Origin: Bacteroidota bacterium | GTDB lineage: Bacteria; Bacteroidota; Bacteroidia; Chitinophagales; BACL12 | NCBI GenBank assembly: GCA_016715425.1 | Contig: JADKAC010000002.1 | Location: forward strand, 171,351 to 235,350 | Direction of reading: 5' to 3' | Length of the DNA stretch: 64,000 nucleotides | Shown: positions 1 through 64,000 of the stretch, one piece after another | Numbering within the stretch: the stretch's first letter is position 1 | Layout: every line of letters starts with the position of its first letter | The notes under the pieces: generated by a model | What the model was told of the DNA's origin: nothing | What the model saw: only the letters and a program-made list of their open reading frames with translations | Database searches by the model: none | Position numbers and translations under genes: made by a program

Positions 1-1356
1 CTCATCCTTTCTGATTAGATAAGCCTTATTCATATATGCTTCATATTTCACTCCCTGTGCCTTTTCAATTAAGTTGGATATACGCAACCCTTCACTTAAT
101 TCATAAGTACCCGGAAATTTAACTGCCCCAATAATTGTTACAACATTTTCTACTGTTTCGGGAATTTTTACAAATGTTATTTTATCGCCATTAAATAAAA
201 CAAAATCACCTCCTGAAGCTTTAATGCTATCATAATTAATATCTACTATTACATTTTCATTGTTTATATATCTGCTAACAGTTACAATATTGGTATAGGC
301 TGTTGATTTTAAACCGCCGGCATATTTGAGTAATTGTTCAAGATTTTCACCTTCTATTAATTCATACTTAAAGGCTCTGTTTACTTCACCGGCAACTTCT
401 ACAACACGACCGATAGGCGGCACTACTATATAATCGTTATCCTGCAAGTAAGTATCATCTGAGTAACCTGGATTAGTAAGAAACTGATATACATCCAATG
501 TTTTTACAACCTGATTATTTCTCTTTACATAAATATTTCTTATAGACCCAATATCATTGGGTCCACCTGCTGCAACTAATGCGTTAAATGGCGTATTAAT
601 AGAAGCGATATTATAAGAACCCGGTGAAACAACTTCACCCACAATATTCACTTTAATTGTTTTTGAATACGTTAGTGACACATCGAAATTTGCGCCATTA
701 AGATTTATATAAGTACCGAATTTTTGTTTTAATAATTGTTTAGTAGCTGCATAGGTTAAACCTTGTAAATAAATTCTACCTACTCCAAACGGATTAATAT
801 ATCCATCATCGCTAACTGTAAAGTTTTCATTATAACTAGAAACGCCACCCCAAACAGAAACTGCAATCTGGTCGCCGGGGCCCATTATATAATTATTATT
901 CGGTTTTGAGTTAGGAACTCTTTCATATAATGAAATAGTGGAATTTCTAAAAATCCCTTGTCCATATATTACAGCGGCAACATTGGGTGTTTCGTCTATA
1001 GTCGTCGCTTGCGTTGCATTCACAGCAGGAGTTGTGGTATCTGATAGTTGTTCAGTAGCAGCTGCAATATTTTGTGCTTGGGTATCACCTATCTGATCAA
1101 AAGTTGTAGCGGTTGTTGCTGTACTCGATTCACCCATAGCAGCAAGAATGGCTGTGATTTCAGAATCATTAAATCCCATCGCTTTTAATGAACTTTCTGA
1201 AACCATTGATGGATTTATGGCTGATGGTGATAACCCGCTAGCACCCTGGGTGCTATAAGGATCGGTATTAATCAAACCGGTATTCGCTTGTCCGAAAATG
1301 TTGTTTGAAAATGCAAGGATTAAAAGTAAGAGGGAAATCGAAGAGAATTTCTTCAT
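1..1356 (-). CDS. polysaccharide export protein (Wza-like; Poly_export plus SLBB-type repeats), 3' end cut by window edge
   Basis: Absent from the ORF track because it runs off the window. Manual translation from the ATG at 1356-1354 stays open to position 1 (452 codons). Signal peptide MKKFSSISLLLLILAFSNNIFGQ, motif YIMGPGDQIAVSVWG, and SLBB-like segments VNIVGEVVSPGSYNI and VTIIGAVKFPGTYEL. Confidence 0.75.
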   Translation of the reverse strand, partial: MKKFSSISLLLLILAFSNNIFGQANTGLINTDPYSTQGASGLSPSAINPSMVSESSLKAMGFNDSEITAILAAMGESSTATTATTFDQIGDTQAQNIAAATEQLSDTTTPAVNATQATTIDETPNVAAVIYGQGIFRNSTISLYERVPNSKPNNNYIMGPGDQIAVSVWGGVSSYNENFTVSDDGYINPFGVGRIYLQGLTYAATKQLLKQKFGTYINLNGANFDVSLTYSKTIKVNIVGEVVSPGSYNIASINTPFNALVAAGGPNDIGSIRNIYVKRNNQVVKTLDVYQFLTNPGYSDDTYLQDNDYIVVPPIGRVVEVAGEVNRAFKYELIEGENLEQLLKYAGGLKSTAYTNIVTVSRYINNENVIVDINYDSIKASGGDFVLFNGDKITFVKIPETVENVVTIIGAVKFPGTYELSEGLRISNLIEKAQGVKYEAYMNKAYLIRKDE

Positions 1357-1376
1357 AGTAGTCGTAAAATTTCGTG

Positions 1377-1384
1377 CAAAGATA
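1377..1384 (-). promoter_or_regulatory. candidate Bacteroidetes -7 promoter box (TATCTTTG, fits TAnnTTTG) for the Wza-like gene
   Basis: Minus-strand TATCTTTG lies 20 nt upstream of the ATG at 1356. Single motif match only. Confidence 0.35.
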
Positions 1385-1594
1385 AAAGGAATGACATATT
1401 ATTATGGAAAATAAAATTTAGTACTAAAAACTTGTTAATTTATTTTTCAAATCCCATTCAAGACGCTCATAAAAAGTGCTTAGTTGCACAAATTAACTTA
1501 TTTATAAAATGAAACAGAAGATAACATTATATAACCTAAAATTAGAGGAGACAACTATTAAAAAAATCGTTTATCAAGAATTGTAAATCAGTTA

Positions 1595-3667
1595 TCAGCT
1601 CACAATAGCGCCATCTTGGTCTAGGTCGGTAGCTTGTACAAAATAAAGCTTGCCTTCTTTATCTTTAGCCATCAATATCATTCCATTACTTTCCACTCCC
1701 CGCATTGAGCGAGGTGCGAGATTTACCAGAACAACTACTTTGGCTCCTATTATTGATTCCGGCGTAAAATGTTTGGCAATGCCAGAAGCGATTGTACACT
1801 TCTCAAAACCGAGATCAACGGTAAGATTTAAAAGTTTATCAGCTTTGGGAATTGCCTCAGCATGAATAATTGTACCGGTACGCAAATCAAGTTTTGCAAA
1901 ATCATCAAACGCTATTGTTGGTTTTAAATTCGTTTCTTCTTTTATCACTTCAGAAATTATGCTTGTTGTTTTCCCCTTTTGTAATGCCTCAATTTTAGCA
2001 ATAATTTCTGCCTCATCAATTTTATTAAAAAAATGAACAGGTTCACTAACTCTATTTCCGGTTACTAATTGAATATTATTAAACTGAAAAGAAAGTGACT
2101 CTTCGTTTACGGATAAAGTGTTATAAATTTTTGTAGCGGTAAACGGAAGAAATGGCTCGCATAACACCGCAATATCAATTAAAGATTCAAGACATATTCG
2201 CAACACACCAGCGCAGGTATCAGGATCCTGTTTAAATATTTTCCACGGTTCATAATCCGTAAGCAATTTATTTCCTGTACGCACCACATCCATCATTGCC
2301 GCCATTGCATCACGAAATCTATAGGATTCTATAGCGGGTTTATAATTCTTTTCGATTAATCTATTTATTGTAGAATAGTAATTCTGAATATATTCTTCTT
2401 GCAAAAATTCTTTATTAATCTCCGGCACTTTCCCATCAAAAAATTTATGCGTAAGTACTAACACTCGGTTAATGAAATTGCCAAGTATTGCAACCAATTC
2501 ATTATTATTCTTGGCTTGATAATCTTTCCATGAAAATTCACTGTCTTTTGTTTCCGGAAGATTACTACTTAAAACATATCGCAATACATCTTCTTTACCG
2601 GGATTATCATTTAAAAAAGTATGCACTTGTACTGACCAGTTTCGGGAAGTACTCATCTTATCACCTTCCAAATTCATAAATTCATTTGCCGGCACATTAG
2701 TAGGTAATATAAATCCCCCATGTGATTTTAGTATTACCGGAAATATTAAACAATGAAAAACGATGTTATCCTTACCGATAAAATGTACCAGCTTAGTGGT
2801 TTCATCTTTCCAGTATGGCTCCCAATTTTTATTATGATCTTTTGCCCATTGCTTGGTGGCACTTATATAACCGATAGGCGCATCTAACCAAACATATAAT
2901 ACTTTTCCATCTGCTCCGGGCAACGGTACTTTCACACCCCAATCCAAATCTCTTGTAATAGGACGAGGATGTAATCCATCATCCAGCCAGGATTTACATT
3001 GGCCTAACACATTGCGCTTCCATTCTTCTTTTCTGCCTTCACCCTGTACAATCCAGTCTGTTAACCACTGCTGATAATTATTTAAAGGCAAATACCAATG
3101 TTTGGTTTTCTTTTTCGATGGTTTCTCACCACTTAAAGTAGAGACAGGATTAATTAGATCATCTGCATTTAAAGAGGTACCGCATTTCTCGCATTGATCA
3201 CCATACGCATTTGGGTTAGCACAATTCGGACAGGTTCCCTGAATATATCTGTCGGCTAAAAACTGGTGAAATTTTTCGTCGTAATACTGTTCACTTTCTT
3301 TTTCTTCGAATACACCTTTGTTATATAATTCAAGAAAAAAATCAGAAGATGTTTGATGATGCAATTCAGAAGAAGTACGATGATAGATATCGAAACTGAT
3401 TCCTAAATCTTCGAATGCTTTTTTATTTATTGTATGATATTTATCAATAATTTCTTTTGGAGTGATCCCTTCTTTTTTTGCCTGAATAGTAATTGCAACC
3501 CCATGTTCATCGCTGCCACAAACAAAAACCACATCTTGCTTTCTTCGGCGCAAATATCTCACATAAATATCTGCAGGTAAATATGCGCCTGCAATATGCC
3601 CAACATGTAAAGGACCATTTGCATAAGGAAGGGCGGAAGTGATAAGGTATCTTTGTGGTTGTGTCAT
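1595..3667 (-). CDS. metG: methionine--tRNA ligase
   Basis: Class I HIGH-type motif (GPLHVGH), KMSKS-type motif (KMSTS), Zn knuckle CPNC...CEKC, and a C-terminal tRNA-binding (Trbp111/EMAP-like) domain. The ORF opens at 3706, but MTQPQRYLITSALPYANG (3667) is the likely start. Confidence 0.95.
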   Translation of the reverse strand: MTQPQRYLITSALPYANGPLHVGHIAGAYLPADIYVRYLRRRKQDVVFVCGSDEHGVAITIQAKKEGITPKEIIDKYHTINKKAFEDLGISFDIYHRTSSELHHQTSSDFFLELYNKGVFEEKESEQYYDEKFHQFLADRYIQGTCPNCANPNAYGDQCEKCGTSLNADDLINPVSTLSGEKPSKKKTKHWYLPLNNYQQWLTDWIVQGEGRKEEWKRNVLGQCKSWLDDGLHPRPITRDLDWGVKVPLPGADGKVLYVWLDAPIGYISATKQWAKDHNKNWEPYWKDETTKLVHFIGKDNIVFHCLIFPVILKSHGGFILPTNVPANEFMNLEGDKMSTSRNWSVQVHTFLNDNPGKEDVLRYVLSSNLPETKDSEFSWKDYQAKNNNELVAILGNFINRVLVLTHKFFDGKVPEINKEFLQEEYIQNYYSTINRLIEKNYKPAIESYRFRDAMAAMMDVVRTGNKLLTDYEPWKIFKQDPDTCAGVLRICLESLIDIAVLCEPFLPFTATKIYNTLSVNEESLSFQFNNIQLVTGNRVSEPVHFFNKIDEAEIIAKIEALQKGKTTSIISEVIKEETNLKPTIAFDDFAKLDLRTGTIIHAEAIPKADKLLNLTVDLGFEKCTIASGIAKHFTPESIIGAKVVVLVNLAPRSMRGVESNGMILMAKDKEGKLYFVQATDLDQDGAIVS

Positions 3668-3708
3668 AAAATGAGTGGCAAATTTACAAAAGCAAAAACG
3701 ATTCACTT

Positions 3709-4605
3709 ATGCATATTCCTCCGTTACAAGCAGGAGATAAAGTTGCAATAATTAGTACAGCGAGATTAATTTCTTTTTCTGAGATTGAAGTTGCTGTAAA
3801 AAAAATAAAAGAACATAATTATATACCAATTATAGGCAATACGATTGATGCAAACTATTTAGTATTTGCGGGAGATGATTTAATGCGTGCTCAGGAATTT
3901 CAAAAATTTTTAGATAATCCCGATATTAAAGCGATTCTATTTGCCCGTGGTGGATATGGAACAATAAGAATTTTGGATAAAATTGATTTCAGCAAATTTT
4001 TATTACATCCCAAATGGTTATGCGGCTTTAGCGATATCACTCTACTACACTCTCATATAAATGATAAACTTGCTGTGCCAACGGTGCATAGTGCCATGCC
4101 TTTTAATTTCCCAACTACTGATAAAATTTCTATTGATTCACTCTTTGATATTTTAAGTGGTATTCTTCCCAATTATTTCTGTGATACCTCAGAATTTAAC
4201 ATACATGGAATTGCAGAGGGGGAAATAATTGGTGGAAATTTATCTATACTCTATAGCTTGCTTGGAACACGATTTGGCTTTAACTCAGCAGGTAAAATAC
4301 TATTTATTGAAGAAGTGGATGAATATCTGTATCATGTGGACAGAATGCTGATAAGTTTAAAACTTGCGGGTAAACTTCAACATTTAAAAGGATTAGTTGT
4401 AGGTGGTTTTACACAAATGAAAGACAACAAAGTATCCTTTGGGTTGTCGGTAAATGAAATTATTTTAGAACACGTAAAAGAATATAAATATCCGGTGGTA
4501 TTTAATTTTCCTGCAGGACATTCCAAAATAAATAGGGCAATGATTTTGGGTAAAAAAATTAAATTAATTTCTGATAAGTCTGGCTCAACGATGCAATATA
4601 TTTAA
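3709..4605 (+). CDS. LD-carboxypeptidase (peptidase S66 family)
   Basis: 298 aa. Nucleophile context CGFSDITLLH, family-typical length, and C-terminal FPAGH motif. Confidence 0.8.
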   Translation: MHIPPLQAGDKVAIISTARLISFSEIEVAVKKIKEHNYIPIIGNTIDANYLVFAGDDLMRAQEFQKFLDNPDIKAILFARGGYGTIRILDKIDFSKFLLHPKWLCGFSDITLLHSHINDKLAVPTVHSAMPFNFPTTDKISIDSLFDILSGILPNYFCDTSEFNIHGIAEGEIIGGNLSILYSLLGTRFGFNSAGKILFIEEVDEYLYHVDRMLISLKLAGKLQHLKGLVVGGFTQMKDNKVSFGLSVNEIILEHVKEYKYPVVFNFPAGHSKINRAMILGKKIKLISDKSGSTMQYI

Positions 4606-4883
4606 TCGCCAATTCCACCTGTAAGATTATAGAGATTTGTGTATTGTTCCATTTGCTTTAACCGTTGGATTGCAAGTTGACTTCGAATCCCCTTCCTGCA
4701 ATAAAATATCACGGGAATATCTTTTGGGATTTTATTTTTTTCTAAAACTATTTCACCAAGTGGAATTAAAACCCCACCAATATTTTTTTTTTCATGCTCT
4801 TCTTCTTCCCGAACATCCACTAAAAAAAATTTCCTATTTTCTGTTTTCCATTTTTCGAATTCTGCAATTGATAATTGAAACAT
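4602..4883 (-). CDS. single-domain rhodanese-like sulfurtransferase
   Basis: 93 aa with active-site loop YCRKGIRS (Cys-X4-Arg/Ser type). Confidence 0.8.
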   Translation of the reverse strand: MFQLSIAEFEKWKTENRKFFLVDVREEEEHEKKNIGGVLIPLGEIVLEKNKIPKDIPVIFYCRKGIRSQLAIQRLKQMEQYTNLYNLTGGIGD

Positions 4884-4897
4884 TTAATAACTAAATT

Positions 4898-5752
4898 CTA
4901 TTTTGAAACTTTGCTTGTGAAAGGATATTTTGTACCTGCATACGATTTTAAATCGCAGGTTATTCTACCAACTGATAATTCAGATTCGATACGCACCGGA
5001 ATACGATTGGCATCATCGGTAAACCAAATTGTCATACCCTCTCCTTTCTTAAAAATATCTCCTTCTACTAATAGTGGTTTTACTTTCATGCAATTAAAAG
5101 TTCCTAGTTTGGTTTTATATTGCTCCTTGCCTTCATATCGTATATATAAATTATATACTGTATCATCCACAGCCATCGTTACCGGAATTTTATCTCCGGG
5201 TTTATAAAGGTCAAAATTTAAAGTGCGTGCCCAATAAAAAGAAGACAGTAAGTCAACAGCACAAGGCTCCACATTTTTAATTGTTTTTGTATTTGTCTTA
5301 CCATTTTTCCTGTCTTCAAAAGATATAATAGTATTTGTTTGACGGTTCCATTCATAAGATCTAAAAAAAGAATAACCTCCTTCATTTATATCTCTCAAAA
5401 ATTTTTCACTTTTTAAAGATTCTGGCTGCATCCAAGTTTCCATTTTATCCCGCACTTTAAAAAACCAATCGAACGAACCATAAGAAACCGCTTCCATTAT
5501 AGCATGATACATTTTCTTATTATTCAAATTCGCATCTTGTAATTTAAAATAAACTTCACCAGCTCCAATCCACATTGGGCCTGCATTATAAAACACTTTG
5601 TAAGTTAATGATTCACCGGATTGAAATGAAGTAGTTTCGATAGAACAATTATTTGAATCATCTTGCTGAACAATAGATGTATCTAATGCAGAAATACCTA
5701 CTGTAGCAAAAGCAACAATTGTGATGAAAGCAAGTATTTTTTTTCTATTCAT
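4898..5752 (-). CDS. DUF3108-like secreted protein
   Basis: 284 aa. N-terminal signal or anchor, and FQSGESLTYKVFYNAGPMWIGAGEVYF resembles the DUF3108 signature. It overlaps the upstream gene by 8 nt. Confidence 0.6.
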   Translation of the reverse strand: MNRKKILAFITIVAFATVGISALDTSIVQQDDSNNCSIETTSFQSGESLTYKVFYNAGPMWIGAGEVYFKLQDANLNNKKMYHAIMEAVSYGSFDWFFKVRDKMETWMQPESLKSEKFLRDINEGGYSFFRSYEWNRQTNTIISFEDRKNGKTNTKTIKNVEPCAVDLLSSFYWARTLNFDLYKPGDKIPVTMAVDDTVYNLYIRYEGKEQYKTKLGTFNCMKVKPLLVEGDIFKKGEGMTIWFTDDANRIPVRIESELSVGRITCDLKSYAGTKYPFTSKVSK

Positions 5753-6728
5753 TTCCAGTTTGTTTTAAAAAATTTTTTTTGATTATAAAAGTATATCCCA
5801 GTATTGCCGGTATTATCAAATTCAATAACCATAAACAGGTAGAGGCTGCAAAAACACCAACTGTATTTTCTGAATAAAAGCCACAAAAATATACCGCAAT
5901 ATTCCCTCTCGTAAATAATTCCGCAATAGCAAAGCTCGGTATAATTGTTTGTGCTAAAAATATCAGACCTATAACTAACACACCTTCTCCTACATTTAAA
6001 TGAACTCCGAATAATTTGAGGAAAGCCAAATACTGTGCCGTAAAGACTGAGTAACGAATTGCGGATAAGCCGAGATATCTCCATAAATCTTGATTGTGAT
6101 AACTACCAATTATAGTGATATATGGTAATATCCTACTGAAAAATTTTTTACGTTTAAAGACCTCAATAAAGATGTGCAAATTAAAGTAGGCTGCGAAGAA
6201 AACAATGTCAAGTACTATACAAATACCAATTAGCATCCAGGTTATGTATGTATCAAAAATTGTTTGTGTCAACAAAAAAATAATTAGCGTGATTATACCT
6301 ATCGTTGATGTTACTACAATCTGTCCGAAGCTGCCAATTAAAGTTGCAATAATACTGCTGATACGATGGCGCATAGGCAAATACAATATACGACCTCCAT
6401 ATTCCCCTATTCTATTTGGTGTGAATAATCCTAAGGTAACACCAGTCCACACAGCTTTAAAAGCCTGTATAAATGGTATGTTATAAATTTTTGAAATAAT
6501 ATTTTTCCATTTATAAGATTCCACTCCCCAATTTAAAAGCATTAAAATTGTTACAGAAAATAATAGTAAGAAATCGTTTGAATTAATACTTTCCAACATA
6601 AGTTGCAGTGCAGATTTTACATCACTATTTCCTATCAATTGTTTATAAAGCGCAAAAATCAACAGCCCAAGAATGGCTACCTTTATTAGAATAGAATAAA
6701 CTTGATTTTTTCCTTTAAATAATTTCAA
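5745..6728 (-). CDS. polytopic membrane protein, UPF0104 / lysylphosphatidylglycerol-synthase-TM-like (flippase-like) family
   Basis: 327 aa with about 8 hydrophobic helices. The family call is by overall resemblance only. Confidence 0.55.
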   Translation of the reverse strand: MKLFKGKNQVYSILIKVAILGLLIFALYKQLIGNSDVKSALQLMLESINSNDFLLLFSVTILMLLNWGVESYKWKNIISKIYNIPFIQAFKAVWTGVTLGLFTPNRIGEYGGRILYLPMRHRISSIIATLIGSFGQIVVTSTIGIITLIIFLLTQTIFDTYITWMLIGICIVLDIVFFAAYFNLHIFIEVFKRKKFFSRILPYITIIGSYHNQDLWRYLGLSAIRYSVFTAQYLAFLKLFGVHLNVGEGVLVIGLIFLAQTIIPSFAIAELFTRGNIAVYFCGFYSENTVGVFAASTCLWLLNLIIPAILGYTFIIKKNFLKQTGNE

Positions 6729-6745
6729 AATATGATTGAATTAAA

Positions 6746-7324
6746 ATGACGACAATTAATACAAAACAAGTGATAATGGGCGTGGATCCCGGGACCAACT
6801 TGTTAGGTTATAGTGTAATTCACAGTGATAAAAATACTATGAATATTCTCATAAACGGAGTTCTTGATTTGAAGAAGACAGAAGATCATTTTCAAAAGTT
6901 GCGTCTTATTTATGATAGACTACATTCTATTATTGAAGCTTACAATCCTACAGTACTTGCAATTGAATCACCATTTTTTGGTAAGAATGTACAATCCATG
7001 CTAAAACTTGGTCGGGCTCAAGGTGCAGCAATACTTGTTGCAGCACATTTTGACATGGAAATAATTGAATATAGTCCAAGACGCATAAAACAAGCAATTA
7101 CCGGAAAAGGAAATGCATCTAAAGAACAAGTAGCATTAATGCTAAAAAGTATTTTTGCATTAGAATCTATTCCAAAATATATGGATGAATCAGATGCACT
7201 AGCTGCCGCTGCTTGCCACCATTACAGTAATAGGGTTATTCAAACAACGAAGATTACAAAACACAAAAAAGGAAATTCCTGGACAGAATTTATTAAATCA
7301 AATCCTGATAAAATCCAAGGCTAA
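6746..7324 (+). CDS. ruvC: crossover junction endodeoxyribonuclease RuvC
   Basis: GVDPGT...AIESPFFGKNVQSMLKLGRAQGA...ESDALAAA match conserved RuvC blocks. The start could instead be the internal ATG at 6776. Confidence 0.9.
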   Translation: MTTINTKQVIMGVDPGTNLLGYSVIHSDKNTMNILINGVLDLKKTEDHFQKLRLIYDRLHSIIEAYNPTVLAIESPFFGKNVQSMLKLGRAQGAAILVAAHFDMEIIEYSPRRIKQAITGKGNASKEQVALMLKSIFALESIPKYMDESDALAAAACHHYSNRVIQTTKITKHKKGNSWTEFIKSNPDKIQG

Positions 7325-7327
7325 TTT

Positions 7328-7720
7328 TTACAAAAAGGATTTTATTTTTTCTGCAATATTGGTGAGTTCTTGTTGAGTCATTTTCAATTTTGGTTTACTG
7401 AAATTTATATCATCCATGGTTTGTAAAGGAATAAGATGAATGTGCGCATGTGGCACTTCTAAACCTATTACTGCAATACCAATACGCTGACAAGGAATTG
7501 CTCTTTCCATGGCTGAGGCTACCTTTTTAGCAAATGGTAATGCTGCACTGAGTAATTGATTATCTAAATCAAATATATAATCCATTTCTATTTTGGGAAC
7601 CACTAGTGTATGCCCCGAAGCCAATGGCATAATATCAAGGAAGGCATAAAAATTCTCATCTTCCAATATTTTAAATCCCGGAATTTCGCCTGCAATAATT
7701 TTACTGAAAATACTTGACAT
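7328..7720 (-). CDS. HIT family hydrolase
   Basis: 130 aa with histidine triad HAHIHLIP. Confidence 0.9.
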   Translation of the reverse strand: MSSIFSKIIAGEIPGFKILEDENFYAFLDIMPLASGHTLVVPKIEMDYIFDLDNQLLSAALPFAKKVASAMERAIPCQRIGIAVIGLEVPHAHIHLIPLQTMDDINFSKPKLKMTQQELTNIAEKIKSFL

Positions 7721-7722
7721 GT

Positions 7723-8196
7723 TTAAATAGTTATATCCAGAATTTTTAATTCAAGTTCACCTGCCGGAATTGTAATTGTAACAACATCTCCTATTACGTG
7801 TCCTAATAATCCCTTTCCAATTGGAGATGTTACAGAGATTTTATTCGCTTTAAAATCAGCTTCTTTTTCAGCTACAAGCTTATATTGGATTTCTTTATTC
7901 ATTTTAGTATGGAGTACTTTAACTTTGGTAAGCACGGCAACTTTAGAAGTATCAATTTTTGATTCATCCATAATTCGGGCATTGCCAAGCAGTTCATCCA
8001 ATTTTGCAATCTTTAATTCCATCAATCCTTGAGCTTCTTTTGCAGCGTCGTATTCGGCATTTTCAGAGAGGTCTCCTTTTTCTCTTGCTTCTTTAATTTG
8101 TTTTGTTATCTCTTTTCTGCCTTTGGACTTTAATTGCTGAATTTCAGCAACTAAATTGTCGTATCCTTCTTGAGTTAAGTATGTTATATCAGCCAT
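7723..8196 (-). CDS. greA: transcription elongation factor GreA
   Basis: 157 aa. N-terminal coiled coil with DLSENAEYDAAKE, plus a C-terminal FKBP-like domain. Confidence 0.95.
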   Translation of the reverse strand: MADITYLTQEGYDNLVAEIQQLKSKGRKEITKQIKEAREKGDLSENAEYDAAKEAQGLMELKIAKLDELLGNARIMDESKIDTSKVAVLTKVKVLHTKMNKEIQYKLVAEKEADFKANKISVTSPIGKGLLGHVIGDVVTITIPAGELELKILDITI

Positions 8197-8215
8197 GGTA
8201 TTTCGCTTTTTTAGT

Positions 8216-8249
8216 AAAAAAAAGAAACGCCTCCTTGCGGAAACGTTTC
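8216..8249 (-). terminator. Rho-independent terminator after the PorV-like gene
   Basis: Minus-strand RNA GAAACGUUUCC-GCAA-GGAGGCGUUUC forms an 11-bp stem (two G-U pairs) with a GNRA loop, followed by U8. Confidence 0.7.
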
Positions 8250-8272
8250 AACAAAATTAAATAAAATAAATA

Positions 8273-9343
8273 CTAGATACTTAATCTAATTCCAAATGAA
8301 TGTGTACCATCATAAGGGTTAGAAGATCTGTAAGAATAGCTTATAGAAAGCATATTAGAAGAAGAGTTTGCAAATGCGGTTTGGAATGTCACACCTGCAG
8401 CTAAGCCAGTATGTGCTGTTGTTCTTTCATCAGCATTTGATGAAAGCATTCCATCTTCATATCTGTATCCTGCACGAAGTAAAAACATTTCGGTATTTTT
8501 TACTTTTAATCCATATTCTAATCCTAATCCAAACTGATCCTTACTGAATGAATTAGAAATGAAAGTACCAACAGCAGTTAACCTATTAGTTGTTCCAAAA
8601 TAAAAGTCATAAGATAAACCAATAGAGAGTGAAGAAGGTAATTCAAAATATTCTGTAGGGAATCCAACTGTAGCTGTATAAGTTCCTTCGGGAACATTAC
8701 CTCTAAAAGTTATACCATCGCCACCATAACGCATAGGGCTGCCGATATTTTTAAGAGTAACCCCCATTTTCATTTGCTCTGGATGTTCTTCAGGTCCTGT
8801 GATATATTGAATACCAACATCCAATGCTACACCAAATGCCTTTAAATCAGAAATATTTTCAGAAATACCCCTAATTGTAAGTCCGCCGCTCAAATAATCT
8901 GCAAATTTCCTGGAATAGGATAACGCAAAATTCGATAACCTGGGTCTAAACGTAGCACCAGTTCCTTCAGGTGAGGCTGTAGTAGTAACCGGGATATCAC
9001 CAAGATTAAAATTGACAAGTGATAATCCGATTGCACCTTCTCCAACCTTTTGTGCAATACCAAAGGAATTAATGCTAATATCAGAACCTACTAACCATTC
9101 TGTTCTAGAAAAAGTCATATCTGTTCTATTGATAAAAGTTAGACCAGCAACATTCACATTCATAGACTCTAATCCTTGAATTGATGCCACATTTAAGCCA
9201 TACCAACCTGAACTTTGGGCCCAAGGGTTTATCAATATCTCTGAAGCCCCTGATTGTCCAGCTCTATCTGGGTTACCGGCTATAACCTTACCTGCCAATG
9301 CAAGTAACACAACAAAAACTTTTACTTTTAAAAATCCTCTCAT
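8273..9343 (-). CDS. PorV/PorQ/FadL-like outer-membrane beta-barrel protein
   Basis: 356 aa with a signal peptide. The N-terminal block AGQSGASEILINPWAQSSGWYGLNVASIQGLESMNVNVAGL resembles the PorV/FadL N-terminal signature. Alternating beta-strand pattern, and the C-terminus FGIRLSI is aromatic or hydrophobic. Starts 11 nt after the upstream gene. Confidence 0.5.
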   Translation of the reverse strand: MRGFLKVKVFVVLLALAGKVIAGNPDRAGQSGASEILINPWAQSSGWYGLNVASIQGLESMNVNVAGLTFINRTDMTFSRTEWLVGSDISINSFGIAQKVGEGAIGLSLVNFNLGDIPVTTTASPEGTGATFRPRLSNFALSYSRKFADYLSGGLTIRGISENISDLKAFGVALDVGIQYITGPEEHPEQMKMGVTLKNIGSPMRYGGDGITFRGNVPEGTYTATVGFPTEYFELPSSLSIGLSYDFYFGTTNRLTAVGTFISNSFSKDQFGLGLEYGLKVKNTEMFLLRAGYRYEDGMLSSNADERTTAHTGLAAGVTFQTAFANSSSNMLSISYSYRSSNPYDGTHSFGIRLSI

Positions 9344-9354
9344 TTATATAAGTT

Positions 9355-12300
9355 TTAGAAGGTATCAAGATCAATAGGACGCATAGCGCCAAACCATTTA
9401 ACAGTACGTTCACCAAGTTCTCCGGCATCTATATGAATTAGATAAACTCCACTAGCTACCATCACACCTTTTGCATTTTTTAAATCCCATTCAAGTGAAG
9501 TATCCAGATTATCTGACTTAGTCGTTAGGACTCCTCCCGAAGAAACTTCACCCGAAACGGCTCGTGAAAATTTCCGTACAAGAGTGCCATCCATAGAGAA
9601 GATACTTATGGTGCAATTACTTGGTAAATTAGTAATTTTTATTCTGTAGTCAACAGGACTGGTTTCATAACTGGAATAAGCATAATATGGATTAGGAACA
9701 ACGTTAATTAAATCCAAAGCGCTTTCGGCTTTAGCTGTATTCCCAACAGTAGCAGCCAAATTCTTAGTACTGAAATTATATAAAGGGAACCCAGCGTTTT
9801 CACCATTCACCTCATTATTTACATATCTGCGTGTTACTCTTATTTTCAATTTAGATTCTGTTGGAATCAATCCATCTTGAAGAGATAACATTGAAACTCC
9901 GGGAGCCGCCATTGGTCTTCCAATCCAAACCACATTTTTCCAGACTTCACGCACAGTTGTAGTTGAAGGTGGTGTTCCTCCTACAAAGGATAATGAATCC
10001 CTCCAGGTTTTACCTCCGTCGTAAGGAATACGTGTAACATATATATTGTGCTTACCTCCTAATATAACATCCAATCCACTTTCTCCAAAATATTTATCAG
10101 TTGGATTAAATAACATATCATCTGAGTTGCCATCAACGTTCACAAATGGATCCTCTCCAAAGAAAATATTAACCCTTTGGCCAGTTTCTACATTTATTGC
10201 ATATCCAGGGAACCAACTCCTACCAATTTCACCCGCCACTTCATTACCAAATTGATCAATTGAAGGTTTCTGACGGAGATCCATTTTATTTTCTCCATAT
10301 AAATTTGTAAACGTTCCTTCACCTGTATTTACCACTATACATTGAGACCATTTAGATCTATCACTTGTAAACACAATGTCAATACCATTTAAGCTGCTCA
10401 ACTTCTGCTGAGGTAAGGAGATTGTTAAGCCAATAATTTGACGAAGTGGCATGTATAATATTCCAGTGGATTCATTATTATATCGGGTTAGACCCATAGG
10501 TCCGATTGTACCACCGAAAATTGATTCATAAACTTCATTATCATCTACTCCTGGTATATCTGTTTCATCTACACCAGATCTTAACCAATTTAACAAAGGA
10601 GAACCATTTACATTTGGAACACCTGATAACCAAGGCATATTTACATTTTCGTATTCGATATTCCAACCAATTAAACCATTATTAGCTTCCCATTCAACTC
10701 CTGCAACTGCTGGGTTTGGTCCTGGTGGATAAACACCCTTAATAGTTACAGCAAGTCCCCAGTCAGGAATAATTTGTTCGTTTTTAAATCCAATAGGGAA
10801 ATCAGATTTTACCGATTCACCTGAAGTTAAATTTGTAATTACCCACCAGGTAGAATCATAATTCATTGCATATCCTGAAGGCGCTCCTGAAGCAGCTAAT
10901 GAAGAATCATATAACATTACCTGAAAATCAGCCGCAGGTACTCTAACAGGGTCATAAACTGCAACATCAATTGGTGCATGTCTACCTTCGTAAACCGGCA
11001 TAGCAATAGAGCCATTTGCTAAAATTTCATCTACGGTGGTGGTTGTTAGCTCCAGAAAATTACCTCCATTACCTAAACCTTCTACCATTGTAATGTCCGG
11101 TCCGTCACCATATTGTGCATTAAGTATTGTACCTCCTGCTTGTGGATCGGTTTTATGTGGAATTCCAACGTACAATTTTATATTATTTCTTCCTTCCAAA
11201 TATGGTCTCTTCTGAGAATTTGGATCAACAGGATCATATTCTTTAAATTCGTTATAAGCATAAGCCACTACTGAAAAATAATACTTTTTATAATTTACAA
11301 TTTTAGTATTGCCTGATGCAAATGCATCATCTGTTATTCTAAAAGTGTGAAAGATGCCATCATTATTACCATCTACTTGCAATACGGGGACATCTGCTCC
11401 TAATATAGGATCATATGTAAAGTTCACCAGCTTAACTACATCATCTTCAAGATCACACTGGAAAATCAATCGTGCTTTTGCAGGATCATTATATTCTGAA
11501 CTAGAAACTTGACCATTGACAAGTTGATATATCTTATACCCCTGAAAATTATAAGTAGAGTCTGAAATTGTAGGATCTTCATCAATTATACTTTTAATAA
11601 TTGGATCAGTTTCTTCATAAGATTCTCCCTTATTATTTGAATTTTGTCCGTTGGTAATTGAAAGAATTAATTCCTTGTCCAATTCTCTTATCGACATATC
11701 CGGTGCATCAGGACCACTGATTAATTCAAAATCATTATCAAATAATGCTTGAGCTTTTTGATCAGCAAGGGATATTGCATCGAATGTAGTTTGACATCCT
11801 CCGGAAATTGGAGGTCTCACCCATAGTGCACCAATCACAATTTCATTTGTAGCGCCCGGTTCCAATCTAAATGGACCAGAGGAAATAATAAATCTTCTGT
11901 CAGCCGGTGGATTACCCTCAGTACACTCGCTCCATCCTAAAGGATCGCCTGGATCACTAGGGAACATAAATGCATTTGACTCTGTGCCACCGTAGCCATT
12001 ACCACCATAGGTAAATGGAGAACCATCTTTCCAGCTTCCTGAAAGATATCCATAATAATGGGCTGCCACTTCAGGGTTTCCTATTGTTGACCAGTCATTA
12101 TTATAATAAAGGAAACCTGCCATACCCAAACGAACACTATCCGAAATAGATCCGCCATCATAGGTATATTTTATGGGTCCCTGAAAAAAGTCTGTACCAA
12201 ATAAAGGAGGGTTGGCACCGTATGCTGCTAAGTCAGGTCCATCAACGGCATCGCCATTATATGTAAGACCTAAAGAAAGAGCTGTATCACAACCTACCCA

Positions 12301-13203
12301 GTCATCCCAAGCATATCCTAAATCAGAATCAACCCAATAACCCATGAACACTGAATCAAGAGCCGAAGTAGCATAATTAATTACATTATATCTGTAAAAG
12401 GTCATGTCGTTAATCTCATCATTAGTACTGAATGCAAATGCAGTTGCTTGAATTTCAACACCAATAGCATCTCCACCGGATTCTGTATGGATATTTCCCT
12501 TATCATTATAAACCCAGAAGATTGCCTGATCTCCATCTACATCGGGATATTCACCAAAGTTTGGTTCATACTGCCCATTAAAATTTAAATCAACAAATGG
12601 AGCAAGTGGTTTATTAATCACCAAAACATCGGTAGCAGATTTACCTTTGGCATTAGCATTGCCAAGGGCTGGCCATTCCCAAATTACTCTAAATGTAGGT
12701 GAAAATGTAAGAGGTGTCGCATCAGAACCTCCAAGATTTATAAAGCTATCAATCAAACTGGCATTTACTTTCCAATGTCTGTCGTAGGCATTACACACCA
12801 CATCATCTACAGTACCTAAGTTATTCAAAGGCCCAGGCCAAAAATCATTACCGTTCTGCCGATAGGTTTGAGCAGCAATTTTCAATTGCCCTCCGGCGTC
12901 AATACCACCAATCCAAAGTGCGCCGGCAAAGGTGGAACTCACTTCAATATCAGGAGGGTATACCTTAGGTACCACATATTTACCATCAGTTAAATTCCAC
13001 CAAAAGTCACCTGCACCCAATAAACGAGCCCGTACATTATTAATGTCTAACTCAATTTGAGCGGTGGCATCATTACATGCTGCGGATAGCCTGCCATAGT
13101 TTTGAGCATTTCTTCCTGAAATACCTATGTTCTCTTTTGCTTGCGATGTAAAAACTACAGTTGCCAGTAAAATAGAAGTGAAAATTATTTTTTTGTTCAA
13201 CAT
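9355..13203 (-). CDS. 1282-aa secreted protein of unknown function with a T9SS type-A-like C-terminal domain
   Basis: Signal peptide MLNKKIIFTSILLATVVFTSQA. No HExxH or other catalytic motif that I recognise. C-terminus VVPNPYY...ISIFSMDGTLV...GVYLIHIDAG...VKWFG resembles Por_Secre_tail with an insertion. Confidence 0.8.
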   Translation of the reverse strand: MLNKKIIFTSILLATVVFTSQAKENIGISGRNAQNYGRLSAACNDATAQIELDINNVRARLLGAGDFWWNLTDGKYVVPKVYPPDIEVSSTFAGALWIGGIDAGGQLKIAAQTYRQNGNDFWPGPLNNLGTVDDVVCNAYDRHWKVNASLIDSFINLGGSDATPLTFSPTFRVIWEWPALGNANAKGKSATDVLVINKPLAPFVDLNFNGQYEPNFGEYPDVDGDQAIFWVYNDKGNIHTESGGDAIGVEIQATAFAFSTNDEINDMTFYRYNVINYATSALDSVFMGYWVDSDLGYAWDDWVGCDTALSLGLTYNGDAVDGPDLAAYGANPPLFGTDFFQGPIKYTYDGGSISDSVRLGMAGFLYYNNDWSTIGNPEVAAHYYGYLSGSWKDGSPFTYGGNGYGGTESNAFMFPSDPGDPLGWSECTEGNPPADRRFIISSGPFRLEPGATNEIVIGALWVRPPISGGCQTTFDAISLADQKAQALFDNDFELISGPDAPDMSIRELDKELILSITNGQNSNNKGESYEETDPIIKSIIDEDPTISDSTYNFQGYKIYQLVNGQVSSSEYNDPAKARLIFQCDLEDDVVKLVNFTYDPILGADVPVLQVDGNNDGIFHTFRITDDAFASGNTKIVNYKKYYFSVVAYAYNEFKEYDPVDPNSQKRPYLEGRNNIKLYVGIPHKTDPQAGGTILNAQYGDGPDITMVEGLGNGGNFLELTTTTVDEILANGSIAMPVYEGRHAPIDVAVYDPVRVPAADFQVMLYDSSLAASGAPSGYAMNYDSTWWVITNLTSGESVKSDFPIGFKNEQIIPDWGLAVTIKGVYPPGPNPAVAGVEWEANNGLIGWNIEYENVNMPWLSGVPNVNGSPLLNWLRSGVDETDIPGVDDNEVYESIFGGTIGPMGLTRYNNESTGILYMPLRQIIGLTISLPQQKLSSLNGIDIVFTSDRSKWSQCIVVNTGEGTFTNLYGENKMDLRQKPSIDQFGNEVAGEIGRSWFPGYAINVETGQRVNIFFGEDPFVNVDGNSDDMLFNPTDKYFGESGLDVILGGKHNIYVTRIPYDGGKTWRDSLSFVGGTPPSTTTVREVWKNVVWIGRPMAAPGVSMLSLQDGLIPTESKLKIRVTRRYVNNEVNGENAGFPLYNFSTKNLAATVGNTAKAESALDLINVVPNPYYAYSSYETSPVDYRIKITNLPSNCTISIFSMDGTLVRKFSRAVSGEVSSGGVLTTKSDNLDTSLEWDLKNAKGVMVASGVYLIHIDAGELGERTVKWFGAMRPIDLDTF

Positions 13204-13227
13204 ATATAATTGCTTTAAACTATTTTT

Positions 13228-16200
13228 TTAAAAATCAAATGATAACCCAATCCTAATTCTTCTAGGAATGCTATAATTATCAGGATTTTGCATTCTTGCT
13301 GTATATAAATCAGTAAATGACGCAGCATTCACCTGACCTTCAATGGTTTCAGCACCATAAGCAGAACTCAAATATCCATCATCTAATGGATTTCCGGTAT
13401 ATCCATAAACCGCTAAGATATTTTCTGTGTTAAACAAATTCTGAATCCATAAATACACATTCATGTTAACCATGCGTTCTTTTGATTCTTTACCCACTGA
13501 AAAACCCCAAGATTTATCTAATTTCATATCTGCACGAAAATGCCATGGCAATCTAGATCCATTTACTGTTCCATCAAGGTTTGTATTTCGATCATCACCA
13601 AATTGAGTAGCTGTTGGATTGCTTTGACGAGTGTATGGTTCACCAGAACGAGCATTGAATGTCATGTTTAATCCAATATTATTCATCCAAGTTGGCTGAC
13701 CTCCCATTGGATTATCAAAACGATAATCCATTACCACTTTAATATTATGACGTGAATCATAGTTTAAAGGAATTATTGCTCTAAGGTTTGGTTGACCGGA
13801 ACCCACAAGATTAAGTTGTGATGTTGCACTTGAACCTGTTCCATCTGCAAATTGTAAGGTATAGCTGGTAGATATTTTTAAATTTCTCGTCCTGCGTGCA
13901 ATATCATATGCAATGGAAATACCTTTAACTGTTCCAAAATCTATATTACCATAGGTAGTATATTGAACTGGTACGGCATAAGGTACGCTGATAATTTGAA
14001 CCATATCTCTGAGTTCTCTATAAAAAGCTGAGATTTTCAGAACGGATGATTCATTTAATTGCTGTTGGAAGCCAATTTGATAATCAATAGTTTTCTCTGG
14101 TTTTAAATCCGGATTATCGAATACATTATTTACATTTTCCTGAAAGTAATAATAATCATAAGCGGTAGCAGAGGTTCCGGTAGGTGGTCTTTGTGTTAAT
14201 ATATCATAATGGGCGAAGAACAAGGCTTCTCTATTCGTTTCTTTTGATATAGGGAAAGAGAATGCAATTCTCGGCATAACTGAAACTTGAGGTTTATAAT
14301 CTTCAAAAGAGGTACTTGGATCAAAATTCTCACTCTTTATATCTGTAGATGGATCCACCAGATAAGGAGTAATTGTACCAGTAGATGAACTCAAAGCAAT
14401 AGTTCTTGGATCTGTAATTTCCTCTCCACTTGAATTATACCAAGTATCCTCATCCCGATATCCTAAAATTTGAGTAGGATTATTATAATCATCTACATAG
14501 ACTGCATAATCACTTCCAATATTTCCAGGATGCGCACCATTTGGATTTAAAGCGGGATCCACTTCATTTACAGAATAAATTTCATATAATGAATATTTAT
14601 CTTTTAACACACTGCGGTTTGCATCATATCTGTCAACACGAACTCCCACACGGAAAATGATATCGTTAAAATTGAAGCGATCTTGAATATAACCTGCTGT
14701 ATAAACCGGACGGAAAGCACCAATTGGTCTAGTCTTAATTCCATCTTCGTTTTCGGCAGTCCAGAAATCATTAAAAGAAGGTTGAGTTGTTAATCTGTTT
14801 CCAAGAATATCATAACCATTGTAAAAAACAAATGCATTACCATTATTTAATAATTCATCTGCACTAAACAAGTCTAAAGAAAACACATCAACTGGAAGAT
14901 TATCAATATTAAGATAATCCTGATCACTCACATTATATCCCAGTTCATTCAATTTCTCTCTTAATTGTTGATCAAAATAGGTTTGATCTTCCGCCACAAA
15001 TAATCTATCGTAACGAATTGTATCAAATTCACCAAAGTCCAAACCTGAATCCAAATATTCCTGATAGGAATATTCTTGTCCGTCAATTACTAAAATAGGA
15101 TTATCGGTATCCAAATTTGTAATATGGCGATTTGCTAATTGGCGAGATAAGGTCCATAAACCAATTGGAGTAACTTGATATAAACGTTGTACTTGTTGTT
15201 GGAATTCAAATCCAAATTCAATGGAGTGCTTAGAAACGTTAGATGATTTCTTCCTGCTCTTCAAATCTATTGCTGCATTAAAGGTTAAACCATATTGATC
15301 ATTATTTTGCTTGAAATAATTACTATAAGGCACCCCTGCATTCCACCACATTCCATACACATTGGTTCCTTGTACATATGCATCTCCATTTAGTAACCCA
15401 CCACCTAATTGAATATCAAACAAACTGCGTGGATCAAATAAACTTTCATTGTAATACTGAGTAGTATAGGTGCTTAATTCTGGGTTAAGAGTTCCCGGAG
15501 TATATTCAACAAGTGTATCGGCATAACCTGCAAGGAGCCAACCGTTCAGACCAGTTGTTGGATCAGCTCCATATCCGTAAACTGGAGCTCTCAAAGTATT
15601 AAATTCACCTACATATCCATAATTAAATGGATTCATACCATGAGTTTCGTCTTGTGTGGTTCCATAATACTTGGTATAGTCTACTTGAATATTATAGAAT
15701 GCATTTCCAACTATACTTTCTTTTTCACCATCTGCTCCTTTCTTTTCAGGAAAACGTTGGGTAAATCTCAAAAATCCACGATAAGTATTTTGGTCTGAAA
15801 TAGGATTATTCTCTGAATTAAAAAGCGCAAAACTTCTTACATAATTATTTGCATCAAATCCTCTCCAGGTCAATCCGAGCTGAAGATTAGTTGTTTGACT
15901 TAGTTTATAATCAAAACGTGTGGAGAGTGAGATACCTCCTGAATTCACATTCTGCTTATATGCAACATCCTCCATATCATCAAATGTTATGAATTCAGAG
16001 CTTTTATTAAATCCTGCTCCAGAAACTGCCGGCTTAAGTGGATTTGCAATAAGATCATTCATTATATCGTCTTGGATTTTATAATTGCCAATTGCTGAAG
16101 GGTCTGAGTCTTTTTCCCATTCGCCTTCTGCAGCTATAAAAAATCCGAACTTGGCTACTTCATTATCCTTTCCCTTGTTTTGGGTAATGATAGGACCAGT

Positions 16201-16950
16201 AAGAAATACAGAAGCAAGATTATAATTATAAGGGTCTAAAAATGTAGATGTAGCTACTTCAGCACTACCATTATAAACTTTGGAAGGTCCTCTAGTTGTA
16301 ATTGCAATAAATCCACCAGTGGCGTCTCCGTACTTTGGATCTACACCACCGGTAATTACTTGTAATTGTTCAATAGCATCCTGTGGTAATTTTAAAGAGC
16401 CTGATACCCTTACACCGTCAATAACATATTCAGTTGCATCACCTCTGGAACCCTTAATGCTTAAGCCACCACCTTCATCACTTTGATAAACACCTTCTTT
16501 TGTGGCAGCAATAGAAGTTACATTCCTGGTAGCAATTTGTTGTATATCCTCCTTTGTTACAACGCCTCCTGTAGAAGTATTTCCTTTATCTACTAAAGGT
16601 GCTTCATATTGGATCACTATTTCATCAAGTGTTGTTCCCTCATTTAGGATTATATCTTTAAGAAAAACAATACCTGAAGAAACCACGATATTGGTTACTC
16701 GATATTTATTACCTTGATAGGAAGCTTCCACATCATAAGTACCCGGACTTAAGCCCGGAATAGAATAATTCCCGTCAAAATCAGTAACAGCACCTGTTTC
16801 CAATACGCCATTCTTAAAAACAGCCACATTCGCAAATGGAATTCCTTCACCCTTTGGATCAAGTACCTTTCCTTGTATTTCACCGTTTTGAGCAAAGGCC
16901 GTAGTTGCAACAAATATTAGTAGAGTAAATACGTATAAGAATTTATTCAT
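13228..16950 (-). CDS. oversized TonB-dependent-receptor-like outer-membrane protein with N-terminal carboxypeptidase-regulatory-like domain
   Basis: 1240 aa with a signal peptide. CarboxypepD_reg pattern (GKVLDPKGEGIPFANVAV...TDFDGNYSIPGLSPGTYDV), TonB-box-like LDEIVIQY, plug motifs (GLSIKGSRGD...YVIDGVRV...ITGGVDPKYGDATGG), and terminal barrel strand IGLSFDF. Confidence 0.85.
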   Translation of the reverse strand: MNKFLYVFTLLIFVATTAFAQNGEIQGKVLDPKGEGIPFANVAVFKNGVLETGAVTDFDGNYSIPGLSPGTYDVEASYQGNKYRVTNIVVSSGIVFLKDIILNEGTTLDEIVIQYEAPLVDKGNTSTGGVVTKEDIQQIATRNVTSIAATKEGVYQSDEGGGLSIKGSRGDATEYVIDGVRVSGSLKLPQDAIEQLQVITGGVDPKYGDATGGFIAITTRGPSKVYNGSAEVATSTFLDPYNYNLASVFLTGPIITQNKGKDNEVAKFGFFIAAEGEWEKDSDPSAIGNYKIQDDIMNDLIANPLKPAVSGAGFNKSSEFITFDDMEDVAYKQNVNSGGISLSTRFDYKLSQTTNLQLGLTWRGFDANNYVRSFALFNSENNPISDQNTYRGFLRFTQRFPEKKGADGEKESIVGNAFYNIQVDYTKYYGTTQDETHGMNPFNYGYVGEFNTLRAPVYGYGADPTTGLNGWLLAGYADTLVEYTPGTLNPELSTYTTQYYNESLFDPRSLFDIQLGGGLLNGDAYVQGTNVYGMWWNAGVPYSNYFKQNNDQYGLTFNAAIDLKSRKKSSNVSKHSIEFGFEFQQQVQRLYQVTPIGLWTLSRQLANRHITNLDTDNPILVIDGQEYSYQEYLDSGLDFGEFDTIRYDRLFVAEDQTYFDQQLREKLNELGYNVSDQDYLNIDNLPVDVFSLDLFSADELLNNGNAFVFYNGYDILGNRLTTQPSFNDFWTAENEDGIKTRPIGAFRPVYTAGYIQDRFNFNDIIFRVGVRVDRYDANRSVLKDKYSLYEIYSVNEVDPALNPNGAHPGNIGSDYAVYVDDYNNPTQILGYRDEDTWYNSSGEEITDPRTIALSSSTGTITPYLVDPSTDIKSENFDPSTSFEDYKPQVSVMPRIAFSFPISKETNREALFFAHYDILTQRPPTGTSATAYDYYYFQENVNNVFDNPDLKPEKTIDYQIGFQQQLNESSVLKISAFYRELRDMVQIISVPYAVPVQYTTYGNIDFGTVKGISIAYDIARRTRNLKISTSYTLQFADGTGSSATSQLNLVGSGQPNLRAIIPLNYDSRHNIKVVMDYRFDNPMGGQPTWMNNIGLNMTFNARSGEPYTRQSNPTATQFGDDRNTNLDGTVNGSRLPWHFRADMKLDKSWGFSVGKESKERMVNMNVYLWIQNLFNTENILAVYGYTGNPLDDGYLSSAYGAETIEGQVNAASFTDLYTARMQNPDNYSIPRRIRIGLSFDF

Positions 16951-17077
16951 ACACCGAAGTTTTAAAAATTGTTAAGATGCCGTAAAAATATATAAATATT
17001 TATAAACAAAAATACCAACTTGAAAAAAAACTCCAGTCAGCCCGCAGTCATAATAAAATAAGGACTTTGTCAGAAAA

Positions 17078-18010
17078 TTATTTTAAAAAAAATCGAATTT
17101 TCTCCATTAAAATTTTAGTTAATTTAACTTTTGACTCAAAAGTCCAGCCTGCAATATGCGGAGTCATCAACACGTTGCTCATGCTTGATAACGTATCAAA
17201 TACTTTTTTTTCTTCAGTATTTAACACATAATATCTCTCATTTTCAAACACATCCAGTGCCGCTCCCAAAATCTTTCCTGAGTTGAGTCCATGTATCATT
17301 TCACTAGTTTTTATTACTCCCCCTCTTGAAGTATTAATCAGATAAAATGGTTTTGCAGCTAAATCAATCATTTCCCTATTCATCATAAATTTAGTTTCAA
17401 CATTCAGCGGCAAGTGAAAACTTAAAATATCTGATTGCTCAATTATCATATTATAATCCACTTCCTTTACATAAGTATTCCCAAAACCAGATTTATATTT
17501 ATCAAAAGCAAGAATATTACATTCGAATCCACTTAGTTTTTTTGCAAATGCACTTCCTGTATAGCCAAAACCTATGATACCTATAGTTTTCCCAGATATT
17601 TCTACACCTCTGTTTTCTTCTCTTTTCCAAATACCATTTCTTATTTCTGCATCCGCTCTACTAATATTATTCAATAAACAAAGCAACATCCCCAAAGCAT
17701 GTTCAGCCACTGCATTTGCATTCCCTTCAGGCGAACTGAATACTCCTATATTTCTTTCTTTAGCATATGTAATATCAATATGCTCCATGCCTGAACCAAC
17801 ACGACCAATAAATTTTAATTGTTGTCCGCAATCTATCAGATTTTTATCTACCCTGATTTTTGTATTTACGATTATACCTGAATAATCTGCAATTATTTTT
17901 TCAGTTTGATCATAAGTAATGCTTGGAAAATAATCTACTTCAAAATTTATTGATTGAAACTCTTCAATCATTATAGGATGCACATCATCCGTAATTAAAA
18001 CTTTACTCAT
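17078..18010 (-). CDS. D-isomer-specific 2-hydroxyacid dehydrogenase (phosphoglycerate-dehydrogenase-like)
   Basis: 310 aa. NAD-binding GIIGFGYTGSAFAKKL, catalytic-region RGGVI...ALDVFE...TPHIAG. Confidence 0.85.
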   Translation of the reverse strand: MSKVLITDDVHPIMIEEFQSINFEVDYFPSITYDQTEKIIADYSGIIVNTKIRVDKNLIDCGQQLKFIGRVGSGMEHIDITYAKERNIGVFSSPEGNANAVAEHALGMLLCLLNNISRADAEIRNGIWKREENRGVEISGKTIGIIGFGYTGSAFAKKLSGFECNILAFDKYKSGFGNTYVKEVDYNMIIEQSDILSFHLPLNVETKFMMNREMIDLAAKPFYLINTSRGGVIKTSEMIHGLNSGKILGAALDVFENERYYVLNTEEKKVFDTLSSMSNVLMTPHIAGWTFESKVKLTKILMEKIRFFLK

Positions 18011-18779
18011 GCTGTAATTCTAAAGTGAACTGAATATAATCTTCCACACTCAGTTGCTCTGCCCGTAAATGTTCCCAATCATGTTTTTTCAATATTTCAA
18101 GAGCACCTTCTACGCTTGCTAATGCATTACTCAATTTTTTTCGGCGCTGATTAAATGCTGTTTTTACAATCGTTCGTAAAAGAGATTCATTCCACATCTC
18201 AGTTTGATTTTTTCGTTGCAATCTTATAACAGCAGAATGCACTTTGGGTGGGGGAGAAAATTTATCGGGAGTTACTTCAAAAAGATATTCGGTGGTATAA
18301 TACGCCTGGGTTAAAACACATATCACCCCATAATCTTTATTGCCATGTTTTGCAGTAATGCGCTTTGCCATTTCCCTTTGAAACATGCCCACAGCCAATA
18401 CAACAACATCCTTATATTTGAGAAGATGAAAAACAATTTGAGATGAAATATTGTAAGGGAAATTTCCTATTAAATAAATATTTTTTGATCTCAATGTATA
18501 TAAATCAAGCCTTAAAAAATCTCCTGCTAATATTTTATTTTGTTCCAATTGCCATTGTGTAGAAGCAAGCTTTAAAATACGGTCATCAATTTCAGAAATA
18601 TAAAATTGATCGGGATATTTTTTTATAAGAAACTTTGTTAGCACACCTAAGCCTGGGCCAATTTCAATAACTTTTCCATCTGTCAAAACAGGTTGCAAAG
18701 CTTCTACGATTTGCAAAGCAATTTGATCATCATTTAAAAAATGTTGACCGAGTGATTTTTTCGTTTTAAAGCGATTCAA
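18003..18779 (-). CDS. rsmA: 16S rRNA (adenine1518-N6/adenine1519-N6)-dimethyltransferase
   Basis: KKSLGQHFL start block, SAM motif EIGPGLG, and NFPYNISS motif. Confidence 0.92.
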   Translation of the reverse strand: MNRFKTKKSLGQHFLNDDQIALQIVEALQPVLTDGKVIEIGPGLGVLTKFLIKKYPDQFYISEIDDRILKLASTQWQLEQNKILAGDFLRLDLYTLRSKNIYLIGNFPYNISSQIVFHLLKYKDVVVLAVGMFQREMAKRITAKHGNKDYGVICVLTQAYYTTEYLFEVTPDKFSPPPKVHSAVIRLQRKNQTEMWNESLLRTIVKTAFNQRRKKLSNALASVEGALEILKKHDWEHLRAEQLSVEDYIQFTLELQHE

Positions 18780-18844
18780 GTTAAAAGGATGTGTTGCAAC
18801 GAAAGTGCTTATTTTTGCTGATACATTAAAATGAATAATAAATT

Positions 18845-19897
18845 ATGTCTGCAGAAAAGATAAAAGTAGGTTTTTCAATTGGTGATATAAATGGTATCGG
18901 GCCGGAAATAATTGTGCGGGCATTGGAAGATCACCGTATATTAAAATTATGTACTCCAGTTATATATGCTTCAAATAGATTGATATCCTATTTCAAAAAA
19001 AATATGAATGCAGAGGGATTTAATTATTCCTCGTGCAATAGTGCCGCTGAAGCAAATCCAAAAACAATAAATATTATCAATTGTATTGTAGATGATATCC
19101 AGATCCAAACGGGTGAAATAAATAAATCCGGAGCACGTGCAGCATATATTTCTTTGGATGCTGCTGTAAATGATCTTATAGCTGGCGAGATTCAGGCATT
19201 GGTAACTGCTCCCATTCATAAGCAAAATATGCAACAAGAAGGATTTCAGTTTAATGGGCATACCGGCTATTTAACACATCGTTGCAATGCCACCGAAAGT
19301 TTAATGATACTTACCGCAAATGAAATTCGTATTGCCCTGGTAACTGAACATTTGCCAATAAAGGAGGTTGCTTCCATTATTACAAAAGAGCGTATCGTTA
19401 GCAAATTGCAATTATTAAATAATACATTGCGACAAGACTTTGGAATAGATAAACCTACAATTGCGGTATTAGGGTTAAACCCTCACTCCGGAGATAATGG
19501 ATTAATTGGAATGGAAGAAACAGAGATAATAATTCCAGCAATTGAAGCAATTCAAAAACAAGGAATACTTGCGGTTGGGCCATTTTCTGCTGACGGATTC
19601 TTTGGCAATAATGCATATCGAAAATTCGATGCAATCCTTGCCATGTATCACGATCAGGGTCTTATTCCATTTAAAACCCTCGCCTTTGAAGAAGGAGTAA
19701 ACTTTACTGCGGGATTGCCTGTGATAAGAACATCCCCAGACCACGGAACCGCCTTTGATATAGCAGGTAAAGATTTAGCAGATCATTCCTCATTACTCGC
19801 AGCAATATTTACAGCAATAGATATCTGGCAGCAACGCTCCAATTTTAAAGAAAACAGAAGTAATCCCCTCAAAAGAAATTTATTAGAAGCAGAATAA
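18845..19897 (+). CDS. pdxA: 4-hydroxythreonine-4-phosphate dehydrogenase
   Basis: GDINGIGPEI, GLNPHSGDNG, YHDQGLIPFK and SPDHGTAFDIAGK blocks. Confidence 0.9.
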   Translation: MSAEKIKVGFSIGDINGIGPEIIVRALEDHRILKLCTPVIYASNRLISYFKKNMNAEGFNYSSCNSAAEANPKTINIINCIVDDIQIQTGEINKSGARAAYISLDAAVNDLIAGEIQALVTAPIHKQNMQQEGFQFNGHTGYLTHRCNATESLMILTANEIRIALVTEHLPIKEVASIITKERIVSKLQLLNNTLRQDFGIDKPTIAVLGLNPHSGDNGLIGMEETEIIIPAIEAIQKQGILAVGPFSADGFFGNNAYRKFDAILAMYHDQGLIPFKTLAFEEGVNFTAGLPVIRTSPDHGTAFDIAGKDLADHSSLLAAIFTAIDIWQQRSNFKENRSNPLKRNLLEAE

Positions 19898-19927
19898 TAG
19901 AGCGCTAACTTTTTTAAGATTAATCAT

Positions 19928-20491
19928 TTGTATTACCTTTGTGGGCTTTTATCAATAGAGGTGAAGGATCTGAGGGAATATCGCATACCTTTTATAGGGT
20001 TGAAAAATGGACTGCATCACTTTAATTATGAGGTAGATGATTCTTTTTTTTCTCATTTCCCTGCGAGCCAGATAAGTGAAGCGAAGATATTTGTGGATCT
20101 TAGATTTGATAAAAAAGATAGATTGTTCATTCTCAACTTTGATATTTCAGGCTCTGTAAAAAGTGTTTGTGATTTATGTGGACAGGATTTTATTCTTCCT
20201 ATTCACGGCACACATACACAATATATTAAGATGGGAGAAGAACCGGTTGAAATAACAATTGGTAATGAGGATGTAGTTTGGATTTCTGAAGGTGAAAGTA
20301 TTTTAGATGTCTCAGAACTTTTATATGAGTTCATTCATTTAAGTTTGCCGATGCAAAAGATTCATCCTGATAAACCAGATGGCAATCCGGGATGTGATCC
20401 TGAGATATTAAAATTATTACAAAACAGTAAAGCGGAAGCGGATCACACAGATCCTCGTTGGGCTGCTTTAAAACATATTCAAAAAGACTAA
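19928..20491 (+). CDS. DUF177 (YceD-like) protein
   Basis: Sits directly upstream of rpmF, as is typical. CDLCG...C pattern and acidic tail. Start uncertain: TTG at 19928 or GTG at 19961. Confidence 0.75.
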   Translation: MYYLCGLLSIEVKDLREYRIPFIGLKNGLHHFNYEVDDSFFSHFPASQISEAKIFVDLRFDKKDRLFILNFDISGSVKSVCDLCGQDFILPIHGTHTQYIKMGEEPVEITIGNEDVVWISEGESILDVSELLYEFIHLSLPMQKIHPDKPDGNPGCDPEILKLLQNSKAEADHTDPRWAALKHIQKD

Positions 20492-20502
20492 AAAATAGAA
20501 TT

Positions 20503-20688
20503 ATGCCTAATCCTAAACGTCGCCATTCAAAGACAAGGACCAGAGAACGCAGAACACATCATAAGTTGGAAATGCCTCATGTGATGGCTTGCCCTAATTG
20601 TGGATCACCTGTATTGCGTCACCGTGTTTGCGGAGAGTGTGGTAATTACCGTGGCAAAGTAGCCATTGATAAAAGCAACCAATCCTAA
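20503..20688 (+). CDS. rpmF: 50S ribosomal protein L32
   Basis: MPNPKRRHSKTRTRERRTHHKL plus Zn ribbon CPNCG...CGECG. The track ORF begins upstream at 20458, but ATG 20503 fits L32. Confidence 0.95.
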   Translation: MPNPKRRHSKTRTRERRTHHKLEMPHVMACPNCGSPVLRHRVCGECGNYRGKVAIDKSNQS

Positions 20689-20703
20689 GCAGCCTAATAA
20701 GCA

Positions 20704-21705
20704 ATGAATAAACCAAACGCAGCCATTACCGGCGTGCATGGCTGGGTTCCTGAATACCGGCTCACCAACCAGGAATTAGAAAAACTGGTGGATACTACGG
20801 ATGAGTGGATCATGACCCGTACGGGAATTAAAGAAAGACGCATTCTTAAAGGTGAAGGCTTAGCCACATCGGATATGGTGGTGGAAGCCGTTAAAGGTTT
20901 GCTTGAAAAAACTGGCAATACTGTCAAGGATATTGATATGCTGATTGTGGCTACCACCACTCCCGACATGACCTTTCCTGCTACTGCGAATATTGCCTGC
21001 GACAAACTGGGAACAAATCATATTTTAAGCTTTGATATTAGCGCTGCATGTAGCGGATTTTTATTTGCATTGACTACGGGTTCAAAATTTATTGAGACCG
21101 GAACCTACAAAAAAGTAGTTGTTGTTGGCGCAGATAAAATGAGCTCTATCATTGATTATTCCGATCGTGCTACATGTGTAATATTTGGTGATGGTGCCGG
21201 GGCAGTGTTATTGGAACCTAATTATGATGAATTCGGAGTTGTTGATTCAGTTTTAAAATCTGATGGCTCTGGAAGATTTTTCCTACACCAAAAAGCAGGT
21301 GGTTCATTGAAACCGGCTACTTATGAAACGGTTGACAACAACGAACATAAAGTATATCAGGAAGGCAAAACTGTTTTCAAATTTGCCGTGAAAAATATGG
21401 CTGATGTGGCGGAGGAAATAATGCGGCGCAACAACTTAACCAGTGAGGATATTGCTTTTCTTGTTCCCCATCAGGCAAATAAACGTATTATTGATGCAAC
21501 CGCTGAGCGCATGGGTATTCCGCAGGAAAAAGTAATGATTAATATCGAAAAATATGGCAATACTACAGCAGGTACTTTGCCTATATGTTTGTGGGAATGG
21601 GAGAATAAATTAAATAAAGGTGATAATATAATTCTTGCCGCTTTTGGTGGCGGATTTACATGGGGCGCCACTTATATTAAGTGGGCATACAATTCAAAGA
21701 AATAA
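20704..21705 (+). CDS. fabH: beta-ketoacyl-ACP synthase III
   Basis: Active-site Cys context [24 protein letters not shown], and 333 aa. Confidence 0.95.
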
Positions 21706-21711
21706 TTTTTT

Positions 21712-22275
21712 ATGGGAACAACTGCAGATTTTAGAAATGGCTTATGCATCGAAATGAATAATGATATTTGGCAAGTAGTAGAATTTCTACACGTAAAGCC
21801 GGGTAAAGGAAATGCATTTGTTAGAAGCAAATTAAAAAGCTTAACAACAGGTAAAGTGTTAGAAAATACTTTTTCTTCAGGGACGAATCTTGATATTGTA
21901 AGAGTTGAACGCCGTACTTGCCAATATCTATATTCAGATGAATATGGTATGACCTTCATGAATGTCGAAACTTTTGAGCAGGTAACTTTAAATAATGAAA
22001 TGGTGGATGGACGTCAATTTATAAAAGAAGGTCAAGAGGTAGATATTTTATTCCATGCTGAAAATGAAAAACCTTTGCTTTGCGAACTTCCTGCACATAT
22101 CGTTTTAGCAATTACATTTGCAGAGCCGGGTGTGAAAGGAAATACTGCAACAAATGCATATAAAAACGCTACTGTAGAAACGGGTGCTAACATTCAAGTG
22201 CCATTGTTTGTAGAAGAAGGTGATAAAATAAAAATAGATACCCGTACATTCGCTTATATGGAACGTGTAAAATAA
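21712..22275 (+). CDS. efp: elongation factor P
   Basis: 187 aa with the HVKPGKGNAFVRSKLK block. Confidence 0.95.
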   Translation: MGTTADFRNGLCIEMNNDIWQVVEFLHVKPGKGNAFVRSKLKSLTTGKVLENTFSSGTNLDIVRVERRTCQYLYSDEYGMTFMNVETFEQVTLNNEMVDGRQFIKEGQEVDILFHAENEKPLLCELPAHIVLAITFAEPGVKGNTATNAYKNATVETGANIQVPLFVEEGDKIKIDTRTFAYMERVK

Positions 22276-22281
22276 CTGATT

Positions 22282-22779
22282 ATGGATTTTAAACAAATAC
22301 AAGAACTCATTAGATTAGTTGGAAAAAATAATATTTCTGAACTGAGTATTGAAGAAGAAAATTTTAAAATAAAAATTAAAACAGTAGGTAATTCTCCTGT
22401 TTTGATGGAATCTCCTACTTATATGCAGGCACCTCCAGTTCAAGCTCCAGTTCAAATTGCATCACCTGTTGTTGAATCATCAAAGGACACTACCACAAAG
22501 TTATCCTCAGCAGAACAAACAGAATCTGTAAATGAAAAATTAATTATTATAAAATCACCGATTGTGGGCACATTCTATCGCTCATCTGGTCCGGATAAAG
22601 AAGTGTTTATCAATGTGGGTGATAATGTAAATGTGGGAAGCGTACTTTGTATTATTGAAGCGATGAAATTGTTTAATGAAATCGAATCAGAGTATAGCGG
22701 CACTATCGTAAAAATATTAGTGGATGATGCCACTCCGGTTGAATATGATCAACCACTTTTTCTAATTGATACCAAATAA
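22282..22779 (+). CDS. accB: acetyl-CoA carboxylase biotin carboxyl carrier protein
   Basis: Pro/Ala-rich linker and biotinylation motif EAMKLFNEI. Confidence 0.95.
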
Positions 22780-22839
22780 TTTTCCGAGAACCCGGAATTA
22801 ATTATTCTCATTTTTACCCGAATAATTAAACGCATATAA

Positions 22840-24189
22840 ATGTTTAAAAAAATTCTGATAGCAAACCGTGGAGAAATTGCCTTGCGCATTATTCGTACTG
22901 CAAAAGAAATGGGTGTAAAAACGGTTGCTGTGTATTCAACTGCCGATAAAGAAAGTTTACCCGTGCGATTTGCTGATGAAGCGGTGTGTATCGGACCACC
23001 TCCCAGTAAGGATAGTTATTTAAGCATTCCAAACATTATGGCTGCTGCTGAAATTACAAACGCTGATGCCATTCATCCCGGCTATGGGTTTTTAAGTGAG
23101 AATCAGGGATTTGCTGAAATATGTAAGCAATACGGTATAAAATTTATTGGTCCACAACCGGAACATATTCAAGTGATGGGCGATAAGATTACTGCTAAGG
23201 AAACCATGCGCAAAGCAGGTGTTCCTGTAGTTCCCGGAAGTGCAGGTTTGTTGGACAGTGTAAGTGATGCAAAAAAACAAGCAAAAAAAATCGGGTATCC
23301 TGTAATATTAAAAGCAACTGCTGGTGGTGGTGGAAAAGGAATGCGCATTGTTTGGAAAGAGAGTGAAATAGAAAATGCATACGCATCTGCAAGTGCTGAA
23401 TCAAAAGCTTCTTTCAGCAATGATGCGTTGTACATGGAGAAATTTGTGGAAGAACCCCGACATATTGAAATACAAGTGGCCGGTGATCAATTTGGAAATG
23501 CTTGCCATCTCAGTGAAAGAGATTGTTCTATACAACGCAGACATCAAAAATTAGTAGAGGAAAGCCCTTCACCATTTGTGGATGAAGCAATGCGAGAACA
23601 AATGGGAGATATTGCAGTGAGAGCAGCAGAAAGTATTCAGTATGAAGGCGTAGGTACTATTGAATTTTTAGTGGATAAGCACCGCAATTTCTACTTCATG
23701 GAAATGAATACTCGTATTCAAGTGGAACATCCGGTTACGGAAGAAGTAGTGGATTACGATCTTATTAAAGAGCAAATAAAAATTGCCGCCGGTGAAAAAA
23801 TATCTGGTAAAAATTATTATCCATTATTGCATGCAATGGAGTGCAGAATAAATGCTGAAGATCCTTCAAAAGGTTTTATGCCTTGTCCGGGAAAAATTAT
23901 AAATTTTCATTCTCCTAAAGGTCATGGTGTGCGAGTGGATACTGCCGTGTATGCCGGTTATACAATTCCGCCGTATTATGATAGCATGATTGCGAAATTG
24001 ATTTGCAAAGCGAGAACTCGTGATGAAGTAATTTTAAAAATGCAGCGGGCTTTAGATGAATTTATTGTAGAAGGAATTAAAACAACAATTCCTTTCCATA
24101 AAAAATTAATGCGTGATGAAAGATTCAGAGCAGGAAAATTTGATACTTCTTTTCTAAATAATTTTGATTTCAGTGATTTAGGAGATTGA
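22840..24189 (+). CDS. accC: acetyl-CoA carboxylase biotin carboxylase subunit
   Basis: 449 aa. [14 protein letters not shown]-grasp GGGGKGMR, and [14 protein letters not shown]. Confidence 0.97.
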
Positions 24190-24195
24190 TAGGAC

Positions 24196-24362
<167 letters not shown>

Positions 24363-24363
<1 letters not shown>

Positions 24364-25298
24364 TTCAACTTTTCAATCGCTGCATTAATATTTTCCTCCA
24401 CATCTTCATTTGTATTTTCAGAAGGCACAAATGTATTTCCTGTTACCAATTCAAATAATTCAATATATCGTTCGCTGATATTCTGAACAATACTTTCAGT
24501 CATTTCCGGAACTGTTTGACCTTCTTTTCCCATAAAATTATTTTCTATCAGCCATTCTCTTACAAACTCTTTTGATAATTGTTTTTGTGGTTCTCCATTT
24601 TTTTGTCGTTCAGCATAACCTTCTTTATAAAAATATCTGGAAGAGTCTGGTGTATGAATTTCATCCATCAATAAAATGCGATCATCGGATTTTCCAAACT
24701 CATATTTTGTATCCACTAAAATAAGTCCACGCTCATTTGCCATGTGTGAACCTATTGCAAATAATTTTCTGGTGTATTCTTCTAACACTTTGTATTCTTC
24801 CTCACTTACTAATAGCGTTGCAATTATTTCTTCTCTTGAAATATCCTCATCATGCCCTTCTGATGCTTTAGTGGTAGGTGTAATTATTAGCTCAGGAAAT
24901 GCATCATTCTCCTGCATATTTTCCGGCATTGCAACGCCACAAATAATCCGCTTCCCACTTTTATATTCACGCCATGCATGGCCACTTAAATAACCTCTAA
25001 TCACCATCTCTACTTTATAGGGTTCACATTTTATTCCGATTGAAACTCGTGGGTCTGGAGTGCTGAGTAACCAATTAGGTATTTCATTTTTTGTCGCATT
25101 TAAAAAATAAGCGGCTATCTGATTTAATACTTGCCCTTTATAAGGAATTGGTTTTGGCAACACCACATCAAATGCAGAAATTCTATCGCTGGCTATCATT
25201 ACCAAATATGTATCCTGAATAGTATATACATCCCGCACTTTCCCTTTATAAAATGCAGTTTGTCCTTTAAACTTATTGTTGATTATTTCTGCCGACAT
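24363..25298 (-). CDS. purC: phosphoribosylaminoimidazole-succinocarboxamide (SAICAR) synthase; native 3' end lost in the anomalous block
   Basis: YKGKVRDVY...SDRISAFDV...KGQVLNQI blocks. The last credible residues are ...NAAIEKLK at about 24363. The 447-aa track ORF (to 23976) reads through junk and antisense accC. Likely start MSAEII at 25298. Confidence 0.88.
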
Positions 25299-25331
25299 GC
25301 AAATTTTTATTTGCAACAAAAATAGTGTTGC

Positions 25332-27905
25332 TTATTGAATATTATAAGCCACCACAAAATTTCCATTGGAAGAAACAAACAGGTTACCTTTTTCAATTAC
25401 AATAAAATCACCTGATGCTTCAACAGGAAAACTATTTGTTAATGTGCCATCGGATTGTATTAAGAAGAATTTTTGTAACTGCGGATTTATAATTCCGATG
25501 TATGCATTTTTACTATTGGAGTAGGTATAAATTTTATATTCATCAGTGTTATCAATAGGAAAACTCCATAATGGTTTTTTATCAATTGATTCTGCAACTA
25601 ATGCTGTTGAAGTTAAATAAATCAAATCTGTTTTATTATCCCTATTTATATCCAATAAAGTAGCATCCTTTGTTTCATTACTGATACTATTTGATGTAAT
25701 TTTTCCATCTAATGTTATTTGCAAAAGTTTGTATTGTTTATCTATTGCTATAAGTTGATTTGTATTTTTTGTATCATCCGGAATTAATGCAGTGATTAAT
25801 GCAAAATCGTTTTTCACACTTTTAATTCTGTTCTCACCCTTTCTATTTTTCAAATTAATTATTCCTTCCGCATTTGAATACAAAATATAATCTTTTTGAT
25901 TGCTAAATACATACGAAAATTCATTAGTAATTACTCCTGATTTTTTTAAAGGACTCCATCCCGGCAATGGTTTTCCATCCTTATAATAGCCGTAAATATT
26001 TCCATTTTGGCATCCAATAAACATACGGTAATCACCTTTGCCATCGTAATCAATTAGAGATAATGGCGAAGTAACTTCTGTGGTTACACTTATCGGAAAT
26101 CCTTCCACATCTCTTCCTAACATATCCAACATGTGTATGCCATCAGCCGCCGCAAACAGAATTTGTTTTTTACCATTTTTATAAAAATCAATCGTGTATA
26201 GTTTATCTGTAAGTGGCGCATTCAATTTGCGTTTCCATTCAATACTTCCATCCGGAGAAATAAGATACACTTGCAAAGCCGTGTCTTGTAAAAAGATATT
26301 TTCTTTACCAGAAATATGATTGAATACAGTATAAGGTCCATTCAATATCGGGTTGTCAATTTGTGTTTTCCATGCGATACCACTTTGCTGTTTTGCTTTG
26401 GATGCATACAGAATATCGCCACTTACGATATGCATATTTTTTGTTGCAGAGAAGCGCATCAATAAGCCATTGTATTTTTGAAATGGAAATGCATTCGCCG
26501 AATCACTCGCAAAAGTATTTTGTACTAAAGCACTCATTAAGGCAGGATTTAAATACACACTGTAATTACAATTACTTGCTACCTGCGATTTCAAATTCTC
26601 ATAATCCTTATCCTGTTTTAATGTTTGTTGATTCACATACGCATCTATCACATTCATCAATTGATTTATGGATGTAGAAACTAAAATATATCCTTGAACT
26701 ACCGATGCATATACAGTTTCAGGCCCTTTACCAAAACCCGAAATAGCGTGCATAATTTCAGTCTTAGGTATTGTATAAATAACATATTGATTATAATTGC
26801 TCGAAGAATTTTCTGATAAAATAGAAAGACTTTTCAACGCAAGGTCTTCATCAATCACCTGCATAATAATATAGGATTTATTATTGAGTGATGCATCATA
26901 CGGTTGCGAAATCGCATAGGTAAAACTTGTACCTAACCAAGTACCCCAATCACTTTTTATATTGCTACTTGTATTCTTCCTATTTTCGAAAATTCCCAAA
27001 GCAGAATTTCCCTGAAAAGCAAATGCGGTATTTCTAATTAAAAAATTATCGACATCATCAAAATTAAATTCAGCATTTGTATATCCTGACAAAACAGCAT
27101 TTATTTTTGATGAACTTGCATAGCCACTTATTCCAATTCCAGATTCTGAAAATTTTAAATCCAAAGAAATCCACGAAGTAAACCCTGCCAATTGTTGTGA
27201 TGCTTTATAATAATCTTTTTTCAAAAAACTACCTGCATAAAAACTCAATTGTTCTAAGTTTATAAATACATTCGGAATTGTATCTTTTATACTTTGATTA
27301 TAAATATTTTTAAAAGCAATATCTGTATTTAATCCAGTGGATGACTTTATTTGTGATATCGCACTTTCCACTAATACTGCTGATGTACTGAATAAAAATA
27401 TATTCCCCACCATTGCACAACTAACTTTTATTCCCGGAATTTTATAGGAATACACCAATTCTTTATTACTGCTGTAAGATTGCACCTCTGCAGTGTTATC
27501 ATCAAGTGTCCAAGTAAGTTTTTTTAAACGGTAGCCAGAAGTTTTACAAGCAAAAATATATTCTGCATTTCCTGCATTCACGGTTACTGCAGATGCAACA
27601 ATTTTTCCTGTTGCCAATGCATTTTTTAAATCAGGATCTGTATCAGAAAAATTATTTAATAATTGTGTTCCTACTTCCAGATCATTTAATAATTTAATCG
27701 AACGCAAATCATTCCATTGCGGAGCAGAAAAAAAATTGTTTTCAATTGCTGCCAAATTCTTTGCATCAATTACAATCAAAGCATTTGAAGAAATGGCATC
27801 AATGGGTTCGGATTTAATTCCACCCGGCCGCATAAAAAAATACCAACTGGCAGCTAAAGCAGCCAGCACAATTACAATCCAAAAAATCAAACGTTTGTTA
27901 TGCAT
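25332..27905 (-). CDS. N-terminally membrane-anchored protein of unknown function with C-terminal FG-GAP/beta-propeller-like repeats
   Basis: About 857 aa from MHNKRLIFWIVIVLAALAASWYFF (TM helix). The C-terminal third carries DYDGKGDYRMF and DINRDNKTDLIY Ca-binding-like repeat motifs. Confidence 0.75.
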   Translation of the reverse strand: MHNKRLIFWIVIVLAALAASWYFFMRPGGIKSEPIDAISSNALIVIDAKNLAAIENNFFSAPQWNDLRSIKLLNDLEVGTQLLNNFSDTDPDLKNALATGKIVASAVTVNAGNAEYIFACKTSGYRLKKLTWTLDDNTAEVQSYSSNKELVYSYKIPGIKVSCAMVGNIFLFSTSAVLVESAISQIKSSTGLNTDIAFKNIYNQSIKDTIPNVFINLEQLSFYAGSFLKKDYYKASQQLAGFTSWISLDLKFSESGIGISGYASSSKINAVLSGYTNAEFNFDDVDNFLIRNTAFAFQGNSALGIFENRKNTSSNIKSDWGTWLGTSFTYAISQPYDASLNNKSYIIMQVIDEDLALKSLSILSENSSSNYNQYVIYTIPKTEIMHAISGFGKGPETVYASVVQGYILVSTSINQLMNVIDAYVNQQTLKQDKDYENLKSQVASNCNYSVYLNPALMSALVQNTFASDSANAFPFQKYNGLLMRFSATKNMHIVSGDILYASKAKQQSGIAWKTQIDNPILNGPYTVFNHISGKENIFLQDTALQVYLISPDGSIEWKRKLNAPLTDKLYTIDFYKNGKKQILFAAADGIHMLDMLGRDVEGFPISVTTEVTSPLSLIDYDGKGDYRMFIGCQNGNIYGYYKDGKPLPGWSPLKKSGVITNEFSYVFSNQKDYILYSNAEGIINLKNRKGENRIKSVKNDFALITALIPDDTKNTNQLIAIDKQYKLLQITLDGKITSNSISNETKDATLLDINRDNKTDLIYLTSTALVAESIDKKPLWSFPIDNTDEYKIYTYSNSKNAYIGIINPQLQKFFLIQSDGTLTNSFPVEASGDFIVIEKGNLFVSSNGNFVVAYNIQ

Positions 27906-27979
27906 GTTAGAATATCTTTGCAAAGGTATCCTTTACGGAGGTGGGTTAATTCACAAACTAAAAAGTGCATGTACATAAT

Positions 27980-28378
27980 ATGAAGCAGATAAAATCAATA
28001 TTAATTGCAGGAGTTGTTCTTGGTGGAACAGGCGTAATTGCAGGCGCCTTCGGAACACATTCACTTGGAGATCGTATTGCAGCAGAACATCTGAATGTTT
28101 TTGAAACAGCAGTGCGATATCAAATGTATCATGCACTTGCATTATGCATAACAGGATTACTTGCAGCTAAAAATTTTGCAAAACAATTTAGATATGCTGC
28201 ATTATGTTTTTTCACTGGCGTTATAATTTTTAGTGGCTCACTGTATGCACTTTCTACTTCTGAACTATGGGCAGGAAATTATATGCGTTGGCTGGGAGCG
28301 ATAACTCCTATCGGTGGAGCATTATTAATTACTGGATGGCTATTTCTTGGAGTTGCAATTATGAAGTCAAATAAGTAA
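27980..28378 (+). CDS. DUF423 (YgdD/TMEM256-like) membrane protein
   Basis: Four TM helices, with GAFGTHSL and AVRYQMYHALAL motifs. Confidence 0.8.
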   Translation: MKQIKSILIAGVVLGGTGVIAGAFGTHSLGDRIAAEHLNVFETAVRYQMYHALALCITGLLAAKNFAKQFRYAALCFFTGVIIFSGSLYALSTSELWAGNYMRWLGAITPIGGALLITGWLFLGVAIMKSNK

Positions 28379-28653
28379 AATATACTTTGAATGATTTTGA
28401 CCCTCTCCTTACTCTCCCCTGCCTGCGGTAGGTAAACTTAAAAAGGAGAGTGATAAATCTTCTTTCTTTTGAAGTTAGTGCTACATTGATATTTATTTGA
28501 TCTTATTTTAAAAAGAAAGAAAGCATTTATTATTACATCTGCATCTGATAGAACAACTGCAAAAATGTCTTCCCTCTTAATGGAAGATACGAGATGAGTC
28601 AAATGAAGTTTAATTTAAATCCCTTACTCTACTTTAAAAGAAAAATCCTTTGT

Positions 28654-28684
28654 AAAATAAAAATAGCCACAGTTTCCTGTAGCT
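28654..28684 (-). terminator. Rho-independent terminator after the OmpA-family gene
   Basis: Minus-strand AGCUACAG-GAAA-CUGUGGCU forms an 8-bp stem (one G-U) with a GNRA loop, followed by AUUUUUAUUUU. Confidence 0.6.
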
Positions 28685-28707
28685 ACTTTCTTAAATTTTA
28701 ATTGTAA

Positions 28708-31332
28708 TTATTTACACTTGTATTTCATGTTTTTTGCATCGAAGGAGCAACCACCTGCTTCCACTATTTTCAATCCAACAATTAATGATTGAGGTGTAGT
28801 AGTGTTGATTTTTGTTTCTACATCTTTCAACATCACTTCACCTAACTGAAGATTTTTCATTTTAAATACATCTCCCTTCACGGTTGATCCATCACTTAAT
28901 GTGGTAGGTTTATCATTTATAAAATCTGCATCTGAAACAGTACCTGCAGCTTTCAGCAATAAAAAGAATTCATCGCTCACCATTGCTACTTTAAGTGTTG
29001 GATTAGGATTCAAAATATATTTAGTTTGTTCTACGCCATTCACCATTGCATTTCCTTCATACATATTTCCTTTCTTAGAAATTGTATTATCCAAAGCAGC
29101 AGCAGCTACTCCCGCAGTTGTAGTTGTTGTTGTTGTAGTCGTAGTAGTTTTCTTTTCTTCATTTCCCAAATCTCCGGTATCACCACCGCCATCATCAGAT
29201 CCACCCTCATCATCCAGCTGTTGTAATTGATCCAATTGATTTTGTCTGTTCTGATCTTCTTGTTGTTGCTTCTCTCTTTCTAATGCTTTCATTGCATCTA
29301 TCTCAGCTTGATTATAAGTGATGTTTGTATTTGGAATCTCACCGATAATTGTAAACTCAGTACGTCTGTTAATCGCATGTTCTTCCTCAGAACATTTTGC
29401 ACCATTCGAACATTTGTTTTTCAACTTAGTTTCACCATAACCTTTAGCAACTAATCTTGTTGGTTCAACTCCTTTATTAATTAAATAATCAACAACGGAT
29501 TGCGCACGGCGTTGTGATAAGTCAAGGTTATAACTATCACTACCACGGCTATCTGTATGTGAACCAATCTCTGCAATAATCGCAGGATTTTCTACCATTA
29601 CAGTTAACAAAGAATCTAATGAAGCAAATGACTCCGGACGCAATTCTGCCTTATCCAATTCGTAATAAATATTTTTTACTTCAATTTCCTTTTTTATTGG
29701 AATTGGTTCAATCATAATGTCTACATATAATGTATCATCATCTATCATCCCAACAGTAGTTGTTGTAGCTTCACCTTTATAGTAACCATCTTTAATTGCA
29801 GTAACACGATATTTTGCATATTCAGTACCACGATAGAATTCAAACATTTTTGTTGTTTGACTGGAAGCTGAATCTACCTTAGCAGAATTAGCAAGTAAGG
29901 TAACCGCAGCACCATCAATAACAGAACTATCTTTTGCAGAAAGTACACGACCCATAATTGTAAACAACGGTGGAATGATATATTCAAACTGATAAATATC
30001 ATCGCAACAAGTTTCGCTCTTCACAGAATAACCGCCTTTACGATTTGAAACTAAGAAACCAGTACGAGCTCTTTTTGTATCTAATGAATAATAAAAATCA
30101 TCTACTGATGAATTGATTGGAAAGCCGAGGTTGGCAACATTTTTAAAGCTCTTTAATCCACCATCTGCTTTATAAATATCCTGACCTCCCACATTTATTT
30201 GTCCGTTAGAACTGAAATAAAATTTATCTTCCTTCACACTATAAAAAGGTGTGATTTCATCACCTGCTGTATTTATTTTTCTACCACAGTTTTGAGGTAC
30301 GGTATAGTCTGCTCCGTTATTTCTTATTTCGGAATACCAAATATCCATTCCGCCAACTGCACCTTCACGATTGGATGAAAAATATAACAGCTCTTTGCCT
30401 TTATATAATCCAACTGCTGGATGTGTGGTTGTATATTTTGTACCTGATGCATTTATATCAGTAAGCTCTTTTCCTTTTGTCCATTCATTATTACGGAATT
30501 CACTCATATAGATTTTACAAACCATTTGTAAAGAATCATTCGGATTACATTCTGTGTAATAAAATCTTTTACCATCGGGTGAGTAAGCTCCATTTCCAGT
30601 ATGAGCGGTGGTTTCATTTATAGCACCCGCTAATTGTTGTGCTTTAGCCCAACCTTCGCCTTGTGGTTTCGCTTCAAAAATTCTTGATTTTAATTCTACT
30701 TTTTTACTGCTCCCTAAATCAATTATTTCTTCACTTACTAAAGATCCATAAATAAGATTTGTATTTGTAGGATCATATTTAGGTGAGAAATCGGTGTAGT
30801 TATTATTTACATTTTTATTCAAGTGTGTAATTTCTACATCCACCGGATCGGCTTGTAATAATAGAGCAAGGTCACAACCTTTTTGTTCATTTTTTGCAAG
30901 ACGTTTGTAATACGCAGCTTCCTGACCACGCATTCTTGTTTTATTAAATGCTTTGAATTCAGCAGAGGCAGCATCATATTTGCCATTCATCTTCAAACTC
31001 AATGCATAATAATATTGTGTTTGCGGATAATCTGTGGGAGCTTTATCCCACATTTTCTTAAACCATGTTTCAGAGTTTTCGTAATCTCTGGCTTTGTAAT
31101 AAGTAGTTGCAAGTTGATAGCCTACATAATTATCTGCATTCTTATTATATTCCTGCAAATAAATATCTATTGCATTGTAGTAACTGCCCGATTTCAATAA
31201 TTCATCGGCAAGCATTACTTCACGATTCACTTTTATTTTAGATTTCTTTGGCTTATCATCTCCACTGGATTGTGCAGAAACTAATTGCATCATCATCACC
31301 ATTGAAATACAAATCATTAATATCTTTTTCAT
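28708..31332 (-). CDS. OmpA-family peptidoglycan-binding protein (TPR plus TolB-like beta-propeller repeats plus OmpA_C) with an extra low-complexity linker and C-terminal domain
   Basis: 874 aa with a signal peptide. OmpA_C block NIYYELDKAEL...GSHTDSRGSDSYNLDLSQRRAQSV...GYGE...NRRTEF. This is followed by a Q/D/G-rich stretch, a T11 run and about 130 further residues. Confidence 0.85.
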   Translation of the reverse strand: MKKILMICISMVMMMQLVSAQSSGDDKPKKSKIKVNREVMLADELLKSGSYYNAIDIYLQEYNKNADNYVGYQLATTYYKARDYENSETWFKKMWDKAPTDYPQTQYYYALSLKMNGKYDAASAEFKAFNKTRMRGQEAAYYKRLAKNEQKGCDLALLLQADPVDVEITHLNKNVNNNYTDFSPKYDPTNTNLIYGSLVSEEIIDLGSSKKVELKSRIFEAKPQGEGWAKAQQLAGAINETTAHTGNGAYSPDGKRFYYTECNPNDSLQMVCKIYMSEFRNNEWTKGKELTDINASGTKYTTTHPAVGLYKGKELLYFSSNREGAVGGMDIWYSEIRNNGADYTVPQNCGRKINTAGDEITPFYSVKEDKFYFSSNGQINVGGQDIYKADGGLKSFKNVANLGFPINSSVDDFYYSLDTKRARTGFLVSNRKGGYSVKSETCCDDIYQFEYIIPPLFTIMGRVLSAKDSSVIDGAAVTLLANSAKVDSASSQTTKMFEFYRGTEYAKYRVTAIKDGYYKGEATTTTVGMIDDDTLYVDIMIEPIPIKKEIEVKNIYYELDKAELRPESFASLDSLLTVMVENPAIIAEIGSHTDSRGSDSYNLDLSQRRAQSVVDYLINKGVEPTRLVAKGYGETKLKNKCSNGAKCSEEEHAINRRTEFTIIGEIPNTNITYNQAEIDAMKALEREKQQQEDQNRQNQLDQLQQLDDEGGSDDGGGDTGDLGNEEKKTTTTTTTTTTTAGVAAAALDNTISKKGNMYEGNAMVNGVEQTKYILNPNPTLKVAMVSDEFFLLLKAAGTVSDADFINDKPTTLSDGSTVKGDVFKMKNLQLGEVMLKDVETKINTTTPQSLIVGLKIVEAGGCSFDAKNMKYKCK

Positions 31333-31364
31333 AAATTTTATTTCTCTATTTTCAAATTATCCTA

Positions 31365-32378
31365 TTAATATCTTGGGCAAGGTAAAATATAATTTTCAGG
31401 TAACACAGGAAGAATACAACCGGTGTAAACAAGTGATACTTCAAATCCACCACTACCATTTGTAGCTACATCTAAACCGGAAGTATTTACATCATAACTA
31501 AATCCGAATTTAAAGTTTTTATAATCTATTGCTACCATCGGAATCAGTGCATCACCATTTCTCAAATAAGCTCCTGCATAAATAGTGGCAGGGAAATTAG
31601 GATTGCGCATAAAGTATCCGATCTCAGCACCAAACAACATTTCTGTTGCACCACTTTGACCTTGATACATCACGCCTGGAATCAATGCTAAATTCTTATC
31701 TAAGTTCACAGTGAATTTACCATGAAGAATCATTCTGGTTCCTAAACTATTTCCCTGATCATCTAAAAAAGTTTCTGTTGGAGAAGTCAGGTGATTTGCT
31801 GCAGCGCCAACTTCCATTGCAAACGATTCAGAGAATCTTCCTTTATAAACTAAACCAAAATTCAAATCAATATTATTGATGTTATCACCTTGATAAGGTT
31901 CGAAGTTTGGAATGGCTGTATTAAAAGAAGTACCATCGAATTGATTACCAAATTGAAGATTCGCCCAGTCTAATTTCTTCTGAGAAAAACCAACTTGCAA
32001 TCCGCCGGATAAATATTGGTTAGTCCCCAATTGCATATGGTAAGCAGTGGAAGCTAAAACCGATAAGTTGGAAAGATTTCCATCACCGGACACATCGTTA
32101 TAAATATAAATTCCGACCGCTAAGTTATCAGTACCTCTGATGCCTTTTATAACAGGGGCATCTGCAAATACGGAAAAGGTTTCGTATTTGGCCGGTATGC
32201 TACCCCATTGGTTGCGATAGTTTGCGCCTGCTCGCCAGTCGCATGCATAGTTTCCGGTAAGTGCCGGATTCAATTGTAACGGTGCAGCATTAAACTGCGA
32301 AAAATGGATGTCCTGTGCAGATGCTGCAAGCGACCCCATCACAAAAATTGCTACTAAAAATTTGTTGAAGTTTGCCAT
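31365..32378 (-). CDS. PorP/SprF-family type IX secretion system membrane protein
   Basis: QDIHFSQFNAAPLQLNPALTG...YRNQWGSIPAKYETFS is the family signature. 337 aa beta-barrel pattern. Confidence 0.9.
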   Translation of the reverse strand: MANFNKFLVAIFVMGSLAASAQDIHFSQFNAAPLQLNPALTGNYACDWRAGANYRNQWGSIPAKYETFSVFADAPVIKGIRGTDNLAVGIYIYNDVSGDGNLSNLSVLASTAYHMQLGTNQYLSGGLQVGFSQKKLDWANLQFGNQFDGTSFNTAIPNFEPYQGDNINNIDLNFGLVYKGRFSESFAMEVGAAANHLTSPTETFLDDQGNSLGTRMILHGKFTVNLDKNLALIPGVMYQGQSGATEMLFGAEIGYFMRNPNFPATIYAGAYLRNGDALIPMVAIDYKNFKFGFSYDVNTSGLDVATNGSGGFEVSLVYTGCILPVLPENYILPCPRY

Positions 32379-32389
32379 GTAATCGATTT

Positions 32390-34270
32390 TTATCTAAGTA
32401 AAGTAATTGTTCCTGTTAATTTAAATTGATTGTTCTTTTCGTCAATCCCCACAAATATATAAATGTAAGAACCAACTTCCTGTTCTTTGCCTAAATAAGT
32501 ACCATCCCAGGCATCAGAAAAGTTTGTTCCGGTGAATACTAAAGTACCCCACCTATCATAAATTTCAAAAGAAATCATATCCATATCCCGTATTGGAATA
32601 GCCTTTACGGTCTCATTCATTCCATCTCCGTTTGGTGAAAATGCATTTGGAATATTTACGAGTTCTTCAAATAATACTACAACTGTCATTGAATCTGAAT
32701 CTATACATCCAAATTCATTTATCACAGTTACAGTATATGTAGTTGTTTCTTCAGGATTCGCTTTTGGATTTGAAATATTAGCATCGCTTAATCCAATAGT
32801 AGGTTCCCAAGTATATGTTACTCCGCCGCTGGCATTTAAAGTGGTGGATGAGCCATAATAAATTATCTGATCTAATCCCGCATTTGCCACAGGTATCGGT
32901 GTATAAATTACCACAGTATCTGTTGCCACACAACCAAAAAATACACCTGTTGCAACTATATAAGTAGTGTCAAATACAGTGGCTATTACTGTATCTCCTT
33001 CAAAGTAATCAAAGGCTTCGGCAGGCGACCAGAAAGTAACATTTGCACCTGTTGCATATAATTCGACAGGGACGCCGGGACACACGGTTGTTTCTTCCGG
33101 CCAAGCATCTAATGGGAAATAGTCATTCATATAAATGAGAATAGAATCGCCGGAGCTAATTGCGCAAGCTAATTCACCAGTTATAGAAATAAATTCAAGG
33201 CCTTCGGTTATTCCATCTAAATACACTTCGATAGGAACAATAATTATTGAATCCCCAGGATAGAAAATTACTATTTCCGGCATTGTAGAATAATCAACAC
33301 CATTTGTTGCTGTACCTGTAATTTCAAGATTTACAATTAAAGTATCCAGTGTTGGAGACGCAAGACTAAATGTAAGTTGCCCATGATTACATCCTTCAAT
33401 TAATTCAGGATAACCATCAATATCATAATCATATCCAATAGTAACACCGGTGCTACTTAAACTACCTGCACGAATAAACACCCCGGAATCCAGTGCGCCA
33501 TCACCCATATCACTTACAGCAAGTTTAAGATGATAGGTTTCACATGGAGTAACATGCGCTGCGGCAGTTAGCACTGTTGTAAATCCATCATATTGAATAT
33601 AAAAATCATCAGTAGAGTATGGCGAAGTAAAACCAGTACCATTTTCTACATAAAATTCTTCATAGCTGGTAGAGTTCACATTATTTATTGAAACCGGAAT
33701 AGTTGTCCCGGGAATTAATGCAATATTTTGAGTACCCACAATACCAGGTCCACTTATAAAGAATCCAAATGCATCATTGAAAGAGGATCCTACATATTCA
33801 AGATATTCTTCAGAGCCAAACACATATTCAAATTTTATTGAATCGGAAGTTACTGTTACATCAAATTCTAAAACACATGCATCATTGGAAGTATATCCCG
33901 GAACTAAGTCTTCCAAATCTGAATCTCCGGGACCTGTTCCTGGACCTGTCATGCTTCCTGAATTATTTGGCCCTTCCACCATTGAAGCACTACCTGAAGT
34001 AAGAAGAATTCCAGCATCCATTCCTAAACTACAATCCACACATTCAAACGAACCTGCGCCATCACTAACACAAGTGAATTCAACTCCACTGATTGTTACA
34101 CCAGCACCAACTAATAAGGCAGCAAGCTCTTCAGGTGTTGGCGTATCATCTATTTCAATTTGAGCTTGAAGAATAGAGCTATGAAAGCAAAGAACAAACC
34201 CAATACTAAAAACAAAAATTATTTTCAGTAAAGAAATATGTTTCATCTGTAATTGCAAAATTGCTTTCAT
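32390..34270 (-). CDS. choice-of-anchor-L domain adhesin with Ig-like repeats and T9SS type-B (CHU_C / gliding-motility C-terminal) sorting domain
   Basis: N-terminal LVGAGVTISG...GILLTSGSA...NDACVLEFD...FEYVFGSEEYLEYVGSSFNDAFGFFISGPG. C-terminal NAFSPNGDGMNE...YDRWGTLVF...WDGTYLG...GSYIY. The start may be MKHISLL (34246). Confidence 0.85.
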   Translation of the reverse strand: MKAILQLQMKHISLLKIIFVFSIGFVLCFHSSILQAQIEIDDTPTPEELAALLVGAGVTISGVEFTCVSDGAGSFECVDCSLGMDAGILLTSGSASMVEGPNNSGSMTGPGTGPGDSDLEDLVPGYTSNDACVLEFDVTVTSDSIKFEYVFGSEEYLEYVGSSFNDAFGFFISGPGIVGTQNIALIPGTTIPVSINNVNSTSYEEFYVENGTGFTSPYSTDDFYIQYDGFTTVLTAAAHVTPCETYHLKLAVSDMGDGALDSGVFIRAGSLSSTGVTIGYDYDIDGYPELIEGCNHGQLTFSLASPTLDTLIVNLEITGTATNGVDYSTMPEIVIFYPGDSIIIVPIEVYLDGITEGLEFISITGELACAISSGDSILIYMNDYFPLDAWPEETTVCPGVPVELYATGANVTFWSPAEAFDYFEGDTVIATVFDTTYIVATGVFFGCVATDTVVIYTPIPVANAGLDQIIYYGSSTTLNASGGVTYTWEPTIGLSDANISNPKANPEETTTYTVTVINEFGCIDSDSMTVVVLFEELVNIPNAFSPNGDGMNETVKAIPIRDMDMISFEIYDRWGTLVFTGTNFSDAWDGTYLGKEQEVGSYIYIFVGIDEKNNQFKLTGTITLLR

Positions 34271-34295
34271 AATATCCGTTTTAAATACAGTTATC

Positions 34296-36629
34296 TTATC
34301 TCACTAAAGTAAAAGCTCCGCTATATGTATAGCCTTTACCTACCAAATCTGTTAAAGTCATTAAATATACATAAGAGCCCAAAGGCTGTTCATCACCATT
34401 TAATTTACCATCCCAACCACGACCTTGAGTTGCTCCCAAAGCGTCGGGGTCACTTGTAGTATAAAGTATTTCTCCCCAGCGATTGTAAATACTAAATTCA
34501 AATTGTGCTACATCACCTCTGCTGAAAGCAGAATAAAAATCATTGAAGCCATCACCATTTGGTGAGAATGCATTCGGGAAAACAACTAGTGGTTTATCGG
34601 TAACATATACAATAACAGTATCACTTGAAAAACATCCTGCTTCAGAAAGTACAGAAAGTACAAATGCTGTAGTTTCATTTGGTGTGGCAAGTGTATTCAA
34701 AGAATTAGGATTTGATAGTGGATCTTCCGGCGACCATGAAAAATCACCTCCGCCAATTCCATTTAAGAATGCTGTCTCACCCAAATAAATAATTGTATCA
34801 TAACCTGCAAATGCCACAGGCACCGGATCTAATTCAACTAATACCTCTGCCGTATTAATACATCCGTTTGCATCCGTAGCAGTAACTGTTAACTCACTTG
34901 TTTCAAACACCGTAATCACGGCATTAGCAATATTTGGATTATTAATATTATCTGAAGGATTCCACACATAACTCACTCCGCCGTTTGCAAATAACTGCAC
35001 AGGTTCTCCATAACAAACCAAAGTATCAGGCCCTGCCAAAACTGTTGGCAATGGATTTACAGTGATTGTAAGATCAGCATCATTCGTACATCCAAAAGGA
35101 TCAGTAACAATTACAGTATAAATAGTCGTAGTGATTGGATCTGCAGTTGGGTTTGCAATATTCGGATTGCTTAAAGTAGTTGTTGGTGTCCATACATAAG
35201 CAACACCACCTGCGGCAGTAATTGTTATTTCATCACCAATACAAATCTCATCATCTCCACTGGTTGTAATTGTTGGTCCGGGAGAAACATCTACCGGCAC
35301 TTCAATTTCTTTTTCGCAAGTTCCCACCTGCGTATAAACTGTATATACTGTAGAACCAACAGGAGTTGCAATAGTGGAAGCACTATCCGGATCACTAAGC
35401 GTTGCCGGAGGTGACCATTCATATCCCAGACCGCCAGAGGCTGTGAGTGTTACACTTGTTCCATTACAAATAGTAGTATCAGCAGGTGAGGCTTCTAAAG
35501 GAATATCATCATAAATAAATACTACAATAGAATCTGAAAGATCTGCAGAGCAACCAAATTCAAGAGCCACAATTATAGTTTCACCACCTTCAGTAATTCC
35601 ATCATCAGAAACTATTATTGGAAAAGAAGCCATAGTTTCTCCGGGTAAAAAAACAATACTATCCGGAAGAGCAGTATAGTCAACACCGGGTGTTGCAGTT
35701 CCGCTAACCACAAAATAAGTAACGAAAGTATCTATTGGTGCAAATGAAAGATTTACATTGAAAGAACCGTTTACACATCCTTCAATTAAGTAGGGATAAC
35801 CTTCAATTTCAGGCTCCACATCTACAACTATTCCGGGGCTTGATAAACTACCAGCCTTAATAAAAACGCCGGAATCAAGTGCGCCATCTCCCATATCACT
35901 TATCGCTAGTTTCAGATGATATGTTTCGCAAGGAATTACACCGGCAACTGCTGTTAATACAGTGGTTAAACCATCATATTGAACATAATAATCATCGGAA
36001 TCATACGGTGAAGTATAACCATCACCATTATCTACATAGTATTCAGAATAACTGGTGGAATTAACATTATTGATAGAAACGGCTGTGGTAGTTCCGGGAA
36101 TTAATGCAATATTTTCTAAGCCTGTAATACCGGGGCCACTTATAAAAAATCCGAATACATCATTATAACTGGAACCCACAAATTCAAGATATTCTTCTGA
36201 GCCAAACACATATTCAAATTTTATAGAGTCAGAAGTTACAACCATATCAAACTCTAAAACACAAGCATCATTGGAAGTAAATCCTGGTACTAAATCTTCA
36301 AGATCATCATCGCCGGGTCCTGTTCCTGGTCCGGTAGCACTTCCAGTATTATTTGGTCCTTCTATTATTGTTGCTCCTCCAGATGTGAGAACAATTCCTG
36401 AATCAATTCCTAAACTGCAATCAATACATGCAAAAGAGCCGGAACCTCCGGTAAAACATGTAAGCTCGGCTCCACTAATTGTAACTCCTGCGCCTACTAA
36501 TATTGCGGCAAGTTCTTCTGCAGTGGGTGAATCGTCTGCTTCAATCTGTGCTTGAAGTTTTAAGCTAAAACCAAAAATTATGATTATAGCGATAACCCTT
36601 AAAATACTCTCAGACTTAAATAAGTACAT
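34296..36629 (-). CDS. choice-of-anchor-L domain adhesin, longer paralog of the downstream gene, T9SS type-B sorting domain
   Basis: The N-terminal roughly 290 aa appear largely identical by eye to the 626-aa neighbour. More W-x-P...NPNIANP...TT-YTV Ig-like repeats. C-terminal PNAFSPNGDGFNDF...YNRWGEILY...WDGKLNG...GSYVY. Confidence 0.85.
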   Translation of the reverse strand: MYLFKSESILRVIAIIIIFGFSLKLQAQIEADDSPTAEELAAILVGAGVTISGAELTCFTGGSGSFACIDCSLGIDSGIVLTSGGATIIEGPNNTGSATGPGTGPGDDDLEDLVPGFTSNDACVLEFDMVVTSDSIKFEYVFGSEEYLEFVGSSYNDVFGFFISGPGITGLENIALIPGTTTAVSINNVNSTSYSEYYVDNGDGYTSPYDSDDYYVQYDGLTTVLTAVAGVIPCETYHLKLAISDMGDGALDSGVFIKAGSLSSPGIVVDVEPEIEGYPYLIEGCVNGSFNVNLSFAPIDTFVTYFVVSGTATPGVDYTALPDSIVFLPGETMASFPIIVSDDGITEGGETIIVALEFGCSADLSDSIVVFIYDDIPLEASPADTTICNGTSVTLTASGGLGYEWSPPATLSDPDSASTIATPVGSTVYTVYTQVGTCEKEIEVPVDVSPGPTITTSGDDEICIGDEITITAAGGVAYVWTPTTTLSNPNIANPTADPITTTIYTVIVTDPFGCTNDADLTITVNPLPTVLAGPDTLVCYGEPVQLFANGGVSYVWNPSDNINNPNIANAVITVFETSELTVTATDANGCINTAEVLVELDPVPVAFAGYDTIIYLGETAFLNGIGGGDFSWSPEDPLSNPNSLNTLATPNETTAFVLSVLSEAGCFSSDTVIVYVTDKPLVVFPNAFSPNGDGFNDFYSAFSRGDVAQFEFSIYNRWGEILYTTSDPDALGATQGRGWDGKLNGDEQPLGSYVYLMTLTDLVGKGYTYSGAFTLVR

Positions 36630-36760
36630 GAAACTTCTCTATTTAATATTTTTTAATTGAATTTCAAACTTACAAAAATTTAAGAAGAAAGGACTGTATT
36701 GCAATGCTTTGCTAAAGCCTTTATGACTTAAATATTACTGCTGCTGTAAATAGCAGCCTA

Positions 36761-38056
36761 TTAAACAGTTGCTTTTTTATTTCTATAGTATAAAACCCAC
36801 ATAAATGCTAATCCGAAAAAAATAAATGCTACAGAAATAAATTCTGCTTGAGTTGCTCTAATACCCATAAACTCCATCACATTATTTACCCGAATTTTTT
36901 CAATAAAAAATCTTTCTACGCCGGTCATCACAACATAAAATGCCAATATCAAACCCGGTGTTGTCCATCGGCTGCGCAAAAACATCAGCAATAAGAAAAT
37001 AGCAACCGCCATTATGGTTTCATACATCGGTGTTGGAAAAACGGCAATCGGCAACATCGCACACCATTCACCTTCACAACCTTCGATAGGAATTCCATCC
37101 TCATTTACATTGTGCGCATAATTTTGAGCTACAGTCCATCGGGGTAAAAATCCGGGAGCTTTAAATGATTTTGAAGGAACCTGACCTATGTTTTCAAATT
37201 CATATAAGAAATAATTTTTGTGGGAGTCTAATACAGAATCAAATTCACCTGCCGCCGCAACTTTTATTGAACCATCCGGATTTGAAATATAAGCGCTATT
37301 ATAAATTCCCCAATCACCATCGCCGGCAGTTTGACAACCAATTCTGCCGATACCATAAGCAAGAATTATTGCGGGTGCAATTGCATCACCAAGATGTAAT
37401 ACATTTATTTTTTTTCGTACTGCATAATAAATTACAGAAGCTGCACCAAGTATTAATCCTCCATAAATTGTAAGTCCGCTGAAAAAATTTCCCATCGGGT
37501 CTTTAATAAATTGTTCCCAACCACCGGGTTCTTCAAAGTTTGAAAATATTTTAGCTCCAAGTATTCCACTTACTGCTGCAATTATAGTGATGTCGCCAAC
37601 TCGCTGATGCGGATATACATCCACTATTTTTTGTTCGGGTTTTGGCAGTTGTTGTTTTTTCTGTTCGTAATATTTTAAATATCCCAACAGCCCTGCGCCT
37701 ATAATTCCACCGATAATATTTCCCGAACCGGAAAACATAAATGCTTGGGGATTATCTACGAAAGTATTGTAATCTAAAACAACCGCACCCAATTTATATC
37801 CCAATATAAAACCCAGAATTACATTCCACGCAATATCCATTGTTTTGGGTGGCTCGCCAACAGTAATTTTTACTTTTTGAGGTTTTAATAATCCCAATTT
37901 TTCTTTGCGTTGCAATTCACGGGTTAATACATAAGCAGCAACTAAAAATGCCATTGCTACAAAAAATCCAAAAGAAAAAATCGGCAACTTTAAATGTGTG
38001 CCGAATAAATAATTTATTAATTCTGAAATGGTGGCAAACGCTCTGAGAAGAATCAT
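36761..38056 (-). CDS. lgt: Lgt-family (prolipoprotein diacylglyceryl transferase-like) membrane protein, unusually long
   Basis: Lgt-like blocks YGGLILG, GIGRIGCQ and FPTPMYE in polytopic context. 431 aa versus roughly 270-290 typical. Its start overlaps the mtaB stop (ATGA). Confidence 0.55.
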   Translation of the reverse strand: MILLRAFATISELINYLFGTHLKLPIFSFGFFVAMAFLVAAYVLTRELQRKEKLGLLKPQKVKITVGEPPKTMDIAWNVILGFILGYKLGAVVLDYNTFVDNPQAFMFSGSGNIIGGIIGAGLLGYLKYYEQKKQQLPKPEQKIVDVYPHQRVGDITIIAAVSGILGAKIFSNFEEPGGWEQFIKDPMGNFFSGLTIYGGLILGAASVIYYAVRKKINVLHLGDAIAPAIILAYGIGRIGCQTAGDGDWGIYNSAYISNPDGSIKVAAAGEFDSVLDSHKNYFLYEFENIGQVPSKSFKAPGFLPRWTVAQNYAHNVNEDGIPIEGCEGEWCAMLPIAVFPTPMYETIMAVAIFLLLMFLRSRWTTPGLILAFYVVMTGVERFFIEKIRVNNVMEFMGIRATQAEFISVAFIFFGLAFMWVLYYRNKKATV

Positions 38057-39417
38057 GCAGTATATAATTTATTTTTCTGAATTGTTGTAGTGTGATTTAA
38101 ATTTTCGGGAAGTGGATTACACCACATATCGCCATCGGAATCTATTTGTAATAATTCTGCTTGGCAAACTTCATTCACCAACATCGGATCGTATTGTGTT
38201 TTCACCCGAATATAATTATCTGTAAAACCAAACATGATATCGCCATTTGATTCGGCTTCAAACAATACTGATCTTGTGGTTCCAACAAATTGCTCATAAA
38301 AATATCTGCGCTTTTTTATACTCAGATTTATTAATTGTTGCGTGCGCTCATCTCTTACTTTTTTGGGCACAATTCCATCCATAGTAATTGCAGCAGTATT
38401 TGGTCTTTCCGAATAAGTAAACACATGTAAATAGGATATATCGAGCTTGTTTAAAAAATTATATGTTTCTAAAAACTCCGCATCTGTTTCCCCCGGAAAA
38501 CCGGTTATTACATCCACACCAATACAGCAATCCGGCATCAGAGATTTAATTGTATCTAACCGCTCTTCATATAAATTGCTGAGGTAACGGCGACGCATTC
38601 TTTTTAAAATTGTATCGCTTCCCGATTGCAATGGAATATGAAAATGCGGAACAAACTTTTTTGAATTTGCAACGCAAGTAATAATTTCTTTTTGCAACAG
38701 ATTAGGTTCAATGGAAGATATTCTAAATCGCTCGATGCCCTCCACTTTTTCAAGAGCTTGTACTAACTGATAAAAATTTTCTCTATCGTTTTTTTCAACA
38801 CCATCAACCTTTCCGAAGTCGCCGATATTTACTCCTGTTAACACCACTTCTTTCACACCCGAAACAGCAATTTCATTTGCAGCATTTATTATGTGTGCAA
38901 TGGTATCACTTCTGCTTTTACCTCTTGCAAGTGGAATAGTACAGAAGGCACAAGTGTAATCGCAACCATCCTGTACTTTTAAAAATGTGCGGGTGCGATC
39001 GCCAATAGAATATGCAGATTTGAATGCGGTAACCGCATCAATATCTGTTGCAATTGCTTTTCCTTTTTCACGCTTTGTAATATCCTGAAGATGTGCTACC
39101 AGATTAAATTTTTCTGCCGCTCCCAACACGATATCTACTCCGGGAATATTTGCTATTTCTTCCGGTTTCAATTGCGCATAGCAACCGATAACAACTATAA
39201 ATGCATTGGGTGAAAACTTTAATGCCTGCTTCACAATTTTCCGACATTTATTATCCGCATTCTCGGTAACCGAACATGTATTAATTACATACACATCCGC
39301 ACCATTTTGAAACGGCACAGTATCAAAACCCGACTCCTGCATCTGTCTGTTTATGGCAGAAGATTCAGAGTAATTGAGTTTACAACCTAATGTATAAAAT
39401 GCTACTGATTTCGACAT
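38053..39417 (-). CDS. mtaB: radical-SAM tRNA methylthiotransferase (MtaB type)
   Basis: UPF0004 N-domain cysteines (YTLGCKLN, NTCSVT), radical-SAM CDYTCAFCTIP, and a C-terminal TRAM-like region. Confidence 0.85.
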   Translation of the reverse strand: MSKSVAFYTLGCKLNYSESSAINRQMQESGFDTVPFQNGADVYVINTCSVTENADNKCRKIVKQALKFSPNAFIVVIGCYAQLKPEEIANIPGVDIVLGAAEKFNLVAHLQDITKREKGKAIATDIDAVTAFKSAYSIGDRTRTFLKVQDGCDYTCAFCTIPLARGKSRSDTIAHIINAANEIAVSGVKEVVLTGVNIGDFGKVDGVEKNDRENFYQLVQALEKVEGIERFRISSIEPNLLQKEIITCVANSKKFVPHFHIPLQSGSDTILKRMRRRYLSNLYEERLDTIKSLMPDCCIGVDVITGFPGETDAEFLETYNFLNKLDISYLHVFTYSERPNTAAITMDGIVPKKVRDERTQQLINLSIKKRRYFYEQFVGTTRSVLFEAESNGDIMFGFTDNYIRVKTQYDPMLVNEVCQAELLQIDSDGDMWCNPLPENLNHTTTIQKNKLYTA

Positions 39418-39482
39418 GTGAACGGCAAAGTTACCAAATTACAAAGAGCAAACAGGCCGCAACACTTCGCTATATTTGCCAC

Positions 39483-40241
39483 ATGGAATTTCTGTTTAAA
39501 GGTTATCGTTTCGACATGGAACATCCATTAGATATTTCTACGCCGTTACACACTGATAAAAATCAGATTAATTGCTACTATGCGCCACCATTTAATGCGA
39601 CACCGGTTGTAATGGGAAATTTTATCGGCGATATTAATCAAGGTGGTTCGGTGAATTATAAAAATGTAGAATTAAATCCGCATGGCAATGGAACACATAC
39701 CGAGTGTGTAGCACATATTTCAAATTTAAATATCACTATTAATAAAGCATTAATTCAATTTCATTTTCTTGCATTATTAATTAGTGTGCATCCTGAAATT
39801 GCTAAAAACGGTGATAGTATTATTTCGGCAACAAGTGTAATAGATAAAATAAAAATTATCCCCGAAGCATTAATAGTTAGAACATTGCCAAACAAAAAAG
39901 ATAAATTGCAAAAACAATATTCAGGAACAAATCCAACTTACTTTGAACCGGCATTATTTCAATGGGCAGCAGAAAATAATATTCAACATTTTCTAACTGA
40001 TCTTCCTTCCATAGATCGTGAAGATGATGGCGGTAAATTACTTGCACATCGTGCATTTTTTCAATATCCCGAAGCACCCAGACTACACAGCACTATTACA
40101 GAATTAATTTATGTACCCAACAAAATTCCCGATGGATTATATTTATTAAATCTGCAAATAGCATCCTTCGAACTGGATGCCGCACCTTCTAAACCGGTGT
40201 TGTATAAATTGATTGATGAAAAAGAAATGGGGAGGATGTAA
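39483..40241 (+). CDS. cyclase-family (kynurenine-formamidase-like) protein
   Basis: HGNGTHTECVAH resembles the HxGTHxDxPxH cyclase motif. The ATG at 39483 (MEFLFKGYRF) avoids overlap with mtaB. Confidence 0.55.
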   Translation: MEFLFKGYRFDMEHPLDISTPLHTDKNQINCYYAPPFNATPVVMGNFIGDINQGGSVNYKNVELNPHGNGTHTECVAHISNLNITINKALIQFHFLALLISVHPEIAKNGDSIISATSVIDKIKIIPEALIVRTLPNKKDKLQKQYSGTNPTYFEPALFQWAAENNIQHFLTDLPSIDREDDGGKLLAHRAFFQYPEAPRLHSTITELIYVPNKIPDGLYLLNLQIASFELDAAPSKPVLYKLIDEKEMGRM

Positions 40242-41306
40242 ATGATGGATAATAAACAAAAAAAAGTATTGTTTTTTTATCCCAAGCTTTTCACTTTCAT
40301 ACAAATTGATAAAGAGATTTTAGAAAAACAGTTCGATGTTAAATCATTTGAATTTGGTCCCTCTTCAAAAATATTTACACCTATTTCTTTTATCAAACAA
40401 TTTTTCTTTTTAGTCTGGCAAATTCGAAATACCAAAGTGATTGTTTGCGATTTTGCGGGATATGTGTCCTTTCTTCCTACACTCTTCGGAAAAATATTTA
40501 GTGTACCGACCTTGATGATTTTATGCGGTACAGAATGCTATTCATTTCCAAGTATTCACTATGGAAATTTTAATAAAAAACTCTTAGGACTTTTCACGAG
40601 TTGGTCATATAAAATGGCAACACATTTAGCACCTGTGCATAAAAGTATGGTGTTGAGTAATTACACTTATGACGATAAAGATTTTCCAAAACAAGGCTAC
40701 AGATATTTTTGCCCATTTGCCAATCAACCATTCACAGAATTGAATTACGGATTTAATGCCGAACGATTTTACTATACTGGAATTAATCGTAATCCCAATT
40801 CATTTTTAACAGTTGTAAGCAATTCAGAAGGTTCTACTTTTTACAGAAAAGGATTGGATTTAATTATTGAAGCAGCAAAACAATTACCCGAATTTTCTTT
40901 TACCATTATTGGTAGAGGTGAGAAATTAAATGCTATTGAAAAATCTTCCAACATCACTATTCATCCATGGATACCAAATGAAGAATTAAAAAATTATTAC
41001 AGTGCACATGAATTTTATTTACAGATTTCAATGATTGAAGGATTTCCAAATACACTTGGTGAAGCTATGTTATGTGGATGCATTCCAATCGGCTCAGATG
41101 CAGCCTCTATTCCTGAAATAATTGGTGATTGTGGATTCATTTTAAAGAAAAAAAACAGTGCAATGTTCACTCAACTTTTAAGAGAAGCTTCAATATGTAA
41201 TAAGCAAAACCTCTCACAATGTTCAATGGAAAGAATAAAACAGAATTGGCCTTCTGATAGAAGAGCAAAGGAGTTAATACAAATAGTTTCCGGATCAATT
41301 AAATAA
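40242..41306 (+). CDS. GT-B fold glycosyltransferase (GT4-like)
   Basis: EGFPNTLGEAMLCGCIPIGSD (E-x7-E region). 354 aa. Confidence 0.8.
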   Translation: MMDNKQKKVLFFYPKLFTFIQIDKEILEKQFDVKSFEFGPSSKIFTPISFIKQFFFLVWQIRNTKVIVCDFAGYVSFLPTLFGKIFSVPTLMILCGTECYSFPSIHYGNFNKKLLGLFTSWSYKMATHLAPVHKSMVLSNYTYDDKDFPKQGYRYFCPFANQPFTELNYGFNAERFYYTGINRNPNSFLTVVSNSEGSTFYRKGLDLIIEAAKQLPEFSFTIIGRGEKLNAIEKSSNITIHPWIPNEELKNYYSAHEFYLQISMIEGFPNTLGEAMLCGCIPIGSDAASIPEIIGDCGFILKKKNSAMFTQLLREASICNKQNLSQCSMERIKQNWPSDRRAKELIQIVSGSIK

Positions 41307-41317
41307 TTGATTCAAAT

Positions 41318-42811
41318 TTATTTTTGTACAATTATTTTTTTATTGTAAAACTGATCTTCATGTTGAATAGATAACAGATAAATACCATCTGCCAAATTTT
41401 GAACATTAATTCCTTCTTTTAAATTAGAAACTTCATTTTTTGAATAAACAATTCTCCCTGTTACATCATAGAGTATATATGAATAAGGCAATGCATTTTC
41501 ATCATTTAATTCTAAGTAAATGTTATCACTCGTTGGGTTTGGATACACATTCAAAAAATCCAGTGTACCTGGCTCTTCCAATCCCTTAGTTCCATGCTGA
41601 TAATCAATTCCAAAAATTATTTCTTTTCTGTTCACATTTGTCTTTTTCACTAACTTATTTGCCGAAAAATTTTGCAAAGCAAATAAATTGGACCATGACT
41701 CTTCTGCCCCATCAAAACGTTCGTATAAAAATGCATCGCTTTCATTATACTCATTAACTACACCATTGCTAAAAGAATATTTATAAATCAAACCATACTT
41801 AACATCTGTTAAATCATCAGCACTAAATACCCCATAATAATAGGGTGTATAAGCTTCATCAAGGCCATCAGTATTGTAAGGATAATCATCAACACGATAT
41901 ACATGAACTCCATGTGGATTATTCGCAATCTTCAATATGCTAAGCTTATCACCACCCAGTGAATTTAATGTAAGACTCAAACCAGTCCAGGAATCTGTAT
42001 AAACATAAATACTTTCATTTCCTATAGGTGCACCTGATGTTATTCTATCCATATCGCCATATAATGTTCCATCATTTCCAGTACTTGATTGATCAATTAA
42101 ACTCAAATCAGAATAGGATTCATCTACAATCCAATAACCAATTAATCCGGATTCAACTCCGCTTAATTTCTTACACATATTGGTTTGAATTTCGGATTCT
42201 GTTCTACTTATATCCCATAACCGAACTTCATCTATTTCTCCAATAAAATTATGCGTATCAAATGGTGTTGTTTGTCTGCCAATTGCAGCATGATTACTAT
42301 TATGTATTAATGAGCTCGCAGAACCGTCACCATCAGAATATGTTGTTGGTTGTTCAACACCATTGAAGTAAAAACCAACATCAGATGCTGAATTTGCAAC
42401 TACAGCAATGTGGGTCCACTCATTAGTTAACACTACAGTTGTTGTCATTCTGCCATTTCTGGAAGTTTCTCCTGCACCTGAACCTGTTCCAATTTCAAAT
42501 ATCAATTTCCCCGCATTATCAAATCTTATATAAAATCCATAGTAACTTCCTGAGCTATTATTATCGGATGCAAATACCGCTGAATATGGTGATTCATAAT
42601 CTGCAGGATTCACCCAAGCTTCAAATGTTAGTGGAAAAGCTAAATCATTATATACATCATCCAAATCCGCATAATTTCCAGTGGATCCATCAAACGATAA
42701 TGCGATGCCACTGCCTACATAATTGGATTGTGAAAGGAGTTGAGTAAATGGTAAAATCAAAAATAAAATTGCAGTAAAAAAGAATTTCATAATTATAGGT
42801 TTAGAATTCAA
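41318..42811 (-). CDS. LamG/concanavalin-A-like lectin domain protein with T9SS type-A C-terminal sorting domain
   Basis: FEAWV...FIGEIDEVRLWD LamG pattern. C-terminus VYPNPTSDNIYLEL...GIYLLSIQ...KKIIVQK. The start may be MKFFF at 42790. Confidence 0.8.
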   Translation of the reverse strand: MNSKPIIMKFFFTAILFLILPFTQLLSQSNYVGSGIALSFDGSTGNYADLDDVYNDLAFPLTFEAWVNPADYESPYSAVFASDNNSSGSYYGFYIRFDNAGKLIFEIGTGSGAGETSRNGRMTTTVVLTNEWTHIAVVANSASDVGFYFNGVEQPTTYSDGDGSASSLIHNSNHAAIGRQTTPFDTHNFIGEIDEVRLWDISRTESEIQTNMCKKLSGVESGLIGYWIVDESYSDLSLIDQSSTGNDGTLYGDMDRITSGAPIGNESIYVYTDSWTGLSLTLNSLGGDKLSILKIANNPHGVHVYRVDDYPYNTDGLDEAYTPYYYGVFSADDLTDVKYGLIYKYSFSNGVVNEYNESDAFLYERFDGAEESWSNLFALQNFSANKLVKKTNVNRKEIIFGIDYQHGTKGLEEPGTLDFLNVYPNPTSDNIYLELNDENALPYSYILYDVTGRIVYSKNEVSNLKEGINVQNLADGIYLLSIQHEDQFYNKKIIVQK

Positions 42812-42826
42812 AAGTAATTCATTTCC

Positions 42827-44266
42827 CTATTTCCCCAAAAACAAAGTTTTCACTCTCGGTAATTCTTTTCTAAAGATCACTAATGTAACAATGCCTACTG
42901 CCAGCAATTGAATTGCGCCATTAAAATAATAAGAAGCATTATTGTTTAGAAAAAATAAAAGCACAATCAATAATGTATAACCTAAAGGCAAAACAATCAT
43001 CTTATACGGATTGAATTTAAATTGAAAAATACTTCGGCATTCCATCCAGAATAATAAGACTTGAATTGGTTTTATTAATGCATAGCTCCACACTGCTCCC
43101 CAGATGTCGAATTGTTTTATAAGAATAATTGCAAGTACAATTTGCAGAATGGACGAAAAGAGTAATACTCGTGGAAGCGCAATTGTTTTTTTATAAAATA
43201 TAGCAGAGTTATAAAATGCATTATACAAAGGCCGGAAAACAAAACTGATGCACAGCACCGGCAGATATTGAAATATGGCGTAGTAACTTTCATTCTTCAC
43301 CAACAACTGAACTACAAGTGGTAACAATAAAATACTGAGTGCAATCATCACTACACTCAGCATTGTAAATACATTATGATATCTGTTTTCTTCCAGCGAA
43401 CTTTTGCGCATACCGGTTGCAGACCACATATCATAAATCTTTGGATTAAATGTTTGCGCTAAACTTGTTTGTGTTATTTCTATCAGCAACACACACTTCA
43501 AAGCAAAATCATAAATACCTACATCCGTCAGCGTTGCTAAATCATTCAGTATATAATTATTGATATATGCCAACACCCAGGTGAGCACATAAAAACCTGC
43601 AACAGGAATACAAAAGCGATGTAATCCTTTCAGCATTGAAGTATCGAAATGCAAACCATATTCACGAATAAAAAATATACCTGCAAGTAAAAAGATAAGT
43701 GCGCCAGAAAGCAGTCTTCCCCACATCGGACCAATAATAGAATCCGGAAATAATAATAATCCGCCAATGCATAATACCAGTGTTACAACAAAATTGAAAA
43801 TGTTGAAATATAAATGTCGTTTGGGTTTATCTCTGTAAAATAAAAAATTGATATAAGTGCGAAATAAGGAATTGAAAACACCGGTTAATACAGCCATAAA
43901 ACCAAAAGGGAAAAATGGTAATTCACCTTTAAAAATACTATCGAAAATAAATGCACCCGACACCAAAAAAACAATTGTAAGTCCGGCACCAATCACCATT
44001 AATGCACCTACAACACTTCCTATAAATTTCTTCAGTTGCTCCTGATCTTTTTTGTATTCATAATGATGAATGCCCACATAATTATCCAAACCGTAATTGG
44101 CGAGGTACTGTACCAATAAAGTGAATGCGATATATAAAGCGAGTTCACCATATAAACCCGGTTGCAAATAGGTGGTGTAAGGAAATAATAAAACCACGCT
44201 GGTGAGCAGTGGCATCATATTGCCGATGGTGAAAATAAAAGATGATTTGATTATTTTTTTCAGCAA
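42827..44266 (-). CDS. oligosaccharide/polysaccharide flippase (Wzx/MOP-like)
   Basis: About 12-14 TM helices. The track ORF start (44356) lies inside the ssb terminator hairpin. A TTG at 44266 (MLKKIIKSSF...) sits 21 nt downstream of a TACATTTG -7 box. Confidence 0.7.
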   Translation of the reverse strand: MLKKIIKSSFIFTIGNMMPLLTSVVLLFPYTTYLQPGLYGELALYIAFTLLVQYLANYGLDNYVGIHHYEYKKDQEQLKKFIGSVVGALMVIGAGLTIVFLVSGAFIFDSIFKGELPFFPFGFMAVLTGVFNSLFRTYINFLFYRDKPKRHLYFNIFNFVVTLVLCIGGLLLFPDSIIGPMWGRLLSGALIFLLAGIFFIREYGLHFDTSMLKGLHRFCIPVAGFYVLTWVLAYINNYILNDLATLTDVGIYDFALKCVLLIEITQTSLAQTFNPKIYDMWSATGMRKSSLEENRYHNVFTMLSVVMIALSILLLPLVVQLLVKNESYYAIFQYLPVLCISFVFRPLYNAFYNSAIFYKKTIALPRVLLFSSILQIVLAIILIKQFDIWGAVWSYALIKPIQVLLFWMECRSIFQFKFNPYKMIVLPLGYTLLIVLLFFLNNNASYYFNGAIQLLAVGIVTLVIFRKELPRVKTLFLGK

Positions 44267-44287
44267 TGCAATCGTTTTGGATGCCTG

Positions 44288-44295
44288 CAAATGTA
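44288..44295 (-). promoter_or_regulatory. candidate Bacteroidetes -7 promoter box TACATTTG for the flippase gene
   Basis: Exact TAnnTTTG match between the ssb terminator and the proposed TTG start. Confidence 0.4.
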
Positions 44296-44332
44296 GAAAT
44301 AAATGTAGGTGTACTTTGTTAATTACACACAT

Positions 44333-44365
44333 AAAAAAAGCCCTGCATCTTTTCAAATGCAGAGC
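44333..44365 (-). terminator. Rho-independent terminator after ssb
   Basis: Minus-strand GCUCUGCAU-UUGAAAAG-AUGCAGGGC forms a 9-bp stem (one G-U), followed by U7. Confidence 0.75.
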
Positions 44366-44390
44366 CTTGGATTAACAGGAGGAAAATGTA

Positions 44391-44729
44391 TCAGGCTTTT
44401 TTGCCAAGGAGCAACAGGTCGTTTATCTGTACTTCGGTGATATAGCGTTTCACACCTTCTTTATCTGTGTAATTGCGATTAATCAGTTTGCCTTCAATGG
44501 CTACTTCCATTCCTTTTTTCAAAAGTTTTTCGGCAGTGCCTGCAAGTTTACCCCAGGCGATAAGATTGTGCCATTGGGTTTCAGTAACCTGTTCACCTTT
44601 TGCATTTTTATAAAATTCATTTGTTGCAAGGCTGAATTTTGCATATTTTTTTTCGCCATCAAATGTTTTGATTTCAGGATCCATTCCGAGGTTTCCTATT
44701 AGTGTTACTTTGTTACGTAGAGCGTTCAT
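44391..44729 (-). CDS. ssb: single-stranded DNA-binding protein (short form, no acidic C-terminal tail)
   Basis: OB-fold pattern NKVTLIGNLGMDPE...TQWHNLIAWGKLAE-like...GKLINRNYTDKEG. 112 aa, ends LLLGKKA. Confidence 0.88.
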   Translation of the reverse strand: MNALRNKVTLIGNLGMDPEIKTFDGEKKYAKFSLATNEFYKNAKGEQVTETQWHNLIAWGKLAGTAEKLLKKGMEVAIEGKLINRNYTDKEGVKRYITEVQINDLLLLGKKA

Positions 44730-44924
44730 GTTTTTAAATTTTAAATTGTTTAACCATTTGATTTTTTGTCGTGTCGTTAGTTTCGAAATAATTGACTATG
44801 CAAAGTTGTAGCGGCCTCCAAATGTTATTCGGTATTTACCCATTTACTTTCGGATATAAGTGTTTGAACCCGTTTGTACACGGATAAATAAGTTGTACAT
44901 TTATTCCCTAAAACTTTACTGCAT

Positions 44925-45290
44925 ATGGATTCTCCCCTAAAAAAATGTCCTGAATGCGATGAACCGATTCGAGGCAGAATTGATAAAAAATTTTGTTCGG
45001 ATATGTGTCGCAATGCATTTAACAACCGATTAAAAACCGATAATTCGATGATGCGCAACATCAATAATATACTGCGAAAGAACAGAAGAATTATTGCAGA
45101 GTTGATACCGGATGAAACAGCAAAAGCATCACGACAAAAATTAATGGACAGAGGTTTTAATTTTCATTATCTCACTTCCACCTACACCACCAAAAAAGGA
45201 GTTACCTATTATTTCTGTTATGAATATGGATATCTGCCTTTGGATAATGATTATTATTTTTTGGTGAAGCGCAAAGAAGGAATGGAATAG
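44925..45290 (+). CDS. hypothetical protein with N-terminal Zn-ribbon (CPEC...CSDMC)
   Basis: 121-aa ORF divergent from ssb. Four-Cys motif. No further recognisable family. Confidence 0.5.
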   Translation: MDSPLKKCPECDEPIRGRIDKKFCSDMCRNAFNNRLKTDNSMMRNINNILRKNRRIIAELIPDETAKASRQKLMDRGFNFHYLTSTYTTKKGVTYYFCYEYGYLPLDNDYYFLVKRKEGME

Positions 45291-45449
45291 TAAATGAAAT
45301 AGCAAATTTAAATCTGCTTTTATATCTGCAATTAATATAACTGCCTACATCATATAACTGTCAATAAAATAAATAGGGTTTGTTTTTTTATTTGCAATAT
45401 GAAAACCCTTCCCAATTTTTTTTACATTTATAATTATTAAATACATACT

Positions 45450-48032
45450 ATGAAAAAATTATTTACTTCTCTCACAATTATCACCATGTTGATGATGTCA
45501 TTTTTTACTTACAATTTACAAGCGCAAAACTGGATTAAAACGTATGATGTGCTTCCGGCTATGGACGATGAAGCATCCTGGATTACTACCATTATTCAAA
45601 CTGATGATGATGGATATTTTTTTGCAGGAAGAACTAATTATCCCGGTGCGTATTTTGGGTTTGTTGCAAAAGCAGATGCAAATGGCGATATAATCTGGAT
45701 GGACACACTTTCGAAAGATTACTCGTTTGCAAATGCATATCAGCGTCCCGATGGAAATTATGCAATATCCAAAATTGAAATATTTTATGATTCTGTGTAT
45801 AGAGATGTGTATTCACCATCAGGTACTTTGCTGGATGAAATAATGTTGGATCCAACCGACGGTGATTATTATGATTACAAATCTTTGCGTTCCACTCCCG
45901 ATAATGGATTCGTTGTATTTCATGTAGAAGATGGAATGACTCCAAGTCCTACTCATGAAGTTCAAATGCAAAAATATTCAAGCGCAGGTTTAATGGAATG
46001 GAGTTATACACTTCCTTCCGATTCCATTTATAACTATGGTTTCAATACTGTTGACCCCACCGAAGACGGTTATTTCTATTTTGCCAATATGCAACAACAC
46101 ATTTACCTATGGGTGTATGATTTGGATATTTATGTTTTTAAAACACATATAATAAAAGTGGATCTTGACGGTGAATTAGTATATGATGTATTAATGGATG
46201 ATCGCAGTGTGAATGATATCATTGCTTTGCCCGGCGGTGATAATGTGTTTTTATTAAAAGAACCTGAGACAGATTATGAATCGGTATGGCCTGATATGAC
46301 AAATTTCTATTTACAAAAAAGAAACAGCGCAGGCGATATACTTTGGGAAAAAGATTTTCCTGAGTTTTATGAATATTATCTGGGCAAATTATTACCTATG
46401 GACGATGGCGGATTTGCAGTTACTGTGAATGGACCAATTTACGACAGCACAATTTTTACCAATGGCAATATCAATCTTTTGTTTTTTGATGAGGAAGGGA
46501 ATTTTGAACAACAAAAAATTGTGGAAGATGGAAATCGCTATGAAGTATTTCCCGTAAAAAAAACATCGGATAATGGTTTTATTTTTTGCGGAGATATGAG
46601 AGATACCCTAACATCAATTCCGATAGCCGTATTATTAAAAACAGATTCACTCGGAAATATGGATCGTGTTACCTTAACCGGAAAAGTATTTTATGATGCA
46701 AATGATAATGCAACTTATGATGATACCGATATTGTATTGCCCGGTTTATTTGCAGAAATATTAGATGAAGATATTTATGCGGGAACTAATGAAGATGGAG
46801 AATTTACCCGTTGGATTTATGAACCCGGCACTTATAATATTCAAGTAAGCAATCCAACAGGATTTTATCAAACATCTCCGCTTACAGAATCCTATACAAT
46901 TGTTGTTGATTCGATATCTCAAGTTTTTGATACTTTATATTTTGCAAAATTTGCGGATGTAGATACTACTGATCTGCATATAGAAACAGAAGGTTATCAA
47001 GCGAAACCCGGTTTTACAAATACCTATTGGATAAATATATTTAATGATGAAGTGCTTCCGGCAGATGATATAGATATACAATTAATTTTTGATCCGATAT
47101 TAACGCTTGAATCTATTGTTTATCCAAACATGACTGTAAGTGGTGATACACTTACTATTTCTACAGGAGTTATGAATGGGCTTTCTTATGAATTAAATCC
47201 TATTCAATTTTCCGTTCCGGCAGATACAGCATTAATTGGTGATACACTTACTTTTTATGCAATGGTGCAATCTATTTCAGATGAAATTACTTTAGATAAT
47301 AATTATGATACACTACAAATAGTTATTACAGCTTCTTATGATCCGAATATGAAAACTGCAAATCCCGCAGGTGAAACTGAATTGGGTTTTGTAGATCCTT
47401 CTACCAATCATATTGAATATAAAATTGATTTTCAAAATCTGGGTTCTGATACTGCAATTACAATTGTGGTGGTGGATACACTTACAAATGAAATTGATTA
47501 TTCTTCGTTGCACATGTTGTCTTCCAGTCATAATTATAACATTGATTTTATTTATCCCAATGTTGTTAAATGGACTTTCCCAAATATCAATTTAGTACAT
47601 GCTGCCGCTAACGAACCGGAGAGTCATGGCTACCTAAAATTTGAAGTGGATTTGGTGGAAGGATTAGCAGAAGGAACACAATTTTCAAACACAGCAGAAA
47701 TCTATTTTGATTACAATCCGGCTGTGGTTACACCACCAGCTTTTACTACATTAAAAATATATATACCCGATGCAATTGCAAATGAAAATTTGGTAAGTAA
47801 TATTTTAGCACATCCAAATCCAACATCGGGAAAAATTGTTTTTAATAATCTTCCTCAAAATAATTCAGAAGTATTTGTGTATGATATCAACGGAAAATTG
47901 CATGGTGAATACAGCATTACAGAAAAAGAAAATACCATTGATGTTTCTGCATTGCAAAACGGAAATTATATTTTACAAATCCGACAAAAACAAACCGTGG
48001 TTTATACAGGAAATATTATTGTGGTGAAATAA
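45450..48032 (+). CDS. secreted beta-propeller-like / DUF11-like repeat protein with T9SS type-A sorting domain
   Basis: Signal peptide. Recurring D-(D/N)-G-(Y/F)-hydrophobic blades (DDGYFFAG, DNGFVVF, EDGYFYFA, DGGFAVT, DNGFIFCG). YDPNMK...IEYKIDFQNLGSDTA block. C-terminus HPNPTSGKIVF...GNYILQI...GNIIVVK. Confidence 0.8.
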   Translation: MKKLFTSLTIITMLMMSFFTYNLQAQNWIKTYDVLPAMDDEASWITTIIQTDDDGYFFAGRTNYPGAYFGFVAKADANGDIIWMDTLSKDYSFANAYQRPDGNYAISKIEIFYDSVYRDVYSPSGTLLDEIMLDPTDGDYYDYKSLRSTPDNGFVVFHVEDGMTPSPTHEVQMQKYSSAGLMEWSYTLPSDSIYNYGFNTVDPTEDGYFYFANMQQHIYLWVYDLDIYVFKTHIIKVDLDGELVYDVLMDDRSVNDIIALPGGDNVFLLKEPETDYESVWPDMTNFYLQKRNSAGDILWEKDFPEFYEYYLGKLLPMDDGGFAVTVNGPIYDSTIFTNGNINLLFFDEEGNFEQQKIVEDGNRYEVFPVKKTSDNGFIFCGDMRDTLTSIPIAVLLKTDSLGNMDRVTLTGKVFYDANDNATYDDTDIVLPGLFAEILDEDIYAGTNEDGEFTRWIYEPGTYNIQVSNPTGFYQTSPLTESYTIVVDSISQVFDTLYFAKFADVDTTDLHIETEGYQAKPGFTNTYWINIFNDEVLPADDIDIQLIFDPILTLESIVYPNMTVSGDTLTISTGVMNGLSYELNPIQFSVPADTALIGDTLTFYAMVQSISDEITLDNNYDTLQIVITASYDPNMKTANPAGETELGFVDPSTNHIEYKIDFQNLGSDTAITIVVVDTLTNEIDYSSLHMLSSSHNYNIDFIYPNVVKWTFPNINLVHAAANEPESHGYLKFEVDLVEGLAEGTQFSNTAEIYFDYNPAVVTPPAFTTLKIYIPDAIANENLVSNILAHPNPTSGKIVFNNLPQNNSEVFVYDINGKLHGEYSITEKENTIDVSALQNGNYILQIRQKQTVVYTGNIIVVK

Positions 48033-48052
48033 AATTGCGAATAATGCCCGAC

Positions 48053-48259
48053 AATAATTTCACCCCTTCGGGGTTCGGTTATTTTTTATATTGGTAGTTA
48101 TAAACCCAACCCCGAAGGGGTGAAATTTTTATAGAATAAACAAATTCAACCCCCAACCACCCAACCCAACCCCGAAGGGGTGTCATTATTAAAGAACAAA
48201 AATCCCAACCCCACCCACCGAGCCCCGAAGTGGTGACATAATTCTAGGGTGACATAATT
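48053..48259. repeat. left REP cluster: four GC-rich REP hairpins (core CACCCCTTCGGGGTG-like)
   Basis: Copies at 48053-48078 (+ orientation), 48108-48126, 48168-48190 and 48221-48243 (all three inverted), plus a partial GGTGACATAATT at 48248-48259. Confidence 0.85.
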
Positions 48260-48300
48260 TTTTATGGAATAATTAATTTTGATAAAAATAATTTTATGTT

Positions 48301-48762
48301 ATGGCAGGTACCTACACACAATTACATATTCAGATTGTCTTTGCAGTAAAAGGCAGGAAGAACCTCATCTCAAATACATGGAAAGAGGAATTGAATAAAT
48401 ACATTTCCGGAATAATAACAGGTAAAGAACAAAAATCCATTATCGTAAATGGTATGTCCGATCATATTCATGTATTTGTTGGATTAAAACCATCTATGCC
48501 TATTTCAGATTTAGTGAGAGATATTAAAAACAATTCAACCAATTTTATAAATGATAATAATTGGTTAAAGAGCGATTTTTCCTGGCAGGAAGGTTATGGT
48601 GATTTCTCCTATTCTCACTCCCATGTCAGCCGGGTATATAATTATATTTTAAATCAGGAGGCACATCATAAAAAAAGAAGTTTTAAAGAGGAATATATAG
48701 GTCTCTTAAAAAAATTTCAAATTGAATACAACGAAAAATATTTATTTGATTGGATTGAATAA
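48301..48762 (+). CDS. REP-associated tyrosine transposase (RAYT; IS200/IS605-like Y1 HUH transposase)
   Basis: 153 aa. HUH motif DHIHVFV, WQEGYGDFSYS block, and catalytic Tyr context YNYILNQEAHH (Y-x3-Q). Flanked by inverted REPs. Confidence 0.85.
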   Translation: MAGTYTQLHIQIVFAVKGRKNLISNTWKEELNKYISGIITGKEQKSIIVNGMSDHIHVFVGLKPSMPISDLVRDIKNNSTNFINDNNWLKSDFSWQEGYGDFSYSHSHVSRVYNYILNQEAHHKKRSFKEEYIGLLKKFQIEYNEKYLFDWIE

Positions 48763-48766
48763 TAAT

Positions 48767-48894
48767 AATGTCTCCAAAATAATGTCACCCCTTCGGGGTT
48801 TGGATTTTTTGTTTGTGTTTTAGTTACAATAATGCCACCCCTTCGGGGTTGAAATTGAATGTTGAAAATTTTGTGTTCACCACTTCGAGAATGT
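48767..48894. repeat. right REP cluster: three REP copies in + orientation
   Basis: AATAATGTCACCCCTTCGGGGTTTGG (48778-48803), AATAATGCCACCCCTTCGGGGTTGA (48828-48852), a degenerate GTTCACCACTTCGAGAATG (48874-48894), and a partial AATAATGTCTCC at 48767. Confidence 0.85.
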
Positions 48895-48950
48895 TGTGGA
48901 TTAAAAATATTGAATCGGATAAAGGATTCATTTGTAATACTGCATAATCC

Positions 48951-49006
48951 AAATTCTCAATTCCTAATTCTCAATTCCTAATTCTTAATTCCTAATTCCT
49001 AATTCT
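48951..49006. repeat. heptamer microsatellite, 8 tandem copies of AATTCYY
   Basis: aattctc aattcct aattctc aattcct aattctt aattcct aattcct aattctc. Lies 7 nt past the stop of the 49014..49850 gene. Confidence 0.9.
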
Positions 49007-49013
49007 CATAAAT

Positions 49014-49850
49014 TCAATGTTCCACTTTGGTAACAATCATTTCTTGTTTGCCATCCACAATTACAACTTCTGTTGACAACATATAATTGTCTTTAAACTG
49101 ATAAGCGGATTTATTTTCCGTGCTTGTAGTTTCATTTTTTACTGCAACAGATTGTGCAGGCTTATTTGATGGTGATGTATAATTACTTCCACTGTATGCT
49201 AATAACTTTGAATAAAGCGAAGCACCGGGATCCAATAAATTTGCTTCGGCTGTTAATCCTTCCGGATATTCACCGATATACCAACCGGGTTCTGTTGTTT
49301 CTATATAATAATAATTCTGTCCATCCATAGTAACAGAAACGCCCGGGTATTTTCCCTTCACTGCAATGCCGACACCCATGTGTCCTTTAGGTGAAATTAA
49401 AATACTTTTATAACCAAGACTCATCAATAAACTTGCGAGCAAAATAGAAGTGTCTTCACAATCCCCTGCCATCTCCACCAACGTTTCTGCAGGGTATCGG
49501 GGATATTCATATTTTCCATCACCCACGTATCGCAAATGCTGCACAAAAGCAGAAATAAATTCTACCGTTTGCCACTCGCTGAAATTATTTTTTTGTGCAA
49601 TTCCTTTTAGTGCAACTGCCACTTTATTTATTATGGGATAAGATGCATTTTCATGCGTGTAAACAGTAAAATCGTAGTAGTCTCTTTTCCGGTGTTTGTA
49701 GTAATCGTATGTGCCACTTTCAAATTGTAAAGTAGTGGTATATAATTTCCCTTTATAATTCCATTTGTAGGTGCGTGAGAGAGTAGCAGCAAAAAGTACT
49801 TCAGTAAAGATTAAGAAAACTGCCAACAACAGAATAGATTTTACCCGCAT
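49014..49850 (-). CDS. secreted transglutaminase-like (papain-fold) domain protein
   Basis: Signal peptide. GDCEDTSILLASLLMSLGY...GHMGVG...YYYIETT resembles the Cys-His-Asp/Glu transglutaminase-core pattern. Confidence 0.55.
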   Translation of the reverse strand: MRVKSILLLAVFLIFTEVLFAATLSRTYKWNYKGKLYTTTLQFESGTYDYYKHRKRDYYDFTVYTHENASYPIINKVAVALKGIAQKNNFSEWQTVEFISAFVQHLRYVGDGKYEYPRYPAETLVEMAGDCEDTSILLASLLMSLGYKSILISPKGHMGVGIAVKGKYPGVSVTMDGQNYYYIETTEPGWYIGEYPEGLTAEANLLDPGASLYSKLLAYSGSNYTSPSNKPAQSVAVKNETTSTENKSAYQFKDNYMLSTEVVIVDGKQEMIVTKVEH

Positions 49851-49931
49851 GTGTTTCTATTTTAATTCGATGATTAAGCGGGTAAATGTGTAGGCTTATA
49901 AATTGTTTCTTTTTAGCATAAACAAGCGAAA

Positions 49932-50702
49932 TTATTTTTTATTGCCGATAGGCAGAAATAAAATATCGGGAGTGGGTAAATTACCTTCAGAGTAATTAAC
50001 CAATTTGTTTTTTAAAATTACATAAGATTGATACCCTAATGCATGCATAAATTCCAAAACGTTTTGTCGGGATTCCTCAGAAGTTTCGATGAGCATCGAC
50101 GGTTTAAATTTTTGAATAAGTAATTTAATATCATCCAATATCACCAATTCAAAACCTTCTACATCACATTTAATAAAATCAATATTTTCTAATTCATTAA
50201 ACACCTCACTCCCCTTTCTCATTTCTGCATTAAAAAATACTAAGGAATCAATGTTTGTTGCTTGTGTGTGTGAATCAGAATAAACGAAGTGTGTTCCTGT
50301 TGTAATATATCCATACTTCTCTTTGCTTTCATTTGCCATTCTAATAGATTTATTTTCATCGCCTAAAGCAAAATTTAGTAGAGTAATATTTCCAAGTCCT
50401 GAAGTATTTTTTTTCAAAGTATTAAAAACAGGAATCACAGGTTCAACAGCAAAAACTTTCCCTGATGATTTTACCCATCTTGAAAACAATACGGAGTAGT
50501 ATCCTAAATTGGCACCAATATCAATTACGGTATCACCTGATTTAATAAATTGTTTTAATGCATAGTGATAAGTGTAAGCCTTGGAGAATTTTAATATTCC
50601 GAGTCGGTAAGAAATAAAATATAATTTGCTGAGAATTAATAAATAGGTTTCAAACTTTAAGTGTTTGAATAAAAATTGCTTTACAACACTTTTTCTTTTC
50701 AT
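49932..50702 (-). CDS. FkbM-family SAM-dependent methyltransferase
   Basis: SAM motif VIDIGANLGYYS and FkbM block FIKCDVEGFEL. Confidence 0.8.
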   Translation of the reverse strand: MKRKSVVKQFLFKHLKFETYLLILSKLYFISYRLGILKFSKAYTYHYALKQFIKSGDTVIDIGANLGYYSVLFSRWVKSSGKVFAVEPVIPVFNTLKKNTSGLGNITLLNFALGDENKSIRMANESKEKYGYITTGTHFVYSDSHTQATNIDSLVFFNAEMRKGSEVFNELENIDFIKCDVEGFELVILDDIKLLIQKFKPSMLIETSEESRQNVLEFMHALGYQSYVILKNKLVNYSEGNLPTPDILFLPIGNKK

Positions 50703-50720
50703 TGATAAATTATTCTATAA

Positions 50721-52265
50721 TTAATTCGCCCAGCTATCTCTATCCAAACTTCTGTATTGAATTGCTTCGGCGATATGTTCAGGTAAAATTTCATCACTGC
50801 CTGCAAGGTCAGCAATTGTTCTTGACACCTTTAAAATTCTATCATAGGCTCTTGCAGAAAGTCCAAGTTTATCCATTGCTTTTGTAAGCAAGTTTTGTCC
50901 AACATTATTTATGATACAAACTTCCTTTGCCATTTTAGTACTCATCTGCGCATTGCAATGCACATCGGGAAAATCTTTAAATCGCAATTCTTGAATTTCT
51001 CTTGCTTTAATCACACGTTCACGAATATTTGCACTTGGCTCAGATAAAATCACAGAAGATAATTCCCGAACCGGAACAGGTGTTACTTCCACATGTAAAT
51101 CTATTCTGTCTAATAAAGGTCCTGATATGCGGTTCAAATATTTTTGAACTACACCCGGTGCACAAACACAATCTTTTTCTGGATGATTATAATATCCGCA
51201 AGGGCAAGGATTCATACTAGCAACAAGCATAAAACTGGCGGGATATTCTACCGAAAATCTCGCACGACTGATAGTAACTTTCCTATCCTCCATTGGTTGC
51301 CGCAATACCTCTAACACGTTTCTTTTAAACTCGGGAAGTTCATCTAAAAACAATACTCCATTATGTGCTAAAGAAATTTCACCAGGCTGCGGATTATTAC
51401 CTCCACCTACTAAAGCGACATCACTCACCGTATGATGCGGCGAACGAAAAGGCCGGATATATAATAAGGAAGAATTACCCGGCAACTTACCAGCAACTGA
51501 ATGAATTTTTGTGGTCTCAAGAGCTTCATGTAAAGTGAGTGGTGGCAAAATGGTGGGAAGCCTTTTTGCCAGCATTGTTTTACCGGCACCCGGTGGTCCT
51601 ATTAAAATTGCATTATGCCCTCCGGAAGCAGCAATCTCCAAAGCTCGTTTAATATTTTCCTGACCTTTCACATCAGAGAAATCTAAATCAGAATTACCGA
51701 TACTGTAAGCAAACTCTTCCCGAGTATTTACAATCACTTGTTCCAATCCTGTTCCAGTACCTAAAAATCCAACCACATCTTTTAATTGAGTGGCGCCATA
51801 CACTTCTATATTATTTACAATGGCGGCTTCCCGGGCATTAGATTCCGGTAATATTAATTTTGTAAATCCTTCTTCTCTAGCCTGAATAGCAATTGGCAAA
51901 GCACCTTTCGCCGGAAGTATGGTTCCATCCAAAGAAAGCTCGCCGAGAAACATTACTTTTTCCAGCGACTCTTCATTTATCTGGCCTGTTGCACCTAAAA
52001 TTCCGATAGCCATAGGCAAATCGAATGAGGTACCTTCCTTTCTGATATCGGCAGGTGCAAGATTAATTACCACGTTAGTGCGAGGCATATAAAAACCATT
52101 GTGACGAATAGCAGTTTGAATTCTTTGCCAGCTTTCTTTAACTGCATTATCAGGCAATCCCACAATATATCCTTTCAACTCACCACCACCACCGGTATTT
52201 ACTTCGATGGTAACCGTAACTGCATTCACACCCTGAACAGTGCTTCCAAAGGTTTTAACTAACAT
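50721..52265 (-). CDS. YifB/ComM-family Mg-chelatase-like AAA+ ATPase
   Basis: N-terminal Lon-protease-like S5 fold domain, Walker [20 protein letters not shown], and a C-terminal ChlI-like domain. Confidence 0.9.
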
Positions 52266-52617
52266 ATTGAAAAGATTAAAGCAAACTTACCAAAAGGAAA
52301 ATTTGCAAGGACATTAGATTCAGAATTAAAATAAAATAAAATTTCCATTTATGAAGTCACGGCACTCAATTAAATATCAGAACAAGAATTGCTACAAATC
52401 CTAATTTTAAAGGAACGATTAAAAAGTAGATAAACAATACAATTATTCAGATTACTCTAAGTAAAATATTATAATAAATAATCTATATCAGCATATCACT
52501 CTAGCTTACTAATTCTACGTAATAATTTTTACAGTCACAGATAAAAGAATCAAGATTACAAATTAGCTGTATTTATAGCTCATTTTCGTTGTCCCAAATA
52601 TCGAATACTGGAGTACG

Positions 52618-55600
52618 ATGAACAAGTTTAAGAATCTATGGACAGGCCTATTTTTTCTATTGTCAGCATCAATAGGCACAATACAGGCGCAGGTTACAGC
52701 GGACTTTGTGGCGGATGACTTAGTGGTCTGCCCGGAGTTCCGGTGATATTTACCAATCTCAGTACATATCCCGCAGGTTCCAGTCCTACTTATCTGTGGA
52801 GTTTCCCCAGTGGCTTCGCTTCTTCCTTAACTGAAGCAAACCCAACAGTTTATTATTATACTCCGGGAACTTACAGTGTAACACTAACAACAAGTGTTGC
52901 CGGAACAGGAAGTGATGTAGAAACAAAAACTGCATATATCACTGTGGTAACTCCGCCGGATGCAAACTTCACTTACACTATCCCTGATTTATGTAATCAA
53001 ATGGTGGTAAATTTCACGAATACCTCTGTGGCTGGCAGTGCTCCTATTACATCGAAATTGTGGGATTTTGATGATGCCACTTTTAGTGCATTGTCCAATC
53101 CGATAAAGACTTTTACTTCGGAAAATACATTCAATGTAATTCTATTTGTTACGGATGCAAATGGATGTAGTGATAATGTTACCGTACCTGTAACTACACT
53201 TGCACCTGTTGAAAGTGCTATTTCCAGCACAGGTTCTATTTTTTCGTGTGGCCTTGCAATAGCTCCAACAATTTTAGCTATTACTTCTGAAGGCACAGCT
53301 CCTTACACTTACAGTTGGGATTATGGCAACGGCACTAGCTCTATTCTTCCTTCTTCTGTAGTAAATTATTCTGATTGCGGCACATATGATATCACCTACA
53401 CAGTTACAGATGCTAATGGTTGTTCACTTACAAATTCCTATGATGACTATATAGAAATTTCTTGTCCGGAAGTAGATTTCAGCATGTCTGACGATACAGT
53501 TTGTCTGGCATCTACTGCAAGCTTTATTAATCTTTCAGATCCCGGTGCAGTTTCTTATTACTGGCAATTTAATTATCCAACAGCGCTGGCAACAAGCACA
53601 GAAGAAAATCCGGTTGCTGAATTTGTTGCTGCGGGTATGCGCATAATCAGACTTACCGTAACTTATCCCGGTGGATGTACTGCATATCATCAAGATACCA
53701 TTCAAGTAGTTCCGAGACCTGCCATAACAGGAATAGCAGCGAGCGATTCAACAGGTTGCGAAATTCCATTTGTCACTACACTTACTCCGCTTGGCCTTAC
53801 GGGTACTGGCCCTTATACTTTTTTATGGGAATCCGGTGGCATGACTTCTACAGATTCTGCTGCTACATTTACCTATAATGATTATATAAATTATACAGTT
53901 TCGCTCACCATTACAGATGCAAATGGATGTTCTGTTTTTTACACCTTTATCGGTTTTATAAAAATCAAGAAACCGACTAATGCATTTTCTGCAACACCTA
54001 TTGAAGGATGTGCGCCTTTAAAAGTAACATTTACGAATACTAGTTCTTCCACCTATGTTCCGTTATCCTATTATGTTTGGAATTACGGCGATGGAACAAT
54101 AGATACCACTTATTCTTTAGGCTCCCACAATCATTGGTTTATGGTTGCAGGAACCTATAATGTAACTATGACTTTATATACGGTTGATGGTTGTCCGAAA
54201 ACAAGTAATCTCTATATTACTTTAGGAAATGAGGTTGCATATTTTGAAATTATCAATGATGATGACCCTACATGTAATCCGGTAGAAATTGATAATTTAT
54301 CTTTTGGTGCAGATGAAACAACTATTGATTGGGGAGATGGCACTACAAGTTTTTTATACCCGGTACATTAGATACTTCACATGTGTATCCGGCAGCGGAT
54401 ACAGCTACATATATTATTACTTTAATTGCTGAAGACCGTGGTTGTATATCTACTTGGGTGGATACAATTACAATTCTGCCTGTTATAACTATCGTCACTA
54501 CAACATGGAATTGCGACAACCCTCTCGAATTTTATTATGTGGTTGACACCAGTGTGGTAACCGGAGATTTTTGCTGGGACTTCGGTTCGGGTGATGTGTT
54601 TTGCAATCAAGTTGCGGTGAGTTATACCTATCCCAGGCCAGGAACATACAGTGGTGAAATCACAACTCTTGACCCAATTGAATATGAAGGCTGTGAATTA
54701 GTCCAAACCTTTAGCTCTCTTGTACCTGATAATGATTTTTCTTTCGATATAAATACTGTCGGTGGTTGTGGAAGTTTTGAATATAGTATTGCTTCAAATG
54801 TTGCTCCCGACTTCCCTTCTGAATTAACTTATACTTGGAATATTGGTCCTTCTTCTATTTCCGGTTTTACTGATGTAATTACTGATACAAGTTTTTTCAA
54901 TTATACTTTTCCGGAAGAAGATGCCTATCCAATTGAAATGACAATTAATGATGTGAATGGTTGTGTGTATTCTTCAATGGATACTATAATTATTAGTGGT
55001 GCAGTTGCATTATTTAATATTGATTCGATTGTTGGTTGTAGTCCGTTTACTGTTTATGTAAGTGATGCCTCTACATTAATTGATGATGCTGGTGGTGATA
55101 TTTCTATAGAAAGTTACGAATGGAATTTCAGCGGTGGAACTTGCCCAACTTATTTTGGAATTAGTCCACCGCCTTGCACATTTGCTACAGGTACTCATAG
55201 TGTAACTCTTACAATTACCGACAATGGTGGTTGCGAATTTTCTTATACCGAAGAAATAGATGTGGTGAGTGATGTGATTGCAAGTTTTATTGCTGATGAA
55301 CTTGCATGTAATTCAACTGAGCCCTTATACTTTTCAAATACTTCTACTGGGGATATCACTGATGTTACTTGGGATTTTGGTGATGGATTTACTTCAACAG
55401 ACTTTTCTGCATTGCATCCTTATGCTATTGCTGGCGCTTATACAGTGAGCTTAACTGTTAGTGATGCGTTTGGTTGTAGCGATGTCCAAGTGCAAAATAT
55501 AAATGTAGTACTCGACAGTATTTATGCTGGCTTTGATGTTACTTATTTAACAGCTTCTGCATGTCCGCCAATTCCAATACAACTCGCCAATACTTCAACA

Positions 55601-58600
55601 GGTGATTATATTGATTTCTGGTGGGATGTAGAAAGAGAAACCGGAATTTATACTTATACACTTGATACCATTATTCTCACTTATACTTTACCGGGTGACT
55701 ATGATGTTTCCATTTATGTTACTGGCGCAACAGGTTGTATTGATACATTAACAATTGAAAACGCATTATACATTCCCGGACCTACAGGCACAATGGAATA
55801 TACACCTATGATGGATTGTACTCCGGCAGAAATCACTTTTGATTTTAGTGATTTAACCGCAGACTTAACGTATGTAGATTTTGGTGATGGTGATACAATT
55901 CTAGTTACTGGTGATGCAACATACAATTACGCCGAAGAAGGTGTGTATTGCCCTACTTTAATTTTGATTGATGCCTCCGGATGTTCTTTCCAAATTGCAT
56001 GTGATTCTTCAATTACAATTTATCAAACTCATGATATTGATATCACTGTTTCTGATACCGGTTTATGTCTTGGTGAAATTCTAACTATTTACAATGCAAG
56101 TATTGGTTCTCCATTAAATCCGATTGAAGGTTATTTAGTGGATTATGGTGATGGCTCTCCTGTAATTCCGTTAGCGAGTTTTGATTCTTTAACTTATACA
56201 TACTCCACTTCAGGCACTTATGTATTGAATGTATTTACGATGAGTGATGTGGCTTGTAGTGATACTATTCAATATGAAATAAATGTGTTCTCTGAACCGG
56301 AAGCCGGTGCTGATATTTCACCCATTAGTGGTTGCTATCCATTGGATGTAAACTTTACAATTACTGATTTAATTGCTGATGTTGCAATACTTGATTATGG
56401 TGATGGAATCATAGATACTATTGCGGGTGATATTTCTCACACTTACACAACCTTTGGAATTTTTCATCCTACGCTTACTTTAATTAACGGAAGTGCATGT
56501 GCTGTTGAAATAGAATTTGCTGATGCGGTTCATGTGTATTTTCCTCCTACTGCCGGATTAATTATTCCCGATACAATTGCTTGCTCAGGTGAACAATTAA
56601 TTTTTATAAATAATAGTAGTGATACTTCTTTCAGTCTTATTACAAATTACACTTTAGATTTTGGTGATGGTTCCACTCCATATTCTTCTGACGTAATGGA
56701 TACTGTATATCATGCATTTACTACCGATGGTTCTTATGTCTCCACTTTTATTGTTGAGAATTCTGCGGGTTGTTCAGACACTTTAATTTTTAATACTTAT
56801 GCAGATCAATTACCTGTAGGTGCATTGAATATTTCTCCTTTAGAAGGTTGTGTTCCGCTTGAAGTAAATTTTGATGTTGATGATTTAATAGCGGATGAAG
56901 CAATCATAGATTTTGGTGATGGAAATTCTGATACTATTACTTCAAGTATTGTTTATACATATTTAAATCCCGGCGATTTTACACCAATATTTTATCTGAA
57001 TAATGCAAATGGTTGTACCACTGTTTTAACCTATGAAACTATTGATGTTGAATTAATACCAACAGCAGGTTTTATAATTTCAGATACCACAATTTGTATC
57101 TCCACACCGGTTTCAATTATCAATACTTCTTTTGATACTATCGTTTCTCCAATAACATCTTATGCTATAAAATATGGCGATGGCACTGTGGATGTAATTG
57201 CAGATTTTGATACGCTTGAGTATACTTATGCAAGTCCGGGCACTTATAACATAACCGTGATTGCACAAAACTCTGCAGGTTGTCGTGATACTATAATTCA
57301 TGCTGTAGAAGTGTTTGATATTCCGCTTGCAACATTTAGTCTTTTACCAATTACAGGATGTATTCCTTTCGATGTAGATTTTGATTTAGATATTGTAACA
57401 GCAGATGAAATGCTATTGTATTACGGTGATGGATTGATGGATACAATTACCGGCGACACTTCGCATATTTATTCCACCGCAGGAAGTTTTGAACCTTATC
57501 TTTTAATTTCAAATAATGCGGGTTGTTTTGATTCAATTGCATTTGATGTGGTCGAAGCAGGAATAACTCCAATCGCTGATTTCACAATCACCGATTCTAC
57601 AATTTGTTTTGGAGAACCAATTGAAATAACAAATAATGCTTGGGATACAACCCTCTCACCAATCATTTCTTACACAATTGATTTTGGCGATGGTTCCGTT
57701 TCTACTTCTGCAACTTTCACTTCTCTTACACATAATTATTCTTCAACTGGAGATTTTATAATTACAATGGCAGTAGAAAATAATCTTGGTTGTGGTGATA
57801 TAATTTCTAAAAATATTACTGTTGGTGAAATGCCTTTTGCAACTCTTGCTCTCGATCCACTTGAAGGTTGTTTGCCTCTCGATATTACTTTCGATTTTGA
57901 TGCAATTGCCGCTGATGAAATTATTATTTCTTTCGGTGATGGAAATATGGATACTGTTTCTGGTGATGTAACTTATACTTATGTTGACGCCGGAACATTC
58001 TCTCCAACTGTTTCTTTATTAAATGCAAATGGTTGCGCATTCGATGTAAATGTTTCTGACGCAATTAATGTTGGAATAACTCCAATCGCAGATTTCACTA
58101 TTACTGATTCTACAATTTGTTTTGGTGATGATATTGAAATAACAAACAACGCATGGGACACAACATTATCTCCTATCACTTCTTACACAATTGATTTTGG
58201 TGATGGCACTGTTTCTACTTCTGCAACTTTCACTTCTCTTACACATAATTATTCTTCGACTGGAGATTTTATAATTACAATGGAAGTAGAAAATAATTAT
58301 GGTTGTGGTGATATTATTTCTAAAAATATTACTGTTGGTGAAATGCCTTTTGCAACTCTTGCTCTCGATCCACTTGAAGGTTGTTTGCCTCTCGATATTA
58401 CTTTCGATTTTGATGCAATTGCCGCTGATGAAATTATTATTTCTTTCGGTGATGGAAATATGGATACTGTTACCGGTGATGTAACTTATACTTATGTTGA
58501 CGCCGGAACATTCTCTCCAACTGTTTCTTTATTAAATGCAAATGGTTGCGCATTCGATGTAAATGTTTCTGACGCAATTAATGTCGGAATAACTCCAATC

Positions 58601-61600
58601 GCCGATTTCACAATCACTGATTCTACAATTTGTTTTGGAGAACCAATTGAAATAACAAATAATGCTTGGGATACAACCCTCTCACCAATCATTTCTTACA
58701 CAATTGATTTTGGCGATGGTTCCGTTTCTACTTCTGCAACTTTCACTTCTCTTACACATAATTATTCTTCGACTGGAGATTTTATAATTACAATGGAGTA
58801 GAAAATAATTATGGTTGTGGTGATATTATTTCTAAAAATATTACTGTTGGTGAAATGCCTTTTGCAACTCTTGCTCTCGATCCACTTGAAGGTTGTTTAC
58901 CTCTCAACATCACTTTTGATTTTGATGCAATTGCCGCCGATGAAATAATAATTTCTTTCGGTGATGGAAATATTGATACAGTTTCAGATGATATAACTTA
59001 TACTTATGTTGATGCCGGAATATTCTCTCCAACCGTTTCTTTACTAAATGCAAATGGTTGTGCTTTCGATGTAATTGTTTCGGATGATATAAATGTTGGA
59101 ATAACTCCAATCGCTGATTTCACTATTACTGATTCTACAATTTGTTTTGGGGAACCAATTGAAATCACAAACAATGCTTGGGATACAACCCTCTCTCCAA
59201 TCATTTCTTACACAATTGATTTTGGTGATGGAACTATTTCTACTTCTGCAACTTTCACTTCGCTCACACATAATTATTCAACAACAGGTGATTATTCTAT
59301 TACTCTTTCAGTAGAAAATAATTTAGGTTGCGATGATATAATTTCTAAAAATATTACTGTCGGCGAAATGCCTTTTGCAACTCTTGCTCTCGATCCTTTA
59401 GAAGGTTGTTTACCACTTGATATCACTTTTGATTTTGATGCAATTGCTGCTGATGAAATAATTATTTCTTTCGGTGATGGAATTATGGATACCGTTACCG
59501 GTGATATAACTTATACTTATGTTGATGCCGGAATTTTCTCTCCAACTGTTTCATTATTAAATGCAAATGGCTGCGCTTTCGATGTTATTGTTTCTGATGC
59601 AATAAATGTCGGTATCACTCCAATCGCAGATTTCACTATTACTGATTCTACAATTTGTTTTGGAGAACCAATTGAAATAACAAATAATGCTTGGGATACA
59701 ACCCTCTCACCAATCATTTCTTACACAATTGATTTTGGTGATGGTTCTATTTCTACTTCTGCAACATTCACTTCGCTCACACATAATTATTCAACAACCG
59801 GTGATTATTCTATTACTCTTTCAGTAGAAAATAATTTAGGTTGCGATGATATAATTTCTAAAAATATTACTGTCGGCGAAATGCCTTTCGCAACTCTTGC
59901 TCTCGATCCACTCGAAGGTTGTTTACCTCTCGATATCATTTTTGATTTTGATGCAATTGCCGCTGATGAAATTATTATTTCTTTCGGTGATGGAAATATG
60001 GATACTGTTACCGGTGATGTAACTTATACTTATGTTGACGCCGGAACATTCTCTCCAACTGTTACTTTATTAAATGCAAATGGTTGTGCTTTCGATGTAA
60101 TTGTTTCTGATGATATTAATGTTGGAATAACTCCAATCGCAGATTTCACTATTACTGATTCTACAATTTGTTTTGGGGAACCAATTGAAATCACAAACAA
60201 TGCTTGGGATACAACCCTCTCTCCAATCATTTCTTACACAATTGATTTTGGTGATGGAACTATTTCTACTTCTGCAACTTTCACTTCGCTCACACATAAT
60301 TATTCAACAACAGGTGATTATTCTATTACTCTTTCAGTAGAAAATAATTTAGGTTGCGATGATATAATTTCTAAAAATATTACTGTTGGTGAAATGCCTT
60401 TTGCAACTCTTGCACTCGATCCACTCGAAGGTTGTTTACCTCTCGATATCATTTTTGATTTTGATGCAATTGCCGCTGATGAAATTATTATTTCTTTCGG
60501 TGATGGAAATATGGATACTGTTACCGGTGATGTAACTTATACTTATGTTGACGCCGGAACATTCTCTCCAACTGTTACTTTATTAAATGCAAATGGTTGT
60601 GCTTTCGATGTAATTGTTTCTGATGATATTAATGTTGGAATAACTCCAATCGCAGATTTCACTATTACTGATTCTACAATTTGTTTTGGGGAACCAATTG
60701 AAATCACAAACAATGCTTGGGATACAACCCTCTCTCCAATCATTTCTTACACAATTGATTTTGGTGATGGCACTATTTCTACTTCTGCAACTTTCACTTC
60801 TCTCACACATAACTATTCTTCAACCGGTGATTTTATAATTACTCTTTCAGTAGAAAATAATCTTGGTTGTGATGATTTAATTACTAAAGAAATTATTGTC
60901 AATGAAATTCCTGAAGCTGTAATAGATTTTCTTCCCATCTCAGGTTGCTATCCTTTGGATGTGCTTTTTGAAATCAGTGGATTAATCGCTGACTCTGCAT
61001 ACATAAATTTTGGTGATGGTAGCGGAACAGTAACTACGGATGATGTGATGCATACTTTTACTTCTTCCGGAACTTACATTCCTGAATTAACCCTTATAAA
61101 TAATAATGGCTGCACAGTTGTATTAACTGAAACAGATCCTATTCATGTTGCAGCTCCTCCGGTTGCCAATATGTATTTATCTGATTCTTCCATTTGTGCC
61201 GGTGAATCAATTACAATTTATAATTCTTCAACGGATACAATTGATGCGCCGATAACTGATATTTATCTTGATTATGGTGATGGTGCAATTGCTTATACTG
61301 CTTCATCCCTTGATTCTATAAATCATATTTATGCAAGCGACGGATTATTCACAATCGAGTTAACTGTAACCAATAGTCTTGGATGTGTATCCAGCCATAA
61401 TATTCCTTTATCTATAGCCGCTATCCCGACCGCAGTTTTTGATGTTGAACCTGTGGTGGGATGCGGTACTTTATTAACTACGTTTAATATAATTTCTTCC
61501 ACTGCCGATAGTTTATTTTTGAATACCGGCACTGAAATTATTTATGTTGCGGGCTCTTCAATTAATTATTTCTATAACACTCCGGGAGTATATTCTCCTG

Positions 61601-62949
61601 AAATTATGTTACTGAATACCACCGGATGTTCTGCTGAATTAGATGCTGAAGATTCTTTAATTGTAAGTTATTCTCCCGATGCAATTATGGCACTGAGTGA
61701 TACTATGCCTTTCTGTTCGGGTGATGAAATTTTCATTATTAATTTAAGTATTGATACGATTGCGGATTTATTAATTAATCCAATTGATAATTATACTATT
61801 CAGGTAAATGGAACTGCAATGTATTCCGGCTCAACTATGGATTCTATATTATTTAATCTTACCACAGCGGGTGATTATTGGATTACATTAATTACTTCAA
61901 ATTCATGGGGCTGTCTGGATTCTACTTCTGCAGTTATTACTGTAACTCAAACACCAAATGCAATAGCAGGATTAAATGAAAATATTTGCCCGGGCACTGC
62001 ATTACTTTTAGATGGCTCTGCAAGTTCCGGTGGAACAAATTATTTATGGTCGCCTGCCGGATTATTTGTAAATAATTCCGTTGCTCAACCACTCGGAACT
62101 TTCCCAACTTCTACAATGGTGTATCTGGAATATTCAAATGCATTTTGTTCGGATGTAGATTCTGTTTTGGTAAATGTGTTAACCGATTTGGAATTAAATG
62201 CCTGGCCGGATACTGCAATTTGTATTGGCGAATCGGTTCAAATTTATAGTCAATATGAAGCAGATGATTTACCAGTTTCTGTGGTTTGGTTAAATGGTGA
62301 TTATTTATCCAGTACTCTTGTAAGCAATCCTGTTTCAACTCCGCTGAATACAATTACATATACTGTTTCCGCCACTTGTGGTGACCTTGTTGATTATGAA
62401 GATGTAACCATCGTTGTAAATTCTTTGCCCACTGTTGTAGCTAACGATACTATGAATGCATATTACGGACAAACATTTAGTTTAACTTCCGCTGCATCGG
62501 GTAATGGACCATTTACCTATAGTTGGACACCAACAGAATATTTAGCTTGCAGCGATTGTCAAAACACAAATGCAACACCGCCATCCGATGCTACATATTT
62601 TATTACTGTGGTAGATGAAAATAATTGTATCGCAATGGATTCTGTGTATTTAAGATTGGGATATGATTGCGGACAATATCTTGGTTTGCCAAATTTATTA
62701 TCTCCAAATAATGATGGTTTCAATGATGAATTCCATTATCAGTCAGATGCAATTCAGGTATTATCTTACTTCAGAGTGTATGATCGTTGGGGACGATTAA
62801 TGTTCGAATCAACAGATTTATTTGGTTCTTGGGATGGCACTTACAATGGCACACTTTGCGATCCCGGTGTATATGTATATTCAATCCAAGGCTCTTGTTT
62901 CGATGGAGAAGTATTTATTAATTCCGGAAATATAACCCTCGTTAAATAA
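52618..62949 (+). pseudogene. giant PKD-repeat surface protein with T9SS type-B sorting domain, interrupted by three single-base frame breaks (about 3,440 codons if repaired)
   Basis: Signal peptide MNKFKNLWTGLFFLLSASIGTIQAQ at 52618, then ORFs 52743..54371, 54329..58801 and 58855..62949 in shifting frames with continuous PKD-like repeats ([WF]-x-[FY]-GDG...Y...GxY...D.NGC). C-terminal LLSPNNDGFNDEF...YDRWGRLMF...WDGTYNG...GVYVY. Confidence 0.85.
57560..60875 (+). repeat. in-frame tandem array, about 6.5 near-identical copies of a 513-bp (171-codon) PKD didomain unit
   Basis: Unit starts (GGAATAACTCCAATCGC...) at 57560, 58073, 58586, 59098 (one base short), 59611, 60124 and 60637. Antisense shadow ORFs recur at an exact 513-bp period. 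Confidence 0.95.
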
Positions 62950-63513
62950 CAAAATAAATTTCATTAATAAATTGATTAACTATTTAAATAAATTATCATG
63001 ATAACTTTTTCACTAACAATAATGCTCCTGCTCCCAGCCTTAATAGAAATAAATTTGAAACCCAAACTTCAAATAATCATAGTTGAAGAAGAAGATATTT
63101 TTAAATAAATTTTAAAAAAAAAAAATTTAAGAACTCACTCACCAAATTTATAATCCCAACCATACATAAGGATCTCTGCATGAAAACAAAACATGAAAAA
63201 TCCCTACCCTTCCATCGGAGCAAAAAAGGCATTATAAAAGCTTGCTTACAAAACAAAGTTGGCTTTTGTGCGTGAGAGCTGCGAAGAAAAGAATCCAGTC
63301 AGCCACAACTTAGAATTTAAAAATCTGATATTACCACAATTTTAATAATCACCCCAAACCAACTTTAACTCGGCTGACCTTATTCTTTTCATGCAAAAAG
63401 ACAACTGCAAGTTTTGTTGCTTGCCTGCCTGCCGTCAAACTGTCTAAAAACTACCCACACATTTTTGTTGAATAGTAACTTCAATTTATAAGTTATGATT
63501 TGCAATTTTATAT

Positions 63514-64000
63514 ATGCAATACATACAAGGAACAAATAGGAATCAGGCCGTATTGTTTAATGAAAGTTTAGATCAAATTATCAGCTTTGATAATGAAGTT
63601 CGTTTAATTGATTTATTTGCAGAGAGCATTATAATAGAAGATTTTGGTTTCGTGCAGAAACTAAATACTGAAGGTCGCCCTGCATACAATCCAAAGGATT
63701 TGCTTAAACTTTTATTTACGGTTATCTCAACAGCATGCGCTCATCAAGAGTGTTGGAAAAGAGTGCAGACGCAACATCGAAGTAATGTGGCTTATGAAAC
63801 AACTTGTGCCAGATCATAATACAATTTCAAACTTCCGCAGAGATAATGAAAAAGCTATTCGCAAAGTTTTCAGATACACCGTAAGCATTGCAAAAGAATT
63901 TGATTTAATCGGCGGTAAATTAATTGCCGGCGACAGCACAAAACTGCGTGCTCAAAACAGTAAGAAAAACAATTTCAACCAAAAGAAAATTGAACGCCAT
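63514..64000 (+). mobile_element. IS1182-family-like transposase gene, 5' part; two frame breaks; continues beyond window
   Basis: MQYIQGTNRNQAVLFNESLDQIISFDNEVRLIDLF...GRPAYNPKDLLKL, then in other frames FIYGYLNSMRSSRVLEK and ECRRNIEVMWLMKQLVPDHNTISNFRRDNEKAIRKVF...GDSTKLRAQNS. This is the typical IS1182 / DUF772 N-terminal region. Confidence 0.8.

Follow-up and report, generated by a model that had tools for sequence, protein, structure and literature searches.

[quoted passage not shown] It lies on the minus strand of a 64,000-nucleotide stretch of a Bacteroidota contig (the window), and all of its features given below are on that strand. Gene 1 (positions 13228-16950, 1240 aa), gene 2 (9355-13203, 1282 aa) and gene 3 (8273-9343, 356 aa) follow one another with gaps of 24 nt (genes 1 and 2) and 11 nt (genes 2 and 3), exactly the co-directional trio and spacing given in a preliminary description made from the sequence. 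The strong terminator that it had placed at 8216-8249 is real: an 11-bp stem (5 GC pairs) with a 4-nt GCAA loop and a T8 tail forms an intrinsic terminator at the operon end (8249-8214). A scan of the 9.8 kb found three terminator-like sites against 6.5 expected by chance, the others being unconvincing, so nothing suggests termination within the operon. The 127-nt gap upstream of gene 1 contains a candidate promoter -7 box, TATTTTTG (17007-17014), read from the sequence 57 nt upstream of the start codon, which fits the Bacteroidota -7 consensus, TAnnTTTG; a sigma-70 scan returned chance-level matches only. Because the leader of gene 1 matched no Rfam element, we rejected a riboswitch-controlled importer of a vitamin or metal. 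The neighbours of the operon are housekeeping genes, and the locus shows no PUL features, that is, no regulator, no CAZyme or other degradative enzyme and no riboswitch.

The gene-neighbourhood search proposed with the preliminary description revealed strong synteny of the three sets of homologs in different orders. Among 80 loci of other species, chosen as best matches to gene 2, 61 carry the three genes in the same order and on the same strand, with median gaps of 23 nt between genes 1 and 2 and 27 nt between genes 2 and 3; the syntenic loci span Chitinophagales, Saprospiraceae, Flavobacteriales, Bacteroidales and Sphingobacteriales (at least four orders). Since order and strand are kept in 61 of the 80 loci, the arrangement is far beyond chance, and chance adjacency of the three genes was rejected on this ground. 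The module is usually present in single copy, and in most cases greA and a HIT gene come next. It is well conserved for surface proteins, with median identities of 39-43% for its genes versus 55-58% for the greA and HIT genes of those loci. The divergences of the three genes correlate with one another (Spearman 0.55-0.71) more than with those of greA and HIT (0.17-0.35), a comparison biased by the choice of loci as best gene 2 matches and by the shortness of greA and HIT. Two observations count against a joint unit: lone gene 2 paralogs exist with neither gene 1 nor gene 3 nearby, and one gene 1-gene 2 pair has no adjacent gene 3. Two loci that had been considered as divergent triads, L064 and L071, were reassigned to the lone paralogs because both lie next to an alanine dehydrogenase gene, L071 also next to one for a RecB-like helicase. 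At least one carrier, Membranihabitans marinus (L074), is in culture. A full-text literature search on PorV, PorQ, PorF and TBDTs found no description of the triad, in agreement with the earlier remark that no characterised system of this composition was known. Because the unit is conserved across many Bacteroidota orders yet undescribed in the literature found, the operon probably encodes an unstudied surface machine.

The gene 1 product comprises a signal peptide, an N-terminal extension (NTE) of the CarboxypepD_reg type, a TonB-box-like strand, a plug and a barrel of about 22 strands with long insertions, as judged from Pfam, AF2 and Foldseek. The NTE (residues 25-113, positions 16612-16878) has the CarboxypepD_reg fold seen in SusC- and Oar-type TBDTs (PF13620, 8.6e-15; PF13715, 1.2e-9), with a Pfam CarboxypepD_reg match of 55 bits over residues 25-93, and the family profile matches the NTEs of the SusC homologs 9hfj_A and 6ytc_A. 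A candidate TonB box, TLDEIVIQY (residues 107-115, positions 16606-16632), forms a hydrophobic strand between NTE and plug, a location typical of SusC-like TBDTs, and column counts over 60 homologs gave the family consensus E-[VI]-[VI]-[VI]-x-Y. The plug extends over about residues 127-234 (positions 16249-16572) according to the AF2 secondary structure and the Pfam Plug match (PF07715, residues 130-213, 34.1 bits against a cutoff of 23.9), and the family profile matches the plugs of PirA, Cir and FepA with E values of 4e-12 to 1e-5. At 55 and 34 bits, the two domains bear out the earlier reading of gene 1 as a TBDR-like protein with CarboxypepD_reg and plug. The same reading had called its barrel oversized, which did not hold. 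The barrel occupies about residues 244-1240 (positions 13231-16221), and in the AF2 model (pLDDT 89.1, pTM 0.84; model numbering plus 99 gives the protein residue number) DSSP counts about 22-24 strands. The best Foldseek matches were PhuR, FhuA, PfeA, YddB, FusA and Cir, with E values down to 5e-27 and TM scores of 0.6-0.74 normalised to the target, and XusA was also among the fold matches; whole 22-strand TBDTs were aligned. A barrel of more than 22 strands was rejected on the strength of this whole-target alignment and the AF2 strand pattern: the strand number is normal, about 22, and some 400 extra residues form long inter-strand insertions at about residues 280-336, 486-544, 594-748, 777-887 and 1171-1230. 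PF00593 did not match gene 1 itself in Pfam, and about half of its homologs do match it. We conclude that gene 1, as modelled, is a genuine 22-strand TBDT.

The succession of CarboxypepD_reg NTE, plug and barrel is also that of the Oar class, and gene 1 could on these grounds work outward as Oar of Myxococcus does, exporting or releasing a protein or other molecule with the products of genes 2 and 3 as surface receptor or processing partner. The architecture carries little information, however, because this TBDT type simply dominates in Bacteroidetes (PMC6434023); moreover, the gene 2 protein already possesses an export path, by Sec and a T9SS C-terminal domain (CTD), and the conserved block encodes no candidate exported substrate. 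We consider outward transport very unlikely.

Gene 2 encodes a secreted, nearly all-beta multidomain protein of about 140 kDa that belongs to an unannotated family and ends in a T9SS CTD, as indicated by its open reading frame, the AF2 model and profile searches. Its Sec signal peptide, MLNKKIIFTSILLATVVFTSQA (residues 1-22, positions 13138-13203), was read from the translation, with predicted cleavage after SQA and before KEN; conservation along the protein is lowest here, and the peptide lacks a lipobox cysteine, which rules out a lipoprotein. The N-terminal beta domain (about residues 49-492, positions 11728-13059), recognised from invariant columns in the homologs, is dense in invariant Asp, Asn, Trp, Tyr and Arg. 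The AF2 model (pLDDT 88.2) is partly built of Ig/FN3-like sandwiches, and Foldseek against the PDB returned GH116, GH94, GH65 and GH15-like N-domains (E 4e-6 to 1e-3, TM only about 0.2), weak matches to the beta-supersandwich domains of glycoside hydrolases and phosphorylases; as the Foldseek output does not give the aligned part of gene 2, we infer that the match lies in the N-terminal domain. Pfam found no match at E<=0.1, a full-length NCBIfam scan nothing beyond the tail, PDB searches with the single protein or a 13-sequence profile no sequence relatives, and Foldseek against BFVD only generic FN3 and tail-fibre noise. Kinship with SusD is likewise unsupported, with no match in Pfam or NCBIfam, an SPI signal lacking a lipobox and an all-beta fold. 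The protein had been described as having no recognisable catalytic motif or repeat family, and these searches similarly linked it to no enzyme or adhesin family that has been characterised; its homologs, at least 4,945 in number, all bear the name 'hypothetical', and the family comprises 7,546 representatives at 50% identity. The weak supersandwich likeness and the invariant Asp, Asn, Trp, Tyr and Arg of the N-terminal domain would fit binding of a ligand or glycan, which, with fold matches as weak as TM about 0.2, is a guess.

A large, all-beta protein partly made of Ig/FN3-like sandwiches, with inserted Big_9 or Cadherin-like domains in some homologs and with lone paralogs away from genes 1 and 3, might instead be a barrel-anchored adhesin or surface-layer protein to which the TBDT is a mere neighbour by ancestry, with no joint mechanism. 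We regard this as improbable: the median gap of 23 nt between genes 1 and 2 holds in the 61 loci across orders, the divergences of the two genes covary, and, whereas adhesins are usually variable and repetitive, the N-terminal domain of gene 2 is densely invariant and Pfam recognised no tandem repeats in the protein.

The CTD of gene 2 (about residues 1160-1282, positions 9358-9726) was delimited by NCBIfam searches with the isolated tail and by alignment with the ordinary CTDs of the window. Conservation in the protein peaks in a 40-aa block of this domain, which is enlarged by three insertions that interrupt its PNP, GxY and K-x-x-G motifs and by an invariant C-terminal extension, MRPIDLDTF, present throughout the family. 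The isolated tail scored 20.9 bits against TIGR04183, just below the cutoff of 23 that two ordinary type-A cargos in the window pass, and the type-B models TIGR04131/CHU_C did not match. Of the NCBIfam models, that of PorZ scored best on the tail (NF052228; 30-35 bits against a cutoff of 260, confined to the tail, with 35 bits for the isolated tail), and that of PorU gave 15-18.5 bits (NF033707; cutoff 420, again tail-confined). Pfam found no Peptidase_C25 domain, and neither PorZ nor PorU structures were among the top 50 Foldseek matches in the PDB. The tail that had been called type-A-like is CTD-like and probably type-A-derived, but it misses the generic model cutoff and is closer to the PorZ CTD.

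Gene 3 encodes an outer-membrane barrel of the PorV/PorQ family, in a clade apart from PorV, PorQ and PorV2 according to NCBIfam and the family profile. It scored 136.1 bits against PorV_fam (NF033709, cutoff 90) over profile positions 7-325 of 326, and far below cutoff against the equivalog models of PorV (NF033710; 67.6 bits, cutoff 250, with only the N-terminal half aligned), PorQ (NF033711; 44.9 bits, cutoff 220) and PorV2 (24.4 bits, cutoff 325). Its family profile matches F. johnsoniae PorV (6h3i_F, E=4.4e-14), and NCBI calls it a 'PorV/PorQ family protein'. The barrel had been likened to PorV, PorQ and FadL together; the PorV_fam score and the match to 6h3i_F uphold the family, but not the likeness to FadL, which we rejected because Toluene_X/FadL (PF03349) gave no match at E<=0.1, the sole Pfam match being OMP_b-brl at 0.073. 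A divergent PorQ was rejected because in one carrier (L073) a true PorQ (332 bits) coexists with the module, gene 3 homolog included. A mention of 'PorV2' in Lauber 2024 was set aside as a text artefact.

Taken together, our best reading is that the T9SS exports the gene 2 protein, which an uncleaved CTD then tethers to the gene 3 barrel beside the TBDT. The three products would form one outer-membrane complex, vertically inherited in many Bacteroidota. After crossing the outer membrane via the T9SS, the gene 2 protein, with its enlarged, PorZ-like and conserved CTD, would stay uncut by the sortase and remain bound through this domain to the extracellular loops of gene 3, like PorZ on PorQ and PorU on PorV, and gene 3 would therefore be its private protein anchor. 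Retention of uncleaved CTDs by cognate PorV-like barrels has precedents in PorU/PorV, PorZ/PorQ and type-B cargo with PorP/SprF (PMC10202324, PMC12365241), and association of a PorV-family barrel with a TBDT has one in C. hutchinsonii, where PorV co-immunoprecipitates with CHU_1606 (PMC8564354). The idea of a private PorV paralog for one cargo, already advanced in the preliminary description, gains support because the gene 2 CTD is PorZ-like and unusually conserved, which fits the principle established for such barrels (PMC10202324). None of the three outcomes that the preliminary description had named as fatal to its idea was obtained. More speculatively, the anchored protein may flank or cover the long TBDT loops, a conserved and possibly glycan-like ligand may be captured by the invariant beta domain at the N-terminus of gene 2, and the TBDT may import that ligand with TonB energy, following SusC/SusD logic with a T9SS-delivered, barrel-anchored partner in place of the lipoprotein.

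Import is the part of this scheme against which the locus itself speaks, through its housekeeping neighbours and its lack of a regulator, degradative enzyme or riboswitch. SusCD pairs multiply and diverge with their substrate, whereas this module is usually single-copy and well conserved. A constitutive core function would suit these features and the synteny with greA and HIT, and a serious rival is that the operon encodes no nutrient importer but an accessory of the T9SS or of envelope biogenesis, a second attachment-like unit analogous to PorF, a TBDT-like component of the T9SS, to PorZ, a surface protein that retains its CTD and binds carbohydrate or A-LPS, and to PorQ, the barrel that anchors PorZ, in which gene 2 binds or delivers a surface glycolipid or glycan and the TBDT supplies or recycles a precursor or couples TonB energy. 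The best score of the gene 2 CTD against that of PorZ points the same way, as do the resemblance of the PorF mutant phenotype to those of porQ and porZ mutants (PMC12704123), the co-purification of C. hutchinsonii PorV with a PorF-like TBDT (PMC8564354), and the resemblance of the gene 2 N-terminal domain to carbohydrate-associated supersandwiches, PorZ having been described as carbohydrate-binding (PMC8754138). Yet the body of gene 2 has no detectable similarity to that of PorZ, the NCBIfam match being confined to the tail and PorZ missing from the top 50 Foldseek matches; gene 3 is not PorQ, a true PorQ occurring together with the module in L073; the PorF-like CHU_1606 is about 91 kDa versus a calculated 138 kDa or so for gene 1; and the unit is absent from the published T9SS component lists of P. 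gingivalis and F. johnsoniae, whether or not these species carry it (PMC7463736). We rate an accessory role as a possibility of about one in four, and favour import of a conserved ligand as the function. To the whole reading, a complex of anchored T9SS protein, PorV-like barrel and importing TBDT, we give a probability of roughly 0.4.

With odds somewhat below even, the operon may represent a phylum-wide, unrecognised machine in which a third PorV/PorQ clade permanently anchors a T9SS-delivered protein of about 140 kDa to a TonB-energised transporter. If so, it would offer an alternative to the SusCD paradigm, assembled by the T9SS and anchored by a protein where SusCD relies on a lipoprotein, and could equally supply the missing context for the ties of PorF-like TBDTs to type IX secretion. 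Should the complex form, it would add a third case of a CTD kept by its cognate barrel, would help to define what makes a CTD uncleavable, and would offer a new type of TBDT partner and a concrete handle on the role of PorF-like TBDTs in type IX secretion. The gene 2 family itself has thousands of sequence clusters and neither a Pfam model, a solved relative nor a name. The idea can be tested because a cultured carrier, M. marinus, exists.

Among the closest parallels are PorZ-PorQ and PorU-PorV of P. gingivalis, in which a T9SS surface protein keeps its CTD on a cognate PorV/PorQ-family barrel (PMC10202324, PMC12365241). The operon shares with them a tail closest to the PorZ CTD and a barrel of the same family, and we propose retention here as well; it differs in that the body of gene 2 has no kinship with the beta-propellers of PorZ or the C25 peptidase of PorU, gene 3 scores below the cutoffs of all three equivalog models (PorV, PorQ, PorV2), and the gene 2-gene 3 pair shares its operon with a TBDT. 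The logic of a CTD protein encoded beside its own anchoring barrel is also that of type-B cargo with PorP/SprF, as in SprB-SprF and PG1035-PorP (PMC9143113), of which the window contains a textbook example (28708-36629); here, by contrast, the CTD is probably derived from type A, the barrel is of the PorV/PorQ family, and the module has a TBDT instead of a PorE-like OmpA partner. As in SusC/SusD, RagAB, BtuB-BtuG and XusA-XusB, the gene for a TBDT bearing a CarboxypepD_reg NTE immediately precedes that for a surface-exposed partner, but this partner is neither a lipoprotein nor SusD-like, being an all-beta protein of 1282 aa with an SPI signal that would reach the surface through the T9SS; a third, barrel-type component is added, and the module has housekeeping neighbours, is usually single-copy and shows no PUL features. 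PorF (PG0534) and its homolog CHU_1606 are TBDT-type outer-membrane proteins with functional or physical ties to PorV-family barrels and T9SS output (PMC12704123, PMC8564354), whose two reports do not describe an operon link to a CTD protein or PorV paralog; compared by size only, CHU_1606 (about 91 kDa; PMC8564354) differs from gene 1 (calculated at about 138 kDa), which is thus not an obvious ortholog. Finally, in BamG-BamH the loops of a 14-strand FadL-family barrel bind a large extracellular protein, and the barrel serves as a permanent subunit, not as a channel (PMC12578637). BamH, unlike gene 2, is a surface lipoprotein that does not use the T9SS, BamG belongs with the FadL/Toluene_X-type barrels and gene 3 with the PorV/PorQ family, and the BamG-BamH complex has BamA, and no TBDT, at its core.

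Three open reading frames (ORFs) on the reverse strand, encoding a TonB-dependent transporter (TBDT; gene 1, 13228-16950, 1240 aa), a protein with a T9SS C-terminal domain (CTD; gene 2, 9355-13203, 1282 aa) and a PorV/PorQ-family barrel (gene 3, 8273-9343, 356 aa), were confirmed by an ORF check to lie at the positions and on the strand assigned to them in the preliminary description, with gaps of 24 nt between genes 1 and 2 and 11 nt between genes 2 and 3. A terminator (8249-8214, reverse strand; 11-bp stem with five GC pairs, 4-nt loop, T8 tail) begins 23 nt past the gene 3 stop codon, and a scan inside the operon found no convincing terminator, with three terminator-like sites across the operon region versus 6.5 in shuffled sequence. 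A candidate -7 box, TATTTTTG (17014-17007, reverse strand), lies in the 127 nt that precede gene 1 and fits the Bacteroidota -7 consensus TAnnTTTG, and an Rfam scan of the gene 1 leader returned no element. Housekeeping genes lie on both sides, with greA and a HIT-family member downstream; the upstream ones are a 2-hydroxyacid dehydrogenase gene, ksgA/rsmA and pdxA.

The arrangement recurs widely. A pattern scan with one genome per species matched at least 598 species, and the best 80 loci (L001-L080), which were analysed, belong to Chitinophagales, Saprospiraceae (including the cultured Membranihabitans marinus), Flavobacteriales (Crocinitomicaceae, Cryomorphaceae), Bacteroidales/Lentimicrobiaceae and Sphingobacteriales. 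Using tblastn and ORF clustering, we found the three genes colinear and on the same strand in 61 of these 80 best loci, spanning several orders, so that the three homolog sets are indeed syntenic elsewhere; most of the other loci are truncated contigs. Median gaps are 23 nt (genes 1 and 2) and 27 nt (genes 2 and 3) versus 94 nt to the following gene, which is greA in 59 of the 80 loci, with HIT next in 53; this greA-HIT region (7328-8196 in the window, reverse strand) lies on the same strand as gene 3 in several orders. We conclude that genes 1 to 3 form a single, conserved transcription unit whose products are a TBDT, a giant surface protein targeted to the T9SS and a dedicated barrel of the PorV/PorQ family. 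From the recurring order of the triad, greA and HIT, the module therefore lies in an old, vertically inherited block, unlike a mobile island or one specific to a substrate. Identity to the window proteins has a median of 41%, 39% and 43% for genes 1, 2 and 3, versus 55% for greA and 58% for HIT, and divergence covaries among the triad genes (Spearman 0.55-0.71) more than with greA/HIT (0.17-0.35), which is only suggestive of association because the loci were picked by gene 2 similarity and the control genes are short.

Several loci depart from this layout: seven of the 80 carry a lone gene 2 paralog, two a second gene 2 copy and one genes 1 and 2 without gene 3. Tandem or second gene 2 copies surround a single gene 3 in L051 (7001-16433) and L014 (362-10981), lone copies with unrelated neighbours occur in L022, L033, L040, L050, L064, L071, L076 and L080 (L033 and L011 being from the same MAG), and in L070 the gene 1-gene 2 pair has no adjoining gene 3 and an RND efflux pump comes after it. 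In 33 of the 80 loci, greA and HIT are followed by an oppositely oriented gene of 185 aa. The housekeeping transcription factor greA stays linked to this outer-membrane operon across several orders. Carriers labelled as Bifidobacterium, Fimbriimonadaceae or Limisphaerales MAGs (locus L063, CAZZKP010000144.1, and homolog matches P0163, P0303 and P0167) have short contigs or partial proteins and seem to reflect misbinning, not spread outside Bacteroidota.

Gene 2 encodes a protein with an SPI signal peptide, without a lipobox, that matches no characterised enzyme or adhesin family, in agreement with the preliminary description. It had no Pfam match at E<=0.1, its sole NCBIfam matches were weak ones of the last ~120 residues to the PorZ and PorU tails, and neither the single protein nor a family profile found a relative among PDB sequences. 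The family itself is large: a word-indexed search gave at least 4,945 matches, every one annotated as hypothetical, with full-length identities of 40-60%, and an exhaustive search gave 7,546 representatives (50% identity) with E<=1e-3, 2,637 of them with E<=1e-30. AlphaFold2 modelled residues 23-1160 confidently (pLDDT 88.2) as nearly all beta, and Foldseek against the PDB returned weak partial matches (TM ~0.2, rmsd >10 A) to GH116, GH94, GH65, GH15-like and related enzymes; a viral library added nothing. From the model we infer that the common part is a beta-supersandwich domain, because the matched enzymes share it and their helical catalytic barrels would need more helices than gene 2 has. 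In the family alignment, the N-terminal ~450 residues are dense in invariant Asp, Asn, Trp, Tyr and Arg, including the stretches YNDKGNIH and W-x-D-x-D-x-G...DD...CD, a pattern that would suit a fixed ligand-binding or Ca-binding site. A role of the module as a plain adhesin appears less likely.

The gene 2 tail had been described as T9SS type-A-like. Alignment with the window's two ordinary type-A CTDs shows that it retains the PNP, GxY and terminal K-x-x-G motifs and has, in addition, three insertions and the C-terminal extension MRPIDLDTF. In isolation it scores best on the NCBIfam PorZ CTD model (35 bits), falls below the cutoff of the generic type-A model (20.9 bits, cutoff 23) and reaches 18.5 bits on the PorU tail; with the generic type-A model the ordinary cargos score 38 and 52 bits. 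Because these two cargos (41318-42811, reverse strand, 497 aa; 45450-48032, forward strand, 860 aa) pass TIGR04183, the source genome has a canonical type-A pathway at work in addition to the gene 2-gene 3 pair. Among 81 family members, the most conserved 40-residue block of gene 2 (1161-1200) lies within the CTD (conservation 0.75 versus ~0.55 for the body), and the extension, [ML]RP[IVT]DL[DN]x[FY], is present throughout the family, stand-alone paralogs included; the lone copies checked (L022, L033, L040, L050) retain it. Judged from the alignment, such conservation would not be expected of a throwaway export signal. PorZ and PorU, the two T9SS proteins known with retained CTDs, are held on PorQ and PorV, respectively (PMC10202324; PMC12365241).

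Gene 3 is related to PorV rather than being an ordinary FadL, as had been proposed: its full-length match to the NCBIfam PorV/PorQ subfamily model scores 136 bits (cutoff 90), a 30-sequence profile matches Flavobacterium johnsoniae PorV (6h3i_F, E=4.4e-14), chiefly in the N-terminal half, and Pfam found no FadL/Toluene_X domain. It falls below the equivalog cutoffs for PorV (67.6 versus 250), PorQ (44.9 versus 220) and PorV2 (24.4 versus 325). A divergent PorQ was ruled out, since the Saprospiraceae locus L073 holds both a true PorQ (1132-2280, forward strand; 332 bits, cutoff 220), 1.1 kb upstream, and its own triad, which makes gene 3 a paralog distinct from PorQ; PorQ was not seen beside the triad in other Saprospiraceae loci, and its adjacency in L073 may be coincidence. 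By analogy with PorZ and PorU, we put the probability at about 70% that gene 2 would be exported through Sec followed by the T9SS and would remain on gene 3 through an uncleaved CTD.

The window offers an internal comparison for a cargo with a private barrel, a textbook T9SS cluster (28708-36629, reverse strand). It encodes choice-of-anchor-L/Calx-beta proteins of 777 and 626 aa, both ending in type-B CTDs, together with a 337-aa PorP/SprF barrel and a PorE/CHU_0125-like OmpA protein (874 aa) that scores under both equivalog cutoffs. Elsewhere, two adjoining giant proteins (54329-62949, forward strand; 1490 and 1364 aa) carry PKD-like repeats matching polycystin models, the second also a type-B CTD, and no PorP/SprF gene was seen between them and the window end. 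A 431-aa ORF (36761-38056, reverse strand) matches Lgt (prolipoprotein diacylglyceryl transferase) in separated, sub-cutoff stretches and may represent an extended version or a fusion, because it far exceeds the matched profiles (252-310 positions). Two ORFs on opposite strands (22840-24189, forward; 23976-25319, reverse) overlap by ~214 nt, and one start codon is probably miscalled in the mechanical ORF list.

Gene 1 carries Pfam CarboxypepD_reg (residues 25-93) and Plug (130-213) domains, with no TonB_dep_Rec match in the window protein; about half of the homologs listed also match PF00593, and their source names are "carboxypeptidase regulatory-like domain-containing protein" or "TonB-dependent receptor". 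The family (896 matches among the candidates scored) keeps its length at ~1,230-1,290 aa, and an 86-sequence profile matches the PirA, Cir and FepA plugs as well as a SusC homolog's N-terminal extension (NTE). The confident AlphaFold2 model of residues 100-1240 (pLDDT 89.1, pTM 0.84) matches whole 22-strand TBDTs in Foldseek (PhuR, FhuA, PfeA, YddB, FusA, Cir and XusA; E down to 5e-27, target-normalised TM 0.6-0.74). The barrel, previously thought oversized, thus has ~22 strands, and its ~400 surplus residues are long inter-strand insertions without added strands (approximately residues 280-336, 486-544, 594-748, 777-887 and 1171-1230 of the protein). Between NTE and plug, a conserved hydrophobic strand, E-[VI]-[VI]-[VI]-x-Y, followed in the consensus by K-V-P-L-I-D, occupies the position of a SusC-type TonB box and is a candidate box. 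These features make gene 1 a genuine TBDT whose loops are unusually elaborate.

More tentatively, and again by analogy, anchored gene 2 might cap or flank these loops and pass a conserved ligand to the TBDT for TonB-driven import. The main rival, that the module is an envelope or T9SS-accessory unit, draws on PorF of P. gingivalis, a TBDT-like T9SS component with unknown partners whose mutant resembles porQ and porZ mutants (PMC12704123), on the co-immunoprecipitation of C. hutchinsonii PorV with a PorF-like TBDT (PMC8564354), and on the housekeeping context, usually single copy and lack of regulators or enzymes, which fit a constitutive role; we consider it a serious alternative, less probable than import, and an Oar-like export role (PMC6434023) less likely still. 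The preliminary description is partly supported, with its barrel size and tail type corrected: none of the three outcomes that would have refuted it was observed, as gene 2 matched no characterised enzyme or adhesin family, the homologs are syntenic and gene 3 is no ordinary FadL. Surface capture and import would be the putative function. Full-text literature searches found no description of the triad, and three things appear to be new: the TBDT/CTD protein/barrel combination, the third clade of PorV/PorQ barrels and the gene 2 family, which lacks annotation. The ingredients are each already known singly, namely TBDTs that have surface partners, CTD proteins with cognate barrels and T9SS components resembling TBDTs. 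The proposed retention of gene 2 on gene 3 would share its logic with PorZ-PorQ, PorU-PorV and type-B cargo with PorP/SprF, and the proposed import complex would resemble SusCD in logic, with the partner anchored by a barrel instead of a lipid.

Follow-up and report, generated by a model that had tools for sequence, protein, structure and literature searches.

Variable number of an apparently old, recombining PKD didomain repeat in the predicted stalk of a T9SS type B protein of an uncultured Bacteroidota lineage

In the stretch of Bacteroidota DNA analysed here (64,000 nucleotides of contig JADKAC010000002.1, hereafter the window), a 513-bp unit encoding two PKD-like domains, A and B, is repeated in tandem within a much longer series of related but diverged domains. 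The locus raises the question of whether these copies are young, as proposed in an initial annotation that read them as a very recent amplification, or old and kept alike by exchange between them, and of whether their number differs between strains.

We explored the layout with a repeat search of the window, since TRF, whose longest period is 500, gave no output for an array with a period of 513 bp. Consistently with the initial annotation, which had described seven unit starts 513 bp apart with one unit 1 bp short, the search returned seven in-register starts spaced by 513, 513, 512, 513, 513 and 513 bp (Table 1). The six full units (U1-U6) were 87–96% identical in pairwise DNA comparisons and 90–99.4% identical as 171-residue proteins, with U4-U6 as mutual closest relatives at the DNA level. 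The last two full copies, U5 and U6, had been noted for encoding nearly the same protein, and they indeed differed at only 1-2 residues out of 171, according to the register chosen (99–99.4% identity), with 19 nucleotide differences between them. Within a unit, the A domain (88 aa) and the B domain (83 aa) were about 30% identical. When one HMM for the A half and one for the B half were run over residues 1054-3110 (approximately window positions 55775-61944), the domains followed one another as B A B A B A B / (A B)x6 A / B A B A, which bears out the suggestion that a diverged A/B alternation continues on both sides; the flanking pairs were 32–43% identical to array units (38–43% upstream), and the upstream domains reached HMM scores of 44-75 vs 173-183 in the array.

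Both halves of the unit matched the Pfam PKD families PF18911 and PF00801, in agreement with the two PKD domains per unit first proposed; on the three ORF pieces of the gene, PKD_4 (PF18911) reached 136.6, 355.9 and 305.1 bits (cutoff 27) and PKD (PF00801) 76-242 bits (cutoff 23.5). An AF2 model of the didomain was all-beta (pLDDT 92.3, pTM 0.68) with short linkers, and Foldseek matched it to the PKD domain of ColG (4aqo; rmsd 1.8 Å, TMt 0.87, 32% identity) as well as to PrtV PKD1. By family match and model, A and B are thus both PKD domains with a predicted Ig-like beta-sandwich fold. A protein homologue search with one unit gave two weak matches and no family context, and a scan of metagenome contigs with the upstream didomains returned no relative.

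Table 1 Features of the repeat-containing gene in window coordinates.
Feature	Position	Strand	Evidence or remark
One interrupted gene, ~10.3 kb	52618..62949	+	ORFs, reconstruction, Pfam, NCBIfam
Sec-type signal peptide MNKFKNLWTGLFFLLSASIGTIQAQ	52618..52692	+	by eye from sequence
Frameshift 1, 1-bp deletion in C run (CCCC to CCC)	52729..52733	+	L004, L005, L006 and L010 all with an extra C
Frameshift 2, 1-bp deletion in T run (T7 to T6)	54350..54355	+	contig comparison
Older diverged domains B A B A B A B upstream of array	55775..57559	+	HMM scores, identity, orthology
High-identity array, 6 full 513-bp A+B units and a 7th A domain (~6.6 units)	57560..60890	+	
U1 (A-domain register)	57560-58072		
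U2 (A-domain register)	58073-58585		
U3 (A-domain register)	58586-59097		512 nt
Frameshift 3, 1-bp deletion (GGAAGT to GGAGT) in unit 3	58796..58798	+	unit comparison
U4 (A-domain register)	59098-59610		
U5 (A-domain register)	59611-60123		
U6 (A-domain register)	60124-60636		
U7, partial (A-domain register)	60637 to ~60890		
Older diverged domains B A B A downstream of array	60891..61944	+	HMM order, identity
C-terminal region, Cys-containing Ig-like repeats	61945..62685	+	translation
T9SS type B sorting domain (CHU_C / Bac_Flav_CTERM) and stop codon	62686..62949	+	PF13585, TIGR04131

When three single bases were restored, the reconstructed gene encoded a protein of 3444 aa with a single terminal stop, in which a signal peptide is followed by about 37-40 PKD/Ig-like domains, with a T9SS type B sorting domain at the end. 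The Sec signal peptide expected of T9SS type B cargo was present as MNKFKNLWTGLFFLLSASIGTIQA followed by Q (judged by eye), and the extreme C-terminus matched PF13585 (48.3 bits, cutoff 27) and TIGR04131 (43.3 bits, cutoff 35); these two features support the earlier proposal of a surface fibre protein. The Cys-containing region before the sorting domain had no Pfam family above threshold, and Pfam returned no distinct ligand-binding or adhesive domain at the N-terminus, which also consists of PKD-like domains. Sequence and model together place the array in the predicted central stalk of a very large surface or secreted T9SS type B protein. The upstream neighbour is a divergently oriented Mg-chelatase-like gene (PF13541 ChlI / PF01078 Mg_chelatase), and the 1 kb downstream contained only frameshifted IS-type transposase fragments. 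An adjacent PorP/SprF-like gene is usual for type B cargo, as in the F. johnsoniae literature and the ghpB example; no such partner was found in the 1 kb searched downstream, and it could be encoded elsewhere in the genome. Promoter and terminator matches in a scan were no more frequent than in shuffled sequence.

The unit that is 1 bp short interrupts the open reading frame, which the initial annotation had missed: the deletion at 58797 (ATGGAAGTAG to ATGG-AGTAG) creates a stop at 58799-58801 and splits the frame into ORFs 54329-58801 and 58855-62949. We compared the window with three long contigs (L001-L003) and seven short contigs (L004-L010) of the same species, and with a contig of a sister species (L011); we take the JADJ-prefixed assemblies to be Nanopore+Illumina activated-sludge MAGs and the short contigs, including L005, to be Illumina assemblies. 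The gene was disrupted in three of the four long assemblies, each in another way: three frame breaks in the window, a nonsense change (TCA to TGA) in L001 and a 139-bp out-of-frame deletion in L003. Such lesions would be expected if the frameshifts were real and the protein no longer made in the strain, the copy-number changes then being neutral recombination in a decaying pseudogene. We consider this unlikely, since frameshifts 1 and 2 are absent from L005, essentially the same strain as the window (99.86% identical), L002 encodes an intact product (3273 aa, that is 3444-171), and dN/dS, at 0.15 within the array and 0.15-0.27 when strains are compared, points to purifying selection. Moreover, all three window lesions are 1-bp deletions in base runs; over 15.7 kb the window and L005 differ by three indels only (1-bp deletions in C4, C4 and T7 runs), a third, intergenic run deletion of like kind lies at 48104, and every unit of L001 and L002 is in frame, which makes frameshift 3 private to the window's assembly. 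The three deletions are most likely long-read homopolymer sequencing errors, so that the organism probably has an intact gene, although automated annotation would wrongly call it a pseudogene or three separate genes.

Over the 5' 4.9 kb of the gene, the four long contigs were 99.5–99.7% identical (15-26 mismatches in 4911 nt); they carried 6+0.6 units in the window, 5+0.6 in L002, 4+0.6 in L001 and, in L003, one unit, a 374-bp unit, two units and the final 0.6 (~3.7+0.6, about 4.3 units). These counts, all taken from metagenome-assembled contigs, agree with the earlier proposal that copy number probably varies between strains. The seven other contigs of the species break off 47-593 nt inside the array, which is what a genuine repeat beyond the span of short reads would produce. 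Arrays can be collapsed or expanded during long-read assembly, and multi-mapping short-read polishing can create artificial mosaics; array length and fine mosaic might accordingly be products of long-read metagenome assembly and short-read polishing, with a true copy number that is fixed and possibly other than assembled. The long-read-type homopolymer deletions in the window and the private lesions in the other long assemblies of the species would fit such an artefact, which we likewise consider unlikely. The units differ by 4–13% and are identical over 245 nt at most, which is not what a duplicated-consensus artefact would look like; the differences among four independent assemblies are of whole units and keep the frame (3444, 3273, 3102 codons); the first 194 nt of the window's unit 1 match L005 at 194/194 positions; shuffled unit 1 variants recur in L004 and L010; and the breaks at the array edge in the seven other contigs also argue against it.

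We then turn to how the units differ. The four-gamete test failed for 327 of 903 informative site pairs and a PHI-type permutation among units gave p ≤ 0.0005, and no two units were perfectly identical over more than the 245 nt mentioned above. Units of other strains were patchworks of window-unit variants with 1-16 private sites each, and the same held for unit 1 of L004 and L010. Between strains, unit 1 differed at 13-57 of 384-513 sites, and the 910 nt directly upstream of it at 1-16 sites. The mosaic recombination between units that had been read from the window alone is thereby confirmed, and its ongoing nature is supported by the significant mosaics taken together with the differing unit numbers and the seven short contigs that break at the array edge. 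Unit-to-unit dS was 0.15-0.48 with dN/dS of 0.04-0.22 (about 0.15), and strain-level values in the gene's 5' 4.9 kb were 0.008-0.013 and 0.15-0.27, which indicates purifying selection on the units as on the remainder of the gene. Positive selection on the variable positions was rejected on the dN/dS range, and a DGR-type mechanism was dropped because most differences are synonymous and common to several units.

The age of the repeat was addressed with the sister species (CAZBHH010000010.1 lineage), for which the evidence consists of short segments flanking a 100-N scaffold gap. Synonymous sites are saturated between the two species; the upstream diverged domains have 1:1 orthologues there (74% aa identity), and the 5' and 3' repeat boundaries are identical to those of the window. 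Among themselves the sister-species copies agree at 55/55 and 59/60 nt, but with window units they are only 63–77% identical. The gap lies directly after unit 1 plus 88 nt, so that the sister species has at least 1.6 units and not the single unit that its sequence at first suggests. Because the boundaries are common to both species and each species' own copies are homogenised, the repeat appears to be old and kept similar by concerted evolution. The very recent tandem burst within the lineage, nested in old copies, that the initial annotation had proposed would account for the two tiers of protein identity (90–99% among array units, 32–43% for flanking pairs) and for U4-U6 being nearest to one another. 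This proposal is largely refuted by the dS values, those between units being 15-50 times the strain-level ones; the 19 differences even between U5 and U6, the 245-nt limit on identical tracts and the boundaries and homogenised copies found in the sister species also oppose it, and we regard it as very improbable.

Taken together, these data make it likely that an old A+B repeat has undergone repeated non-allelic recombination in the stalk of a T9SS type B protein, with unit number differing between strains and the window's deletions being probable errors. Unequal crossing-over and short-tract gene conversion between units would hold the units within one species much closer to each other than to their orthologues in another, would recombine variants, mostly synonymous and drawn from a common pool, into mosaics, and would add or remove whole 171-residue units, leading to roughly 4 to 6.6 units in strains about 0.3% apart in the gene's 5' part. 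Changes in repeat number are a familiar means by which bacteria alter surface-fibre length; we infer that fibre length varies here in steps of one didomain, each estimated at roughly 7-8 nm given the usual dimensions of PKD domains. As a strain marker that occurs naturally, the locus could be read as a PCR ladder of 513-bp steps, and it illustrates how long-read metagenomics resolves variation that the species' short-read contigs do not span.

GhpA of Aureispira and SprB of Flavobacterium johnsoniae are giant T9SS substrates whose dozens of Ig-like repeats make up filaments on the cell surface, and the protein described here is predicted to be of this build. The sister contig is labelled Chitinophagales, presumably within one broad group with Aureispira (Saprospiraceae) by NCBI/GTDB placement. 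In Foldseek, the didomain model matched GhpA fragments best (E 1.3e-7, TM 0.57-0.59), at an identity of only 18–23%; phmmer against PDB did not match GhpA and found collagenase PKD domains instead. No ghpB/ghpC (PorP/PorE) genes were found downstream within the window, and the SprB-repeat family was absent among Pfam matches at E ≤ 0.01. Membership of the GhpA or SprB family was rejected, the similarity being at the level of the fold only. GhpA forms the grappling hook of Aureispira, cell-surface filaments of reportedly uniform length (bioRxiv 10.1101/2024.01.29.577165; PDB 9flw, 9flp and others), whereas the length of the protein described here varies.

A parallel in evolutionary terms is concerted evolution in tandem surface-protein repeats, of which alpha C/Rib of group B streptococci is an example. 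As there, the units of one genome resemble each other more than they resemble orthologues in another species, are mosaic, and are gained or lost whole; unlike there, the evidence comes from an uncultured environmental population through metagenome assemblies and not from clinical isolates.

Periscope proteins, which include SasG/Aap, Rib, Sgo_0707, CdrA and Esp (Whelan et al. 2021, PMC8201768), are defined by repeats longer than 50 aa and at least 80% identical whose number differs between close strains, and recombination within their genes is attributed to high DNA identity (PMC8201768). Here the units are 171 aa long and 90–99.4% identical, and the assemblies hold 6.6, 5.6, 4.6 and about 4.3 of them; judged by its sequence, we class the protein as a putative periscope-type surface protein with variable repeat number. 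As in periscope proteins, highly similar folded domains, set in tandem and variable in number between strains, make up the stalk, and as in the G5-E repeat of SasG, the unit is a pair of unlike domains, with neighbours about 30% identical. In contrast to periscope proteins, the host is a member of the Bacteroidota and the C-terminal domain is of T9SS type B, where periscope proteins have LPXTG or T1SS/T5SS anchors; the repeated domains belong to the PKD type; DNA identity is lower (87–96%), with substantial synonymous divergence; and, where periscope repeats build an extended rod that presents a functional domain at its N-terminal end, the N-terminus here is PKD-like, with no distinct ligand-binding domain by Pfam. 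A mechanism known from pathogens, in which recombination between near-identical domain repeats generates surface proteins of variable length, would extend to the type IX secretion system and to a lineage that is environmental and uncultured. More tentatively, and as a possibility rather than an expectation, the periscope principle may operate on T9SS-anchored fibres of environmental Bacteroidota, the reach of an SprB/GhpA-like PKD filament being tuned in 171-residue A+B steps in a natural population of an uncultured Chitinophagales-like bacterium, with a hetero-didomain that keeps neighbours about 30% identical yet allows recombination at the DNA level, and with strains of different fibre length coexisting or replacing one another between treatment plants.

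A repeat search recovered seven in-register copies with start-to-start distances of 513, 513, 512, 513, 513 and 513 bp, in agreement with the initial annotation, which had described seven starts exactly 513 bp apart, apart from one unit 1 bp short; TRF did not detect the array, solely because its maximum period of 500 lies below 513. Pairwise identity among the full units U1–U6 was 87–96% in DNA and 90–99.4% in protein, and U5 and U6, already singled out as near-identical proteins, showed 19 nucleotide differences, yet only 1–2 residue differences, depending on the register. HMMs of the A and B halves (the two PKD-domain subtypes of a unit) gave the order B A B A B A B / (A B)x6 A / B A B A over residues 1054–3110 (window ~55775–61944), so that the previously described A/B alternation does extend beyond the array in diverged form, the flanking pairs being only 32–43% identical to array units. 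Since A and B are only 28–33% identical, adjacent domains are always dissimilar despite the near-identity of the units.

Features of the PKD locus in the window (unit coordinates in A-domain register)
Feature	Position	Strand	Detail
T9SS cargo gene	41318-42811	-	
T9SS cargo gene	45450-48032	+	
Homopolymer deletion	48104		C4->C3, intergenic spacer
IS200-like Y1 transposase gene	48301-48762	+	153 aa
Mg-chelatase-like gene	50721-52265	-	PF13541 ChlI, PF01078 Mg_chelatase
PKD gene	52618-62949	+	
Frameshift 1	52731	+	CCCC -> CCC
Frameshift 2	54350	+	T7 -> T6
U1	57560-58072	+	
U2	58073-58585	+	
U3	58586-59097	+	512 nt
Frameshift 3	58797	+	GGAAGT -> GGAGT, in U3 (the 1-bp-short unit)
U4	59098-59610	+	
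U5	59611-60123	+	
U6	60124-60636	+	
U7	60637 to ~60890	+	A domain only; similarity collapses after
IS-type transposase fragments	63100-64000	+	

The array forms the middle portion of a single gene; G+C is ~35%. In the window, three 1-bp deletions break this gene up so that it occupies four reading frames, and restoring one base per deletion yields one 3444-aa product with a terminal stop only. Its domain architecture and secretion signals are clear: an N-terminal signal peptide (MNKFKNLWTGLFFLLSASIGTIQAQ) is followed by ~37–40 PKD/Ig-like domains and a C-terminal T9SS type B sorting domain (PF13585, 48.3 bits, cutoff 27; TIGR04131, 43.3 bits, cutoff 35). We infer that the protein is a T9SS-anchored fibre.

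The frame breaks were assessed in ten same-species contigs found by exact-protein look-up of the adjoining Mg-chelatase-like gene and 97.7–99.9% identical to the window. The shorter contig L005 (GCA_049290595.1; 99.86% identity over 15.7 kb) differed from the window by exactly three indels, all 1-bp homopolymer deletions in the window, at 48104, 52731 and 54350, and longer homopolymer runs were present in other short contigs too. The deletion at 48104, seen relative to three short contigs (L004, L005 and L006), also speaks for a long-read error profile in the window, at ~1 indel per 5 kb. Frameshift 3 lies outside the reach of the short contigs, and all units of the long contigs L001 and L002 are in frame. 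The breaks may instead reflect real gene decay, as two more of the long assemblies carry private lesions in this gene, either errors or real inactivation: a TCA->TGA nonsense change in L001 (gene nt 8262) and a 139-bp out-of-frame deletion inside the second unit of L003 (L003:3610-3868, gene nt 5424-5797); however, the L002 product is intact (3273 aa), and the closely similar L005 lacks the deletions at 52731 and 54350. Judged from these alignments, the three breaks are probably not real, their pattern being typical of homopolymer errors left by long-read sequencing.

Copy number, which the initial annotation had predicted to vary between strains, did so among metagenome assemblies, which rather than spanning reads underlie every copy-number statement here: BLAST of one unit counted 6 full + 0.6 units in the window and, in the three long contigs spanning the gene, 5 + 0.6 (L002), 4 + 0.6 (L001), and 1 + one 374-bp unit + 2 + 0.6 (L003). 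Gene lengths matched the counts to the codon, at 3444 (window), 3273 (= 3444-171) and 3102 (= 3444-342). Over the gene's 5' 4.9 kb the long assemblies differ by just 15–26 mismatches, so copy number shifts on a very short evolutionary scale. Moreover, seven shorter same-species contigs all end 47–593 nt inside the array, which is independent evidence for a genuine repeat that those assemblies did not cross.

The units themselves are older. Between units, dS was 0.15–0.48 (mean 0.32) and dN/dS 0.04–0.22 (mean 0.15; Nei-Gojobori), against a dS of 0.008–0.013 and dN/dS of 0.15–0.27 between strains in the 5' part of the gene; purifying selection acts on the units as it does elsewhere in the gene, and in synonymous distance the units are 15–50 times older than the strain split. 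The initial annotation is confirmed in its basic observation and supported on variable copy number and mosaicism, but these distances do not support a "very recent" amplification. A sister-species contig (L011, uncultured Chitinophagales bacterium) carries a syntenic orthologue whose first 1636 codons show 79% amino acid identity, with synonymous sites saturated; a 100-N scaffold gap directly follows its first unit, and the sister-species evidence is the sequence around that gap. Compared with this first unit, the start of the second was identical at 55/55 positions and the A segment past the gap at 59/60, whereas both segments were only 63–77% identical to any window unit. The old-B-to-A and A-to-old-B junctions occupy identical residue positions in the two species, and the flanking old didomains, unlike the array units, are clean 1:1 orthologues (74% identity). 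The shared junctions, together with sister-species copies that resemble each other more than the window's, show that the repeat (at least A-B-A) predates the species split; the array appears to have been homogenised separately in each lineage by concerted evolution.

Mosaic recombination among units, as first proposed, was evident in the four-gamete test, which 327/903 informative site pairs from U1–U6 failed, neighbouring sites being less incompatible than in permuted data (p <= 0.0005, 2000 permutations). The signal was also present in 18 full units pooled from all four assemblies, and the units of other strains were fine patchworks of window-unit variants, with 1–16 private sites per 513. 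Unit 1 differed between strains at 13–57 sites, against 1–16 in the 910 nt directly upstream; unit 1 of the short contigs L004 and L010 was a patchwork of this kind as well, with 25 and 11 sites, respectively, that no long-read unit 1 shows, of which just 5 and 0 are absent from every unit. Mosaic structure, whole-unit differences between assemblies and purifying selection are direct observations, and we infer unequal crossing-over and gene conversion between units as their source. Such exchange would generate mosaics and whole-unit gain or loss, and would change fibre length by one A+B didomain per event, roughly 7–8 nm for an assumed PKD domain length of ~3.5–4 nm. Separately, the gene's 3'-terminal 2.3 kb (60603-62949) was ~5% diverged in the window from L001–L003, which differ mutually by 1.3–3%, in contrast to only ~0.3% over the 5' 4.9 kb; it would thus appear that the window strain has a distinct 3' allele and that the array acts as a recombination boundary.

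Directly downstream of the gene, transposase motifs (...YGYLNSMRSSRVLEK... and ...NIEVMWLMKQLVPDHNTISNFRRDNEKA...) are scattered over three reading frames, representing either a decayed IS or further indel errors. According to orthologous-locus annotations, the two nearby cargo genes encode a LamG-type protein and a DUF7619 protein, both of which end in a Por_Secre_tail (type A) domain; in L001 the 860-aa cargo gene is broken into three ORFs. The Y1 transposase gene is present in the window, L002 and L004–L005, truncated in L006–L009 and absent from L001, and L003 has a DDE_Tnp_1 insertion in its interval instead; mobile elements beside the locus therefore vary between strains.

Both unit halves are PKD domains, with Pfam PKD_4 and PKD scores far over gathering thresholds; a one-unit AlphaFold2 model was all-beta (mean pLDDT 92.3), and each half superposed on solved PKD domains (e.g. 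ColG 4aqo, rmsd 1.8 A). Across 57560-60890, young and old copies share exactly two invariant cysteines per domain (C16/C78 in A, C104/C159 in B), which suggests one disulfide per domain or disulfides between domains, as reported for GhpA. This protein forms the heptameric grappling hook of Aureispira (bioRxiv 10.1101/2024.01.29.577165), and fragments of it were the best structural matches of the modelled unit. No sequence-level relationship to GhpA was found, nor a PorP/PorE pair downstream of the gene in the window, where only frameshifted IS transposase fragments lie. In function the protein may resemble the filaments of GhpA or SprB, although it is assigned to neither family. The operational definition of periscope proteins (PMC8201768) asks for repeats that are longer than 50 aa, are at least 80% identical and vary in number between strains, all of which are found at this locus, repeat number being judged from assemblies. 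It differs from them in phylum, in domain family, in secretion and anchoring by T9SS type B, and in having no recognisable N-terminal ligand-binding domain. The A/B units share the dissimilar-neighbour arrangement of SasG G5-E repeats, which has been discussed as a route around inter-domain misfolding (PMC8201768). The locus is an ordinary, though well-documented, case of a known phenomenon in an uncultured environmental bacterium.
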